Assembly: GCA_024280495.1 (NCBI GenBank)
Contig: JAJRPZ010000068.1
Location: forward strand, 1-42,481
DNA: 42,481 nucleotides
Reading direction: 5' to 3'
Source of the DNA: Alphaproteobacteria bacterium
GTDB taxonomy: Bacteria > Pseudomonadota > Alphaproteobacteria > Caedimonadales > UBA9215
Shown: positions 1-42,481 of the stretch, piece by piece
Position numbering within the stretch: position 1 is the first letter of the stretch
How the letters are laid out: each line of letters starts with the position of its first letter
Made by a program: the position numbers and the translations under genes
Notes under the pieces: model-generated
The model's database searches: none
Seen by the model: the letters and a program-made list of their open reading frames with translations, nothing else
What the model was told of the DNA's origin: nothing

Positions 1-2
1 CT

Positions 3-572
3 ACCTTTGCAAAAGGTGTGACGGCATCTTCAATTTTAGAGGATACTACAAATTCAATAAAGAGTATTGGAACTCATCATCCTTCTGCAAAAACAACTAA
101 TGTTGCAGCACCATCCGCTCCCTCTGATACAAAACCATCAAGATCAATGATTCGAGGTGTCATTCAAGCAACTGGAAAATCACAGGGGCAAGCCCACAGT
201 TCCGCATTCAAAATGCCTTACAATATCATCCCCATCGACCCTAATAATGGCGATGTGACTTTCGGTTCTAGTGGTGACGTTTCCAGTAGTGTCGCACAGA
301 AAATGGGTGCTCAGTCTGCACCACCAATGCCCCTCAAGTCAGGTACGGCAAAATACGCCACCGTTTCTGGTGGTTCAATGCCCATATCTGGAAGTGTACT
401 TAATAAGGCACGTGTTTCTGATGCTCTAAAGAGAAAACTTAAAGAAAAGTCTGAGAAAGAAAAACTTCTCCATGATATGGCTGGGATTCCTTACTCTAAA
501 AAACGAGCAGATCAAACTAAACATATCTCTATTCAGGTAAGGGAAGCCACAACAGCTGCTACACTAGATTGA
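3..572 (+). CDS. hypothetical protein, C-terminal part (ORF open to the left window edge); Ser/Pro/Ala/Lys-rich low complexity
   Basis: The frame starting at nt 3 has no stop until TGA at 570-572, so the GTG at 18 is probably internal. No recognisable domain or motif. Confidence 0.45.
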   Translation, partial: TFAKGVTASSILEDTTNSIKSIGTHHPSAKTTNVAAPSAPSDTKPSRSMIRGVIQATGKSQGQAHSSAFKMPYNIIPIDPNNGDVTFGSSGDVSSSVAQKMGAQSAPPMPLKSGTAKYATVSGGSMPISGSVLNKARVSDALKRKLKEKSEKEKLLHDMAGIPYSKKRADQTKHISIQVREATTAATLD

Positions 573-615
573 AAAATATTTCAAAATATTTTTTTGCATC
601 ACAGGCGCTTTTTCC

Positions 616-644
616 TTGACCCTTTTCTTTTGTCCCGCTAGAAA
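616..644 (+). promoter_or_regulatory. candidate sigma-70 promoter for tRNA-His (TTGACC-17 nt-TAGAAA)
   Basis: TTGACC at 616-621, a 17-nt spacer, TAGAAA at 639-644, about 20 nt upstream of the tRNA. The GCTAGAAATA string is shared with the tRNA-Val upstream region (34678-34687). Confidence 0.4.
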
Positions 645-665
645 TATATTATAGTTTTTAACTAT

Positions 666-743
666 GGCGGGTGTAGCTCAGTCGGTTAGAGCGCCAGTTT
701 GTGGCACTGGAGGCCGTGGGTTCAATTCCCATCACTCGCCCCA
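666..743 (+). tRNA. tRNA-His (anticodon GUG) with genome-encoded G-1 and 3' CCA
   Basis: Manual cloverleaf: acceptor GCGGGTG/CACTCGC, D arm GCTC..GAGC, anticodon stem CCAGT/ACTGG with loop TTGTGGC, T arm GTGGG-TTCAATT-CCCAT. An extra 5' G at 666 can pair with discriminator C740. CCA at 741-743. Confidence 0.93.
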
Positions 744-818
744 TTTTTTCTTAGGGCTCATTATAATGGGTGACATGAAAGTGGTAGTTTGAAAATTATA
801 TATACTATTAGTGTTGAT

Positions 819-908
819 GGATGGGTGGCCGAGCGGTTGAAGGCACCGGTCTTGAAAACCGGCAAGGGTGAAAGCTCTTCGTGGGTTCGAATCCCACCCC
901 ATCCGCCA
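819..908 (+). tRNA. tRNA-Ser (anticodon UGA), long variable arm, encoded CCA
   Basis: Acceptor GGATGGG/CCCATCC, anticodon stem CCGGT/ACCGG with loop CTTGAAA, long variable arm (AAGGGTGAAAGCTCTTC), T arm GTGGG-TTCGAAT-CCCAC, discriminator G, CCA at 906-908. Confidence 0.93.
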
Positions 909-1014
909 CTATAGTATTTTTTTTAAAAAAATCCTGTCTGAATATTCCAATCTAGGAATAAAAGATCAATCCCCATAACTTATAAGCGTGGGAGTGACTG
1001 TCAAAATACCTATA
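909..1014 (+). repeat. copy A of a dispersed ~105-bp palindromic (MITE/RPE-like) element, starting directly after the tRNA-Ser CCA
   Basis: Starts CTATAGT. Contains ATTCCAATCTAGGA and CATAACTTATAAGCGTGGGAGTGACTG, matching ATTCCAGTCTAGGA and CTATAACTTATAGGCGCGGGAGTGATTG of the reference copy at 8890-8996. Confidence 0.6.
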
Positions 1015-1108
1015 AACTTCATCTACAAGCCCCCTTCCAAAGATTCCTTGCGAAACATCCTGATTTCAGTTACTTTGAGCCCATATTAACGGCATCAAGG
1101 AGCATAAA

Positions 1109-2782
1109 ATGACTCAATATATCTACACCATGCAAAAGGTTAGCAAAACCTACCCTGGCGGTAAACAGGTCATAAAAGATATTTCTTTATCTTTTATTCC
1201 TGGAGCAAAAATTGGTGTAATTGGTGTTAACGGCTCTGGTAAATCCAGTTTTATGAAAATTGTTGCAGGACTTGATGCGGAATTTGGCGGTGAAGCTTGG
1301 GCTGCAGAGGGAACTACCATGGGGTATTTAGCCCAGGAACCTGAACTTGATGGGACGATGACTGTTAAGGAAAACATCGAAGCCGGCATCACGGAAATTT
1401 CAGGACTTCTTAAAAAATTCGAAGAGGTCAGCGGTCGTTTCGGCGAAGAAATGAGTGATGATGAAATGAATGCTCTTATCGAAGAGCAAGGTGATCTGCA
1501 AGATAAAATAGAATCTGTTGATGGATGGGATTTGGAACGCCGCATTGAAATTGCCATGGATGCGTTGCGCTGCCCCCCTGCTGATAGTGACATTACAAGT
1601 CTTTCTGGGGGAGAAAAACGTCGTGTCGCTCTTTGTCGTCTATTGATGCAGCAGCCTGATATTCTTCTTCTTGATGAACCAACCAACCACTTGGATGCAG
1701 AGTCCGTTGCTTGGCTAGATCAACATTTGCAAAATTACAAAGGCATGGTTTTGTTGGTAACCCATGACAGGTATTTCTTGGACAATGTGGTGGATTGGGT
1801 TCTTGAATTAGATCGTGGCCAAGGTATTCCCTTTAAAGCTAATTACTCAGCTTGGCTCGAGCAAAAACATAAGCGCCTTGTGCAAGAAGAAAATATCGAA
1901 TCTAATCGTCAAAAAACATTGGCAAACGAGCTTGAGTGGATAAGACAATCACCAAAAGCGCGACAAGCTAAAAACAAAGCGCGTATTCAATCCTATGATC
2001 AATTGTTGAATCAAGACATTGGAGAAAGACTCAAAACCGCTCAAATCATGATTCCTGCAGGTCCTCGTTTGGGGAGTCAGGTTCTCGAACTCAACAATGT
2101 CAGCAAGTCTCACGGCGATAAATTTCTCATTGATGATCTTTCTTTTAAAATGCCTCCTGGGGCCATTGTTGGGGTTATAGGGCCAAACGGTGCTGGTAAG
2201 ACAACCCTCACAAAAATGATAACAGGAGCTGAAAAGCCTGATAGTGGCGAAGTTATTATCGGGGAAACCGTGCAACTTGCCTATGTGGATCAAGCCCGTG
2301 ATCACCTTGATAATGATAAAACCGTTTGGGAGGAGATTTCCGATGGTCTTGATGAAATTGAACTCGGTAAAGCAAAAATGCAAAGCCGTGCGTACTGTGG
2401 CCGTTTTAATTTCAAGGGAAGTGATCAACAAAAACGTATGGGGCAACTCTCTGGTGGCGAGCGCAATCGTGTTCACTTGGCAAAAATCCTTAAAAGTGGC
2501 GCCAATTTGATCTTGCTCGATGAGCCAACAAATGACTTGGATGTTGATACATTACGTGCCCTTGAAGAAGCTCTCGTTAATTTTGCAGGCTGCGCCATTG
2601 TGGTGAGCCATGATCGCTGGTTTTTGGATCGTATAGCAACTCATATTTTAGCCTTTGAAGGCGATAGTCATGTTGAATGGTTTGAAGGTAACTATGCAGA
2701 CTACGAAAAAGACCGCAAACGCCGCCTTGGTGATACTGCCCTCACCCCAACACGTATAAAATATAAACCTTTAATGCGATAA
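1109..2782 (+). CDS. ettA: energy-dependent translational throttle protein EttA (ABC-F ATPase, two ABC domains)
   Basis: 557 aa. The N-terminus [47 protein letters not shown] is typical of EttA. Two Walker A motifs ([16 protein letters not shown]), two LSGGE signature motifs and two LLLDEPTN(H/D)LD Walker B motifs. AAGGAG RBS upstream. Confidence 0.95.
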
Positions 2783-2809
2783 ACAACTGTCATTCATCAT
2801 ATAAATAAG

Positions 2810-2837
2810 ACCTCGGATTTTTTCTGAGGTTTTTTTT
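2810..2837 (+). terminator. rho-independent terminator after ettA
   Basis: 8-bp stem ACCTCGGA/TCTGAGGT (one G-U pair), 5-nt loop, then T7 at 2831-2837. Confidence 0.65.
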
Positions 2838-2990
2838 ATGGAGATTTTTTTACCATTGGATAATATTTTTTTAAAAAAGATATATTTAAGGATCTGTTAA
2901 TACTCATTCTGTAGACATAAAACTGTAGTTTTTTTTAATATAAACGCTGGGTCATTGATAAGGCTTTCGCGTCGACTTTAAGGTATTTAA

Positions 2991-4682
2991 ATGATGCAAC
3001 AAAATATAAGTTGGTGTCAAAAAGTTCTTCTTGCTCATTGGCAGACCAAGGTAGCCCCCATAGTCATCATTATGATAATGCTTTCTCTATTTTCACAAAT
3101 ATCATTGGCTTCGGTGAAGCAAAATAACACGATTCAAGAAAAACAAATATCTTTAGATAAATATTTAAACACAACAAAATCTTTAAATTCTAAAAATGAA
3201 TTGTTGCGTAATGCTGCACGCTTTTATCAAGCTCGCCATTTTGAATCTTATTGGTATGATGGAAAAAAGCTGACTAGAAAAGCTCAAGAAGTTCTTAAAA
3301 CCCTGAACAATGCCCACCATGAAGGGTTGAATCCAAGAAATTATAGAGATGCGCTTGTGGCTGTTGATCAGGCTAATAGAGATCCTTCCAAAATAACGAA
3401 AGCTGAAATTGTATTAACATCCTATGCTCTTGAATATATTGATGATTTATTCGGGGAACGCCTTAATCCAAAACGCATAAAAAAAGAGTTATACATCAAA
3501 GCAAAAACCGTTGATGCAGTTTCCATTGCGCAAAATAAATCAAAAAAAGATCCTTCTTGGAAATGGTTTTCCTCCCTTACTCTAAAATACCCCGCTTACC
3601 AAATGTTAAAAAAAGAATTAAATGCCACTCGCGAACGATTAGTTAAAAGTCCTTATCCAGAGATATCCAATGGTGCTAAATTGGAAAAGGGTACAAAAGG
3701 TGGTCGTGTTGAAACGTTGCAATGGCAACTTTCAGCCCTTGGTTATTTGCGCCAAATTGTAACTCAAGGAGAGATCGATAAGGTAACGGACCAAGCCATT
3801 CGGGACTTTCAGAAAAGTAATAATCTTAAAATTGACGGTGTCGTTGGACCAATAACAATTGCTGCTTTAAATAGTTACAATCTTAAAAGGCGCATCCAAA
3901 AACTTATTGTCTCTATGGAACGATGGCGTTGGTTGCCTGAGGATTTGGGACAACGTTATGTTTTTGTAAATATTGCAGGATTTGATTTGAAGGCCGTTGA
4001 AAATGGTGAAACGCGTTTGCGTATGCCAGTTATTATTGGACGTAACTATCGAAAGACACCAGTTTTTTCTTCGGAAATCTATTCAATTCGTTTTAACCCA
4101 TCATGGCATGTGCCACGTAGCATTGCAGTAAAAGATAAGTTGCGTAAAATTAAAAAGGATCCAGGGTATTTAGATCGTGGGAATTTTGTTTTATATGATG
4201 CCTCAGGTTCTCAAATTAACCCCAACAGTGTTGATTGGTCTTTGGTTTCAGCGAAGAATTTCAATTATCGTTTGCGTCAAAAACCAGGGGCGCACAATGC
4301 CTTGGGGAAAATCCGTTTTTCCATCAAAACGACCTCTAATATTTATTTACATTCAACACCTAATAAGGCCCTATTTAATAAGGCCAAGCGCGCATTTAGT
4401 TCAGGATGTATTCGTGTTGGAAACCCTCAAGATCTGGCCGAATTTGTCTTTAAGGGAATGGATGATTGGACCTCCAAAAAAATTACTGCCAATATGGAAG
4501 GACTTCAAACGAAAAATGTATCTTTAAAAAATCCAGTGAAAGTTTATATAACTTACTTCACTATCTGGATGGGAGATGATAATAAACTGAAATATAGTCA
4601 AGATTTATATGGTCAAGATGCCGCCATTTGGAATGCGTTACAACAACGAACTGCGCCTAGGTTAAGATTGGCTCAATTTTGA
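2991..4682 (+). CDS. L,D-transpeptidase (YkuD catalytic domain) with a peptidoglycan-binding domain, YcbB/LdtD-like
   Basis: 563 aa. N-terminal hydrophobic anchor. PG_binding_1-like DGVVGPITIAALN. Catalytic motif IYLHSTPNKALFNKAKRAFSSGCIRV (His ... Ser-x-Gly-Cys-Ile-Arg). Confidence 0.85.
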   Translation: MMQQNISWCQKVLLAHWQTKVAPIVIIMIMLSLFSQISLASVKQNNTIQEKQISLDKYLNTTKSLNSKNELLRNAARFYQARHFESYWYDGKKLTRKAQEVLKTLNNAHHEGLNPRNYRDALVAVDQANRDPSKITKAEIVLTSYALEYIDDLFGERLNPKRIKKELYIKAKTVDAVSIAQNKSKKDPSWKWFSSLTLKYPAYQMLKKELNATRERLVKSPYPEISNGAKLEKGTKGGRVETLQWQLSALGYLRQIVTQGEIDKVTDQAIRDFQKSNNLKIDGVVGPITIAALNSYNLKRRIQKLIVSMERWRWLPEDLGQRYVFVNIAGFDLKAVENGETRLRMPVIIGRNYRKTPVFSSEIYSIRFNPSWHVPRSIAVKDKLRKIKKDPGYLDRGNFVLYDASGSQINPNSVDWSLVSAKNFNYRLRQKPGAHNALGKIRFSIKTTSNIYLHSTPNKALFNKAKRAFSSGCIRVGNPQDLAEFVFKGMDDWTSKKITANMEGLQTKNVSLKNPVKVYITYFTIWMGDDNKLKYSQDLYGQDAAIWNALQQRTAPRLRLAQF

Positions 4683-4704
4683 TAGGACTTCTGAACTAAT
4701 CAAC

Positions 4705-4760
4705 AATAAGTCATAAACCCTGCCCTCGCCCCTAGACTGGAACATGTTGGAACACTACAG
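4705..4760 (-). repeat. copy D (inverted orientation, roughly half length) of the dispersed palindromic element, filling the ldt/MFS convergent spacer
   Basis: The reverse complement reads CTGTAGTGTTCCAACATGTTCCAGTCTAGGGGCGAGGGCAGGGTTTATGACTTATT. Compare CTATAGTCATTCCCAAAACATTCCAGTCTAGGAGCGAGGGACCAACGCCTATAACTTATAGG at 8889-8950. Confidence 0.6.
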
Positions 4761-6083
4761 TTGCACTAATTGATCAGTTTTATTCTCTAATTTGCCCTTG
4801 AGGGGTTTCATGAAATAACAAGCCAGCAAAGCAATTAATAGAGAAAGTGTAACAACGGACAAGCCATAAATATAAGAATCAGCTGAGTAGACTACGCTTT
4901 CGTTCATTGTCGCACTAGCTCCTTTATCCATAAAATAACCAATAATCGGTTGCGATAGAACGCCACTAAACATACACATCATATTGTGCACACCAGAGGA
5001 CGTTGCCGTTCTCGAACGACAATTTAAGGCCGATATAGCTGAGAAGGAGAGAAATTGCCCCCCCAATCCAAGACCACAAATCAGAAGTAATACTCCAACG
5101 GTAAATAACGTTAATTCTGGTAAATAAAGCATTGCAGCAAAACTGAGAAAAGAAATTAAACCAGCAAAAAACAATGACTTACGATAACTTTCTAATTTTG
5201 CATGTACAAAGGACCATAGAGGGGCGCTTATACCAACGCCAAGATAAATCAACCATGACATATCCGTCGCAATGGCACGACTCACACTATAAGTATCTTC
5301 AATATAGGCTGCCCCCCAGAGATCGCAAAAACCACTTAATGGCATGTACATGGCAAGACCATAAATTCCTATAACCCAGGACATAGGCTCTGTGAAAATT
5401 GCTTTAAAAGATTGAGTTACATGAGTTACTTCTTGTTTCACAGACCGTATTTTTTTAGGTGAAACAATTTTCACATCTTTCACTATAAACCAAGACAGCA
5501 CGGCAAGAACACCACCACTTATGGCTAAAAGTTGCAGAGCAGACTGCCAACCTAATACATCTAATAAATAAACAAGAGGTGATCCTGCGACTTTGGCTCC
5601 TAGGGTTCCAGCAAGGAGGGTAAGCCCCACAAACAAGGGCATTTTTTTCGGATCAAACCAGAGGGAAGCTACTTTTACATTACTGAGAAACGCAAATGAA
5701 GAACCGATCCCCATCATTAATCGAGCAAGAGTTAGAATAATAGAACTTTCTGCAATGGCGAAAAGTAAAACACCAAGGGAACACATGATGATTGCAAATA
5801 CAACGGGCAATTTGACGCCGACACGATCCAAGATAATGCCTGCTGGAAGTTGCATCACAACATAGCCGATATAGTAAAATGACATAATGCTACCAAGGGT
5901 AACGGCATCAAAGCCATAAGCGACCATCAGGCTGTCGGTACAAGCATTGGGAGAAACACGTAAAATAAATTGAAAGAAGTAAAAGAGAGCGACACTTCCC
6001 CAAATAAGCAGGCCTTTTTTAAATTTTTCTTCTTTGGTTAAATTGTTATGTTGAGCACCTTTAGATGCTAAATGAGAAGTCAT
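4755..6083 (-). CDS. MFS transporter (substrate unknown)
   Basis: 442 aa with about 12 hydrophobic segments. MFS loop motif AGIILDRVG. Confidence 0.8.
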   Translation of the reverse strand: MTSHLASKGAQHNNLTKEEKFKKGLLIWGSVALFYFFQFILRVSPNACTDSLMVAYGFDAVTLGSIMSFYYIGYVVMQLPAGIILDRVGVKLPVVFAIIMCSLGVLLFAIAESSIILTLARLMMGIGSSFAFLSNVKVASLWFDPKKMPLFVGLTLLAGTLGAKVAGSPLVYLLDVLGWQSALQLLAISGGVLAVLSWFIVKDVKIVSPKKIRSVKQEVTHVTQSFKAIFTEPMSWVIGIYGLAMYMPLSGFCDLWGAAYIEDTYSVSRAIATDMSWLIYLGVGISAPLWSFVHAKLESYRKSLFFAGLISFLSFAAMLYLPELTLFTVGVLLLICGLGLGGQFLSFSAISALNCRSRTATSSGVHNMMCMFSGVLSQPIIGYFMDKGASATMNESVVYSADSYIYGLSVVTLSLLIALLACYFMKPLKGKLENKTDQLVQL

Positions 6084-6319
6084 AGGATACCTTGTTTTTT
6101 GTTTCCATCTTTTTGCGAGAAGTCATAATTGATTTATCTACAAAAGCACGGGACTTATATTTCAAGAGAGACTCAAACACGTTCTTCCCCGATAAACACC
6201 ATCAAATTATATGGTGTAAAATGACTATTTGTAAAGAAAATTAAAATATTTTTTAATAAAAAGTTCATTATTAATCCTGAGTGCTTCACTTTTTTACCAG
6301 AAAATGCTATGTTCAATCT

Positions 6320-6649
6320 ATGTTATTACGAGATCTGCGCCGACGCGCCAGAAAATACTCTTTTCAGAGCCTGACTCTCTGTCTTGTTCTTTATTTCCTC
6401 TTTCACCTGATCCAAGGGGCACGGGGTATTGTGACTCTAAGATCCCTAGAAACAGCCCTTGAAACATCAAAAAAAAACTTAACGACCTTAAAGGGAAAAC
6501 ACGCTCAATTGGGACACAGAGTAAGCCTTATGAAACCAGGGGCGGTATGCCCAGATATTCTTGAAGAGCAAGTGAAATCTGTTTTAGGGTATACTCGTAA
6601 AGGTGAGAAAATTGTCGTCCAACCTAAAAAAAAGACTCTTTTGCCATAG
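6320..6649 (+). CDS. ftsB: septum formation initiator family protein (FtsB/DivIC-like)
   Basis: One TM segment (LTLCLVLYFLFHLI) followed by a coiled coil and the family-typical ...DILEEQVKSVLGY.. tail. The ORF is open from GTG 6281; ATG 6320 gives a typical length of about 109 aa. Start is uncertain. Confidence 0.6.
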   Translation: MLLRDLRRRARKYSFQSLTLCLVLYFLFHLIQGARGIVTLRSLETALETSKKNLTTLKGKHAQLGHRVSLMKPGAVCPDILEEQVKSVLGYTRKGEKIVVQPKKKTLLP

Positions 6650-6735
6650 AGGACCCATAAATTCGGCTGCAGTATTTTCATGATAAATCTGTTAGTCTAT
6701 CTTTGTACAAAAATAGCTCATTAGGTTTTAGAACT

Positions 6736-7515
6736 ATGTCAGAAAAACACATTTCCATTAATCATCATTTTGAAAAAAACCACGCTGATAAATTCCCTTT
6801 TAAACGTGTCTGTTTGAAACTTTCAGGGGAAGCTCTTATGGGGAGAGAGTCTTTTGGCTTAGACCCTGCCGTAGTTTCACGTGTCGCCAGTGAGATTAAA
6901 ACCGTTTATGAAAGCGGTATAGAGCTCTGCATCGTTATTGGTGGCGGTAATATTTTTCGTGGTATTAGTGGCGCTAGCCAAGGTATGGACCGCACCAGCT
7001 CTGATTACATGGGGATGATGGCAACGGTTATTAATGCCCTTGCCCTTCAAAATGCTCTAGAGCGCATTGATGTAAATGCCCGCGTTCAATCTGCCATTCC
7101 CATGGAAACCGTTTGCGAATCTTATATTCGCCGAAGAGCCGTGAATCACCTCAAGAAAAAACGGGTTATCATTTTTGCAGCAGGAACTGGAAACCCTTAC
7201 TTTACAACGGATACAACGGCCGTTTTGCGCGCATCAGAAATGAATTGCGACATTCTATTGAAAGGTACTAAAGTTGATGGTATTTACACAGCTGATCCGA
7301 CAACAAATCCAGATGCCACAAAATACAATCACCTTACTTATGAAACAGTTATTCGAGATAAGCTTAACGTTATGGATATGGCTGCCATTGCTCTTGCAAG
7401 GGATAATAAACTTCCTCTCATGGTTTTTTCCATCAATGAGCCTGGAACTTTTAAAAAGTGCCTTGAGGGATCGGGAAACTGTACAGTTGTCGATACTTGC
7501 GATCTTTTCACATAA
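6736..7515 (+). CDS. pyrH: UMP kinase
   Basis: KRVCLKLSGEALMG, IVIGGGNIFRG and GNPYFTTDTTAVLRA motifs. The ORF track starts at TTG 6703; ATG 6736 is the more likely start. Confidence 0.95.
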   Translation: MSEKHISINHHFEKNHADKFPFKRVCLKLSGEALMGRESFGLDPAVVSRVASEIKTVYESGIELCIVIGGGNIFRGISGASQGMDRTSSDYMGMMATVINALALQNALERIDVNARVQSAIPMETVCESYIRRRAVNHLKKKRVIIFAAGTGNPYFTTDTTAVLRASEMNCDILLKGTKVDGIYTADPTTNPDATKYNHLTYETVIRDKLNVMDMAAIALARDNKLPLMVFSINEPGTFKKCLEGSGNCTVVDTCDLFT

Positions 7516-7616
7516 TCAACCTCTCCCCAGTGGATTGACTATATTCCCTTGCGATTCTAAATTTCTCGGTATATCTTCTAATTAGAAAATAAAATTTTGA
7601 TATAAAAGACTTAACT

Positions 7617-8171
7617 ATGACTTTCTTACTCTCTGATTATAAAAAAAACATGCAAAGCTCCCTAGACGCCCTTCATAAAGAATTTGTGGGTCTCCGTACG
7701 GGACGAGCTTCAACAAATCTTTTGGAACCCGTTACCGTTGAGGCTTATGGCTCTCGCATGCCTATGACGCAAGTCGGCACCGTGAGCGCCCCCGATGCAC
7801 GGCTATTGACTGTTCAAGTTTGGGATAAAGATATGGTAAAGGCCGTTGAAAAATCTATCCGTGAGGCTGGACTTGGTCTTAATCCAACAACAGAAGGTCA
7901 AGTTATCCGCATTCCCATTCCTGATCTCACAGAAGATCGCCGTAAGGAATTAACAAAAATTGCTTCGAAATTCGCAGAGCAAACCAAAATTTCAGTCCGT
8001 AACGTACGTCGTGATGCTATGGATGAAATCAAAATGCTTGAGAAAGACGGAGATATATCCGAAGATGATTTGCATCGCCACAACAAAGAGGTACAAGATT
8101 TGACTGATTCTTTTATCAAAAAAGTTGATGACATGCTTTCAGCTAAAGAAAAAGATATCTTAACTGTTTGA
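7617..8171 (+). CDS. frr: ribosome recycling factor
   Basis: 184 aa. [31 protein letters not shown] and VRNVRRDA motifs. Canonical pyrH-frr adjacency. Confidence 0.97.
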
Positions 8172-8221
8172 TTAAATAACAAATAACAAATATCAATTAA
8201 CGTATTAAGGGTGCAAAAGTC

Positions 8222-8860
8222 ATGGGATCTAGAGTTTTAAAATTATTATTTATCACCTTGATTCTTTTGTGCCTTTTGAGTATCTTTCTTTATTTCAACC
8301 GTCCCCCCTCTTCTCTTGAGGGTACGTCAAGTAATTCTATTGCCTCTGTTAAAGTTGGAAAATCCTATGGTCAAGCCACTATTGGTGGTCCCTTTAAATT
8401 AATAGACCAAAATGGGAAAACGAGGACTCAAGCCGACTTTAAGGGTAAATTCATGATTGTGTATTTTGGCTATAGTTTTTGTCCAGATATATGTCCAGCG
8501 GCTCTTTATAATATGACTCAAGCCTTTGATGAACTTTCTTCAAAGGAACTTTCTCAATTCGCCCCCCTTTTTATTACCATTGATCCCGAACGAGATTCCG
8601 TTGAAAACCTCAAAACTTATATGCAAAATTTTCACCCTGCCATCATTGCACTCACGGGGAGTAATGAGAAACTAACTCCTGTCATCAAGGCTTATCGGGT
8701 TTATGCTAAGAAAGCAAAACCAGACGGAACCGCAACGGAGTATTTATTAGATCATTCTTCCATTGTTTACCTTATGGACCGTCAAGGACGCTTTATCACT
8801 TCCTTTAATCACCAAACAGATCCAGAAACAATAGTAAAAACATTACGAGCTGTTCTCTAG
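8222..8860 (+). CDS. SCO1/SenC family copper chaperone (thioredoxin fold)
   Basis: N-terminal TM anchor. FGYSFCPDICP (CxxxC) and the downstream His in LLDHSSIVYLMDRQG are typical of SCO proteins. Confidence 0.88.
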   Translation: MGSRVLKLLFITLILLCLLSIFLYFNRPPSSLEGTSSNSIASVKVGKSYGQATIGGPFKLIDQNGKTRTQADFKGKFMIVYFGYSFCPDICPAALYNMTQAFDELSSKELSQFAPLFITIDPERDSVENLKTYMQNFHPAIIALTGSNEKLTPVIKAYRVYAKKAKPDGTATEYLLDHSSIVYLMDRQGRFITSFNHQTDPETIVKTLRAVL

Positions 8861-8889
8861 TTCATTTCATAAAAAAGACAAATCCTTTC

Positions 8890-8996
8890 TATAGTCATTC
8901 CCAAAACATTCCAGTCTAGGAGCGAGGGACCAACGCCTATAACTTATAGGCGCGGGAGTGATTGACGACGTCTGGAATGTTTTGGGAATGACTATA
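8890..8996. repeat. reference copy B of the dispersed palindromic MITE/RPE-like element (107 bp)
   Basis: Perfect 25-bp terminal inverted repeats, TATAGTCATTCCCAAAACATTCCAG at 8890-8914 and CTGGAATGTTTTGGGAATGACTATA at 8972-8996. Central palindrome GCCTATAACTTATAGGC at 8935-8951. Related copies at 909, 4705, 22964 and 38855. Confidence 0.8.
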
Positions 8997-9201
8997 TTTA
9001 TGATGGTTCCTTTTTGGAATCTCTATAATCCCTACCATTTCCTCCCCCCTCCTTCTCTCTTATTATTCTGTGACTATTTCTTTTGTTTTTGACAATGAGT
9101 TTTATGCAATTCGACCCTTCGTTATTAAAACTTGTATAAATAATGCCTAGTAATTATATATGTAGTGTAAATACTTATTAAACAAAACAAGGGTCTATGA
9201 T

Positions 9202-9969
9202 ATGAAAAACCAAATTTCAAAAAAATCTATTTTTGCACTATTATCAACTGTTGCAGTTCTAGGAAGTGTAACAGTTCAAGCAACTAACTATGACTATGAT
9301 GACGATGATTTTTATTATCACAATATGGGCTTTGGTGGGGAATCTCAAGATATCTCCTTTATTCCTACTCCTAGTGAAACAAACGAGATTATTACTAATG
9401 CTCCAAAACAAATAGGAGACTCAGTGGTTTCTAAAATTGAAGAATATGTTCCTGGAGGATCTTACCTAACGGGTGCGACAAAGAAATTTTCAGGTTTTTT
9501 CGGTTACGGCTCTTTGACTGAAATGGTTGTAGATACGGCTAGCAAACCTTTTAAAATTAAAAAAGATGAGTGTCCTGATACTTATACAGGATATGTAAAA
9601 GAACTAGCAATTCAAAATGCAAATAGTTTTGTAGGATTTTTTCCAGGCATAACAAAGGATGACGCAAAGGTCGTTAAAAAAATATTTTCTATACTGAAAA
9701 AATATGATCATGAAAAAGATACCTTAGAAGATATTATAGAACGTGAACTTATTAATAAAATACCATCAGGTTCTAAGATTGGTGGTATGACAGCCAAGCA
9801 ACTCGTTGATCGTCTTGTTCCAGGTGGTGAATACATAACAACTGCCACTGGTTTTCTTGCTAAAAAAACAACGGGTAAAGATACGTTAACAGAAGCCGTA
9901 CTCGCAAACATGGGAGGGATTTTTGACTATGACTTCAAAGATTTCTTTTATGCACAATACGGTAATTAA
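9202..9969 (+). CDS. secreted hypothetical protein with an internal duplication (VPGG-x-Y-x-T-x-AT ... LTE module) and an aromatic/Gly C-terminal tail
   Basis: 255 aa. AAGGG RBS 8 nt upstream. Sec-type signal MKNQISKKSIFALLSTVAVLGSVTVQA/TN. No recognisable catalytic motif. Confidence 0.7.
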   Translation: MKNQISKKSIFALLSTVAVLGSVTVQATNYDYDDDDFYYHNMGFGGESQDISFIPTPSETNEIITNAPKQIGDSVVSKIEEYVPGGSYLTGATKKFSGFFGYGSLTEMVVDTASKPFKIKKDECPDTYTGYVKELAIQNANSFVGFFPGITKDDAKVVKKIFSILKKYDHEKDTLEDIIERELINKIPSGSKIGGMTAKQLVDRLVPGGEYITTATGFLAKKTTGKDTLTEAVLANMGGIFDYDFKDFFYAQYGN

Positions 9970-10100
9970 TAAGAATTTCCCCCTATGAGGAATCTTCATC
10001 GGGGGATTCATAAAAAAGAATTTGCATTATTGACAATATGTCATTATATATTATGCAGTGAATAATAAATATAACATTTAAATCATTAGGGGATTTAACT

Positions 10101-11303
10101 ATGATGAAAAAACAACTAACAGCCTTTATTTTTGGCTCAACCGCCTTGGTAACTTCTATGAGCTTTTTGCCATTAGCAGATGTTCATGCGGGTAATTTCA
10201 CAGACTCTTTAGACATGAACAACCTTTCAAGAAGTGTTTTTGCTAATCCTGGTCAGGCCCGTGGCCATTCGGAAAATTTGTTTAATTCCATGCGTCATGA
10301 TAATAAAGTAAATGCATCAGCTTATACAAACGTTTCCATGTCAAAAGAGGATAAAATCCTTTGGGCAGCAAAATCAGCGGCTGCTACATACCGTTATATG
10401 GGTAGTGACACTGATACTGATCAATTTAAGGCTAATGGCAAAGTTTCAATAGAAAAGCGTCTTGATCTTGGTGAGCAATATGTGTTCGGTGGAACAAATA
10501 TTGAAGGAGACGAGTTCTCTCAGGGTGGCCACATATTTTATAAGTGGAACAAGGAAACTGGACGTCACGAATTGAATGTTGCATTTCGTGGTACAGAAAC
10601 TGGTGCGGACTGGGGATATAACTTTGATGTGAAAAAAGCTAAAAATGTCTTTTTCGCAGGAAAAGAAATGTCTTTACATTCTGGATTTTACAACCGTTAC
10701 ATGGCCATGAGAGACTCTTTAACAAAAAATATTAGTAAAATATTGCTAGAAAAAAATATTACAGATTTTAGCAAACTTGATATTACTGTTACGGGGCATA
10801 GTCTTGGTGCTGGCCTTGCTGGTATTGGAGCCGTTGATTTAAAATATTATTTTAATCAAATTGCTCGTTTTCATAAGTCAGAACCAGTTACATCATTTGA
10901 TGTTATCACATTCGCACAACCAAGATTTGCAGGAGAAAGAACTGCAAAGTGGATTAGTAATTATTTAGGTAATGACCATATCACCAGAATTTGGGGGTCA
11001 TATGATCCAGTAGCTGCTGTTGGCCTTGGAAAAATGGGTTATAAACATGTTGGACGCAGCGGTGGATATATGCTGGATAACCTCAGTTGGGTTATATCTA
11101 AAGACTATAAAGCCCTTCACTCCATGGGTAATTACTTAGATGCAATCTTGAACAAACAAAAATTAATTCACTACAAGGGAAAAGTTCATGGTGTCGGGCG
11201 TCAAGCTACGAGAGCTGCTAATGCACTTAAAAGCCAAGCCACGAAAGCAACTAAAGGTGTTACAAATATCTTTAAAAATGCCTGGGGAAAAGTTTGGGGC
11301 TAA
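10101..11303 (+). CDS. secreted class-3 (fungal-type) lipase family protein
   Basis: 400 aa. AGGGGA RBS. Signal peptide ...SMSFLPLADVHA/GN. Nucleophile elbow ITVTGHSLGAGLAG preceded by AFRGTE, as in Lipase_3 proteins. Confidence 0.85.
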   Translation: MMKKQLTAFIFGSTALVTSMSFLPLADVHAGNFTDSLDMNNLSRSVFANPGQARGHSENLFNSMRHDNKVNASAYTNVSMSKEDKILWAAKSAAATYRYMGSDTDTDQFKANGKVSIEKRLDLGEQYVFGGTNIEGDEFSQGGHIFYKWNKETGRHELNVAFRGTETGADWGYNFDVKKAKNVFFAGKEMSLHSGFYNRYMAMRDSLTKNISKILLEKNITDFSKLDITVTGHSLGAGLAGIGAVDLKYYFNQIARFHKSEPVTSFDVITFAQPRFAGERTAKWISNYLGNDHITRIWGSYDPVAAVGLGKMGYKHVGRSGGYMLDNLSWVISKDYKALHSMGNYLDAILNKQKLIHYKGKVHGVGRQATRAANALKSQATKATKGVTNIFKNAWGKVWG

Positions 11304-11327
11304 CCTAAGAAGCTAAAACAAATAAAA

Positions 11328-11352
11328 GGCGGCAAAGGTCGTCTTTTTTTTT
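11328..11352 (+). terminator. rho-independent terminator after the lipase gene
   Basis: GGCGGC-AAAG-GTCGTC hairpin (two G-U pairs) followed by T9 at 11344-11352. Confidence 0.55.
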
Positions 11353-11502
11353 GCAAAAAAAACATTCTAACTGACAAGTAATTAAATAATTAATGTGTTT
11401 TTTATTATTTTGAACTTGAATATTAAAGTATTAATAACTATATATTTAATGGACTAGGTTTGACATAAGCAACAATTATTTTTTAATAAGGGGAATATGA
11501 AT

Positions 11503-13479
11503 ATGAAGAGACAAATTAGTGTAGGCGCGATCATTATTAGCATGGTTTTTTTTGCACCTAATGCATATGCAACGTCAATTTCTGTTGAGAATGAAGAAAG
11601 TTTTGTAACAAGTCGTGGCATAAATGTTTCAACATTACAAGATTGTCAATATGACTCAGCCTCTTTTAGAGTGAGAGCTGACAAATCTAATTTACCCCAT
11701 GAAAAACGTCGTATTCTTTCCTTAGATGGTGGCGGTATTCGCGGGCTTTATGAAATTGCTATGCTGGCCGTTTTAGAAGAAATTATTTTATCTAATAATG
11801 TCGGCAACCCAGACGCTCGCATTTCGGATTATTTTGACGTTGCTGGTGGCACATCGACAGGTTCCATTCTTGCAGCAGGTCTATTTTACGAAGGTAGTCA
11901 AGGCACAAAATATTCTGCCATTGACCTTTTGAAACTATATTCACGTTATGGTAGTGAGATTTTTGATGATCACAAAAAAACACTCGGTGGTGCATATGGT
12001 TCAAAATACACAGCAACTGGTCTAAATGATTTATTGGTCGCGCACTTTAATGATGATCACCTTAATAATACAGTTGTGGATAATTTTGGTGATCCAAAAC
12101 ATATTTATGTTATTGGATTCGATTGCAGTGAGCATAAACCTGCTGTTTTCTCCACGACTCCACTTGAAAATCCCCTTGAACGTCAATACAATTACCATAC
12201 TCGTGCATTAGTTGAAGCTATTGGCGTATCAACAGCAGCACCAGTTTTCTTTCCTGCATGTGATGTTATAAAAAACTATAAAACTGTTCAAATGAAAGAT
12301 GGTGGCTTGGTTGCCAACAATCCTTCCTACCTTGTGTATCAAGCAGAAAATTCAAGCTATGGTGGCATAACTGGTGCAAATTATGAAATTTACTCCTTCG
12401 GAACGGGTGTTACTCCTATTGAGATGGGCGAAAATAACATGGGAGTTACTGCTGTTAAGCCCCTAATAGAAGAAGTTTTTTCGGCACAGGTTAGTGCTAC
12501 AGTAAGAAGCTGTTACGATGAAGTCATCACACCCAATAGTAAGTTAACTTACTTTGTCCGATTTCAACCTCAACTTGAAAAGGGTATGGGGGAAATGGAT
12601 GATACCAGTGATTCTTATGTAAATTATGCAATAAACAAAGCATATGAAGTGGTGAAAGGAGAGGTGTTTGCAGATATGTTGATCCAGCTTGGTCTTGAGA
12701 CTCCAGAAAATTTCGACGAAATATTTAATGATATTGGATTTAAACTCCATTCTCTTTCGTCAAAAAAGTATGAAAACTTTAAATATTTTGAAAAAAAATG
12801 GCTCCTTCGAGAAATATCTAAACTTAACTTTGAGCTATTTGAAAATGTAAATGTCAACGGTGAAATTTTAACCGATGAGGAAACTGTTTCCATATTGTTT
12901 GCAGCTATGGGCACGGCTGAAAAAGAAAACGAGGCAATGTTTAATAAGATTTTATCTTTATTTAAGACCACAAAAAATGACTTTATCTCTCAAGTCATAC
13001 CAAGAGGTCTAGATTTTCACAATAAAGTAAAATCACGTGAGACATTGAATATCGACGAAGAGCCTTTAGCTGGCTTAGTTAAAGATATTTTTGCTGAATT
13101 TAGAGAGTTGTGTGATTCTAAATCAAATGAGAATGGTTACACCTATTATGAACATAAGAGTAAATATATAGATCTTGTTGCCGATATATATTGGAAAAAT
13201 AAATTAAAAAATATAAAAGGAGAGGATGCTTTTAATTATTTAAATGATTTATACCGATCACTCTTTAAAGAAGCCGTAAATACCAATATTGAAAAAGCAA
13301 AACTTAATAAATGGGTAGCTGAAGTCTTTTATGCGTCACGTGAATTTATTCTTAAGGATCAACTTGCCGCTTATATCAAAAAATATTTCCCTAATGAAGA
13401 CTTTACTGAATTGAGCTCAAAAGTTGGTGATAAAGTTGGAGAAATATTTGATTATTTCAAAGGTTGGTTCGGCTATTAA
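11503..13479 (+). CDS. secreted patatin-like phospholipase with a ~250-aa uncharacterised C-terminal extension
   Basis: Oxyanion motif LSLDGGGIRG, nucleophile GGTSTGS (G-x-S-x-G) and catalytic Asp in MKDGGLVANNP. Signal peptide ...FFAPNAYA/TS. The AAGGGG RBS spacing favours ATG 11503 over ATG 11497. Confidence 0.88.
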   Translation: MKRQISVGAIIISMVFFAPNAYATSISVENEESFVTSRGINVSTLQDCQYDSASFRVRADKSNLPHEKRRILSLDGGGIRGLYEIAMLAVLEEIILSNNVGNPDARISDYFDVAGGTSTGSILAAGLFYEGSQGTKYSAIDLLKLYSRYGSEIFDDHKKTLGGAYGSKYTATGLNDLLVAHFNDDHLNNTVVDNFGDPKHIYVIGFDCSEHKPAVFSTTPLENPLERQYNYHTRALVEAIGVSTAAPVFFPACDVIKNYKTVQMKDGGLVANNPSYLVYQAENSSYGGITGANYEIYSFGTGVTPIEMGENNMGVTAVKPLIEEVFSAQVSATVRSCYDEVITPNSKLTYFVRFQPQLEKGMGEMDDTSDSYVNYAINKAYEVVKGEVFADMLIQLGLETPENFDEIFNDIGFKLHSLSSKKYENFKYFEKKWLLREISKLNFELFENVNVNGEILTDEETVSILFAAMGTAEKENEAMFNKILSLFKTTKNDFISQVIPRGLDFHNKVKSRETLNIDEEPLAGLVKDIFAEFRELCDSKSNENGYTYYEHKSKYIDLVADIYWKNKLKNIKGEDAFNYLNDLYRSLFKEAVNTNIEKAKLNKWVAEVFYASREFILKDQLAAYIKKYFPNEDFTELSSKVGDKVGEIFDYFKGWFGY

Positions 13480-13518
13480 CAGTTGAAATCATAAATAAGA
13501 AAGATAACTAGCAAACAT

Positions 13519-13542
13519 CCGCGGGGCAAGCCCCGCGGTTTT
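13519..13542 (+). terminator. rho-independent terminator after the patatin gene
   Basis: Perfect 8-bp GC-rich stem CCGCGGGG/CCCCGCGG, loop CAAG, then TTTT. Confidence 0.75.
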
Positions 13543-13568
13543 ACATCAGCTTTATAAAGGACTATATT

Positions 13569-14654
13569 ATGGAATTAAGTAAGAAATTATTTGTCGCAGT
13601 TTTATCATTTTGGTCTATTGCTGGCAATGCCACGTCTATAGATACTGATAATTCAGAATTAATAACACAAAAAAGTTATAGCGAAATCTTACCTCTTGAG
13701 AAACAGCAATACCTTACTGATCTCGGTTACCACGTTCTAGGACGTTTGACCCATGGTGAGGAAATTGATTTTCAAAATGAAACTTTTTTTGACGGTTTAA
13801 ACTTAAATGAATTTAAAGCTGACGTGGAATATTCGAAATTGGCTAAATTTGCCATTTTTTCAAATAATACTCGTTGGTTACTCTCAAGTTCCGATGATTC
13901 CTATAATCAAGAACGCAAAAATCGATTGACGGCAATTGCTGCCATCATGTGGGCTTTCACTGATCTTTCTCATAAGAAAAATAGTGTTTTTTCAAGGGGG
14001 GCTTATACAATAATGGACCCTAACCATAATGTTGCTAATTTTTTTATGGATTACGTAAAGCTTGTAACGGGGTCAGATAATCCAACTGAAACACACTGTG
14101 CCCTAACAAAAAGCAATTTTGCCTATCGCAGACTTCCAGAAAAAGGCGGATCAAGTCATCACAAAGGACGCACACCCTTGGGGCAATTTGGAATTGATCT
14201 ACGTTTTGAATCTTGGGAAACTTTGATGAGTATATTGCCTTTTTCCATGGCACATATTTTATTTGGCCAATTAGATATAGAAGAAGACCAACACCTTTTA
14301 TTTGTAAAACCAGAACCCGTTGGCCTCGGAAGTAAAGGTGAGTTTATGGATCACAGCTGTCATTTTTTAAACAGTGGTCATGTTGAAAATGATACACGTC
14401 GTGAAAAAGATATTAATCCAAAAATAATAACAGCATTTCAAAATATTATAGAAACATCCGATTTGGAAAATTCAGCCACTACTGTAAGAGATATGATATT
14501 AACCGCAAAAGAAATTGAAAATAAAAATTTTATTTCAGAAACAACAAGAGGTGCAATAAATGATTTCAATGATGTTATTGAAAGCTTATATTCAGAAGAT
14601 AACAATGAAATTCGCATTGGTAACGAAGTTATCCTAGACTTAAGTCAACTTTAA
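13569..14654 (+). CDS. secreted hypothetical protein (no recognisable domain)
   Basis: 361 aa. AAAGGA RBS 8 nt upstream. Signal peptide MELSKKLFVAVLSFWSIAGNA/TS. It has its own terminator-bounded upstream region. Confidence 0.7.
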   Translation: MELSKKLFVAVLSFWSIAGNATSIDTDNSELITQKSYSEILPLEKQQYLTDLGYHVLGRLTHGEEIDFQNETFFDGLNLNEFKADVEYSKLAKFAIFSNNTRWLLSSSDDSYNQERKNRLTAIAAIMWAFTDLSHKKNSVFSRGAYTIMDPNHNVANFFMDYVKLVTGSDNPTETHCALTKSNFAYRRLPEKGGSSHHKGRTPLGQFGIDLRFESWETLMSILPFSMAHILFGQLDIEEDQHLLFVKPEPVGLGSKGEFMDHSCHFLNSGHVENDTRREKDINPKIITAFQNIIETSDLENSATTVRDMILTAKEIENKNFISETTRGAINDFNDVIESLYSEDNNEIRIGNEVILDLSQL

Positions 14655-14732
14655 ATATTTTATGAGGGGGTCTTGCATTCAAAGCGAGATCTGTTCTATA
14701 AATAAAGAGATCTGTATTTAAGAGGATTTCAC

Positions 14733-15248
14733 ATGTCACCACTTCCTTATTATGAAAAAGCCTGTAATGAAAATCAACCAGGCTCTATTTTCGCCCATTG
14801 GAACTGGTCTGCTTTTCTTTTTGGTCCCCTTTGGTTTGCCTATCGCAAAAGTTATTTCTACGCCTTCCTATTTCTATATGTAGAGATTCTTTATGGTGCT
14901 TTCCTTGTGGAATTAGGGTCTGGATTTTTTCAATATAAACTCACGGCCCTCCTCCCCCTTCGTATTCTCATTGGTTTTGTTGGAACCTCTTTATACCTTA
15001 GAAAATGGATAAATGGACGCCGATCCCATGCTAAACACACGTCTATTATAGCCTTAATTTTATTTAGTATCTTTAATGCAATGTTTTCCAATGCCCTTCT
15101 TGAAAAGCCCGTCTTTCCTGATGTGACCTGGCCTTTAAAACGTGAATTTTACTACTACTATTATGATGACCGTACCAATGGTACTATCTCTATAGAGTCA
15201 GAAAAAACCATGAAAAAAGTGAAAGAATCTCCTTATTTTGAGGTATAA
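14733..15248 (+). CDS. DUF2628 domain-containing membrane protein
   Basis: HWNWSAFLFGPLWFAYRKSYFY is the DUF2628 signature, with further TM segments. Unusual Tyr/Asp run EFYYYYYDD near the C-terminus. Confidence 0.7.
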   Translation: MSPLPYYEKACNENQPGSIFAHWNWSAFLFGPLWFAYRKSYFYAFLFLYVEILYGAFLVELGSGFFQYKLTALLPLRILIGFVGTSLYLRKWINGRRSHAKHTSIIALILFSIFNAMFSNALLEKPVFPDVTWPLKREFYYYYYDDRTNGTISIESEKTMKKVKESPYFEV

Positions 15249-15314
15249 CCCTCGTTAAAAACTTGCATCGATACCATAAAAACGATACAAAATAGTATTC
15301 ATATTTTTAATTCA

Positions 15315-16148
15315 ATGGAATTTATTGACATGCCTGTAGATGCAAACGGATTAATGACTGGTAAACGTGGAATTATTTTGGGCGTTGCCAATAAAAACTC
15401 CCTTGCGTGGGGGATCGCACAACAGCTTCATGATCAAGGTGCAGAAATTGCTTTTACCTATGCTGGTGACGCCCTTAAAAAACGTGTTGAGCCCCTGGCG
15501 GAAAGCATAAATTCTAATCTTGTTTTACCTTGCGATGTCACTAAGGAAGAAGATATCAAATCCGTTTTTCAAACATTAAAGGAGAAATGGGGCACCATTG
15601 ATTTTATTCTCCATGCCATTGGATTTTCAGACAAAAATCAGCTCTCTGGCTATTATTACGAAACAACCCGTGATAATTTTCTGATGACCATGGATATTTC
15701 TTGTTTTTCCCTCACGGCAATTGCACGAGAAGCAGCCCCCCTTATGAATGAAGGCGGTAGTATTTTAACATTAACTTATTATGGGTCGGAAAAAGTTATG
15801 CCCCATTATAATGTCATGGGTGTTGCCAAAGCTGCCCTTGAGGCAAGTGTTAGGTATCTTGCAGCGGACCTAGGTCCCAAACAAATTCGTGTCAACGCCC
15901 TTTCTGCAGGTCCCGTTAAAACATTAGCTGCCGCTGGCATTAGTGATTTCCGCCAAATACTTCAGTGGAACGAACAAAATTCTCCCTTGCGCCGTAATAT
16001 TGGCCTGGATGAAGTTGGTAAATCGGGTCTGTATCTTTTGAGTGACTTATCCAGTGGCGTAACTGGTGAAAACCATCATGTGGATTGTGGGTATCACACA
16101 GTTGGCATGAAGGCTATTAATCCATCCCATGATACAAAAGTTGATTAA
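15315..16148 (+). CDS. fabI: enoyl-[acyl-carrier-protein] reductase (NADH) FabI
   Basis: GKRGIILGVANKNSLAWGIA glycine-rich N-terminus, YNVMGVAKAALE (Tyr-x6-Lys), SAGPVKTLAA. The start could be ATG 15330. Confidence 0.92.
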   Translation: MEFIDMPVDANGLMTGKRGIILGVANKNSLAWGIAQQLHDQGAEIAFTYAGDALKKRVEPLAESINSNLVLPCDVTKEEDIKSVFQTLKEKWGTIDFILHAIGFSDKNQLSGYYYETTRDNFLMTMDISCFSLTAIAREAAPLMNEGGSILTLTYYGSEKVMPHYNVMGVAKAALEASVRYLAADLGPKQIRVNALSAGPVKTLAAAGISDFRQILQWNEQNSPLRRNIGLDEVGKSGLYLLSDLSSGVTGENHHVDCGYHTVGMKAINPSHDTKVD

Positions 16149-16153
16149 TATAA

Positions 16154-16906
16154 ATGCCTAAAGCCCTTCCTTCCCCTCAGATGTTATCAGAGCTTAACCC
16201 TGACGCCATACCACGTCACGTAGCTTTGATTATGGATGGGAACGGGCGCTGGGCAAGTGAACGCCATCAGCCTCGACTTTTTGGACATAAAAAAGGCGTG
16301 GAGGCCCTTAAAAAAGCTATAAATTATGCACTTAAGGCTAACATTCCTTTTTTAAGTGCTTGGGCTTTTTCTACGGCAAATTGGAAGCGTCCCAAATCCG
16401 AAGTTTCGGGTCTCATGACTATTTTACGTCATACTCTTGAAAAAGATATCGATGAATTTCATGAGAAAGGTATTTGCCTTCGCGTTATCGGTTTTTTGAA
16501 TGACCTGGATAAAAACTTACAAAAAATCATCCAGAACGCACAAGAACGCACTAAAAATAATTCCGCACTCACCCTTATTATTCATTTTAACTATGATGGC
16601 CGAAAAGACATGGTTCAAGCCGTTCAAAAGCTCAGTGAAAAGGTAAAATCAGGGGAAATATTATCAGAGAGTATCACCGAAGATATGATCAGCCAAAACA
16701 CACTCATGGCAGAATTTACTGACCCTGAACTTCTCATTAGAACTTCTGGAGTTGTTCGCCTGAGTAATTACATGATGTGGCAATGTGCCTTTACAGAGCT
16801 TGTTTTTATTGAAAAGAACTGGCCTGATTTCACAGAAGAGGATTTTCATGGCGCGCTGCTCAAATTTCAAAAAACAGCTCGTAATTTTGGGCAAGTTTCC
16901 ACATAG
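16154..16906 (+). CDS. uppS: isoprenyl transferase / undecaprenyl-diphosphate synthase
   Basis: IPRHVALIMDGNGRWA, FSTANWKRP and LLIRTSG..RLSN motifs. Confidence 0.95.
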   Translation: MPKALPSPQMLSELNPDAIPRHVALIMDGNGRWASERHQPRLFGHKKGVEALKKAINYALKANIPFLSAWAFSTANWKRPKSEVSGLMTILRHTLEKDIDEFHEKGICLRVIGFLNDLDKNLQKIIQNAQERTKNNSALTLIIHFNYDGRKDMVQAVQKLSEKVKSGEILSESITEDMISQNTLMAEFTDPELLIRTSGVVRLSNYMMWQCAFTELVFIEKNWPDFTEEDFHGALLKFQKTARNFGQVST

Positions 16907-16994
16907 AGTCATTTCAAAAAGGTTCCATATTGCATCTGCCTCCCTATTCTGATGTAGCTACCCTAAGTTATGACTCATAAATTAGGAGCATCCA

Positions 16995-17290
16995 ATGACA
17001 AAAAGACAAATAACCCATTATCCCAATGAATTCAAAAAATCCCCAGCTAAGTTGGCAGTTGAATCCAAGGAATCAGTTGCCCAGATAGCTAAAAACCTTG
17101 GCGTTCACGTTGCAACCCTCCATGGCTGGGTCAAAAAATATAATCCCAAGACCACACCATCTGTAAAAAAATTTCACAGAACTGCCCCTTAGAAGAGCTG
17201 AAGCAACTTAGAAAAGAAAACGCACGCTTATGTGAGAAACGGGATATCTTTAAAAAAAGCAGCGTCAAATGTGTCCGTAAAAAGGTTGAC
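16995..17290 (+). mobile_element. degraded IS3-family transposase OrfA remnant (HTH plus leucine-zipper part only, frameshifted, no OrfB)
   Basis: MTKRQITHYPNEFKKSPAKLAVESKESVAQIAKNLGVHVATLHGWVKKY matches the Transposase_8 HTH pattern. It continues in another frame as EELKQLRKENARLCEKRDIFKK, and LKKAAS is in a third frame around an A7 run. No DDE integrase follows. Confidence 0.7.
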
Positions 17291-17384
17291 ACATCAATCA
17301 CTCGTGGTTTTAATCCTCCTTATATCTGTTATAGTGACAATATTACTATTGCTAAAAACACCCAACCAGATGGACCTAAATATA

Positions 17385-18230
17385 ATGCCTTCTAAAAACC
17401 CATCACTTAAGACCAAAATCGGTATTGTTGCTGGTAATGGTGATTTAGTGCGGGATGTTATTCAATGTTGTCTTTCTCAAAAAATCCCTTTTCATGTATT
17501 GGCTTATGAAGGACAAACTGACACCAAGCTTATCCAAAACACCCCACATACTTGGCTGAAATTAGGACAAGCTGGAAAAGCTCTCAAAACATTCAAGGAA
17601 AATAATGTAACAACTGTCGTCATGGCTGGTTACTTTAATCGTCCAAGTTGGAGTGATATCAAACCAGATATCAAAGGTGTCAAACTTTTATCAAAGCTTG
17701 TGGGAAAACCCATGGGGGATGATGGTCTTTTTCGAGTTATTATTGATTTTTTTGAGCAGGAAGGATTTGACGTCATAAGCCCCGAAGATATTATAGGGGG
17801 TGACACTCTTATTGCCGAAGGTATCCTAACTCAAAAAAAACCTTCGGAACAAGATTACATCGATATTCAAAGGGGCTTTAAAGTTGCAAAAGGCATTGGC
17901 CGCCTAGATATAGGACAAAGTGTTGTTATGCAAAATGGCCTTGTGCTTGGAGTCGAAGCCCTTGAAGGGTCCGATAACCTTATCAAACGTACTGCTGATC
18001 TAAAAGCAGATAAACAAGGTGGCGTTTTTGTAAAAGTCATAAAACCAGGTCAAGATACCAGAGTTGATCGGTCTGTCATTGGTCCTGAAACCGTTTTAAA
18101 TGCAGCTAATGCTGGCCTTTCAGGCATTGCAGCCGAAACTAAAAGCATCATAATTATCAACAAAGATCAAACCATTGCCCTTGCCAATGAAAAAGGGCTC
18201 TTTATTATTGGGATTTCCTATGACCTCTAA
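17385..18230 (+). CDS. lpxI: UDP-2,3-diacylglucosamine pyrophosphatase LpxI (DUF1009)
   Basis: KIGIVAGNGDLVRDV N-terminus, DIGQSVVMQNGLVLGVEALEGSDNLIKR, DRSVIGPETV. The ORF is open from GTG 17232, but that part overlaps the IS remnant. ATG 17385 gives the typical length of about 281 aa. Confidence 0.82.
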   Translation: MPSKNPSLKTKIGIVAGNGDLVRDVIQCCLSQKIPFHVLAYEGQTDTKLIQNTPHTWLKLGQAGKALKTFKENNVTTVVMAGYFNRPSWSDIKPDIKGVKLLSKLVGKPMGDDGLFRVIIDFFEQEGFDVISPEDIIGGDTLIAEGILTQKKPSEQDYIDIQRGFKVAKGIGRLDIGQSVVMQNGLVLGVEALEGSDNLIKRTADLKADKQGGVFVKVIKPGQDTRVDRSVIGPETVLNAANAGLSGIAAETKSIIIINKDQTIALANEKGLFIIGISYDL

Positions 18231-19425
18231 ATCAATATCCTCAACTGACTCTCAATGCAATTCAACCATTTACGTCATTGCAGGCGAAGAAAGCGGCGAT
18301 CAAATTGGGGGGGGCCTCCTTCGCGCTCTCAAAAAGAAAGCTCCTAAAGACACTTTGAAATTCGAGGGCGTCGGTGGTGACACTATGAAAGCAGAGGGGC
18401 TGCTAAGTCTTTTCCCCATGAAAGAGCTTTCCATTATGGGGCTCTTTGAAATTATTCCCCATGCCTTGAATATTTTTGCGCGCCTTAACCAAACCGTTGA
18501 AGATATCAAACGATTACGCCCATCCGTAGTTGTAACAATTGATGCTCCAGGTTTTAATTTTCGTTTGGCAAAACGCATTAAGGCCCTAAACATTCCAGTC
18601 ATTCATATCAGCGCACCCACGGTTTGGGCTTGGAAACCAAGGCGTGCCGAAAAAGTTGCGGGATATTTAACTCATCTTTTGACCCTTTTTCATTTTGAAC
18701 CACCTTATTTCACAAAGCATGGCCTAAAAACGACTTTCATGGGTCATCCACTTGTTGAAAAAAAACTAGAAGAATTATCAAAGACAACGTATCGCAAGAA
18801 CCATAAAATAAAAAATAAACAGCCCCTCCTCTGTCTTTTGCCAGGGAGCCGCCCCTCGGAAATTAAAACCCATTTACCTATTTTTTTGGACACTGTTGAG
18901 ATATTAAAACTGCAATTCCCAGATCTTGAAGTTGTTATTCCAACTCTAGAATCCTTTAAAAATCAAATTACATACGACCTAAAACAACGTGGTATTTCAG
19001 GATATGTAACCTCCGATGAAAATGAGAAATACCTTTCTATGGGTGCGGCAACTGTGGCTATTGCAACAAGTGGGACCGTTACTCTCGAACTTGGTCTGTG
19101 TGATACCCCTATGATTGTAGCCTATAAAACAAATAAATTGACGGCTATTATTGTTAAAAAAATGCTTATGACAAAGCACGTTTCTTTGGTCAATATTTTA
19201 CTAGAAAAAGAGGTGGTTCCAGAATTTTTACAAGAAGAATGCACCCCTGAAATTCTTTCTTTACGCCTCCATAAACTCCTAACTAAAAACTCAGAATGCC
19301 ATGAAATTCAAGAAAAAGAACTTTTAAAACTCTCTTCCCTCATAAAATCAGATGATAAAAAAATGCCAAGCGACATTGCAGCAGACATTATATTGGAACA
19401 TGTATCCAAAGACATTGCTCATTAA
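18220..19425 (+). CDS. lpxB: lipid-A-disaccharide synthase
   Basis: IYVIAGEESGDQIGGGLLRAL N-terminus and LLPGSRPSEI motif. ATG 18220 overlaps the lpxI stop by 11 nt. Confidence 0.92.
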   Translation: MTSKSISSTDSQCNSTIYVIAGEESGDQIGGGLLRALKKKAPKDTLKFEGVGGDTMKAEGLLSLFPMKELSIMGLFEIIPHALNIFARLNQTVEDIKRLRPSVVVTIDAPGFNFRLAKRIKALNIPVIHISAPTVWAWKPRRAEKVAGYLTHLLTLFHFEPPYFTKHGLKTTFMGHPLVEKKLEELSKTTYRKNHKIKNKQPLLCLLPGSRPSEIKTHLPIFLDTVEILKLQFPDLEVVIPTLESFKNQITYDLKQRGISGYVTSDENEKYLSMGAATVAIATSGTVTLELGLCDTPMIVAYKTNKLTAIIVKKMLMTKHVSLVNILLEKEVVPEFLQEECTPEILSLRLHKLLTKNSECHEIQEKELLKLSSLIKSDDKKMPSDIAADIILEHVSKDIAH

Positions 19426-19426
19426 T

Positions 19427-19891
19427 ATGGAAAATAGCATCCAGGATATTTTAACTCTACGCACCATGAAGCACCCCCTTTTAGCATTAGATCTTGGAGC
19501 AAAACGCATCGGTATTGCCCTTTCAGATCGCACTTGGGTTATAGCCAGCTCCCTTGATGTTATTGAGCATAAAAAATTTACTCTCAGTGCTGCAAAAATC
19601 TCAAATCTTATAACAGAACATAAAGCGTGCGCCCTTGTTATTGGCCTTCCTAAAAATATGGATGGTAGTAACGGGCCACGTGTTCAATCTATCAAAGATT
19701 TTGCTCGTAATTTTCATAAGCTTTACCCTGACATTCCTATTACATTTTGGGATGAACGCTTATCAACGGTTGCCGCTGAAGGCATTCTCATTAACGCCGA
19801 TGTCACTCGAAAAAAACGAAAAACAGTCATCGATAAAATTGCAGCCACTTACATTCTTCAAGGCTTCCTTGATCGTATAGGGTATATGTAA
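19427..19891 (+). CDS. ruvX: Holliday junction resolvase-like / pre-16S rRNA nuclease RuvX (YqgF)
   Basis: LLALDLGAKRIGIALSD, VIGLPKNMDGSNGP, WDERLST. ATG 19427 lies 1 nt after the lpxB stop. Confidence 0.9.
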   Translation: MENSIQDILTLRTMKHPLLALDLGAKRIGIALSDRTWVIASSLDVIEHKKFTLSAAKISNLITEHKACALVIGLPKNMDGSNGPRVQSIKDFARNFHKLYPDIPITFWDERLSTVAAEGILINADVTRKKRKTVIDKIAATYILQGFLDRIGYM

Positions 19892-19910
19892 AAGCCAGTT
19901 GGTTTTCACG

Positions 19911-19939
19911 TTGAATTTCCTTTGTTTTCTAGCTATAGT
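19911..19939 (+). promoter_or_regulatory. candidate sigma-70 promoter (TTGAAT-17 nt-TATAGT) for the OPA-family transporter gene
   Basis: TTGAAT at 19911-19916, a 17-nt spacer, TATAGT at 19934-19939, 27 nt upstream of ATG 19966. Confidence 0.45.
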
Positions 19940-19965
19940 ACCCTCAGTTTAAAGGCTGATTATTA

Positions 19966-21318
19966 ATGTATAAAGTACTTAAATCTTACTTTCTCTCCCC
20001 ACCAAGGGTTAGAGACCCTAACTTTATCACAAAGGAAGGTAAAAGCTATAGCTATTGGCGCCTGCGTATTTTATATACCACCATGGTTGGGTATGCCTGT
20101 TTTTATCTAATTCGTGCAAATTTTTCTATGGCTTTACCTGGTATCAGAGCCGAATATAATTTTTCTAATACTGAAATTGGTTATATTATTAGTGTAGCCT
20201 CCGTTGTTTATGGTTTTGGCAAGCTCTTTAATGGATTTTTAAGTGACAAATCAAATGCTAGATACTTTCTCCCCGCAGGATTAATTGGCAGCGCCATCAT
20301 GAATTTTGTCATGGGAAGCAGTGCTGGCCTTACTTTTTTCATTCTTTTTTGGGCTTTTAATTCTTGGTTTCAATCCATGGGATTTCCTCCAACGGCAAGA
20401 CTTTTAACCCATTGGTTCAGCCCCCGTGAGCTTGGAACCAAATGGTCCATATGGTCTTGTTCACATCAAATAGGAAGCGCTACTGCCGTCATTGTTTCTG
20501 GATATTTAGCCGTTGAATATGGCTGGCGCATGGTCTTTTATATCCCCGCTACCCTTGCCCTTGTGGTTAGTATTTTTCTATATAACCGCGTACGTGACAC
20601 ACCAGAAACCGTTGGCCTTCCTCCCGTTGAAGATTACAAAGGGGACATTAAAAAAGAACCTAGAACTGAAGGAAGCGGCCTCACAGTAAAAGATTTTGTG
20701 ACCATTATCCTCAAGAACAAACTCGTGTGGTACGTGAGTATTGCCAATTTATTCCTCTATATTCCTCGTATTGGAGTGATGACCTGGGCACCTACATTTC
20801 TCAAAGAATTTAAAGGAGCAGACCTTTTTCTAGCTGGTGGACAAGTCGCTATTTTTGATATTGCGGCAGCCTCTGGTGGCGTTATGGCTGGTTGGCTTTC
20901 TGATAAATATTTTCAAAGCCGCCGTGGACCCGTTGGAACCATGTATCTTGTTATGTTAGCTCTTGCTTTTTTTGTACTCTGGAAAATCCCAGCAAACCAT
21001 CCTTTCTTTGATACAATTGCCCTTGTCTTTGCAGGGTTTTTGCTTTCAGGTCCTCAGGTTCTTGTGGGTATTGCCATGGCCGACTTTACTTGTAAAAGTG
21101 TTGTGGGATCGGCCAATGGCTTTGCAGGATTTATGGCATATGTTTTTGGTGCATTAATTTCTGGTATTGGTGTTGGTAAACTCGTGGACATATGGGGGTG
21201 GCATGGCGCTTTTATCTTGTTCATTGCCTGCTCTCTTTTAGGAGCTTTTTTCTTTGCCTTAACTTGGAATGCAAAGCCTCGCAATAATGAAAAAGAGCAT
21301 ATTAGTCAAAAAAAATAA
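19966..21318 (+). CDS. MFS organophosphate:phosphate antiporter family (GlpT/UhpC/UhpT-like sugar-phosphate or glycerol-3-phosphate transporter)
   Basis: 450 aa. YWRLRILYTTMVGYACFYLIRANFSMALP and LSDKSNARYF match the N-terminal signature of GlpT/UhpC proteins. About 12 TM segments. Confidence 0.82.
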   Translation: MYKVLKSYFLSPPRVRDPNFITKEGKSYSYWRLRILYTTMVGYACFYLIRANFSMALPGIRAEYNFSNTEIGYIISVASVVYGFGKLFNGFLSDKSNARYFLPAGLIGSAIMNFVMGSSAGLTFFILFWAFNSWFQSMGFPPTARLLTHWFSPRELGTKWSIWSCSHQIGSATAVIVSGYLAVEYGWRMVFYIPATLALVVSIFLYNRVRDTPETVGLPPVEDYKGDIKKEPRTEGSGLTVKDFVTIILKNKLVWYVSIANLFLYIPRIGVMTWAPTFLKEFKGADLFLAGGQVAIFDIAAASGGVMAGWLSDKYFQSRRGPVGTMYLVMLALAFFVLWKIPANHPFFDTIALVFAGFLLSGPQVLVGIAMADFTCKSVVGSANGFAGFMAYVFGALISGIGVGKLVDIWGWHGAFILFIACSLLGAFFFALTWNAKPRNNEKEHISQKK

Positions 21319-21426
21319 ACCTTATCTTTTTCAACACCTTCCAAAAAAGCAAGTAATATATTCCTTTAGTTCTCCTGTGGTTATGGTTAAATGGAAAGAA
21401 TCATAATAATAAAAGCAGGATACTCC

Positions 21427-22287
21427 ATGAGACGCCTAAATATAGAGAAACCAAAATTTAGCTATATTATTGCCATTTTCCTTACAAGTGCCCTCCCTGC
21501 CTCAATCAGTATGGCTCAAATGGTAGATATGGATTTTCTAGAAAAAAATCAGTCGCAAGGCGCTGAAAACATTGAAGTGATCACTGATGAGGAAACTCTC
21601 TACAAAGGAAAAGCAACAGTTATGGATCCTTTTGAACCTATTAATCGCGGCATTTTTCATGTCAATTCTGTTTTGGATGCTTTATTAATTCGACCTCTTG
21701 CCTATGCATATCAAGATCTGGTGCCTGATTTCACAAAGGATCGCCTTTCGAGTTTTCTATCGAACCTAAGGGCACCCGTTATTTTTGTGAACGATCTTCT
21801 TCAAGGGGAAATTAAACAGTCTCTTGCAACCTTAACGCGCTTTTTAATCAATAGCACATTTGGTTTTTTTGGGGTTCTAGATGTCGCCTCTTACGCAGGC
21901 CTCGAAGCCAAAAACAATAATTTCGAAGAAACTTTCAGGCGCTGGGGAATAGCATCAGGTCCCTATATTGTATTGCCTCTCTTTGGACCTTCCAGCTTTA
22001 GAAACCTCGTGGGGGACGTGGCAGAGTTTTTTGTTGATCCTTACAACTGGTATATGCGAAATCATCACCGTAAGAAATTTTTTGGTCAACGAGGCGGTGT
22101 TCCTATTTACTCAAGAGCAGCTATTGTGTCCCTGATTGCTCGTGAAAAGGCCCTTGCCATTACGGAAAAATTGGATAAAACTGAAGATCCTTACGCACAG
22201 TACAGAATTTTATACATGCAAAACCGTTTAATCATCAATGCCATTGAGGAATCCGCAGTGCCCGATGATGTAATAATCAATCAATAG
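21427..22287 (+). CDS. mlaA: MlaA/VacJ family outer-membrane lipoprotein
   Basis: DPFEPINRGIFHVNSVLD... and GPYIVLPLFGPSSFRN are typical VacJ motifs. ATG 21427 has an AGGA RBS. The ORF track starts at 21391. Confidence 0.85.
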   Translation: MRRLNIEKPKFSYIIAIFLTSALPASISMAQMVDMDFLEKNQSQGAENIEVITDEETLYKGKATVMDPFEPINRGIFHVNSVLDALLIRPLAYAYQDLVPDFTKDRLSSFLSNLRAPVIFVNDLLQGEIKQSLATLTRFLINSTFGFFGVLDVASYAGLEAKNNNFEETFRRWGIASGPYIVLPLFGPSSFRNLVGDVAEFFVDPYNWYMRNHHRKKFFGQRGGVPIYSRAAIVSLIAREKALAITEKLDKTEDPYAQYRILYMQNRLIINAIEESAVPDDVIINQ

Positions 22288-22299
22288 AAAGAAATAACG

Positions 22300-22935
22300 A
22301 TGTCCTTTTTAGTAAAGTCATTTTTTTTGAAATTTTATTTTGTTGCTATAGCCCTTTTTTCGACATCGATTTTGGCAGCAACTCAAGAGAGCTCCAATGC
22401 TTTTGTTAATGAATTAGGAAACGACGTTATTTCTATTTTAAGAAATAAACATCAAAGCATGGCCGTACGGAAAAGTAACTTTCGCAAGGAAATTCGCGAA
22501 CATTTCGATCTTCCCTCCATTGGAAAGTTTATTATTGCTCGTTATTGGCGCCGCATGAATGATGCACAACATAAAAAATATATTAGCCTTTTTGAAGATG
22601 CAGTCATTGAAAACTACGCCTCACAATTTGATAATTACAAACAACAATCACTTGTCATTACTGGATCTCAAAAAACAAAGGATGGTGGCACGGTGATTAG
22701 CTCTGAAATTAGAACTCCTGGAAAAGGGACACCGTTGCACATTAAATGGAAGGTCTTTAAAACATCCAGAGGTCTCAAAGTACTTGATGTTATCGTGGAA
22801 AATGTAAGTATGAGCCTTACTTTGCGCAATGAATATTCTAGTGTTATTTCTTCCAGAGGAGGCAAAGTGGATAGTCTTTTCGTCTACCTTAAGGATAAAA
22901 TAAACGAAGATCGTGAAGAAAATAGAAAAAAATAA
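22300..22935 (+). CDS. mlaC: MlaC/Ttg2D family phospholipid-binding periplasmic protein
   Basis: Signal peptide. FDLPSIGKFIIARYWRRMNDAQHKKYISLFEDAVIENYASQF matches the Tol_Tol_Ttg2 pattern. Adjacent to mlaA. Confidence 0.8.
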   Translation: MSFLVKSFFLKFYFVAIALFSTSILAATQESSNAFVNELGNDVISILRNKHQSMAVRKSNFRKEIREHFDLPSIGKFIIARYWRRMNDAQHKKYISLFEDAVIENYASQFDNYKQQSLVITGSQKTKDGGTVISSEIRTPGKGTPLHIKWKVFKTSRGLKVLDVIVENVSMSLTLRNEYSSVISSRGGKVDSLFVYLKDKINEDREENRKK

Positions 22936-22963
22936 CGCCCCTTCACATATGAAGTTCGTCATT

Positions 22964-23004
22964 TATAGTCATTCCCCATAAGCAAAAAATTAATCAACTA
23001 TAAG
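22964..23004 (+). repeat. short or deleted copy E of the dispersed palindromic element
   Basis: TATAGTCATTCCCCATAAGC ... CTATAAG shares the left terminus TATAGTCATTCCC with copy B. Only about 40 bp long. Confidence 0.35.
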
Positions 23005-23013
23005 AACCTCTTT

Positions 23014-24387
23014 ATGCGTAAATTTTCTTTTCCTTCTTGCAGAACGTTAATAAAAGAAATTATTTTCTTGCTATTTTTATCTTGCTCCACCCTAAATAAT
23101 ATCTATGCAGCCCCCACAATAAAAGAAGGCGTCATCATTCGTGATGCTGAAATAGAATCAATCTTAAAGGAAATTATCAGGCCCATATTTAAAGTTGCTG
23201 GGCTTAACCCTAATCTAATTAATCTTTATATCGTTTCGAGCCCTGATGTTAATGCAGCTGCAAGTTTAGAAAATTCAATTTTCATCAATACGGGTCTTAT
23301 TACAAAAGCTGAACATGTATCAGAAGTTATTGGTGTTCTAGCCCACGAAACAGGTCATATTGCTTTGGGCCATATTGTGCGTTTACACGACAGTTTAAAA
23401 CAAGCCTCTCTTATTGCCATGGCCTCCATGGCCCTTGGTGCCGTTGCTGCCATTGCGGGCGCAGGACCCGAAGCCCTTATGGGAGGGTTTTATGCTGGAC
23501 AATCCATGGCTATGGGAGCCCTCACCCACTACACCAGAGGTCAAGAAGCAAGTGCTGACCAAGCGGCAATTCGTTATCTCAATCAATTGAACTGGAGTAC
23601 CGACGGCCTCGTGAGTTTTATGAAACAGCTCGCACGCCAGGAATATAGGTCCCTTGACCGTCAAAATGCTTATATGAGAACCCATCCACTCTCATCAGAC
23701 CGTGTGAATATGCTTGAAAATTCTATCAAAAAAACTGGTCGTCAGTCAAAATACATCCCGTCAACTTTGGAGAAACGTTTTCAGCGTCTCAAACTTAAAA
23801 TTATTGCGTATACGACGCCACCTCGTACATTACTTAAATCTTACCCCCTCCATGATCAAAGTAATGAATCCCAATATATACGTTCCATTGCCTATTACAG
23901 AGATGCAAAGTTAAAACAAAGCATAAACCAATTGAGCCCCCTCATCAAAGCAACCCCTAAGGATCCATTTTTACACGAGCTTAAAGGGCAAATTTATTTT
24001 GAAATGGGACGTATTTTACCGTCCTTAAAGAGTTTTGAAAAAGCTATTTCCCTAAGGCCTCAGGATGTTTTAATCCAAATTCCTTATGTACAAGCTTCCC
24101 TTGAATCTAAAAACCCACCTTTGAAAAGCCTCTTAAAACGCGTCTTTTTTATTCTAAAATCAGAATCTAAAAACCCTTTTGCTTGGAAAATGTTAGCTAT
24201 AATTTATGGGCGTCTTGGGAAAAAAGGTATGATGGCATTGGCCCTTGCTGAAAAAGAACTTACCCTTTCAAATTCTGAACGCGCCCTAAGACAAGCAAAA
24301 CGTGCGCTGTCTCTCACAAACTCTAAATTAGTTAAACTTCGTGCCAATGATATTATTTTGATGATGGAAAGTGCCGAAGAGTCCTAA
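23014..24387 (+). CDS. M48 family zinc metalloprotease with a TPR-like C-terminal half (BepA/YfgC-like)
   Basis: LAHETGHIALGH (HExxH) and a downstream glutamate in GQEASADQAA. N-terminal signal or anchor. Helical repeat C-terminus. Confidence 0.82.
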   Translation: MRKFSFPSCRTLIKEIIFLLFLSCSTLNNIYAAPTIKEGVIIRDAEIESILKEIIRPIFKVAGLNPNLINLYIVSSPDVNAAASLENSIFINTGLITKAEHVSEVIGVLAHETGHIALGHIVRLHDSLKQASLIAMASMALGAVAAIAGAGPEALMGGFYAGQSMAMGALTHYTRGQEASADQAAIRYLNQLNWSTDGLVSFMKQLARQEYRSLDRQNAYMRTHPLSSDRVNMLENSIKKTGRQSKYIPSTLEKRFQRLKLKIIAYTTPPRTLLKSYPLHDQSNESQYIRSIAYYRDAKLKQSINQLSPLIKATPKDPFLHELKGQIYFEMGRILPSLKSFEKAISLRPQDVLIQIPYVQASLESKNPPLKSLLKRVFFILKSESKNPFAWKMLAIIYGRLGKKGMMALALAEKELTLSNSERALRQAKRALSLTNSKLVKLRANDIILMMESAEES

Positions 24388-25748
24388 TTAAGCTTAGCTG
24401 TTCTCCCCATAAAATATGAAAAGCTTGTGCGTTTCCAAAGTAATAACGTTAACATGGGTAAACATAATAAAGTTGTCATCATATAATAATTTTCCCACAC
24501 CATGAAATCTGCAAAATATCCAGAAAAATAAGAACAGACGACCCGCGCGAGAGAAGCAAGGGAAGTCAAGAAAGCAAAGTGAGTTGCAGCATAGGGACCT
24601 CGACACACAAGAGATAAATAAGCAATGAATGCTGCAAAACACATCCCATTGGCAAAATTATCTAACCCAATGGTCGCAAACAAAAAGTAAAAATTATTAC
24701 CCACATGAGCTTGCATGGAAAATAATAGAGATGCCGCTAATTGAAGTAAGCCACAAAACACCAAAGTCTGACGCAGAGGGCGTTGGGAAAGCATAACACC
24801 CGCAATTAATCCCCCAATAATCATGGCACTAATACCAAAAGATTTACCGACATGGGCGATTTCTATTTTTGTAAATCCTATTTCAAGTAGAAATGGCATG
24901 GTCATTACATTCAAAAATGTGTCTGCCAATTTAAAAAAGAAAATATAAAGAACAACAACCAGTCCATCGGGACGTCCTCTCAAAAATGAAGTCGTATGTT
25001 TTGCACCATAAACAAATAAATGAAAAATAGAACTGAAAGAAATTTCTTTTAAGTCAAAAAGTCGTCCCTTCTTCAAAAAAGGGATTGCATTATTATCTTG
25101 TTCTTGGGCAATTTCTGGAGTGTCAGGCTCGTTGCTCAATAATGAAGTGACAAGACCAACTACCATGAAAGCTGCCATCATGGCATACACGGCAAACCAA
25201 GAAAATCCAGAAGCCAGATATAAAGCCCCTGCCCCTGAAACCCACATACCCAAGCGATAACCAAGATTAGAAGCCCCCGCCCCCATCCCCGTTTCTTCAA
25301 GGGAAAGGCGCTGTACTCGATAGGCTTCAATACAAATATCTTGGGTTGCTGAAAAAAAGGAAACACCAAAAGCAGCACAGGCTGTCAACCATATGTTATC
25401 AGCGGGATTAGTGGCGCCCAAAAGAATAAGGGCCAATATTAAACAGAGTTGACTCAATAGCATCCAGGATTTTCGGCGTCCAAAAATCGATGTCACAAAG
25501 GGGATGGAAAGGTGATCTAACAGTGGCGCCCAAACAAATTTAAAACTGTAGGGAATCGTAACTAGGGCAAAAAGACCAATGGTTGCTTTTGTCACACCAA
25601 CTTCCGTCAGCCAAACATGAAGGGTAGCAAGAGTTAAAAGAAAGGGAAGTCCGCTGGAAAATCCTAAAAAAAGGATTCCTAAAATTCGAGGCTCTTTATA
25701 GAGCGCTGCGCTTTTATACCATTTTTGTTGGCGGTCCAAACCTGACAA
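24384..25748 (-). CDS. ampG: AmpG family muropeptide MFS permease
   Basis: ILFLGFSSGLPFLLTLATLHVWLTEVGV N-terminal signature, multi-TM. Its stop overlaps the convergent M48 stop by 4 nt. Confidence 0.82.
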   Translation of the reverse strand: MSGLDRQQKWYKSAALYKEPRILGILFLGFSSGLPFLLTLATLHVWLTEVGVTKATIGLFALVTIPYSFKFVWAPLLDHLSIPFVTSIFGRRKSWMLLSQLCLILALILLGATNPADNIWLTACAAFGVSFFSATQDICIEAYRVQRLSLEETGMGAGASNLGYRLGMWVSGAGALYLASGFSWFAVYAMMAAFMVVGLVTSLLSNEPDTPEIAQEQDNNAIPFLKKGRLFDLKEISFSSIFHLFVYGAKHTTSFLRGRPDGLVVVLYIFFFKLADTFLNVMTMPFLLEIGFTKIEIAHVGKSFGISAMIIGGLIAGVMLSQRPLRQTLVFCGLLQLAASLLFSMQAHVGNNFYFLFATIGLDNFANGMCFAAFIAYLSLVCRGPYAATHFAFLTSLASLARVVCSYFSGYFADFMVWENYYMMTTLLCLPMLTLLLWKRTSFSYFMGRTAKLN

Positions 25749-25846
25749 TTGAGAGCCTTTAATGGATGAGCTTCTTATCCGTATAGTTAAGCAGGATATA
25801 GCTTATAATCCAAGCAAAAAGAAGAGTATGGATAATAATCAAATCT

Positions 25847-25862
25847 TGGCACAAAATTTGCA
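25847..25862 (+). promoter_or_regulatory. sigma-54 (RpoN) -24/-12 promoter upstream of fliD
   Basis: TGGCAC-AAAAT-TTGCA, with exact GG-N10-GC spacing. Located 40-55 nt upstream of the fliD start candidates. Confidence 0.65.
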
Positions 25863-25901
25863 TTGTATTTGATGAATAGTTTTTTATAAGAGAGATGTGA
25901 A

Positions 25902-27938
25902 TTGACTGAAATTGGCATGCAAATAAGTGACTTACATCGTGATGGGGTTGATGGTCGTTTGAAAATGAGCACAAAAGTCGGGTCCTTAAATTCTGCCCCT
26001 ATGATTGAGGCGGAACAAATTGCTGGTGATGAACGTCTTAAACCTCACAAAGATAAAATTGACATTAAGAACAAAGAGGCTGCAGCTCTTGCCGAACTAA
26101 AAAAAAGTACTGAAAGTTTTCAAAAGTCATTGCTTTATTTACAAAACGGCGTTACTGGACAAGAAGGTATTTTTGATTATGTAGAACCAACTTATTCTGG
26201 CTTAAACAATCAAAGTGCCTCAACATATTTTTCAATCGAAGCAAAATTAGGGGCTCATGAGCAAACTTTTGATCTAAATATTGTTAAACTAGCCGAATTA
26301 GACAGCGAAAAAGGAGCGGTAAATTTTACCGACTTGGAAAATCCTGCAGGTTTCATTGGTGCAGTTACATTTAATAATGTTAAGGAAACTGAACCCCCAA
26401 TAGAAATAATATTCGATGGTACGGAGACACCCCAAGGTATTGTTAATAAATTTAATAATGTTCAAAATGATATTGGTGTTTGGGCAAAATTAACGCCAGG
26501 GGGAACATTATCTATTACCTCCCTAACTCTTGCAACGCCTATTGCTTTTGATGCAATTATCACTTCAGGAAACGGGAATTTCCTCCCTGAATCTCGCACG
26601 AGAGTTAGTGCTGGAACCGTTGTGCCTGATGCAAATATAACCCCTCTTTCAGTTGTTGGATCACTAACATTTAAAGACCTAATTCAGGGAAATCCTGATA
26701 AAATAGTTTCATTTAATGGGGCAGAAACTGCAACGGATATTATTGATGCTATTAACTTAGAAACTAATAATACTGGTATTTTTGCAACCCTCGAAAATAA
26801 TAAAATTGTCTTTACTTCTACCGATAACAAATCACCTCCAGAATTTAAATCAACTTTAACTAGTAATGAAAATCTTATTCCTGAAACGTCTACGCACACA
26901 GTGCAGAGCAAACAGGCGGCCTTTGAGTATGATGGTGAACTAATTTATTCTAGTAGAAATGATGAAATAAGCACTATTCCCGATATTGATAAGCTCACTC
27001 TTCATGCCCCTACCCCAAATACCATAGGCATTACCCTTAAACTTTCTGACGAAAAACGCGTCGAAGCTATGGAGGATTTTATAACAGAATTCAATGCCAT
27101 GAAAACAATAACCCATAAATATACGACCATGGACATTGATTCCCTTGATATGACTGATGAGGAGAAGAAAGAGTTTAAAACGGCCCTTTTACGTCGCAAT
27201 CAGAGCACGACTGAAATGCAAACAATACTCACTGGCATGACAACAAAAATGGTCAATGGCATGTCTTTGTCGCGCATGGGGATAATTCCTGGTAAAGGCG
27301 GAATGCTAGAACTTGATACGCCAACGTTCTTAACGGCTCTCCATAACAATCCCTTGGGTGTTAAAGCATTTTTTGGATATGGTGAAACTTCTTCCGATGC
27401 CCTTTTGTCAACAAGTATACACCCAAATAGAATACCGTCAGTACTTATTGAAAAAGATATCTTTATTGATATATATAAAGGTCTGGATGGTATTTACGTT
27501 GCGACATTGGACTATGATGGTAATACGGAAGCACCCATTATCCTTGAGGTTACTGAAGAAGCAGGACGTTTTTTAAATTTAAAAGCTCCAGAAAACAGTA
27601 TTATTGAAGGTTTCACCTTTTTTTATGGAAAAACCTTAGGGGACGGAGAAGTCATAACAACAGGCATTATGCAATTTACACAAGGAATTGCAGAAATAAA
27701 CATCAATAAAATTCGAAGCGCCCTTGGAGAGAATGGAACTTTTGATAAGTCCCTTAAACTCATTGATCATACGAAGGTCGATTTAGAAACTCGAATTGAA
27801 CGCATAGATAAATTAAATGCAAAAAAGAAATCTCAACTCGAAGAAGAAATACGCTTTAAAACCATGATAATTCAACAAATTGAAAACAATATTCGTCAAA
27901 TGCGTGAAATGAACAAAGCCCTTATGGCGAGTGCATAA
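25902..27938 (+). CDS. fliD: flagellar filament capping protein FliD (hook-associated protein 2) with a duplicated central domain
   Basis: 678 aa. N-terminal coiled coil (ERLKPHKDKIDIKNKEAAALAELKKSTESFQKSL). FliD_C-like EDFITEFNAMK ... LSRMGIIPGKGGMLELDTPTFLTALHNNPLGVKAFF ... and a terminal heptad region. TTG 25902 has a purine-rich SD; ATG 25917 is an alternative start. Confidence 0.82.
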   Translation: MTEIGMQISDLHRDGVDGRLKMSTKVGSLNSAPMIEAEQIAGDERLKPHKDKIDIKNKEAAALAELKKSTESFQKSLLYLQNGVTGQEGIFDYVEPTYSGLNNQSASTYFSIEAKLGAHEQTFDLNIVKLAELDSEKGAVNFTDLENPAGFIGAVTFNNVKETEPPIEIIFDGTETPQGIVNKFNNVQNDIGVWAKLTPGGTLSITSLTLATPIAFDAIITSGNGNFLPESRTRVSAGTVVPDANITPLSVVGSLTFKDLIQGNPDKIVSFNGAETATDIIDAINLETNNTGIFATLENNKIVFTSTDNKSPPEFKSTLTSNENLIPETSTHTVQSKQAAFEYDGELIYSSRNDEISTIPDIDKLTLHAPTPNTIGITLKLSDEKRVEAMEDFITEFNAMKTITHKYTTMDIDSLDMTDEEKKEFKTALLRRNQSTTEMQTILTGMTTKMVNGMSLSRMGIIPGKGGMLELDTPTFLTALHNNPLGVKAFFGYGETSSDALLSTSIHPNRIPSVLIEKDIFIDIYKGLDGIYVATLDYDGNTEAPIILEVTEEAGRFLNLKAPENSIIEGFTFFYGKTLGDGEVITTGIMQFTQGIAEININKIRSALGENGTFDKSLKLIDHTKVDLETRIERIDKLNAKKKSQLEEEIRFKTMIIQQIENNIRQMREMNKALMASA

Positions 27939-27959
27939 TAGAAAAAACAGGAGATCCCC

Positions 27960-28478
27960 ATGTCAGGTAACCTTTATCAAAAAACTTACAATGCCATTAA
28001 AAAAAACAACCCTACCTTTAATAATAATGATGAAACTCTGGCCTTTTGTTTTAAGGGAGCTGGGAAATATATGAAAAAAATCAGCATCTCCCTTCAAGAA
28101 GGTCGCTTCGAAGACCGCGCAAATCTCAGCAATACACTTATTATGATCCTAAGTAGTATATCCAGTGTTGCCGATCAACTCCCCCTTGAAGATCGACAAA
28201 AGGTAAAACCCATCCGTGATTTCTGTGAAATCATCTTGCAATTGGTAACACGTGTTAATTTGACAAACAGTGAAACGTTAGCAGAAAATATCACAAAAAG
28301 TCTATTTGATATGGGGCATTATTGGGAAAATAGCGCAAAGGAAAATAATGCGGACCATATATCAAGCATAGTAAATGCTGCAACATCCATGGATATGCTC
28401 CCCTCTCAAAATATCCCTACTAAAAAAAGTCCTTACCCGTCTCAAATGAAGAATCAATCCATCAGCATAAGCGGGTGA
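27960..28478 (+). CDS. fliS: flagellar export chaperone FliS-like protein
   Basis: 172 aa. AGGAG RBS. Lies directly downstream of fliD. The helical pattern ..LAFCFKGAGKYMKKISISLQEGRFEDRANLSNTLIMILSSI...FCEIILQLVTRVN.. follows the FliS four-helix bundle consensus. Longer than typical FliS. Confidence 0.65.
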   Translation: MSGNLYQKTYNAIKKNNPTFNNNDETLAFCFKGAGKYMKKISISLQEGRFEDRANLSNTLIMILSSISSVADQLPLEDRQKVKPIRDFCEIILQLVTRVNLTNSETLAENITKSLFDMGHYWENSAKENNADHISSIVNAATSMDMLPSQNIPTKKSPYPSQMKNQSISISG

Positions 28479-28480
28479 CG

Positions 28481-30412
28481 CTATGCTGTTTGAAGAAGCG
28501 CCTTTTTAACTTCCGGGCCTTCTTCTAAAAGCTGGTGAGTTGATTTATTAAAATCAGTTCCAATGGGCTCTGCCCTCCCCCCAAGATGCTCTTGCAGGAA
28601 AAGTTCCGTTAAAGCATAAAAACTCATCTTATTTTCAGGGCGCGCAAACCCATGTCCTTCATCGGGATACAATACATAAGTTACAGGAATATTTCTAGCT
28701 TTCAGAGCCGAAGCAAATTGATCAGATTCAGCTTGTTTCACTCGAGGATCATTGGCACCTTGGGCAATTAATAATGGTTTTTTAATTTGATCGGCTTTAT
28801 GGATAGGAGACCTGCTTTCAAGGTTATTTAAACCTTCTTTGGAGTCCAAATGACCACCAACACGGCGTTTTAGCATATCCAAAATAGGTTTCCAATAGGC
28901 GGGCACCGTTTCCATAAGTGTTTTCAAATTAGAGGGTCCCACTATATCAACGCCACAAGCAAAAACATCAGGGGTATAGGTTAGGCCAACAAGAGTTGCA
29001 TATCCGCCATAACTGCCACCATAAATACAAATTTGATCCTTTGTGGTAATCCCTTCATCAAGGGACCAATTAACTGCATCCAATAAATCATCATGCATTT
29101 TTCGAGACCATTCGCCGTCTCCTGCATTAGTAAATACTTTTCCAATGCCCGTAGAGCCCCTATAGTTTACTGATAAAACAGCATACCCTCGATTGGCAAG
29201 CCATTGGGTTGCTGCATTATATCCCCAATGATCACGAGCTTGCGGTCCACCATGAACCATCAAAATCAGTGGAACAGGGTTGCTCTTTGTAAAACCAACT
29301 GGTTTTGTGCAATAGCAAGGCATCTCGAGGCCATCACGGGTGGTAATAATAACGGGCTCCATGGGGGCAAGCTCAAGATTTTCAAGGCTTTTTTGCGAGG
29401 TAAAAAGTTTTTGAATATTTCGTATAGCACGCTCATAAAGGTAATAAATTGCAGGACCTTGGTCTTGATGACTTACAACAATCCATCTTTTGTCATCCTG
29501 GGTTCGACTAATAATCTCAATGTCCTCCCCCCCGCATTCCATCTTTAAAAGACGCATTTCATCATGAATGTGACGATCCATATAGCGCCACTCTTTTTTC
29601 AGATATGTCGAGGTCCACCCTTCAAATTCTTTTGTTTCAGGGGTCAATAAAACATCGGTAATATCAGCCTTAGGACATTCTGCCAGCAAAGTTTTAGCTT
29701 GAGTATCAATATCAACCTTGTAGAAAGCCGTTGTGTTACGTCCCCGACTGTCCAGTTGAAAAAGCGAATTTCCATCCTTTGAAAAACCAATGGGATTAGT
29801 ACCAAGAGCATCCTCGTACGGCACATGATCAAATTTAGAGAAAGACCCTTTTTCATGCTTGTCCAGCTGAGTTGACCCATCTGACAGAATTCTCACACCA
29901 AAACGCAAATTAAATTTGTCATCAAACAATAAGCCAACAAATTCGTTATTTTCAAAGAGAACGTCACATTCTCCTGTTTCAATCGTCACCAAATGTGCAT
30001 CGTGGAATTCTGGCACCCGGCTATTTACAGAGATAATAACTTTATGTGGATTTTCAGGTGATACCATTGATAAACGAGCAGAAACATACTTATATGGCGT
30101 TAAGTCCACATCCTTTTCCGTCGCGATATCAACACTATGCACATGCCAATTCTCATCTCCTTCGTTGTCTTTGGAATAAAGAATATGAGAATTTGTATGG
30201 GCCCATGAAAAAGAGGCCAAGCCTCGAGAGGATTCCTTCGTAAGGACCCTTGCCTGATTTAAATCCATGGACGGCGCCACCCAGATATTCATCACACCTT
30301 TATAGGGCGCTATATAAGCAATATGTTTTCCATCAGGTGATAACCGTACGCACACATGGTCTGGATTAGAAAAAAATATTTTTCTGGAAATAAGAGGGGT
30401 AGAAGAAGTCAT
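28481..30412 (-). CDS. S9 family serine peptidase (prolyl oligopeptidase / dipeptidyl aminopeptidase-like): beta-propeller plus alpha/beta hydrolase domain
   Basis: 643 aa. ICIYGGSYGGYATL nucleophile motif (G-x-S-x-G-G), later Asp (GANDPRV) and His (DEGHGF). Confidence 0.88.
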   Translation of the reverse strand: MTSSTPLISRKIFFSNPDHVCVRLSPDGKHIAYIAPYKGVMNIWVAPSMDLNQARVLTKESSRGLASFSWAHTNSHILYSKDNEGDENWHVHSVDIATEKDVDLTPYKYVSARLSMVSPENPHKVIISVNSRVPEFHDAHLVTIETGECDVLFENNEFVGLLFDDKFNLRFGVRILSDGSTQLDKHEKGSFSKFDHVPYEDALGTNPIGFSKDGNSLFQLDSRGRNTTAFYKVDIDTQAKTLLAECPKADITDVLLTPETKEFEGWTSTYLKKEWRYMDRHIHDEMRLLKMECGGEDIEIISRTQDDKRWIVVSHQDQGPAIYYLYERAIRNIQKLFTSQKSLENLELAPMEPVIITTRDGLEMPCYCTKPVGFTKSNPVPLILMVHGGPQARDHWGYNAATQWLANRGYAVLSVNYRGSTGIGKVFTNAGDGEWSRKMHDDLLDAVNWSLDEGITTKDQICIYGGSYGGYATLVGLTYTPDVFACGVDIVGPSNLKTLMETVPAYWKPILDMLKRRVGGHLDSKEGLNNLESRSPIHKADQIKKPLLIAQGANDPRVKQAESDQFASALKARNIPVTYVLYPDEGHGFARPENKMSFYALTELFLQEHLGGRAEPIGTDFNKSTHQLLEEGPEVKKALLQTA

Positions 30413-30478
30413 AAGGATTTCCTTTAAAAAAGAATATATATTTAGAATAACTCTGTTTTAGAATTTTTAAAAGACGCC

Positions 30479-31702
30479 TTATTTTAAAACAGTAATGACT
30501 TTTTTATCTCCCATAAGTGTTTTGTGAACGGGGCATTTATCTGCAATCTCAAGAAGCTTGCTGCGTTGACCTAATTCTAAATTTCCTTCCAAAATAATAG
30601 TGCGGTTAATAACATCAACCTTACCTATTTCGGATTCACAATTAGTGCAATCTTTAGCATAAATACGATTATGAGAAAGCTCTACAGTGATTTTATCAAG
30701 GCTAAAACCTTTATGTTGCGCATACATACGTAGGGTCATAGAGGTACAAGCCCCTAAACCTGCCAACAAATAAGCATAAGGATCAGGACCAAGATCCTTA
30801 CCACCTGGGACATTTTTAGGTTCATCGGCACGCAATATATGATTACCTGCATAAACACGTTGCGTAAGCATACCTTCATTGGTTTCCATAACCACGACAC
30901 CCTCAACGGCTTGATGTTTATCATCTTCCTGGCAATCAAAATGGATATAACGGCTGGCCCAGGCTTCAATACTAGAAGCTATATATTTTGCATCTTCATT
31001 ATTCATGATCAAGTGATCAGCAGAATCAAGGGAAATAAAACTTTTAGGATGTTGAGCCAACGCGAAAATATTGCTGGCATTTTTAATATTCACCGTTTCA
31101 TCATGGGGGGCATGAAAAACAAGAACTGCTGCACTCAATTCTTTAAAAACCTCATTCATGTCATAGGATTTTAAATCATCTAAGAAATGTTTTTTTATTT
31201 TGAGGGAGCGTCCGCTGACCTCAACATCCGCTTCTCCGTTCCACATGATTTGCTCTTCTGCCCCTGCCATATGACGTGCCACATGCTTTGGATGACAAGG
31301 AGAATTAATAGTGGAGACGGCTTTAATTGACGTTAACTTACTGGCTGCCACGAGGGCAGCAGCGCCTCCCAAACTGTGACCAATCATTATTTCTGGCGCC
31401 TGATAATGGGTTTCAAGATACTCTGCCGCGCATAAAAGATCCGTTACATTGGTTGTAAAGTTTGTATCAATAAAATCCCCCTCACTATCACCAAGGCCTG
31501 CAAAATCAAAGCGCAATGCTGCAATGCCACGTTCCGAGAGGTTTTGGCAGATATTACGAGCAGCCTTAATATCTTTTGAACAAGTAAAACAATGGGCATA
31601 CACAGCAAATGCCTTAGTGTGGCCCGCAGGAATATGCAAACGCCCACTGAGCGTAAGACCTTCTTTATTTTCAAAGGATATTTTTAAAAGTTGCGCTGAC
31701 AA
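30479..31702 (-). CDS. bifunctional alpha/beta hydrolase / OsmC family protein
   Basis: 407 aa. N-terminal hydrolase with GHSLGGAA. C-terminal OsmC-like GPDPYAYLLAGLGACTSMTLRMYAQHKG ... CPVHKTL. TTG start lies 1 nt after the upstream gene's TGA. Confidence 0.82.
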   Translation of the reverse strand: MSAQLLKISFENKEGLTLSGRLHIPAGHTKAFAVYAHCFTCSKDIKAARNICQNLSERGIAALRFDFAGLGDSEGDFIDTNFTTNVTDLLCAAEYLETHYQAPEIMIGHSLGGAAALVAASKLTSIKAVSTINSPCHPKHVARHMAGAEEQIMWNGEADVEVSGRSLKIKKHFLDDLKSYDMNEVFKELSAAVLVFHAPHDETVNIKNASNIFALAQHPKSFISLDSADHLIMNNEDAKYIASSIEAWASRYIHFDCQEDDKHQAVEGVVVMETNEGMLTQRVYAGNHILRADEPKNVPGGKDLGPDPYAYLLAGLGACTSMTLRMYAQHKGFSLDKITVELSHNRIYAKDCTNCESEIGKVDVINRTIILEGNLELGQRSKLLEIADKCPVHKTLMGDKKVITVLK

Positions 31703-31703
31703 A

Positions 31704-32264
31704 TCATTTCTCCAAAATCAAGATTTTACGGCATTTTTGCCTTAATATTCTTGATTCATTTTTCATTAATTTCTGACCATTAAAGGCAATATTCCCACTT
31801 TTTAACTCATAATCCATAAATCCCAAAGGAATTTCGTCAACAAATTGAGATGAAAAAGAACCATCTGCGGCGGTAGTTGCTCTGATACGACGTCCCGTAA
31901 AACGAGATATTTTTGAATAACCAATGGGAATACGTATGTTTTCAGGAAGTTTTATGGGGCTTGGGTTTAAATCTACCCCTGCGACTGCATTACCATTTAC
32001 GTCAATTTTTGGCACATAAGAGACATTAGGATTTTGAGGACAGTCCGCCAAAATTGCCCGGCAAATCTCTGGTGTCAATATAAACGAGACTTCTTTTAAA
32101 TCAAAGGAAACTTTATAGGCTTTTTTATTAATAACATTTAAATTTTTGACGGTAGTTTTTATATTACTGGATACTTTATCTACCCTTAATGCATCATTAC
32201 AGGATGCCATAATCACAGGCGGACTTAAAAAATAAAATAAAAAACATACAATTAAAGACATCAT
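31704..32264 (-). CDS. hypothetical lipoprotein
   Basis: 186 aa. Hydrophobic leader ending in the lipobox-like VIMAS-C. No recognisable domain. Apparently translationally coupled to the downstream hydrolase/OsmC gene. Confidence 0.55.
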   Translation of the reverse strand: MMSLIVCFLFYFLSPPVIMASCNDALRVDKVSSNIKTTVKNLNVINKKAYKVSFDLKEVSFILTPEICRAILADCPQNPNVSYVPKIDVNGNAVAGVDLNPSPIKLPENIRIPIGYSKISRFTGRRIRATTAADGSFSSQFVDEIPLGFMDYELKSGNIAFNGQKLMKNESRILRQKCRKILILEK

Positions 32265-32574
32265 CGTTTCATGATAACTCTAAAATATAACTAAACTCTT
32301 AATAAAATCCTCAATAAAAAAATGACGATGATTAATGAAATTCACGATCAAAATTAACGTTTTTAAAACCATTATTGAGTAGAATAAAGATAGAAGGTGA
32401 TCAGAAGGGACTCTGATGATAATAGGCCTCTCCAAGAGGATGATATAGTTGATTAGTTTTCTGTTTAAGAGCGCAACAACAAGTTGTAAACGTAAAAATG
32501 ATTATCTATAAGGCGCAATAATAAGAATAATCGCCTATTCCTATTACTAGTAATTAAGAAGAGGGAAACGTGAT

Positions 32575-32799
32575 ATGAAAGAGGAATACAAAAACGTCAT
32601 TATAGATCCTGCATCCTATTTTACATCTCCATTTGATATTTTATCTACCAATGATTTTGATGCGAAACAAAAGAAAAAAATCCTACAAGCCTGGCAATTG
32701 GATATCACTCTCCTCCATGTTTGTGATGCTGAAAATATGTCCAATAATCAAGATAGCACTATGTTAAGTCGTATCAATCAAGCCTTAACAAGTCTTTAA
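32575..32799 (+). CDS. small acidic hypothetical protein (74 aa)
   Basis: Good RBS (AGAGGGA 8 nt upstream). Preceded by a 310-bp AT-rich spacer. No named family recognised. Confidence 0.5.
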   Translation: MKEEYKNVIIDPASYFTSPFDILSTNDFDAKQKKKILQAWQLDITLLHVCDAENMSNNQDSTMLSRINQALTSL

Positions 32800-32870
32800 A
32801 AAAACTCGATAATTCTTGACCCTTTTTCCAGTAAGCGGTATCACTTTTAATAATAATTAAGGTATACCCC

Positions 32871-33869
32871 ATGACATTTTTTTCTTCTGATCAAGACTAT
32901 TTCCGACCTGCTTTTGTTTTTCCTGGCCAGGGCTCTCAATATATTGGCATGGGACAAGACCTTCACAATGCCTTTCAATCGGCCAAGGACGTTTTTCAAG
33001 AGGTGGATGAAACCCTCAAACAAAACCTCTCAGATCTTATGTTTTCAGGGGATGAAACCGATTTAAAACTCACAGAAAACACTCAACCAGCTTTGATGGC
33101 TGTCAGCATGGCCGTTGTTCGTGTCCTTGAAAAGGAATTTGGTTTTACCTTAAAGGATCACGCTTCTTTTGTTGCGGGTCATTCCCTTGGGGAATATGCA
33201 GCCCTTTGTGCAACGGGCGTTTATGATTTATCTGCAACAGCGCGTCTTCTCCAAGAACGTGGTCGTGCCATGCAGCGCGCAGTGCCCCTTGGTGCTGGAG
33301 GAATGGCAGCTCTTATTGGTGCCAGCATGACAGAGGTAGAAGACCTCACAAAACGTGTGAAAGAAAAACATAAAAACACTTCCCTCATTTGCGAGGTGGC
33401 CAATGACAACGCTCCTGGACAAATCGTTATCAGCGGACATCTTGAAGCCATTGACACAGCCATAAAAATTGCAAAAGAAATGGGGATCAAGCGTGCTATC
33501 CCTCTTCCTGTCAGTGCGCCATTTCATTCGTCATTGATGGAATCAGCTGCCGTTGAGATGAAAACGGCTCTTTGCAAAGAAACCATTCAATGCCTCCCCA
33601 ATATCCCTTTGATTTCTAATGTGACTGCTACCCCTATTAATGAGGAATCCCAAATCGAACCTCGCCTCATTGAACAAATAACGGGTCGTGTTCGCTGGGT
33701 TGACAGCATTAATTATATCCTGGAGCATGAAACCACCCATATCATTGAGCTCGGATCTGGGAAGGTTCTATCTGGCCTTATGAAGCGTATTCAAAAAAAT
33801 ATACCCTCTCTCAGCCTTGAAAAACCAAAAGATATCGAAGATTTTTGTACTGAAATCACAAAAAAATAA
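32871..33869 (+). CDS. fabD: malonyl CoA-ACP transacylase
   Basis: FVFPGQGSQYIGMG, GHSLGEYAAL, and VSAPFHSSLM regions. Confidence 0.93.
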   Translation: MTFFSSDQDYFRPAFVFPGQGSQYIGMGQDLHNAFQSAKDVFQEVDETLKQNLSDLMFSGDETDLKLTENTQPALMAVSMAVVRVLEKEFGFTLKDHASFVAGHSLGEYAALCATGVYDLSATARLLQERGRAMQRAVPLGAGGMAALIGASMTEVEDLTKRVKEKHKNTSLICEVANDNAPGQIVISGHLEAIDTAIKIAKEMGIKRAIPLPVSAPFHSSLMESAAVEMKTALCKETIQCLPNIPLISNVTATPINEESQIEPRLIEQITGRVRWVDSINYILEHETTHIIELGSGKVLSGLMKRIQKNIPSLSLEKPKDIEDFCTEITKK

Positions 33870-33880
33870 GGACTGCTAAT

Positions 33881-34639
33881 ATGACATCACTTTTCAATTT
33901 AAATGGTAAAATTGCCCTTGTAACGGGTGCCACTGGTAGTCTTGGAGCAGAAATTGCAAAAACTCTCCATTCTCAAGGGGCAACAGTTGTGTTAACAGGG
34001 CGCCGCGTTGACGTTCTTAAAAAACTTGCAAATAATTTCAATGAAAAGCGCGCTAATAGTGCCCACGCCATGGTATCAGATCTTGGCGAGCTCAATGCTG
34101 CAAAGGAACTTATCGAAAAAATCATAACGGATATTGGCAGGGTTGATATACTTGTAAATAACGCAGGTCTTACACGTGATAACTTGGCATTACGCATGAA
34201 AGACGAAGATTTTGATACGGTTTTGAACGTCAATCTCAAGGCACCCTTTCAACTTTCACGGGCATGCCTTAAAGGTATGATGAAAGCACGCTGGGGGCGC
34301 ATCATTAACATTTCGTCCGTTGTGGGTGTTACTGGGAATCCTGGCCAAGCAAACTATTGCGCCAGTAAAGCTGGTATTATAGGTATGACAAAATCATTGG
34401 CTCAAGAATTAGCGCCTCGCAATATAACCGTGAATGCTGTCGCCCCTGGCTTTATTGAATCGGAAATGACTCAAGTTTTACCAGAAGCACAAAAAGAGGC
34501 TCTCGTCGGGCAAATCCCTTTAAAACGCATGGGTACAGCAACAGACATTGCCAATGCAGTTCTATATTTGGCTGCCGATGAATCAGCTTATGTAACGGGT
34601 CAAACCCTGCATGTTAATGGCGGTATGGCTATGATTTAA
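33881..34639 (+). CDS. fabG: 3-oxoacyl-ACP reductase FabG
   Basis: ALVTGATGSLG, NNAG, and SSVVG...YCASKAG (Ser ... Tyr-x3-Lys). Canonical position after fabD. Confidence 0.93.
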   Translation: MTSLFNLNGKIALVTGATGSLGAEIAKTLHSQGATVVLTGRRVDVLKKLANNFNEKRANSAHAMVSDLGELNAAKELIEKIITDIGRVDILVNNAGLTRDNLALRMKDEDFDTVLNVNLKAPFQLSRACLKGMMKARWGRIINISSVVGVTGNPGQANYCASKAGIIGMTKSLAQELAPRNITVNAVAPGFIESEMTQVLPEAQKEALVGQIPLKRMGTATDIANAVLYLAADESAYVTGQTLHVNGGMAMI

Positions 34640-34656
34640 GGCCCTAAAATACCTTC

Positions 34657-34685
34657 TTGATTTTATGGGAATTGACTGCTAGAAA
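34657..34685 (+). promoter_or_regulatory. candidate sigma-70 promoter for tRNA-Val (TTGATT-17 nt-TAGAAA)
   Basis: TTGATT at 34657-34662, a 17-nt spacer, TAGAAA at 34680-34685. It shares GCTAGAAATA with the tRNA-His promoter candidate. About 15 nt upstream of the tRNA. Confidence 0.4.
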
Positions 34686-34699
34686 TAAACATAAGAAAT

Positions 34700-34774
34700 G
34701 GGTGCGTAGCTCAGCGGGAGAGCACCACATTGACATTGTGGGGGTCGCTGGTTCAATCCCAGCCGTACCCACCA
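34700..34774 (+). tRNA. tRNA-Val (anticodon GAC), encoded CCA
   Basis: Acceptor GGGTGCG/CGTACCC, D arm GCTC..GAGC, anticodon stem CCACA/TGTGG with loop TTGACAT, T arm GCTGG-TTCAATC-CCAGC, discriminator A, CCA at 34772-34774. Confidence 0.93.
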
Positions 34775-34779
34775 TTTCT

Positions 34780-35376
34780 TTACTTTATCTTGACGACGTA
34801 TGGAATCTTTTTAGAATGATTATATTTCCAGCATCCCATTAGGTGATCATTGACCATGCCGACGGCCTGCATATAAGCGTACATAATAGTGGGGCCAACA
34901 AACTTCATACCGCGTTTCTTGAGATCTTTTGAGAGCGCGCGGCTAATGTCCGTTTCCGTTGGTAATTCCGCATAAGTTTCACATTTATTTTTTGCTGGCG
35001 GTGTTGTCACATAAGCCCATAGGTAATTATTAAAGCTATCAAACTCTTTCTGGATTTTTAAAAAGGCCATGGAGTTTTTCCGAGTAGCATAAATTTTTAA
35101 GCGGTTGCGAATAATTTCTGAGTTCTCAGTTAAAGCATCAAGTTCATCATCACTCATATTTACGATTTGTTGAGGGTTAAAGTTATAAAAAGCTTTTTTG
35201 TATCCTTCTCGTTTTTTAAGAATGGTTTCCCAGCTGAGACCTGCTTGTGCGCCTTCAAGAATAAGGAGCTCAAAAAGCGCTCTATCATCATGCTGGGGGA
35301 TGCCCCACTCATGATCATGGTAATGAGCATAAAACTCTTGGCCAGGTTTGTTCCCAAAACATCTATTTCTGGTCAT
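34780..35376 (-). CDS. tag: DNA-3-methyladenine glycosylase I
   Basis: YHDHEWGIPQHDDRALFELLILEGAQAGLSWETILKKREGYKKAF is a near-consensus Tag N-terminus. 198 aa. Confidence 0.92.
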   Translation of the reverse strand: MTRNRCFGNKPGQEFYAHYHDHEWGIPQHDDRALFELLILEGAQAGLSWETILKKREGYKKAFYNFNPQQIVNMSDDELDALTENSEIIRNRLKIYATRKNSMAFLKIQKEFDSFNNYLWAYVTTPPAKNKCETYAELPTETDISRALSKDLKKRGMKFVGPTIMYAYMQAVGMVNDHLMGCWKYNHSKKIPYVVKIK

Positions 35377-35406
35377 GAAAATTTTTCCTTTTCATTATAT
35401 TATTGC

Positions 35407-36150
35407 TTATGGGGTGGTCCGTTCATGGTCTATCAACCATTGTTTGCGAACGATACCGCCGCCATATCCGCCCAAGTCACCGTTGCTATTAATGATTCGA
35501 TGGCACGGTATAATAATTGCGAGTTGGTTGGCCCCGTTAGCATTGGCAACGGCTCTGAAGGCTTTATCATTGCCCGTTATTTTGGCTTGCTCTAAGTAAC
35601 TTTTCGTTTGGCCATAAGGAATTTGAATAAGCGCTTTCCAGGCTTTTTTTTGAAATTCACTCCCCAGTAAATGTAAAGGCGTTTTAAATTGTTTTAAGTT
35701 ACCAGAAAAATAAAGCTCTAATTCCTTTTCAATCATAGATATTGGGACTGTTGCACCAGGGATGATTGCTGCCCCTTTTCTTTCTCTTAGTTTCTCGATC
35801 TCTTTTTCTAGACCTCTTCTGTCGGTAAATTCTAAAAGGTAAAGACCTACATCATCGGCAATGGCAATCATTGGACCAAGTTTGGTGTCAATCCAAGAAG
35901 CCTTTAATATCAATAGAGACTTGTTAGATCTCGATGGTGGCATTCCCATAATTTTTGAAAATGCATCTCTGAATCCACTACCTGATTCATAACCAGCATT
36001 CAGTTGAGATTCAATTATAGTTGTACCTTTTCTTATTTGTTTAAATGCAATTCCCATTCTTCGGGCTCTGGCATAGGCAACAAATGTCCCTCCAAAAGCT
36101 GCATTTTTATCTAGCAAAGCTTTATAATATATTTCAACATGATCCGACAT
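35407..36150 (-). CDS. Ada-like methylated-DNA-protein-cysteine methyltransferase with a partial AraC-type HTH and no zinc-Cys methylphosphotriester domain
   Basis: C-terminal active site LAIIIPCHRIINSNGDLGGYGGG (PCHR). Middle NAGYESGSGFRDAFSKIMGMPPS is AraC HTH-like. 247 aa, against 354 aa for E. coli Ada. Confidence 0.8.
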   Translation of the reverse strand: MSDHVEIYYKALLDKNAAFGGTFVAYARARRMGIAFKQIRKGTTIIESQLNAGYESGSGFRDAFSKIMGMPPSRSNKSLLILKASWIDTKLGPMIAIADDVGLYLLEFTDRRGLEKEIEKLRERKGAAIIPGATVPISMIEKELELYFSGNLKQFKTPLHLLGSEFQKKAWKALIQIPYGQTKSYLEQAKITGNDKAFRAVANANGANQLAIIIPCHRIINSNGDLGGYGGGIVRKQWLIDHERTTP

Positions 36151-36271
36151 AGAGCGTTAAATTCCTTGGATATTGTTAATTACTATAGATACATATAGTC
36201 ATTTTTTATTAGGCTGCCGCCGAAAAATGAACTTTGATTTTCTAGTTGTTCGCCCTACAGAATTCCAAAAA

Positions 36272-36303
36272 TAAAAAAAAAGACCTGAGTTTTCTCCCAA
36301 GCC
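36272..36303 (-). terminator. candidate rho-independent terminator after rpsA
   Basis: Minus-strand RNA GGCUUGGG-AGAAAA-CUCAGGUC (8 bp, three G-U pairs) followed by a U run (plus-strand A run at 36272-36281). Confidence 0.5.
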
Positions 36304-36332
36304 TTTTATTCTTCATGAAAAAATAAAGTTGA

Positions 36333-38069
36333 TTATGCTTTATCAGTTTCTTCTGCGGTCGTTTTCTTCGGCGCATCTTCAGTCACATCTTTAGCTTTGC
36401 TTAATGCAGCCCCTAATATATCTCCGAGACTTGCACCGCTATCAGCAGAGCCGTAGTTTGCCATAGCTTCTTTTTCTTCAGCCATTTCACGGGCCTTAAT
36501 AGATAGTGTCAAACCACGTGTTTTCTTGTCGATGTTTGCAACACGTGCATCGATTTTCTCACCAATGGCAAAACGATCGGGACGTTGTTCTGAACGATCA
36601 CGAGCCAGGTCAGCCTTACGAATAAAGCCAGCCGCTTCGCCAATCATGACTTCGAGGCCATTATCGGTGATCTTAGAAATCTCACAAGTTACAATATCAC
36701 CTCGTTTGATACCACCAATAGCTTTGGCGAATGGATCAGAGGTTAATTGCTTTACACCCAATGAAATACGTTCTTTTTCAGCATCAATTTCAAGAATTTT
36801 AACTTTGATAGAATCACCAGTTTTGTAATCTTTGATGGCTTCATCCGCACTTTTTTCCCAAGACAAGTCTGACATATGAACCATACCGTCCAAATCATCA
36901 GTCACGGAAACAAACAAACCAAATTCAGTTATATTACGAATTGTACCATCAATTTCTGAACCAGCAGAAAGATCGTCCATGATTCTAGACCAAGGATTAT
37001 CAGATGTTTGTTTGAGACCCAAAGCAATACGACGTTTAGATTCATCAATTTCAAGAATAACTGCTTCAACTGCTTGTTGTGCCGTTAGGATCTTACCTGG
37101 GTGAATATTTTTCTTGGTCCAGCTCATTTCTGAAACATGGATCAAGCCTTCAACACCTGGCTCAACTTCAACAAACGCACCATAATCAGTAATGTTCGTA
37201 ACCTTACCGTTAACTTTATCTCCAACGGAAAGCTTGGCAATGGCCGTATTCCAAGGATCATTTTCAAGTTGCTTCATACCAAGGCTGATACGACCTGTAT
37301 CGCGGTTATAACGAATAATTTGAACGTTAATTGTTTGACCAATCTGGATTAGTTCACTTGGGTGACCCAAACGACTCCAGGACATGTCAGTAATGTGTAA
37401 GAGACCATCAACACCACCAAGATCAACGAATGCACCGTAATCTGTGATATTTTTAACGATACCTTCCATTTGAACGCCTTCGGCAACCTTAGCCAAAACT
37501 TCATCACGCATACCAGCGCGGGATTCTTCAAGAATGGCACGACGGGAAACAACGATGTTGCCACGGGCACGGTCCATTTTAAGAATAATAAAAGGTTGTT
37601 CAATGTTCATCAAAGGAGCAACGTCCTTGATAGGACGGACGTCAAGTTGGCTACCTGGCAAGAATGCAACGGCCCCCTTAAGGTCAACGGTGAAACCACC
37701 CTTAACACGACCAAAGATAGTACCTGGAACTTGAACACCTTCTTTGGAGAGTCTTTCAAGCTCGATCCAAGCAGCTTCACGGCGAGCTTTCTCATGGGAA
37801 AGACCGATCATGCCGTCTTTATCTTCCATGCGTTCGATGTAAACATCGATTTCGTCGAATTTTTTAACCTCAGGTGCATCTTTACCGTGCATCAATTCTT
37901 TTAAAGGAACGCGGCCTTCAGATTTCAAGCCAACATCAATAATAGCACTATCGCCACTGATGTTCACTACCACACCCTTTACAACGGTACCAACAAGGTC
38001 CATTGAGGCAAGGGGAGTTTCGTTTAATAAAGCTTCAAAGCTTTCCATATTCATTGAGTCAGTCGTCAT
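36333..38069 (-). CDS. rpsA: 30S ribosomal protein S1 (six S1 domains)
   Basis: 578 aa. Repeated S1 motifs (G.V..I...GAFVDLGG.DGLLH.S..SW). cmk-rpsA adjacency. Confidence 0.97.
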   Translation of the reverse strand: MTTDSMNMESFEALLNETPLASMDLVGTVVKGVVVNISGDSAIIDVGLKSEGRVPLKELMHGKDAPEVKKFDEIDVYIERMEDKDGMIGLSHEKARREAAWIELERLSKEGVQVPGTIFGRVKGGFTVDLKGAVAFLPGSQLDVRPIKDVAPLMNIEQPFIILKMDRARGNIVVSRRAILEESRAGMRDEVLAKVAEGVQMEGIVKNITDYGAFVDLGGVDGLLHITDMSWSRLGHPSELIQIGQTINVQIIRYNRDTGRISLGMKQLENDPWNTAIAKLSVGDKVNGKVTNITDYGAFVEVEPGVEGLIHVSEMSWTKKNIHPGKILTAQQAVEAVILEIDESKRRIALGLKQTSDNPWSRIMDDLSAGSEIDGTIRNITEFGLFVSVTDDLDGMVHMSDLSWEKSADEAIKDYKTGDSIKVKILEIDAEKERISLGVKQLTSDPFAKAIGGIKRGDIVTCEISKITDNGLEVMIGEAAGFIRKADLARDRSEQRPDRFAIGEKIDARVANIDKKTRGLTLSIKAREMAEEKEAMANYGSADSGASLGDILGAALSKAKDVTEDAPKKTTAEETDKA

Positions 38070-38172
38070 AATATTAATCCTTTAGGCAATTAAAAAGAAT
38101 CTTTGTCTTTTGAAATTACCGATAAAATACTCCAACAAAATCTGTTTTTCCCGACAATAATTCCCGTGGAAA

Positions 38173-38832
38173 CTACTGGCGACAGATTTTTGTAAGAGCT
38201 GCATCAATTTTGTTGGAAACAAAATCAATAACGTCTGCAATAGCCATAATGGACGTATCAATTATGATAGCATCATCCGCAGCCTTTAAGGGGGCTTGCT
38301 CACGAATGCTGTCACGGTTATCACGCTCAATCATGGCCTGCAAAACATCTTTGAATATAACGGGAACGCCAAGGGTTTGCAACTCTTTAAAACGCCTTTT
38401 TGCACGCACGTCTAGGGTGGCCGTCATATAAATTTTAAGGGTGGCATTAGGACAAACAACGGATCCAATATCACGCCCATCTAAAATCGCACCTTTTCCT
38501 TGTTTTGATTCACGTTTTGCAAAGGAACGCATGGATTCATTTAACGCTTCGCGAACTAAAGGGAGCACAGCAATTTCAGAGGCACGCTGCCCATTTTCTT
38601 CGGATCGAAGAGCCTCAACATTTCCCATATCCATCACATCAAGTGTTTGAATAAGAGAAACAAGAACAGACTCATTGCATAGATCTATTTGGTGTAAATG
38701 TGCTTTTAAAGCAGCTGCTCGAAACATAAGGCCCGTATCAAGATATGCAAAACCATATTTTTCCAATAATGCTTTTGATAGCGTACCTTTACCAGCCCCT
38801 GAAGGCCCATCGATTGCAATAATGAGTGACAT
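38173..38832 (-). CDS. cmk: (d)CMP kinase
   Basis: IIAIDGPSGAGKGTLSKAL P-loop, LDTGLMFRA, and ILDGRDIGSVV motifs. Confidence 0.95.
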   Translation of the reverse strand: MSLIIAIDGPSGAGKGTLSKALLEKYGFAYLDTGLMFRAAALKAHLHQIDLCNESVLVSLIQTLDVMDMGNVEALRSEENGQRASEIAVLPLVREALNESMRSFAKRESKQGKGAILDGRDIGSVVCPNATLKIYMTATLDVRAKRRFKELQTLGVPVIFKDVLQAMIERDNRDSIREQAPLKAADDAIIIDTSIMAIADVIDFVSNKIDAALTKICRQ

Positions 38833-38854
38833 TATTATCCTTTTTTTCTTGTCT

Positions 38855-38953
38855 CTATAGTCGTTTCAAAAACTTTCTAAATCTCGTTAATCATTCCGGT
38901 CCCTATAATTATAAGCGTGGCGCCTCGATTATAGACAGGGGTCTTTTTGAAAT
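38855..38953 (+). repeat. diverged full-length copy C of the dispersed palindromic element, between tadA and cmk
   Basis: Starts CTATAGTCGTTTCAAAAACTTTC (copy B: CTATAGTCATTCCCAAAACATTCC). The core CCTATAATTATAAGCGTGGCGCCTCGATT matches CCTATAACTTATAGGCGCGGGAGTGATT. Confidence 0.55.
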
Positions 38954-38957
38954 ATTT

Positions 38958-39416
38958 TTATTTGGGCGCGTTAAGCGTGCGTTTATTTTTAAAAAAATTA
39001 ATCAGTATAGAAGAACACTTTGACTCTAAAATACCTCCATAAACCTCAGGAATGTGATGACAGGTTTTCTGGGAAAAAATTCTAGCCCCATGATCAATTC
39101 CCCCACCCTTTGGATCATATGCTCCAAAATAAAGACGTCTCACCCTTGCAAAAGCAATGGCCTGCGCACACATGGCACAGGGTTCAAGGGTCACATAAAG
39201 ATCACAATTGCTAAGGAAAATAGTATCAAGGGCCAATGCACCTTCTTGTATAACAAGGATTTCTGCATGGGCCGTCGGATCTTTTCGCATCATTACAAGA
39301 TTATGAGCTCGTGCAATAATGTCACCATCACACACAAGGACAGCTCCTACGGGCACCTCATCTAAAGCTTTTGCTTTTTCTGCCTGCCTAAAGGCCGCAT
39401 GCATGGAAGTAGACAT
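38958..39416 (-). CDS. tadA: tRNA-specific adenosine deaminase
   Basis: HAEILVI (H-A-E) and LEPCAMCAQAI (PCxxC) zinc-binding motifs. 152 aa. Confidence 0.92.
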   Translation of the reverse strand: MSTSMHAAFRQAEKAKALDEVPVGAVLVCDGDIIARAHNLVMMRKDPTAHAEILVIQEGALALDTIFLSNCDLYVTLEPCAMCAQAIAFARVRRLYFGAYDPKGGGIDHGARIFSQKTCHHIPEVYGGILESKCSSILINFFKNKRTLNAPK

Positions 39417-39483
39417 TATATAAAATTAGCCCTTAAAAATGATAAAGAAGAAGCTTTTTATGAATCTAATTAAACCAGATTAA

Positions 39484-39726
39484 CTAAGCCGCCGTCTTTA
39501 ACATAGAGAAAAGTTCATCTTTATGGCTTAGGCGCTTTTTCTTCAATATTTCAAAATGCTCATCGGTTACAGGAACTTTATCTGCTTCTAATTGATGAAT
39601 TTCTTTTGTTAAAACGTGATACTCATCAAAAAGTTTTTTAAAATGCCTGTCAGACGTTTTCATTTCATGCATTTTATCTTTGTATTCGGGAAGCTCATGG
39701 GCCAGATCATGTTTTTCTTCATGCAT
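39484..39726 (-). CDS. DUF465 (YdcH-like) family protein
   Basis: 80 aa. HELPEYKDKMHEMKTSDRHFKKLFDEYHVLTKEIHQLE matches the DUF465 pattern. Confidence 0.75.
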   Translation of the reverse strand: MHEEKHDLAHELPEYKDKMHEMKTSDRHFKKLFDEYHVLTKEIHQLEADKVPVTDEHFEILKKKRLSHKDELFSMLKTAA

Positions 39727-39874
39727 AATGTATTCCTTTTCTTTTTATTACTCACTATTAAATTAGCATTTTTCATCACCGAGTCAAAGTGATATATAAA
39801 AGGATTTCCTTACATAATGACTCTACAAATATCTCAGAGGTCGTTCTTTATGCCTCGTGTAAACAAAAAAATAA

Positions 39875-40906
39875 TCAACCACAATTATTAGGAACTGTTT
39901 TTTTCTGAAGGAAAAAAGAGGCAATCATAACCCCCCCCATACCTACCAAGATAATTGGCCAAGTCAAGTTACCAACAAAATATTCTATGGTTAGATAGGT
40001 TATGTATCCAAAAGAAGCAAGGATAGTCACTAACAAAATCATCTTATTTTTTAGAATATAGAAATTTCCAAAACCTATTAGTATAAATAGAGCAAAAAAG
40101 ATTTTCAAATCAACTATGGACAAAAGAATTGCGCCCGTAATGAAAAAAACTAACATATTAATAAAAAAACCGAAGCCACTGATGGATTTATAGGGACTTT
40201 TTTGTACGCACCATAAAATCACATTCATAGCAAAAGTACATAAAAGGATATATAGAAAGACAATTTCCACCCCAACGATTTTTCCAATATCATTTTTTAA
40301 ATAATGGAAAATCATAATTGCCATAGAGGAATCTCTCAAAATAAGAAAGTAAGATGAATACCAGACAACAGACATTAAGCACAACCCAAAGAATACCAAA
40401 ATTGTAGAAGGTGCCTTTCGTAAGGCAAGAGCGATCTGTAATAATAATATTATTGAGATGAAAAAACTTAATAAAAAAAGGTCATCTCCATTTGGATACA
40501 TTTCTTTTGCAAATACTGCAAATCCAATAATTTTTAAGGGAATAGAGAGTACCAAAAGAGGATTTATAAAATAAATAAATAAATCACCGTTGTTTTTCCT
40601 TCTTTCTTTTTGATACCATAACATGGACGCAACAAAGAAAAACTCCCCAATACCATATGTTAAAAAAACGCGAAAAACCGAGTTAAGACTTGACCAATAA
40701 TTTTGAATAAACATCCATACCCCAGAAAATAAAAGCGTACATGCAATATAAAGTGATATTATAGAAAAACCATATAACTGTTTTTTATTTTTCGAACCTT
40801 GTGACGCCGCTGCTTTTGAAACATCAGATACAGTAATATTTTTTTCTTTCATAAGGGCTAAAATATTTTTGATATTCTGGTTTTCGAGGTCAGTATTATT
40901 ATTCAT
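39875..40906 (-). CDS. polytopic inner-membrane protein of unknown function (about 9-10 TM) with a short soluble N-terminal segment
   Basis: The ORF is open to 41014, but ATG 40906 overlaps the upstream gene's TAA (ATGAATAA), suggesting coupling. Very hydrophobic. No motif recognised. Confidence 0.6.
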   Translation of the reverse strand: MNNNTDLENQNIKNILALMKEKNITVSDVSKAAASQGSKNKKQLYGFSIISLYIACTLLFSGVWMFIQNYWSSLNSVFRVFLTYGIGEFFFVASMLWYQKERRKNNGDLFIYFINPLLVLSIPLKIIGFAVFAKEMYPNGDDLFLLSFFISIILLLQIALALRKAPSTILVFFGLCLMSVVWYSSYFLILRDSSMAIMIFHYLKNDIGKIVGVEIVFLYILLCTFAMNVILWCVQKSPYKSISGFGFFINMLVFFITGAILLSIVDLKIFFALFILIGFGNFYILKNKMILLVTILASFGYITYLTIEYFVGNLTWPIILVGMGGVMIASFFLQKKTVPNNCG

Positions 40907-41501
40907 TCTTCTGTACCTCCTCACGTTTAATCCAACCGTGAACTTTATAGGAATATCTATCATCTCCAATAGTTGTTGGTAAATCGAAACGACGTCCGTC
41001 TTTTTGAATAACACGTAAATTTGGGAGGAAAGAAAAAGTCAATTCCTCATCATGAAGGTATACATAACCATCAGGTGCTTTATCAGGAAGAAAAATTTTA
41101 ATCCCTTCCAATTCAGGGGATTTAATGTGCCATTTCCATCCGTCAACAGTTTTTATTTTTTTTGTAAACAACGCAGTAAGACGTGTTAATTTTTTAGATT
41201 CTGGATTAAAACGATATAAAAGCAATTCAGTGTATTTTCCGCCTTTTTTATCAAAATAAAGAATGGCACTGGCAAACAATTTCCCTTTATCTATATCTAA
41301 TCTGTAATAAATATTGGTGGGAATTTTTTTTTCAGCAGCGTCTTTGCTGGAAATTTTACGTTTCCCACTAATTAAAACATCATATTGAGGAGGTGCAACA
41401 GTCTCTGGAACCATATAAGATGCTATTAAGAAGTATACGATAAATAGAAACGGGGCCAATATAGACCCCCAAATCAAAAAGTTTATCTTATTTTTTGACA
41501 T
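40899..41501 (-). CDS. hypothetical protein with a single N-terminal TM anchor
   Basis: 200 aa. N-terminal INFLIWGSILAPFLFIVYFLIASYMV followed by a soluble domain rich in predicted beta-strand. No motif recognised. Confidence 0.55.
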   Translation of the reverse strand: MSKNKINFLIWGSILAPFLFIVYFLIASYMVPETVAPPQYDVLISGKRKISSKDAAEKKIPTNIYYRLDIDKGKLFASAILYFDKKGGKYTELLLYRFNPESKKLTRLTALFTKKIKTVDGWKWHIKSPELEGIKIFLPDKAPDGYVYLHDEELTFSFLPNLRVIQKDGRRFDLPTTIGDDRYSYKVHGWIKREEVQKNE

Positions 41502-41581
41502 ATAAAAACTCGAATTTTTAGAAATATAATCTAATATAACACAGTTTTAATATGTTAAAATGGTTTAAATTGAATAAAAAA

Positions 41582-42003
41582 GCGTGCAAGGGACCTATAA
41601 GCCGGGTTTTGTCTTTTATACATAGATTACTCTGTAATAAAAAGGACGACCATTTATCTAGGCCCACCGTTACCGATGGGCTCAAGCGATCTACCCGGAC
41701 GACGATGCAGAAACACACCCTAATATCATCCCTATTTGATCTTGCTCCAGGTGGGGTTTACCCTGCCAATTCTGTCACCAGAACCGCGGTGCGCTTTTAC
41801 CGCACCTTTTCACCCTTACCTTCGCTCAACGGCTCTAAAACTTAGAGTACCCGATAAAAGGCGGTATATTTTCTGTGGCACTTTCCCTAGGATTTCTCCC
41901 GCTGGACGTTATCCAGCACCTTGTTTCTGGAGAGCCCGGACTTTCCTCACCCCTATCCAAAAATATTCGAGATAGAGCCGCGGTCGTCCAGTCCCTTGCA
42001 CTT
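41582..42003 (-). ncRNA. rnpB: RNase P RNA, bacterial type A
   Basis: The minus strand contains GAGGAAAGUCCGGGCUC (plus-strand GAGCCCGGACTTTCCTC, about 41932-41948), GGGUGAAAAGGUGCGGUAAAAGCGCACCGCGG and ACAAAACCCGGCUUAUAGG. P1 forms from GUGCAAGGGAC (5' end) and GUCCCUUGCAC (3' end), followed by a U run. Confidence 0.93.
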
Positions 42004-42162
42004 ATATAGTCTATACAGAAAAACAAGGCAAAAGGTCAATTGTTCTTTTATTATTTTTCACCCTGAAAGGCATGGTATTTAATATTTTCTTAAAGCGAAC
42101 TTATCCTTTTTGGCATGCTTTATGCATAAGACAAATAAAACAACTCATGTATAAAGAAAAAT

Positions 42163-42481
42163 ATGTCCCTTCCTATTTCTACTCTCCCACCTCAAGTCAA
42201 CACCTCAATTGACTTAATTGCACTTAAAAAAACTCAAAAAGAAAACCCTCAAGAATCTTCACCTTTGAATGAGGTGATTTCTGAAAAAAAAATCAGTAAG
42301 TCATTAAATTCTGACTTTGCAAAAAGAACTAGGGAAAATCAAAATAAAGACACACCTCAATCAAAAAATACCTCCGCCACTTTAACTCCTTCAATAAAAT
42401 CATCGAAAAAACCTAAAGAAGAAAATTATCCTCAAGAATCACCACTTGAAAATGCCCTTGAAACGGAAAGTCAAATAGAAG
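42163..42481 (+). CDS. hypothetical protein, N-terminal part (runs off the right window edge); hydrophilic with an internal PQES-PL-E repeat
   Basis: ATG 42163, then 106 codons with no stop to the window end (not in the ORF track because it has no stop). KENPQESSPLNE and EENYPQESPLEN repeat about 190 nt apart. Confidence 0.45.
   Translation, partial: MSLPISTLPPQVNTSIDLIALKKTQKENPQESSPLNEVISEKKISKSLNSDFAKRTRENQNKDTPQSKNTSATLTPSIKSSKKPKEENYPQESPLENALETESQIE

Follow-up and report, generated by a model that had tools for sequence, protein, structure and literature searches.

The window, the whole 42,481-nt stretch of DNA analysed here, is contig C93 of a 1.14 Mb genome assembly (G000; 99 contigs, 39.5% G+C, 89% completeness). 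At positions 8890–8996, 29 nt past the stop of a SCO1-like gene (8222–8860), it holds a 107-bp element, copy B, with the sequence TATAGTCATTCCCAAAACATTCCAG-(57 nt)-CTGGAATGTTTTGGGAATGACTATA. The perfect 25-bp terminal inverted repeats and the central palindrome described in an earlier note on this DNA can be read directly from these positions. The left repeat (8890–8914, plus strand), presumably a transposase binding site, is the perfect complement of the right repeat (8972–8996, plus strand), and the palindrome, GCCTATAACTTATAGGC, occupies 8934–8950. These limits include the flanking T and A of a presumed TA duplication, and the element scores as a full-length, plus-strand copy of a MITE family, referred to as family 1 (nhmmer E 9.8e-31). 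Six bp downstream lies a solo right-end remnant of another copy (9003–9027, plus strand), which matches the consensus end at 20 of 25 positions and L009 1620–1638 with 2 mismatches in 19. Copy B and this solo end form the exact left border of a gene block at 9202–14654, the intervening stretch being 8861–9201. From 9202 onward this block adjoins the SCO1-like gene in no congener, and the MITE may mark a rearrangement or insertion boundary.

To judge the remaining copies, an iterated nhmmer profile was searched against the window by itself. Two of the relatives listed in the earlier note were recovered as near-full or degenerate family-1 copies: that given as 38855–38953 lies at 38857–38953 on the minus strand (E 1.5e-14), 4 nt past the stop of ORF 38958–39416 (minus), and that at 909–1014, on the plus strand directly after the tRNA-Ser gene, gave a profile match at 940–1002 (E 2.3e-9). 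The inverted copy given as 4705–4760 is real and on the minus strand, but only a left-half fragment is present, at 4706–4752 between convergent genes (E 4.4e-4; BLAST 28 nt, 86% identity). The relic at 22964–23004 (plus strand) is also real, although comparison with the consensus of a second MITE family (family 2) showed it to be a chimera, with 13 nt of family-1 left end joined to a family-2 right end, rather than a plain family-1 relic. The weak copy suspected at 36190–36215 was not upheld, as it has about 10 nt in common with the family (TATAGTCATT) and was absent from the nhmmer matches even at E 20. Besides the solo right end at 9003–9027, two fragments had been overlooked, namely a solo terminal-repeat fragment, TAGAGTCATTTCAAAAAGGTTCCAT, at 16904–16933 (plus strand; 3 mismatches in 25, E 5.8e-3) and a family-1 right-end fragment after tRNA-Val at 34790–34824 (plus strand; BLAST E 4.6e-5). 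Comparison with the family-2 consensus identified a family-2 MITE with an internal deletion at 32444–32509 (plus strand) and a hybrid at 39815–39879 (minus strand) whose left half is of family 2 and whose right end is of family 1.

The fragment at 34790–34824 codes for the last ~14 codons (ending in YNHSKKIPYVVKIK) of ORF 34780–35376 (minus, 198 aa), whose stop at 34780–34782 is located just beyond the MITE sequence, and it has taken the place of the original C-terminus of this ORF. The window contains tRNA-His (667–743), tRNA-Ser (819–908) and tRNA-Val (34700–34774), and MITE remnants directly follow two of these three genes. The RNase P RNA (class A, 318 bits) is present at 41582–41999 on the minus strand.

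Size, host range and composition of the repeat families

Within the whole G000 assembly, the iterated nhmmer profile located 60 distinct family-1 loci, far above chance. A dispersed palindromic family had been proposed on the basis of at least 4–5 copies in 42 kb, and the outcome considered capable of overturning it, a genome-wide search without further copies, did not occur. The family-1 loci include 29 that cover at least 95 of the 105 profile positions, and the ~25 full copies gave the best E-values, from 1e-31 to 1e-17. The BLAST comparison of copy B with the genome, suggested as a check, likewise gave many full-length matches on other contigs of G000, at 82–93% identity. The 23 near-full copies within 4 profile positions of both ends were aligned, near-full copies giving profile matches ~100–116 bp long, and the consensus reads T/ATAGTCATTCCAAAAAGGTTCCAGTCTAGGAGCGAGGGACCAACGCCTATAACTTATAGGCGCGGGAGTGATTGACGACGTCTGGAACCTTTTTGGAATGACTAT/A. 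It contains stops in five of six frames while the sixth is fully open, and its longest open frame spans 35 codons; in agreement with the earlier note, the 107-bp element encodes no transposase.

Family 1 is present in four of the five genomes of one uncultured Holosporales genus (G000, G002, G003 and G004), and its consensus had no match in the congener G001 nor in 36 more distant genomes from other genera, families and classes. The G000 copies show a mean pairwise identity of 83% to one another and 74–76% to copies of the other three genomes. The 25-bp ends are nearly invariant across species, and it is the interior that distinguishes subfamilies and sets the G000 copies apart. When named genomes were scanned for the right end, 13 occurrences came from three uncultured MAGs carrying the label Holosporales or Alphaproteobacteria (UBA9215, Dive96_bin4.281 and ERR2762125_concoct_1), and two extra matches in Firmicutes look like chance. 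No match to the element was found in the plasmid collection, an exact-protein look-up returned no strain-level relatives, and two metagenome scans, one using a degenerate SCO1 C-terminus pattern and one a G000-specific MITE core, found nothing. In the literature searched, no paper links Holosporales with IS630 or MITEs and no repeat elements are described for the group.

Self-comparison of the G000 genome revealed family 2, ~105 bp in length and present at 30 loci (TATAGTTGATTAGTTTTTTGTTTACACGAGGCGTAAGGGACGACGGCTATACTTATAGCCAAGGAGCGCAGCAACAAAGTGTAAACGTAAAAATGATTAGCTATA), with ends TATAGTTGATTAG...CTAATCA(A/G)CTATA. The central palindrome is a module common to both families, and hybrids of the two occur at C49:3877–3981 as well as at window positions 22964–23004 and 39815–39879. 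Among the 22 family-2 loci that adjoin a gene 3' end, 12 have the stop of the gene within the first 8 nt of the element. In truncated family-1 copies, 14 of ~32 internal breakpoints fall at the central palindrome (profile positions 45–58 of 105), and both nested MITE insertions are located at the central TA. Between species subfamilies, the central stem also differs by about three compensatory changes. Conceivably, both MITE families constitute one modular system, in which two arms are joined at a centre, CTATA-N-TTATAG, that mimics abutted ends and is either recognised by the transposase or is a favoured TA target. Elements would then nest, shed halves and swap arms, and self-targeting together with the stop-recreating TA-TAG would permit low-damage multiplication in a very compact genome. 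The breakpoints, central-stem changes and hybrids amount to few events and are suggestive only, and the modular reading as a whole is considered unlikely.

Other repeats were encountered in the course of this comparison. A 99-bp insert at C27:14374–14472 splits a family-1 copy at its central palindrome, carries its own 8-nt inverted termini (CAATCACT...AGTGATTG) and has CTATAA repeated on both sides; it was rejected as a third family, being unique in the genome. Another repeat of ~9 copies, whose sequence resembles a transposase-gene 3' end, is present at G000 contig ends (C13:1–146, C69:1–139, C94:1–116, C97:1–124, C26:20062–20203, C14:3435–3575 and C49:4866–5078). Further short repeat families exist in G000, for example GGAAGTGTAATGAACTGAGTG... 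and TTGGCTCTCCCTCAA..., and the contig-end and short repeats appear to cause many assembly breaks.

The partner insertion sequence and the target site

An insertion sequence (IS) with the same ends as the MITE was identified in the congener G003, as a 910-bp unit at L030 1052–1961 (contig C67 of G003). Its ends, TATAGTTCTTCCAAAAAGGTTCCG and CGGAACCTTTTTGGAACGACTATA, agree with the MITE consensus in 21 and 22 of their 24 bases, and the left terminal repeat of copy B likewise shares 21–22 of 24 bases with them; similarity between MITE and IS is limited to the terminal ~24 bp. The IS is flanked by TA on each side (gtatgcTA/TAGTTC...GACTA/TAtattcc, the slashes marking its borders) and codes for HTH_Tnp_IS630 (PF01710, E 3.6e-31) and DDE_3 (PF13358, E 9.6e-32) domains. 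The C-terminal half of the transposase alone scored 99.9 bits against the NCBIfam IS630 model NF033545, for which the cut-off is 100. In the IS consensus, the transposase stop codon (TGA) of the right end is located inside the inverted repeat. In G003, four fragments at contig ends match the IS ends with 100% identity, which indicates that this genome contains several identical copies of the IS. The transposase consists of two ORFs offset by +1 that overlap at an A8 run (L030 1404–1411), a single intact frame being absent, and one A fewer in this run would fuse both frames. The A8 run is also present in L031 (G000:C36). The G003 transposase is a candidate for the mobilising enzyme and may be either expressed through slippage or a very recent pseudogene.

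Pfam DDE_3 is present in all five genomes of the genus. In the 89%-complete, 99-contig assembly of G000, however, no intact transposase with these ends was found, and only remnants of the IS remain. These comprise a 5'-truncated remnant broken at a family-2 MITE fragment (C36:12206–12892), a right end (C94:7433–7529) and two left ends (C44:12123–12211 and C17:3544–3645). Other DDE_3 matches, on C37 in G000 and at L032 in G002, belong to different IS630-like elements without these ends. A composite IS formed by two family-1 ends 0.5–3 kb apart was also sought in G000; the sole candidate, C61:17896–21086, was rejected, as its two half-copies are independent of each other and lie around gloB-like and ntrY-like genes.

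Because the MITE and the IS share their ends, we infer that the MITE has been moved in trans by an IS630-type transposase, and the IS ends in the congener lend support to the mobilisation in trans that had been suggested earlier. A transposase of the IS630 family (Tc1/mariner-type DDE), encoded elsewhere, would bind and cleave at the 25-bp terminal repeats, excise the element and paste it into a TA dinucleotide. The TA would be duplicated on insertion, which would explain why nearly every copy reads T/ATAGTC...GACTAT/A. Since only broken IS remnants are left in G000, its copies, at their mean identity of 83%, most likely represent the decaying fossils left by a past burst, and the family is probably immobile in this genome at present.

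The sequences flanking the copies are consistent with such a mechanism. Most of the 23 near-full copies have a T immediately before and an A immediately after them, and bases further out are not conserved. As TA is its own complement, T and A flanks alone do not separate a duplication from a longer repeat; the TA duplication that the earlier note had considered possible but ambiguous therefore fits the flanks, and for family 1 its ambiguity stands. More direct evidence comes from a nested insertion at C68:20127–20327, where a family-2 copy lies inside the central palindrome of a family-1 copy. If TAG...CTA and one TA are removed, what remains is a family-1 copy of consensus length, which can be aligned over the junction to ~20 other copies, whereas removal of TATAG...CTATA leaves the family-1 copy 2 bp short. 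A TA duplication is thereby shown for family 2, whose TATAG termini are the same as those of family 1. The IS630 family is known for TA duplication and, by analogy with family 2 and with this behaviour, family 1 presumably duplicates TA as well. A filled and empty pair with alignable flanks was not found for family 1, for which the TA could formally be the repeat's own, and a search for paralogous empty sites was productive only in the case of family 2 nested in family 1.

The comparison of empty and filled orthologous sites, which had been put forward as a check, was made by searching the flanks of eight other copies together, and two sites proved collinear in the congeners. One of them, C53:17273, follows an htrA-like gene; it is filled in G000 and contains no element in G001, G003 and G004, and the fmt-def spacer (C27:18412), also filled in G000, contains none in G001–G004. 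The insertions at both sites are specific to the G000 lineage, although the spacers at the empty sites are too diverged to reveal the exact empty TA. Copy B has no comparable site in the congeners because gene order is heavily scrambled within the genus, the order downstream of the SCO1-like gene differing in every congener. Similarly, neighbouring genes of window positions 600–6200 are found on different contigs in each of G001–G004, at nucleotide identities of 66–81%.

Placement beside genes and hairpin structure

To describe the positions of copies relative to genes, G000 was annotated by a simple longest-ORF gene call (1024 ORFs, 89% coding). The spacers holding family-1 copies are co-directional in 34 cases, convergent in 8 and divergent in 4, and 12 copies overlap an ORF end. 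In co-directional spacers, 33 of 39 copies are closer to the upstream stop than to the downstream start (p = 1.4e-5), usually at 0–8 nt from that stop, which bears out the original impression that copies lie mostly just downstream of genes. In a test that took each spacer, often tiny, as given, the excess of copies near stops was not significant (9 observed against 7.1 expected), and such counts do not separate target preference from selection. For this reason, we ascribe the stop-side placement chiefly to selection removing insertions from promoters and genes, with the terminal TAG as an aid, and not to a proven target preference. In this way, copies would survive where harm is small, a few bases past stop codons in a compact genome, and since the element has TA-TAG at its end, a gene hit on or near its stop codon would still be terminated. 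The stop codon of an ORF is located inside the element at eight family-1 and twelve family-2 loci, for example in TAT AGT CAT TCC AAA AAG GTT CCA GTC TAG and in the terminal TA-TAG itself.

Several ORFs thus run a few codons into a copy (for example, ending in YSHSKKVPV before the stop), ORF 34780–35376 of the window ends in a MITE fragment and one of the six consensus frames is open throughout. These features would suit a repeat like the Rickettsia palindromic elements (RPEs), inserted in frame into genes and adding peptide segments. However, all overlaps with ORFs are at the extreme 3' end or over an over-called 5' start, and no insertion in the interior of a gene was seen among the copies. 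The family is moreover confined to one Holosporales genus and has an IS630 partner, which RPEs lack. An RPE-like nature is accordingly regarded as highly improbable; of the likeness to RPEs drawn in the earlier note, a loose analogy survives without the in-frame insertion inside genes.

Copy B, when folded as RNA in the manner proposed at the outset, forms a long hairpin with a 25-bp stem on either strand (-56.7 and -54.9 kcal/mol, z about -10). This stability, together with the position of 33 of 39 co-directional copies near the upstream stop, raises the possibility that copies are kept by the host, whatever their origin, as functional 3'-end RNA hairpins acting as mRNA stabilisers, RNase III/RNase E sites or terminators. 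Correia and ERIC elements have documented effects on transcripts (PMC10969869, PMC2229807), and the compensatory changes in the central stem between species subfamilies would point the same way. In addition, one strand of the element folds better in 21 of 23 copies, by 6 kcal/mol on average, because its arm mismatches are G-U compatible. The strand read through from the neighbouring gene nevertheless folds no better than the other (-34.3 vs -34.1 kcal/mol, p 0.85). As the asymmetry is independent of the transcribed strand, it is read as inherited from a master copy.

Other observations also speak against retention for a host function. The orientation of copies relative to neighbouring genes is unbiased (22:17). 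No terminator-like site was detected at window positions 8700–9300, no U-tract follows the hairpin, and the flanks after the stem vary between copies. At copy B no promoter signal rose above chance, with no IHF site or outward promoter detected, and Rfam gave no match to the element. Across 21 copies, the arm helix is paired in 89% of cells and the stem as a whole in 90.7% of cells, barely above the 89.3% obtained in column shuffles, and within G000 the arms have decayed at rates similar to the interior (80% vs 85% identity). Furthermore, the orthologous sites in sister species function without the element. These results also count against a small-RNA role. Selective maintenance as RNA hairpins is therefore considered improbable, although co-transcribed hairpins may have incidental effects on mRNA, as with Correia and ERIC elements (PMC10969869).

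The palindromic, intergenic and abundant character of the copies had also suggested a REP-like structural or terminator element, of which REP/BIME-like repeats spread by a RAYT (IS200-type tyrosine) transposase would be the model. This proposal failed on several points, the lack of a U-tract and of an orientation bias among them. No RAYT gene (Y1_Tnp, PF01797) was found in G000 by a search that was positive in 6 of 14 control genomes. The 107-bp unit with its 25-bp terminal repeats also differs from a 20–40-nt hairpin, and its ends match those of an IS630-type IS. A RAYT-spread element is thus already contradicted and its probability is close to nil. Instead, copy B and its relatives very probably represent a previously undescribed family of non-autonomous, IS630-type MITEs, an ordinary kind of selfish DNA. 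The first of the identities proposed in the earlier note, a MITE, is the one that agrees with the 25-bp terminal inverted repeats, the ~60 dispersed loci, the absence of a gene of its own and the ends common to an IS630 IS.

Comparison with known systems

The element has the defining features of a MITE, with its own target duplication and mobility presumed. The IS at L030 resembles members of the IS630 family (Tc1/mariner superfamily) in its HTH_Tnp_IS630 and DDE_3 domains, inverted repeats and TA flanks, and differs from them in being short (910 bp) and in having a transposase split over two frames with an overlap at an A8 run. The ~90 loci of both families break the assembly, adjoin rearranged gene order and alter the C-terminal codons and stops of several genes. 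It is therefore advisable that annotators of these MAGs mask both families.

In common with RPEs, the family consists of palindromic repeats of ~100–150 bp and occurs in an intracellular alphaproteobacterium with a reduced genome. RPEs, which stand out for inserting in frame within genes, have no known transposase, whereas the copies described here are only intergenic or at gene ends and have an IS630 partner.

A closer architectural parallel is found in the Correia elements of Neisseria (NEMIS), which form units of ~107 bp (also a 155-bp form) with terminal repeats of 24–26 bp, terminal TA and TA duplication, give rise to long-hairpin transcripts and are often close to genes (PMC2229807). The length of ~107 bp with terminal repeats of similar length, the TA termini and the proximity to genes are shared by both. 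The present family differs in that an IS630-type IS with the same ends exists and in that no IHF site or outward promoter was detected. We know of no cognate transposase assigned to Correia elements. Their end, TATAGTGGATTAA, may resemble the ends of family 1 (TATAGTCATTCC) and of family 2 (TATAGTTGATTAG). On this putative likeness of termini, it may be speculated that Correia elements are orphans of the same transposase class.

The nearest precedent is RUP of Streptococcus pneumoniae, a 107-bp MITE that inserts at TA and is attributed to IS630-Spn1 through common ends (PMC2229807). Both are 107 bp long, non-coding, multi-copy and intergenic, with insertion at TA, presumed for the present family, and IS630-family ends that are taken as a sign of mobilisation in trans. 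The two have no sequence relationship, and the terminal repeats, listed as 9 bp for RUP (PMC2229807), are 25 bp here. The family described here further differs in its host, an uncultured Holosporales symbiont, in being accompanied by a second family with a common centre and by hybrids, and in having a partner IS that is already degraded in G000. After RUP and IS630-Spn1, it is a second clear example from bacteria of a MITE tied to an IS630-type partner via common ends, here in Holosporales symbionts of protists. Within this group, G003, with its putatively live IS, and G000, with a dead IS and decaying MITEs, form a small natural series in which MITEs would outlive their transposase during genome reduction.

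Follow-up and report, generated by a model that had tools for sequence, protein, structure and literature searches.

The stretch of DNA analysed here (42,481 nucleotides, referred to as the window) raises the question of what four consecutive genes for exported proteins are doing between frr and uppS, and how they came to lie there. The genes are all on the forward strand and comprise ORF1 (9202–9969; 255 aa, with a Sec-type signal peptide), a class-3 lipase gene (10101–11303; 400 aa, PF01764), a gene for a long patatin-like phospholipase (11497–13479; 660 aa, PF01734), and ORF4 (13569–14654; 361 aa), from a large family that is uncharacterised. The housekeeping gene SCO1/SenC (8222–8860, same strand; PF02630, 3e-49) flanks them on the left. 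The gaps from SCO1 to ORF4 measure, in order, 341, 131, 193 and 89 nt, with a GC content of 24–39%, and the ribosome-binding sites (AAGGG, AGGGGA, AAGGGGA and AAAGGA, from ORF1 to ORF4) are located 4–11 nt before the starts. All four proteins bear Sec-type signal peptides, which we scored with a home-made heuristic based on charge, Kyte-Doolittle core and cleavage site. Each N-terminus has positive charge, a hydrophobic core and a small-x-small cleavage site, predicted at VQA|T for ORF1, VHA|G for the lipase, AYA|T for the patatin and GNA|T for ORF4. The best 10-residue Kyte-Doolittle means of the four cores are 1.98–2.80, compared to 0.19–1.32 for the control proteins of frr, fabI and uppS. 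Neither a lipobox cysteine nor a twin-arginine motif is present in any of the four signal peptides. The initial annotation, which had described four same-strand genes with classical signal peptides, AAGG-type ribosome-binding sites and AT-rich spacers, was accurate on each of these features and their positions. It had also placed two intrinsic terminators between the genes, and strong hairpins do follow the lipase and patatin genes on the forward strand. The former spans 11324–11352 (10 pairs at 11324–11347, then T9) and the latter spans 13519–13542 (8 G-C pairs at 13519–13538, then TTTT), the G+C-rich latter hairpin being called as a terminator in scans of both strands. The 8–16 kb region as a whole holds six terminator-like sites where 5.1 are expected, which is no excess over chance, and the case for termination therefore depends on the quality of these two hairpins.

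The identification of the second gene as a lipase with a GHSLG elbow held up well. The protein scores 80.8 bits against Pfam Lipase_3 (PF01764; curated cut-off 22, E 1.1e-22), with the GHSLG nucleophile elbow at 232, DPV at 302 and HSMGNY at 340; Asp302 and His340 are candidate triad residues, by motif position only. A sequence search of solved structures returned plant phospholipase A1-IIgamma (2.5e-8) and fungal mono/diacylglycerol lipases as the nearest matches, and the predicted enzyme is most like phospholipase A1 and diacylglycerol lipases. It shares with the plant DAD1-like phospholipase A1 and the fungal enzymes the Lipase_3 domain, the GHSLG elbow and the candidate Asp and His, whereas it differs from them in its bacterial signal peptide, in its low identity (E 2.5e-8) and in an N-terminal segment of approximately 150 residues that has no match.

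The assignment of the third protein as a patatin was equally sound. It scores 64.1 bits against PF01734 (cut-off 27.7, E 2.6e-17) and carries GGGIRG at 78, GTSTG at 118 (Ser120) and DGG at 268 (Asp268), motif residues that are invariant in 12 long-form relatives. An AlphaFold2 model (pLDDT 79, pTM 0.78) places a patatin catalytic fold at residues ~34–360 (nt ~11596–12576), preceded by a short beta-rich extension. The Foldseek search with this model matched plant patatin 1oxw (E 3e-14, target TM 0.68–0.69) as well as CapV and CapE, and the nearest database relatives outside the long-patatin group are patatins of Selaginella. The C-terminal region that the initial annotation could not place has no Pfam family and no separate PDB match by Foldseek. 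In the model, it is an all-helical domain of ~260 residues (~372–630, nt 12610–13386), and its profile matched only the long patatins of four other loci (L096, L095, L002 and L005) and, weakly, that of L090. The domain is private to the long-patatin group and has no known counterpart. The catalytic fold, the GGGxRG oxyanion loop, the GxSxG serine and the DGG aspartate are common to the window patatin, Pat17 (1oxw), and CapV/CapE, whereas the Sec signal, the beta-rich extension and the helical C-terminal domain set the window protein apart, and it has no cyclic-nucleotide signalling partner. The analogy that had been drawn to Rickettsia Pat1/Pat2, Legionella VipD and Pseudomonas ExoU turned out to be weak. 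In these proteins, too, a helical C-terminal region comes after the patatin catalytic domain; they belong to bacteria living with eukaryotic cells, and host-membrane hydrolysis is the proposed shared role (effector functions in PMC11077975 and PMC7025538). Unlike the window patatin, they have no Sec signal, are delivered by type III, type IV or unknown routes, and require host cofactors. The catalytic domain of the window protein is nearest to plant patatin and CapV, both by sequence and by fold, the match of its model to ExoU (4akx) reached only E 1e-4 with TM 0.16–0.19, VipD was not among the 50 Foldseek matches listed, and neither ExoU nor VipD came up when solved structures were searched by sequence. 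We rejected an ExoU/VipD-type translocated effector in view of the Sec signal, the lack of a homologous C-terminal domain, and the lack of type III or IV secretion genes in the window. A type Vd autotransporter (PlpD) was rejected as well, since only helices are predicted for the C-terminal 260 residues and Pfam gave no Omp85 or POTRA match.

ORF4, the second of the two proteins that had been left without a function, gave no sequence match in Pfam, NCBIfam or PDB, and a structure search with its model found no match to any PDB fold. The AlphaFold2 model (pLDDT 83.5, pTM 0.84) is a confident alpha/beta fold with a six-stranded sheet. The family comprises at least 782 clusters; in 172 representatives, with identities of 20–40%, some 20 polar positions are essentially invariant. 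The conserved set consists of D150, Y162, Y186, R188, S195, S196, H197, Q206, G208 and D210, continuing with R212, P224, H229, K247, E249, G252, H262, R349, G351 and E353. This conservation, together with the confident model, gives ORF4 the appearance of an enzyme, and the invariant His, Asp, Glu, Arg, Lys and Tyr residues suggest a putative metal-dependent hydrolase, a biochemical role drawn solely from the kinds of residue that are conserved and from the neighbouring genes. Set beside it by description only, the zinc metallophospholipase C family of Legionella (PlcA/PlcB/PlcC; lpg0502, lpg1455, lpg0012) is of similar size, has both signal-bearing and signal-less members and has invariant His/Asp/Glu, which makes a circumstantial fit; PlcA/PlcB-like proteins have been reported in the Holosporales genus Caedimonas (PMC6617341). 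A signal-peptide-like N-terminus is found in ~54% of the members of the ORF4 family, and some members have no signal. Among the signal-less, multi-domain relatives, one is a fusion with ankyrin repeats, another a fusion with a dual-specificity phosphatase. A further family member is encoded by a Ca. Dependentiae genome, and one ORF4-bearing contig carries a TLC ATP/ADP translocase. These fusions, the Dependentiae member and the translocase contig give the family a host-directed flavour. In about half of the contexts of ORF4 that were examined, neither a lipase nor a patatin is nearby.

The initial annotation had taken the four genes for independent units, and the comparison with other genomes spoke against this. 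As judged by homology, the lipase, the long patatin and ORF4 make up a recurrent, order-conserved cassette at differing loci of uncultured alphaproteobacteria, to which ORF1 does not belong. The fullest version (L002/L003/L004) reads lipase, unknown, lipase, patatin (729 aa), ORF4 and TetR; another (L005) reads lipase, patatin, ORF4 and TetR. Partial versions have lipase, patatin and TetR without ORF4 (L096), ORF4 then patatin (734 aa; L090), or ORF4 then lipase (L001), the lipase orthologue in the last being 63% identical to that of the window and adjoining the ORF4 orthologue. The cassette orthologues also have signal peptides by our heuristic. The class-3 lipases of different cassettes are only 22–25% identical, so that calling these the same cassette is partly a claim about domain families. 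SCO1, DUF2628 and fabI, which are neighbours in the window, are not members of the cassette elsewhere. In three relatives the next gene after the cassette encodes a TetR regulator, and this suggests that control is ligand-responsive; the window has no TetR gene.

On balance, we lean towards reading the region as an exported set of lipid-degrading enzymes aimed at a eukaryotic host, with the lipase, the patatin and ORF4 probably breaking down host lipids. The conserved core would consist of the class-3 lipase, the long patatin-like acyl hydrolase with its putative Ser120/Asp268 dyad, and ORF4 as a putative metal-dependent hydrolase. We infer that these enzymes are set free from the cell envelope and attack host glycerolipids one after another. 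The lipase and the patatin would strip the acyl chains, and ORF4 may process the head-group or phosphodiester portion that is left, or a different target in the host; this would serve to damage the vacuole or membrane, to scavenge lipids, or both. An intracellular, protist-associated life of the carriers of cassette genes is supported by the Caedibacter affinity, the contig with the TLC translocase and the Dependentiae family member. Legionella pneumophila, an amoeba-associated bacterium, likewise has several Sec/Tat-exported lipases and phospholipases, some of them eukaryote-like (PlaA, PlaC, LipA/LipB, PlcA/PlcB). Its lipolytic genes are scattered and served by a demonstrated type II system, in contrast to the cassette in the window, and its enzyme families (GDSL and others) differ from the class-3 lipase and patatin seen here. 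Patatin-like phospholipases are reported to be common in Holosporales and to have been exchanged among amoeba symbionts (PMC11724238, PMC5751055), and a phospholipase with a signal peptide has been described in Ca. Bodocaedibacter (PMC8163844).

The path out of the cell bears on the alternative that fares best, in which the enzymes remain confined to the periplasm or outer membrane and serve to remodel or recycle phospholipids of the bacterium itself, with no host target. A Sec signal by itself takes a protein only to the periplasm, which speaks for this alternative. The window holds no genes for type II secretion or any other export across the outer membrane, and envelope and lipid genes surround the locus (uppS, fabI, lpxI, lpxB, mlaA and mlaC). 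Yet none of the relatives sampled has the genes at this locus and the membership of the cassette varies, neither of which befits a core function, and the family of ORF4 includes the signal-less relatives with ankyrin repeats and with a phosphatase domain. In addition, three free lipolytic enzymes would require the cell to protect itself in its own periplasm, and no inhibitor gene is evident. We regard envelope housekeeping as unlikely.

Self-protection, or assistance in folding, could be assigned to ORF4 itself, and perhaps to ORF1, if these were non-enzymatic helpers of the neighbouring lipases, whether as a Lif-like foldase, as an activator, or as an immunity or inhibitor protein of the periplasm. 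ORF4 directly adjoins a lipase or patatin gene in six contexts, the adjacency on the shared 6936-nt contig being deduced, and it has a signal peptide, as do periplasmic Tli immunity proteins and Lif foldases. However, many of its relatives have no lipase neighbour or are domains within large signal-less proteins, and the locus with lipase and patatin but without ORF4 (L096) indicates that these enzymes do not require it. The ~20 polar residues that stay invariant at 20–25% identity among the 172 representatives are typical of catalytic sites and unlike the fast-evolving immunity proteins. A helper role for ORF4 is thus rather improbable. A Lif foldase would be expected to have a scaffold made essentially of helices, in which few residues are invariant. 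The lipase-specific foldase was rejected on the six-stranded sheet of the model, the ~20 invariant polar residues, and the absence of a lipase-chaperone match in Pfam.

How the enzyme set came to lie in this place is the second part of the question. That pyrH, frr and uppS are contiguous in many alphaproteobacteria was borne out in nine of the 10 relatives examined. The nearest relatives by genome are Caedibacter amoeba symbionts, Caedibacter sp. 38-128 and Ca. Caedibacter acanthamoebae, and even in these two, whose Frr is only 68% identical, as in every other relative sampled, the four genes are absent from the frr–uppS junction. The interruption of 8 kb contains, besides the four genes, SCO1 on the left, and a gene for a DUF2628 membrane protein (14733–15248) and fabI (15315–16148) on the right, both on the forward strand; SCO1 is not found between frr and uppS in the relatives. 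The neighbouring block from cdsA to lpxA is missing here, and an IS3-type helix-turn-helix fragment (16995–17192) is located at that junction. The four-gene region has no integrase, adjacent tRNA or flanking direct repeat (short repeats are at chance level only; the nearest tRNAs are at 667–908 and 34700). The interruption looks like a rearranged locus and not a discrete insertion. Of the earlier view that an accessory module had been inserted here, the absence from the junction in relatives stands, and the discrete four-gene insertion does not. The arrival of the four genes together by recent horizontal transfer, through a MITE-like palindrome or IS activity, would account for a pyrH–frr–uppS order that is interrupted only here, for the IS3-type fragment and for the palindrome at the left edge, and a published study describes patatins passing laterally between amoeba symbionts (PMC5751055). 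The palindrome (8871–9015, between SCO1 and ORF1; 44-nt arms, 82% complementary) is a genuine inverted repeat, with perfect 25-nt core arms at 8890–8914 and 8972–8996, a 57-nt centre containing another small hairpin, and a fold of -64.1 kcal/mol (z = -8.4). Its label as a MITE-like repeat (8890–8996) is tentative: the terminal inverted repeats fit, the 42-kb window has just one copy, and none of the 96 fetched loci has any. The composition gave a mixed picture. The GC3 of the four genes is lower than that of other genes (0.21–0.29 vs 0.33 ± 0.03, p = 0.0013), but equally low values are common to other non-housekeeping genes of the window (fliD and two unknown ORFs), the synonymous codon usage of the four genes is unremarkable, and the GC3 of the cassette tracks the local or host GC in other genomes. 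This modest shift, the match to each host genome and the lack of mobility signatures speak for long residence and against recent arrival. With the housekeeping genes SCO1, DUF2628 and fabI also inside the interruption, we give a recent mobile island little credence. Our leaning towards the lipid-enzyme reading extends, jointly and no more firmly, to the cassette being a long-resident accessory module at a rearrangement-prone locus.

Class-3 lipases and patatin-like enzymes act as antibacterial effectors in some other systems, and the set could in principle be secreted or contact-delivered weapons of the Tle kind for competition. A type VI secretion system has been reported in the related Ca. 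Bodocaedibacter (PMC8163844), but type VI effectors have no Sec signals, the neighbourhood contains no gene for VgrG, PAAR, Hcp or an immunity protein, and the carriers appear to live as symbionts inside cells, where they have few competitors, all of which makes this use highly improbable. Anti-phage defence, with the patatin as a CBASS-type (CapV-like) effector, is effectively refuted: against the matches to NCBIfam CBASS_lipase (8.6e-34), to the PADLOC phospholipase effector (6e-46), and by Foldseek to CapV and CapE, stand an NCBIfam score of 117 bits, far under the 200-bit cut-off, the signal peptide and the 260-residue extra domain, the lack of an adjacent cyclase or other defence gene, and an equally good match to plant patatin.

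ORF1 stands apart from the predicted enzyme set. It was found at none of the other cassette loci, and a search among 5.8 billion proteins returned a single homologue (P0002, 39% identity). By homology, ORF1 is a near-orphan, lineage-restricted secreted add-on outside the cassette. Its sequence contains an internal duplication of the motif VPGGxY[LI]TxAT...G..(S/T)LTE, and the duplication is kept in P0002.

The four genes between frr-SCO1 and fabI-uppS lie on the forward strand as ORF1 (9202-9969, 255 aa), a class-3 lipase (10101-11303, 400 aa), a long patatin (11497-13479, 660 aa) and ORF4 (13569-14654, 361 aa), exactly with the boundaries given in the initial annotation. The export signals, ribosome-binding sites, spacers and terminators described there were also recovered. 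Each protein begins with a basic start, a hydrophobic core and a small-x-small site, with putative cleavage at VQA↓T (ORF1), VHA↓G (lipase), AYA↓T (patatin) and GNA↓T (ORF4). The signal-peptide calls come from a simple hydropathy heuristic, not from SignalP; by this measure Frr, FabI and UppS, taken as cytoplasmic controls, were clearly apart from all four proteins. Neither a lipobox cysteine nor a twin arginine was found in any of the four N-termini. Purine-rich ribosome-binding sites are located 4-11 nt 5' of all four starts, and the AT-rich spacers measure 341, 131, 193 and 89 nt (24-39% GC). A strong terminator-like hairpin stands after the lipase gene (11324-11347, then T9) and another after the patatin gene (13519-13538, with 8 G-C pairs, then TTTT). 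The regional count of terminator-like sites was not above chance (6 seen, 5.1 expected), so the terminator argument rests on the quality of these two hairpins. The promoter scan was at chance level (32 seen, 29 expected) and its predictions were therefore left unused. An Rfam scan of 8-17.5 kb returned no match.

The genes for the lipase, the patatin and ORF4 recur together as a cassette of conserved order, with which a TetR regulator is often found. A collection of 5.8 billion proteins holds 27 relatives of ORF4, all from uncultured alphaproteobacteria. In GCA_021323455.1 (loci L002, L003 and L004) the order is lipase_3, unknown, lipase_3, patatin (729 aa), ORF4 and TetR, the ORF4 being 42% identical to that of the window. 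Locus L005 has lipase_3, a patatin split in two, ORF4 (41% identical) and TetR, and L096, otherwise syntenic with it, has lipase_3, patatin and TetR. Another locus has ORF4 (33% identical) followed by a 734-aa patatin, and L001 has ORF4 followed by lipase_3, at 65% and 63% identity to their counterparts in the window; in the other cassettes, the class-3 lipases share only 22-25% identity with the window lipase. The ORF4 relative P0008 and the long patatin P0182 each come from a 6936-nt NCBI contig, which is probably one and the same. The genes flanking the cassette differ at every locus, and the TetR gene stands directly after it in three lineages. By the same heuristic, the cassette orthologues carry signal peptides as well. 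At L005 (5932-7843) the patatin orthologue is divided into a 367-aa catalytic and a 264-aa helical reading frame, through either a frameshift (pseudogene) or an assembly error; at L096 the patatin is intact and ORF4 is missing.

The lipase matches Pfam Lipase_3 (1.1e-22, above the curated cut-off) and has the GHSLG elbow of the initial annotation at residue 232, together with DPV at 302 and HSMGNY at 340. Among solved structures it is closest to plant phospholipase A1-IIgamma and fungal mono- and diacylglycerol lipases, which may point to sn-1 or diacylglycerol specificity. The patatin (Pfam Patatin, 2.6e-17, above the curated cut-off) likewise holds the reported motifs, GGGIRG at 78, GTSTG at 118 and DGG at 268. 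In its AlphaFold2 model (pLDDT 79, pTM 0.78) the patatin fold extends to residue ~360 and is followed by helices only, to ~630. The initial annotation could not place this C-terminal region, and Foldseek gave no match to the helical domain alone; a profile of it found only long patatins. Twelve relatives of the long form (638-805 aa) have the C-terminal region as well as the catalytic domain; after them, the best database matches are plant (Selaginella) patatins. The closest patatin, at 53% identity, stands alone at its locus next to rpsB-tsf. Foldseek matched the model to plant patatin (E 3e-14, target TM 0.68), to CapV/CapE and to iPLA2-beta, whereas the match to ExoU reached only E 1e-4 and TM 0.16-0.19. 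The analogy to ExoU and VipD drawn at the outset is weak. Judged from its motifs and model, this is a genuine acyl hydrolase of the patatin family, outside the ExoU/VipD, CapV and PlpD subtypes.

The ORF4 protein of the window had no match in Pfam, NCBIfam or PADLOC scans. When 1.84 billion cluster representatives were searched with a profile of the family, 782 members were collected at E <= 1e-3, 147 of them at E <= 1e-30. Among 156 members scanned (56 long ones in Pfam, 100 in NCBIfam) the ORF4 domain was covered by no model: the Pfam scan returned one ankyrin fusion and one DSP-phosphatase (dual-specificity phosphatase) fusion only, and the NCBIfam scan nothing. Over 172 representatives, wherever the position was covered, D150, Y162, Y186, R188, S195, S196, H197, Q206, G208, D210, R212, P224, H229, K247, E249, G252, H262, R349, G351 and E353 are essentially invariant. 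This fixed set, which includes three His, two Asp, two Glu, three Arg, one Lys and two Tyr, is kept at 20-25% overall identity. The model (pLDDT 83.5, pTM 0.84) has a helical N-terminal part followed by a six-stranded alpha/beta domain, and most of the invariant residues are on or beside the six strands. In the PDB, Foldseek gave nothing of similar fold (best E 0.13, TM below 0.2), and profiles of 28 and of 100 sequences, compared with solved structures, matched only spurious designed helical proteins. By sequence, the fixed polar residues may be the signature of a catalytic site, and the His/Asp/Glu subset would suit metal binding. By eye, the phospholipase D HKD, metallophosphatase GNHE, HExxH and ADP-ribosyltransferase R-S-E motifs do not fit the invariant positions.

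Approximately 54% of the family members have a signal-peptide-like N-terminus, and many others are long, multi-domain and signal-less. The domain was seen in P0127 and P0163, a 906-aa protein of Ca. Dependentiae bacterium Noda2021 (the sole organism name from taxonomy look-ups of 20 proteins) and a 1028-aa protein with ankyrin repeats. In the viral models of BFVD the sole Foldseek match was A0A0N9QY92, an uncharacterised protein of Chrysochromulina ericina virus, and it was weak (E 5e-4, TM 0.25). A tblastn search of plasmids and phages and a scan of viral contigs gave no match; a metagenome scan, made with one peptide pattern, gave a single distant locus. On account of the signal-bearing and the fused signal-less members, the Dependentiae member and the weak giant-virus match, the distribution resembles that of host-directed effector domains of intracellular bacteria. 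An attractive candidate identity is the Legionella PlcA/PlcB/PlcC family of zinc metallophospholipases C. The defining paper on that family is said to name 15 conserved residues essential for activity. The family is of similar size, includes translocated as well as exported proteins, and has been reported from Caedimonas (PMC6617341, PMC7025538). In its fullest form, our proposal is that ORF4 would define an enzyme fold not seen before, unrelated to anything in Pfam, NCBIfam or the PDB. It would be a metal-dependent hydrolase of (phospho)lipids or phosphoesters, and would serve as a host-directed effector domain in bacteria that live with protists and belong to two phyla or more (Holosporales-like Alphaproteobacteria and Dependentiae), perhaps also in a giant virus. 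It would occur as a Sec-exported single-domain form and as a module of large signal-less proteins and, with the lipase and the long patatin, make a three-enzyme cassette dismantling host glycerophospholipids stepwise. We offer this whole only tentatively.

The mechanism that we favor, with somewhat better than even confidence, is that the exported enzymes act on host glycerolipids after release from the envelope, with ORF4 as a third hydrolase. Its basis is the four Sec-targeted proteins, each with its own signal, the intact lipase and patatin motifs, the conserved lipase-patatin-ORF4 linkage and the strong terminators after two of the genes. The four proteins would cross the inner membrane via Sec and leave the envelope by a route outside what the window shows. 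The released lipase and patatin would remove acyl chains from the host glycerolipids, and ORF4 would cut at their head-group or phosphodiester end or use a different substrate of the host; where TetR follows the cassette, in the three lineages, small-ligand control may operate. Envelope housekeeping, in which the exported lipolytic proteins would serve the bacterium itself, would share the Sec signals and is unlikely. Patatin-like phospholipases have been described as frequent in Holosporales (PMC11724238) and as passing laterally between amoeba symbionts (PMC5751055), and the proteins listed for Ca. Bodocaedibacter include a phospholipase with a signal peptide (PMC8163844). In light of these reports the lipase and the patatin are on their own ordinary, as secreted ones are already known from symbionts of amoebae and protists.

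A helper or immunity role of ORF4 for the two lipolytic enzymes would fit the conserved linkage, and we consider it improbable. ORF4 has five more contexts without the lipase: adjoining an S8 protease, adjoining an S9-like hydrolase, solitary in two cases, and as the tandem paralogues P0012 and P0019 (JGI 3300047160), which have a TLC ATP/ADP translocase on the same contig. This translocase is a hallmark of energy-parasitic intracellular bacteria.

A recent mobile island is a shade less probable again. Frr is at most 68% identical to any protein in the species-level genome collection. Its best matches are in the amoeba symbionts Caedibacter sp. 38-128 and Ca. Caedibacter acanthamoebae, of which the window organism is thus an unsampled relative. 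The gene order pyrH-frr-uppS is, as had been stated, usually contiguous: uppS begins ~10-180 nt past the end of frr in nine of ten alphaproteobacterial relatives, both Caedibacter among them. The canonical locus L009 reads pyrH-frr-uppS-cdsA-dxr-rseP-bamA-skp-lpxD-fabZ-lpxA-lpxI, and the window reads pyrH-frr-(SCO1-palindrome-ORF1-lipase-patatin-ORF4-DUF2628-fabI)-uppS-(IS3-type HTH fragment)-lpxI-lpxB. In the window, frr-uppS is interrupted by 8 kb; the interruption also holds the housekeeping genes SCO1 (8222-8860) and fabI, the latter together with a DUF2628 membrane protein (14733-16148), and no integrase, adjacent tRNA or flanking direct repeat was found at it. Its content is mixed and extends beyond the genes for the four exported proteins. 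The block of eight genes from cdsA to lpxA, which in relatives separates uppS from lpxI, is lacking here (16154-19425 in the window, 1603-11543 in L009), and a 65-aa IS3/IS66-type helix-turn-helix fragment (16995-17192), an insertion-sequence remnant, stands at this junction. For these reasons the region is a rearrangement-prone locus and not a clean insertion site. The inverted repeat called MITE-like is real, a palindromic element of 107-145 nt directly after SCO1 (8871-9015). Its 25-nt arms match perfectly and enclose an inner hairpin, and the hairpin fold has -64 kcal/mol (z = -8.4), but it occurs once in the window and in none of the fetched loci. Besides being a relic of a repeat element, it could terminate transcription in both directions.

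The proposed check of composition showed a modest shift. GC3 of the four genes is 0.21-0.29, compared to 0.33 +/- 0.03 in 32 other window genes (one-sided Mann-Whitney p = 0.0013), but fliD and two unknown reading frames are equally low and synonymous codon choice is unremarkable. In three other carrier genomes the cassette GC3 (0.34-0.47) is near the values of the genome itself and slightly below housekeeping neighbours. The AT bias is thus that expected of long-resident non-housekeeping genes and no mark of recent arrival. An antibacterial weapon is very improbable. Anti-phage defence is scarcely credible: the CBASS-type profile matches of the patatin reflect a common catalytic fold, and a CBASS/CapV identity was rejected (NCBIfam score far below cut-off, signal peptide present, no cyclase).

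We found no earlier account of the conserved cassette, of the helical domain private to long patatins or of the ORF4 family. The cassette is a defined genetic unit for the study of host-lipid handling by Holosporales-like symbionts, and the ORF4 family offers at least 782 sequence clusters, a confident predicted structure with no known fold relative and a clear choice of putative catalytic residues. Should ORF4 prove to be an enzyme on host lipids or phospho-substrates, new effector chemistry common to intracellular bacteria would be at hand.

ORF1 stands outside the cassette and was found at none of its loci. It has no match in Pfam or NCBIfam and one homologue anywhere (P0002, 39% identity, on a 1.6-kb contig). 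The motif VPGGxY[LI]TxAT...G..(S/T)LTE occurs twice, at residues ~69-115 and ~185-235, and since P0002 keeps both copies, ORF1 is a real gene. It is a lineage-specific addition. An acidic/aromatic stretch (NYDYDDDDFYYH) follows its signal peptide.

Elsewhere in the window, a flagellar cap gene (fliD, 25902-27938) indicates that this Caedibacter-like organism keeps at least part of the flagellar apparatus. Adjacent hydrolase genes on the minus strand (28481-31702) encode an S9 prolyl-oligopeptidase-family protein (643 aa) and a fusion of an alpha/beta-hydrolase with an OsmC-like domain (407 aa). An AT-rich stretch at 39500-41501 (GC 0.31) contains two overlapping minus-strand reading frames with no Pfam match (39875-41014 and 40899-41501), and a second AT-rich dip at 31.5-33 kb contains an unassigned one (31704-32264).

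Follow-up and report, generated by a model that had tools for sequence, protein, structure and literature searches.

Three neighbouring but otherwise unrelated exported proteins end in similar aromatic- and glycine-rich tails, which are probably short C-terminal amphipathic aromatic-rich helices serving as interfacial membrane or lipid anchors. On our best reading, the anchored enzymes are Sec-exported lipolytic proteins of a Holosporales-like endosymbiont, the type of anchor being already known and the enzyme families that carry it new. The three genes lie side by side in the window, i.e. the whole stretch of 42,481 nucleotides that was analysed, and all features given below are on the forward strand.

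The first ORF (9202..9969) codes for an orphan exported protein of 255 aa, here called protein 1, for which no matches were found in Pfam, NCBIfam or the PDB sequences and a single homologue, P0069, was found in a search of a set of 5.8 bn proteins. It contains an internal repeat VPGG.Y.T.AT...LTE.V (residues 83-113 and 206-236, BLASTP E=3e-4) and, at 9487..9510, the aromatic/glycine patch FSGFFGYG already pointed out by the sequence-only reading of this DNA, which is conserved as AGWFGYG in P0069. Its tail, GGIFDYDFKDFFYAQYGN, occupies 9913..9966; at this position P0069 has only ..NMTSYFQKREEQS. The second gene (10101..11303) encodes a class-3 lipase/phospholipase A1-like enzyme of 400 aa (Pfam Lipase_3, 1.1e-22) with the nucleophile motif GHSLG (10794-10808) and Foldseek matches to fungal lipases and plant PLA1 (E ~1e-11); its translation ends in the tail GVTNIFKNAWGKVWG (11256-11300), and a terminator-like hairpin with a T-run, recognized by consensus match only, follows at 11324..11347. 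The third gene (11497..13479) encodes a patatin-like phospholipase of 660 aa (Pfam Patatin, 2.6e-17) with the motifs GGGIRG (11728-11745) and GTSTG (11848-11862, containing the nucleophile Ser), in which the catalytic part is followed by an alpha-helical C-terminal domain of approximately 300 aa. Its Foldseek matches are patatin, CapV and CapE (E ~1e-13), its tail reads KVGEIFDYFKGWFGY in the ORF translation (13432-13476), and a GC-rich terminator-like hairpin, CCGCGGGGCAAGCCCCGCGG, again a consensus match only, lies 3' of it at 13519..13538. The tail positions reported earlier are exact for protein 1 and the patatin; the 16-mer quoted for the lipase begins one codon earlier, at 11253.

These three genes and the one that follows start with signal-peptide-like N-termini bearing AXA-type sites, as read from the sequence: approximately residues 1-27 of protein 1 (9202-9282, VQA/TN), 1-30 of the lipase (10101-10190, VHA/GN), 1-25 of the patatin (11497-11571, AYA/TS) and 1-21 of the fourth protein (13569-13631, GNA/T). 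The description of the three tailed proteins as otherwise unrelated was borne out, Pfam giving no family for protein 1, Lipase_3 for the lipase and Patatin for the patatin, and pairwise BLASTP yielding no matches among them except the protein 1 and patatin tails themselves. It was equally correct that the tails lack a TM segment, since no TM-like hydrophobic stretch occurs in the last 40 residues of the three proteins (maximal Kyte-Doolittle 15-mers 0.79, -0.07 and -0.13), and that they are not of the GlyGly-CTERM, PEP-CTERM or RTX/T1SS types, the features of which are absent.

It is highly improbable that the likeness is without function, arising from compositional chance or because one 3' gene end had been duplicated locally. 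The tails are just 15-18 residues long and the regular expression had been fitted to three sequences, which speaks for chance. However, at least three F/W/Y in the last 12 residues together with an ending in G, GY or GN were found in 3 of the 38 non-nested ORFs of the window, these being only protein 1, the lipase and the patatin, and in 8 of 656 unique ORFs from unrelated fetched loci. Four of these eight are lipases or DacA fetched on purpose, so that the background is about 0.6% (range 0.6-1.2%), against three out of three adjoining genes here; the tail is missing from approximately nine other exported or membrane-anchored proteins of the window. As for duplication, the 3'-end DNA of protein 1 and the patatin gave a local score of 13, the top of 703 pairs of 3' ends, but the match covers only the identical residues G.IFDY.FK, and synonymous third positions are the same in 4 of 6 codons and differ in 2, approximately as expected from AT-biased codon use. 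The lipase 3' end is unrelated to the other two, with ordinary scores of 6 and 8 (mean over the 703 pairs, 7.2). The 3' ends are thus not copy-paste, and this was the nucleotide comparison proposed beforehand. The shared tail is genuine and has been selected for; in the lipase family, at least, dozens of distant homologues have kept it, which largely refutes chance and duplication.

The lipase tail is conserved in the homologues P0070, L002, L137, L138, P0199 and others, over a range of 20-65% identity. P0070, which is 65% identical to the lipase of the window, ends in ..DLFSSSWKKIWG, and Finniella-type cassette lipases end in ..AIKSAWNYFWN, ..AVKSVWNYFWG and ..AIKSVWNYFWS. Remoter relatives end in ..KVKGWFGY, ..TFWGYFGY, ..KSYWGGLFG and ..GQFFWGN, and another Lipase_3 relative with a signal peptide in ..SSWKKIWG. 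Among the 150 best lipase representatives, an aromatic tail was found in 31 of 75 with a signal peptide versus 7 of 75 without (Fisher p=9.4e-6), and the last 10 residues show a 5-fold enrichment of Trp (0.051 vs 0.011). The common pattern proposed earlier therefore holds as far as aromatic/glycine tails are concerned, but its exact core IF[DK][YN] was over-fitted, being unconserved in the lipase homologues, where a periodic aromatic/hydrophobic pattern is conserved instead. Sequence comparison indicates that, in the lipase, the tail goes back to the ancestor of a large clade of class-3 lipases with signal peptides and that the patatin tail is a lineage-specific extension, the alignment placing it 22-25 aa past the ends of its homologues and showing it absent from all but one of them. 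The tail is modular: the patatin add-on exceeds the homologue ends, and P0002 carries an independent aromatic add-on, LIINLWGEKYFTTNQ.

The amphipathic-helix and AlphaFold examination suggested at the outset gave strongly amphipathic terminal helices for the lipase and the patatin. The helical hydrophobic moment at 100 degrees is 0.48-0.56 for the lipase tail (reached by 3-4% of shuffles; 0.52-0.56 in the comparison with DacA), 0.58-0.63 for the patatin tail (0.4-0.5%) and 0.54-0.58 for that of E. coli DacA, shuffles matching the three in 0.4-4% of trials, versus a beta-strand moment at 170 degrees of only 0.13-0.19. Averaged over 38 tail-bearing lipases, the moment has its maximum at 100 degrees (z=5.5-8.0 against shuffles) and falls below the shuffles at 160-170 degrees (z -3.3 to -4.0). 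The C-terminal 14-18-mers of tail-less relatives also show helical periodicity (z ~5), and amphipathicity alone is therefore not specific. For the 14 C-terminal residues, Wimley-White interfacial sums come to -1.9 and -3.1 kcal/mol in the window tails and to -4.2 in DacA. In the AF2 model of the lipase the core has a pLDDT >90, and the end is predicted as helix-break-helix (11196..11300, pLDDT ~50-60), a first small/polar/K-rich helix (residues 365-380) being followed, after the break, by a low-confidence helix at 387-399; the cationic, amphipathic tail helix VTNIFKNAWGKVW(G) corresponds to residues 387-400 (11259-11300). The patatin model (mean pLDDT 79) has a folded domain ending at residue 630, a coil of 13 residues (631-643) and then a helix that spans 644-657, its pLDDT being ~43; low values are usual AF2 output for poorly covered termini, and this tail had no alignment coverage. 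The C-terminal extension of the patatin (13402..13476), delimited by homologue alignment and AF2, consists of the flexible linker FTELSSKV followed by the helix GDKVGEIFDYFKGW(FGY), residues 644-660 (13426-13476). Protein 1 departs from this picture: its tail is aromatic-rich but acidic (4 D, 1 K) and weakly amphipathic (0.16-0.22 at 100 degrees, peak 0.45-0.47 at 80-90 degrees). As it is acidic and not amphipathic at 100 degrees, it agrees less well with the anchor model, in which it could serve only as an aromatic patch at the interface.

The closest analogues are E. coli PBP5 and PBP6, Sec-exported enzymes kept at the outer face of the inner membrane by their last 18 residues. For PBP5 this anchor function is proven, as deletion of the 18 residues abolishes membrane binding (PMC2909392). 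The architecture is the same: a cleavable Sec signal peptide is followed by a soluble catalytic domain and an amphipathic C-terminal helix of ~18 residues without a TM segment, and the enzyme acts on a membrane-bound substrate. The sequence style is strikingly alike as well, DacC (PBP6) ending in GRVWDFVMMKFHQWFGSWFS (longer stretch, GGFFGRVWDFVMMKFHQWFGSWFS), the patatin in GEIFDYFKGWFGY and the lipase in NIFKNAWGKVWG, and there is no difference in hydrophobic moment (0.52-0.63). Compared with the DacA tail, those of the window are shorter and of lower hydrophobicity. The catalytic families are Lipase_3 and patatin, not DD-carboxypeptidase, so that the resemblance is one of analogy, not homology. 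Among the matches listed by the pattern scan was a metagenomic class A PBP (Transgly+Transpeptidase) ending in ..NAWDTFKGWFGY (longer stretch, GKAKNAWDTFKGWFGY), which shares the terminal heptapeptide FKGWFGY with the patatin and KNAW with the lipase. Its tail is likewise extracytoplasmic on an enzyme active at the membrane surface, but in this protein an N-terminal TM helix already serves as an anchor; we know of no study of the role of its tail. Helical C-terminal regions following a patatin phospholipase serve in membrane targeting in ExoU, as a four-helix bundle, and in VipD. Unlike the patatin of the window, these toxins lack signal peptides and are T3SS/T4SS substrates, and it is a folded domain rather than a terminal 15-residue helix that forms their membrane element; the Foldseek match to ExoU-SpcU (prob 0.93, TM 0.16-0.19) is too weak for a claim of relatedness. 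The OMP beta-signal, which shares the enrichment of aromatics at the extreme C-terminus of exported proteins, depends on hydrophobic residues alternating as in a beta-strand, on a terminal residue of the F/Y/W type and on a beta-barrel (PMC3582582). It was ruled out, in agreement with the sequence-only reading, by the helical periodicity, by the G or N that ends two of the three tails and by the alpha/beta hydrolase nature of the proteins.

In the mechanism that we propose, the N-terminal signal peptide would direct Sec export of each protein, and the catalytic domain would fold into a soluble enzyme. The last 14-18 residues, on a flexible linker or behind a helix break, would become helical upon contact with a bilayer or lipid, burying their W/F/Y/I face in the interface and leaving the K/G/D face in water, and would thereby keep both lipolytic enzymes, lipase and patatin, on the surface where their substrate lies. 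That the tail-bearing enzymes have membrane-lipid substrates counts for such an anchor. Candidate targets would be the bacterium's own envelope or vesicles; if the proteins are released, a membrane or lipid droplet in the protist host would be another. The patatin and protein 1 tails were probably acquired later in the lineage, presumably because the trio acts on the same surface. Active phospholipases on the bacterium's own membranes would need control; none is seen here.

Among the alternatives that the sequence-only reading listed was an amphipathic tail that inserts into a membrane, or a tethering tag; this is the one favoured here over that reading's headline of an undescribed sorting signal. 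A dedicated signal, read by an envelope machine for a second-step crossing of the outer membrane, surface display or vesicle loading, would account for a tail shared by three unrelated adjoining exported proteins at their very C-terminus, for its association with signal peptides among lipase relatives and for the later-added look of the patatin and protein 1 tails, as expected for a recruited tag. We nevertheless consider it quite unlikely, as the terminal motif is unconserved (G, GY, GN, WN, WS, FSK, WGKK), other exported proteins of the window are tail-less, and, in the three contigs where the lipase-patatin cassette is kept, the exported patatin lacks the tail beside a tailed lipase. Moreover, no linked candidate sorting gene was seen in the window or in L002, L009, L131-L133, L137 and L138, the hallmarks of sortase, exosortase, rhombosortase, T9SS and T1SS signals are missing, and PBP5/PBP6 tails of the same style, length, helical amphipathicity and context work without a sorting machine.

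Mobile amphipathic lids control the activity of class-3 lipases, and lid-opening structures are among the Foldseek matches of the lipase. The tails, which AF2 renders as flexible appendages, might be regulatory peptides that autoinhibit the enzyme by plugging or covering its hydrophobic active-site cleft until activation, that dock onto a partner, the fourth protein for instance, or that mediate oligomerisation. This is unlikely in our view, because neither the lipase nor the patatin tail was confidently docked onto its own core by AF2 and the same tail style occurs on PBPs, without such a cleft or partner. The fourth gene (13569..14654) does adjoin the lipase gene in four independent contigs, the window included, but its family is also found alone (L006-L008), and in L138 a tailed lipase occurs where the fourth gene is missing. 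The gene encodes an exported protein of 361 aa with no assigned function, which ends in ...EVILDLSQL and thus lacks the tail, as had been noted. Its association with the lipase/patatin cassette is conserved, and it carries an invariant GSSHHxGR motif at 14148-14171.

The three aromatic and glycine-rich C-terminal tails described in the sequence-only reading were confirmed on the ORF translations, at 9913-9966 (orphan protein 1), 11256-11300 (lipase) and 13432-13476 (patatin). The proteins are otherwise unrelated, as had been proposed, since the sole BLASTP match among them was tail-to-tail, between protein 1 and the patatin. An ending with at least three F/W/Y within the last 12 residues and a terminal G, GY or GN was present in 3 of the 38 ORFs of the window, all adjacent, and no further non-nested ORF in the window has such an ending. 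Outside the window the same criterion selected 8 of 656 ORFs from other fetched loci, half of them lipases or DacA fetched deliberately. The DNA encoding the lipase tail is unlike that of the other two tails, and the DNA of the protein 1 and patatin tails is alike only across the common residues G.IFDY.FK, with synonymous differences; recent duplication of a single 3' end was therefore rejected. The frequency and the DNA comparison together indicate that the observation is real, and chance or copy-paste as the origin of the likeness appears largely excluded.

The tail-bearing genes belong to a block of four genes on the + strand, located between pyrH/frr/SCO1 (6703-8860) and DUF2628/fabI/uppS/lpxI/lpxB (14733-19425). 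The block comprises an orphan ORF of 255 aa (9202-9969), a class-3 lipase of 400 aa (10101-11303; Pfam Lipase_3, 1.1e-22), a patatin-like phospholipase of 660 aa (11497-13479; Pfam Patatin, 2.6e-17) and an ORF for a protein of 361 aa without family (13569-14654). When positions 9000-15000 were compared with the flanks, the G+C content of the block was 0.33-0.36 vs approximately 0.38-0.42 over most of the flanks. The usual gene order pyrH-frr ... uppS is interrupted by this low-G+C block, as would fit an inserted island. Signal-peptide-like N-termini with AXA-type cleavage sites were read from the sequence in all four genes, signal peptides being called here by a crude rule and not by a trained predictor. 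Terminator-like hairpins follow the lipase gene (11324-11347) and the patatin gene (13519-13538), the latter a perfect palindrome, GC-rich amid AT-rich sequence (CCGCGGGGCAAGCCCCGCGG), which suggests that the block genes may be separate transcription units.

Further genes of the window (17232-18230, 19966-21318, 21391-22935 and 25902-27938) encode an LpxI of alphaproteobacterial type, a UhpC/GlpT-like sugar-phosphate transporter, MlaA-/MlaC-like proteins of phospholipid trafficking and a protein of 678 aa that weakly resembles FliD (E=1e-6, far under the cut-off). The nearest contig carrying the lipase-patatin cassette belongs to a 'Candidatus Finniella' MAG. This contig and LpxI point to a Holosporales/Paracaedibacteraceae-like alphaproteobacterium, with homologues merely 30-65% identical. 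Bacteria of this group are cytoplasmic symbionts of protists (PMC11909080).

The lipase scored 80.8 bits for Lipase_3 (PF01764), the cut-off being 22. Its GxSxG nucleophile elbow, GHSLG (residues 232-236), does not vary across the alignment, and its alpha/beta hydrolase fold was matched by Foldseek to fungal lipases and plant PLA1 (E ~1e-11). When the lipase was used to search exhaustively with HMMER, aromatic tails were common among the relatives. The homologue P0070, 65% identical to the lipase, ends in ..DLFSSSWKKIWG, and P0199 in ..GWGKVKGWFGY, of which KGWFGY is identical to that of the window patatin; other relatives end in ..WGYFGY (P0077 and P0095), ..KSYWGGLFG (P0072), ..GQFFWGN (P0129) or ..VWNGFKSLWS (P0128). 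Among the best 150 representatives the tail was found in 31 of the 75 relatives with a signal peptide vs 7 of the 75 without (p=9.4e-6), and Trp is enriched five-fold in the last ten residues of the lipase relatives. The lipase-patatin(-fourth gene) cassette, at 10101-14654 in the window, recurs in three Finniella-like contigs, L002 (279-5202), L137 (8293-13191) and L138 (3299-6914), in which the lipase always ends in ..A[IV]KS[AV]WNYFW[NGS] and the patatin is never tailed; a further set of cassette coordinates is 2012-4269 in locus L009. The occurrence of tails across the lipase relatives and the cassette contigs argues that the lipase tail is ancestral and under selection.

Lipase paralogues were also seen side by side. 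Locus L131 bears two nearby class-3 lipases (4003-5334 and 9549-11438), both with basic aromatic tails (..GWGKVKGWFGY and ..LKGAFRGFKRKLFGL). In locus L133 (8845-11020) one paralogue is tailed (..KSYWGGLFG) and its tandem neighbour is not (..TSRMTRLF); a pair of tail-type lipases lies there within ~5 kb of cdsA-uppS.

In the Finniella-like contigs the cassette runs Lipase_3, patatin and an exported protein of ~360 aa, and a TetR gene often comes next; only in the window does an additional orphan gene stand upstream. On a TARA contig a ~360-aa protein of the fourth-gene family adjoins the lipase, with no patatin. This family has invariant GSSHHxGRxPxxQFGIDxRFE and REKDI motifs. The fourth protein of the window, which has a signal peptide, shares 41% identity with the copy in the Finniella MAG and gave no Pfam or NCBIfam family and no meaningful PDB-sequence match. 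A profile search of genome contigs with the fourth-gene alignment retrieved four loci only, one of them the Finniella MAG contig and the other three lone homologues with neither a lipase nor a tail close by. Lone members of the family occur in other alphaproteobacterial MAGs (L006-L008).

The patatin matched PF01734 with 64.1 bits (cut-off 27.7), and its motif residues, G78-G83 (GGGxRG oxyanion), S120 (GxSxG) and D268-G270 (DGG), are invariant in the patatin alignment. Foldseek matched it to patatin, CapV and CapE (E ~1e-13), and the nearest named relatives of the patatin domain are CBASS/anti-phage phospholipases. An assignment as a CBASS lipase or effector was rejected, as it scored only 117 bits for NCBIfam CBASS_lipase, where the cut-off is 200, and carries both a signal peptide and a helical C-domain of 300 aa. 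In the alignment the window patatin reaches ~22-25 residues past the ends of its homologues; P0002 alone among them carries a separate aromatic addition, LIINLWGEKYFTTNQ, and the longer extension of P0009 is non-aromatic. The patatin homologues also show an internal aromatic patch in their helical C-terminal domain (alignment columns ~717-730), for example SLASYFGYQT, VAGFFGYQT, LAGWFGVDT and SKLWSTIST, where the window patatin has ILSLFKTTK (residues ~485-500, about 12950-12995). This patch, which resembles the C-terminal tails, may be a second membrane-contact element.

For protein 1 a single homologue was found in 5.8 bn proteins. It retains the internal AGWFGYG patch and ends in ..NMTSYFQKREEQS. 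When searched by sequence, protein 1 had no meaningful match among PDB chains or in NCBIfam or Pfam. The protein contains an internal repeat, VPGG.Y.T.AT...LTE.V (BLASTP E=3e-4), with copies at 9448-9540 and 9817-9909; the aromatic patch FSGFFGYG lies inside the first repeat and the tail behind the second, and an acidic/aromatic stretch, NYDYDDDDFYYHN, follows the signal peptide. The different ending of the protein 1 homologue, together with the earlier ends of the patatin homologues, suggests that the tails of the patatin and the orphan were gained later, in this lineage specifically.

The alpha-helical hydrophobic moment (~100 degrees) was 0.48-0.56 for the lipase tail and 0.58-0.63 for the patatin tail, compared with 0.54-0.58 for DacA (PBP5) of E. 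coli, values attained by shuffled sequences in 0.4-4% of trials; the beta-strand moments of the two tails are low. Over 38 tail-bearing lipases the mean moment peaked at 100 degrees (z 5.5-8.0) and was depleted at 160-170 degrees. No TM-like stretch was found in the last 40 residues of the three proteins (maximal Kyte-Doolittle 15-mer 0.79, -0.07 and -0.13). AlphaFold2 gave the lipase a confident core, a helix at residues 365-380, a break and a helix at 387-399 with a pLDDT of ~50. For the patatin it gave a fold to residue 630, a 13-residue coil and a helix at 644-657 with a pLDDT of ~43, the tail being without alignment support. In these models both tails resemble helices on a tether and do not seem to belong to the core.

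Known C-terminal signals were compared with the tails and rejected as readings of them. T1SS/RTX substrates lack an N-terminal signal peptide and carry GGxGxD nonapeptide repeats upstream of their C-terminal signal; all three proteins have signal-peptide-like N-termini, and neither such repeats nor a corresponding Pfam match was found. The T9SS CTD is a folded beta-sandwich of about 70-100 aa; the tails are helical, of 15-25 residues, and the Pfam scan detected no CTD family. Signals of the GlyGly-CTERM, PEP-CTERM or LPXTG type (rhombosortase, exosortase or sortase) join a signature motif to a hydrophobic TM helix and a C-terminal basic cluster; the last 40 residues show no such motif/TM/basic arrangement. 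The earlier separation of the tails from GlyGly-CTERM/PEP-CTERM and RTX/T1SS signals thus stands once their defining features are tested. In the OMP beta-signal, the beta-strand that closes a beta-barrel has an alternating hydrophobic pattern and F/Y/W/H/I/L/M as its last residue (PMC3582582). The tails have a moment of only 0.13-0.29 at 170 degrees, the final residue is G in the lipase and N in protein 1, and there is no barrel.

A close precedent is found in E. coli PBP5 and PBP6, in which the C-terminal 18-odd residues form an amphipathic helix by which these Sec-exported enzymes are anchored to the inner membrane at its outer face (PMC2909392). Removal of this helix releases the protein and abolishes its function, a deletion effect demonstrated for PBP5 only (PMC2909392). 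PBP6 ends in ..GGFFGRVWDFVMMKFHQWFGSWFS, and the patatin tail GEIFDYFKGWFGY and the lipase tail NIFKNAWGKVWG share the style, length, moment and protein architecture of the PBP5/6 anchors. As in anchors of this type, which form a functional class and not a homology family, a predicted signal peptide (all three proteins) precedes a soluble catalytic domain (alpha/beta hydrolase and patatin cores by AlphaFold2), the last 14-20 residues are amphipathic and helical (lipase and patatin), and a TM segment is absent from all three tails. The tail of protein 1 is acidic, with a moment at 100 degrees of 0.16-0.22, and lacks this helical amphipathicity.

From the presence, conservation, helical amphipathicity and modularity of the tails, and from the PBP5/6 precedent, we consider it their most likely function, and a probable one, to anchor exported lipolytic enzymes at a membrane or lipid interface; membrane binding itself, and which membrane would be bound, we infer. 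The undescribed sorting signal initially put forward as a candidate, and with it a new sorting system, was not borne out, as the defining features of known C-terminal signals are absent and the PBP5/6 precedent is close, and a sorting signal read by a machinery now seems quite improbable. A regulatory or partner-binding peptide is unlikely too. It is similarly doubtful, at the level of the sorting signal, that the W/F-rich C-terminal helix serves lipolytic effectors as a common targeting module under selection, both in Holosporales-like endosymbionts and across the wider secreted class-3 lipase clade, and is read by a dedicated factor and not by lipid alone. It would then take them to one specific destination, for which the inner leaflet of the outer membrane, vesicles, and lipid droplets or membranes of the host are possibilities. 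In that case the patatin and the orphan, with their recent tail gains, would have been recruited into that pathway, and only under this improbable reading would a new secretion or sorting pathway follow.

If the tails are membrane anchors, a large clade of class-3 lipases with signal peptides, most of them metagenomic, would have a built-in interfacial tether, and the patatin phospholipase and orphan of this lineage would also be tethered. The PBP5/6-type anchor, usually held to be peculiar to PBPs, would extend to lipolytic enzymes. Such an anchor would aid the prediction of the site of action of candidate host-interaction enzymes of protist endosymbionts, and tail deletion or swap would be a simple handle on enzyme function. 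The finding is of moderate interest for the annotation of endosymbiont lipases. Neither for class-3 lipases or patatins of bacteria nor for Holosporales did we find an aromatic tail at the C-terminus described in the open-access literature subset, whose silence is weak evidence.

A metagenome pattern scan for KGWFGY-stop returned, among the matches listed, a class A PBP ending in ..GKAKNAWDTFKGWFGY, in which KNAW of the lipase tail is joined to FKGWFGY of the patatin tail. This protein (L015, 2882-5146, - strand, and at least 11 other metagenome loci) has 755 aa, Transgly and Transpeptidase domains and an N-terminal TM. Of the 120 matches listed, 29 had TGG in place of the stop, as random DNA would give, and 21 ended ORFs of at least 90 aa, mostly the one PBP; those in Laminin_G_3, DUF3846 and DUF554 proteins are probably due to chance. 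A 303-aa protein in locus L038 ends in ..RYWNQIKGWFGY.
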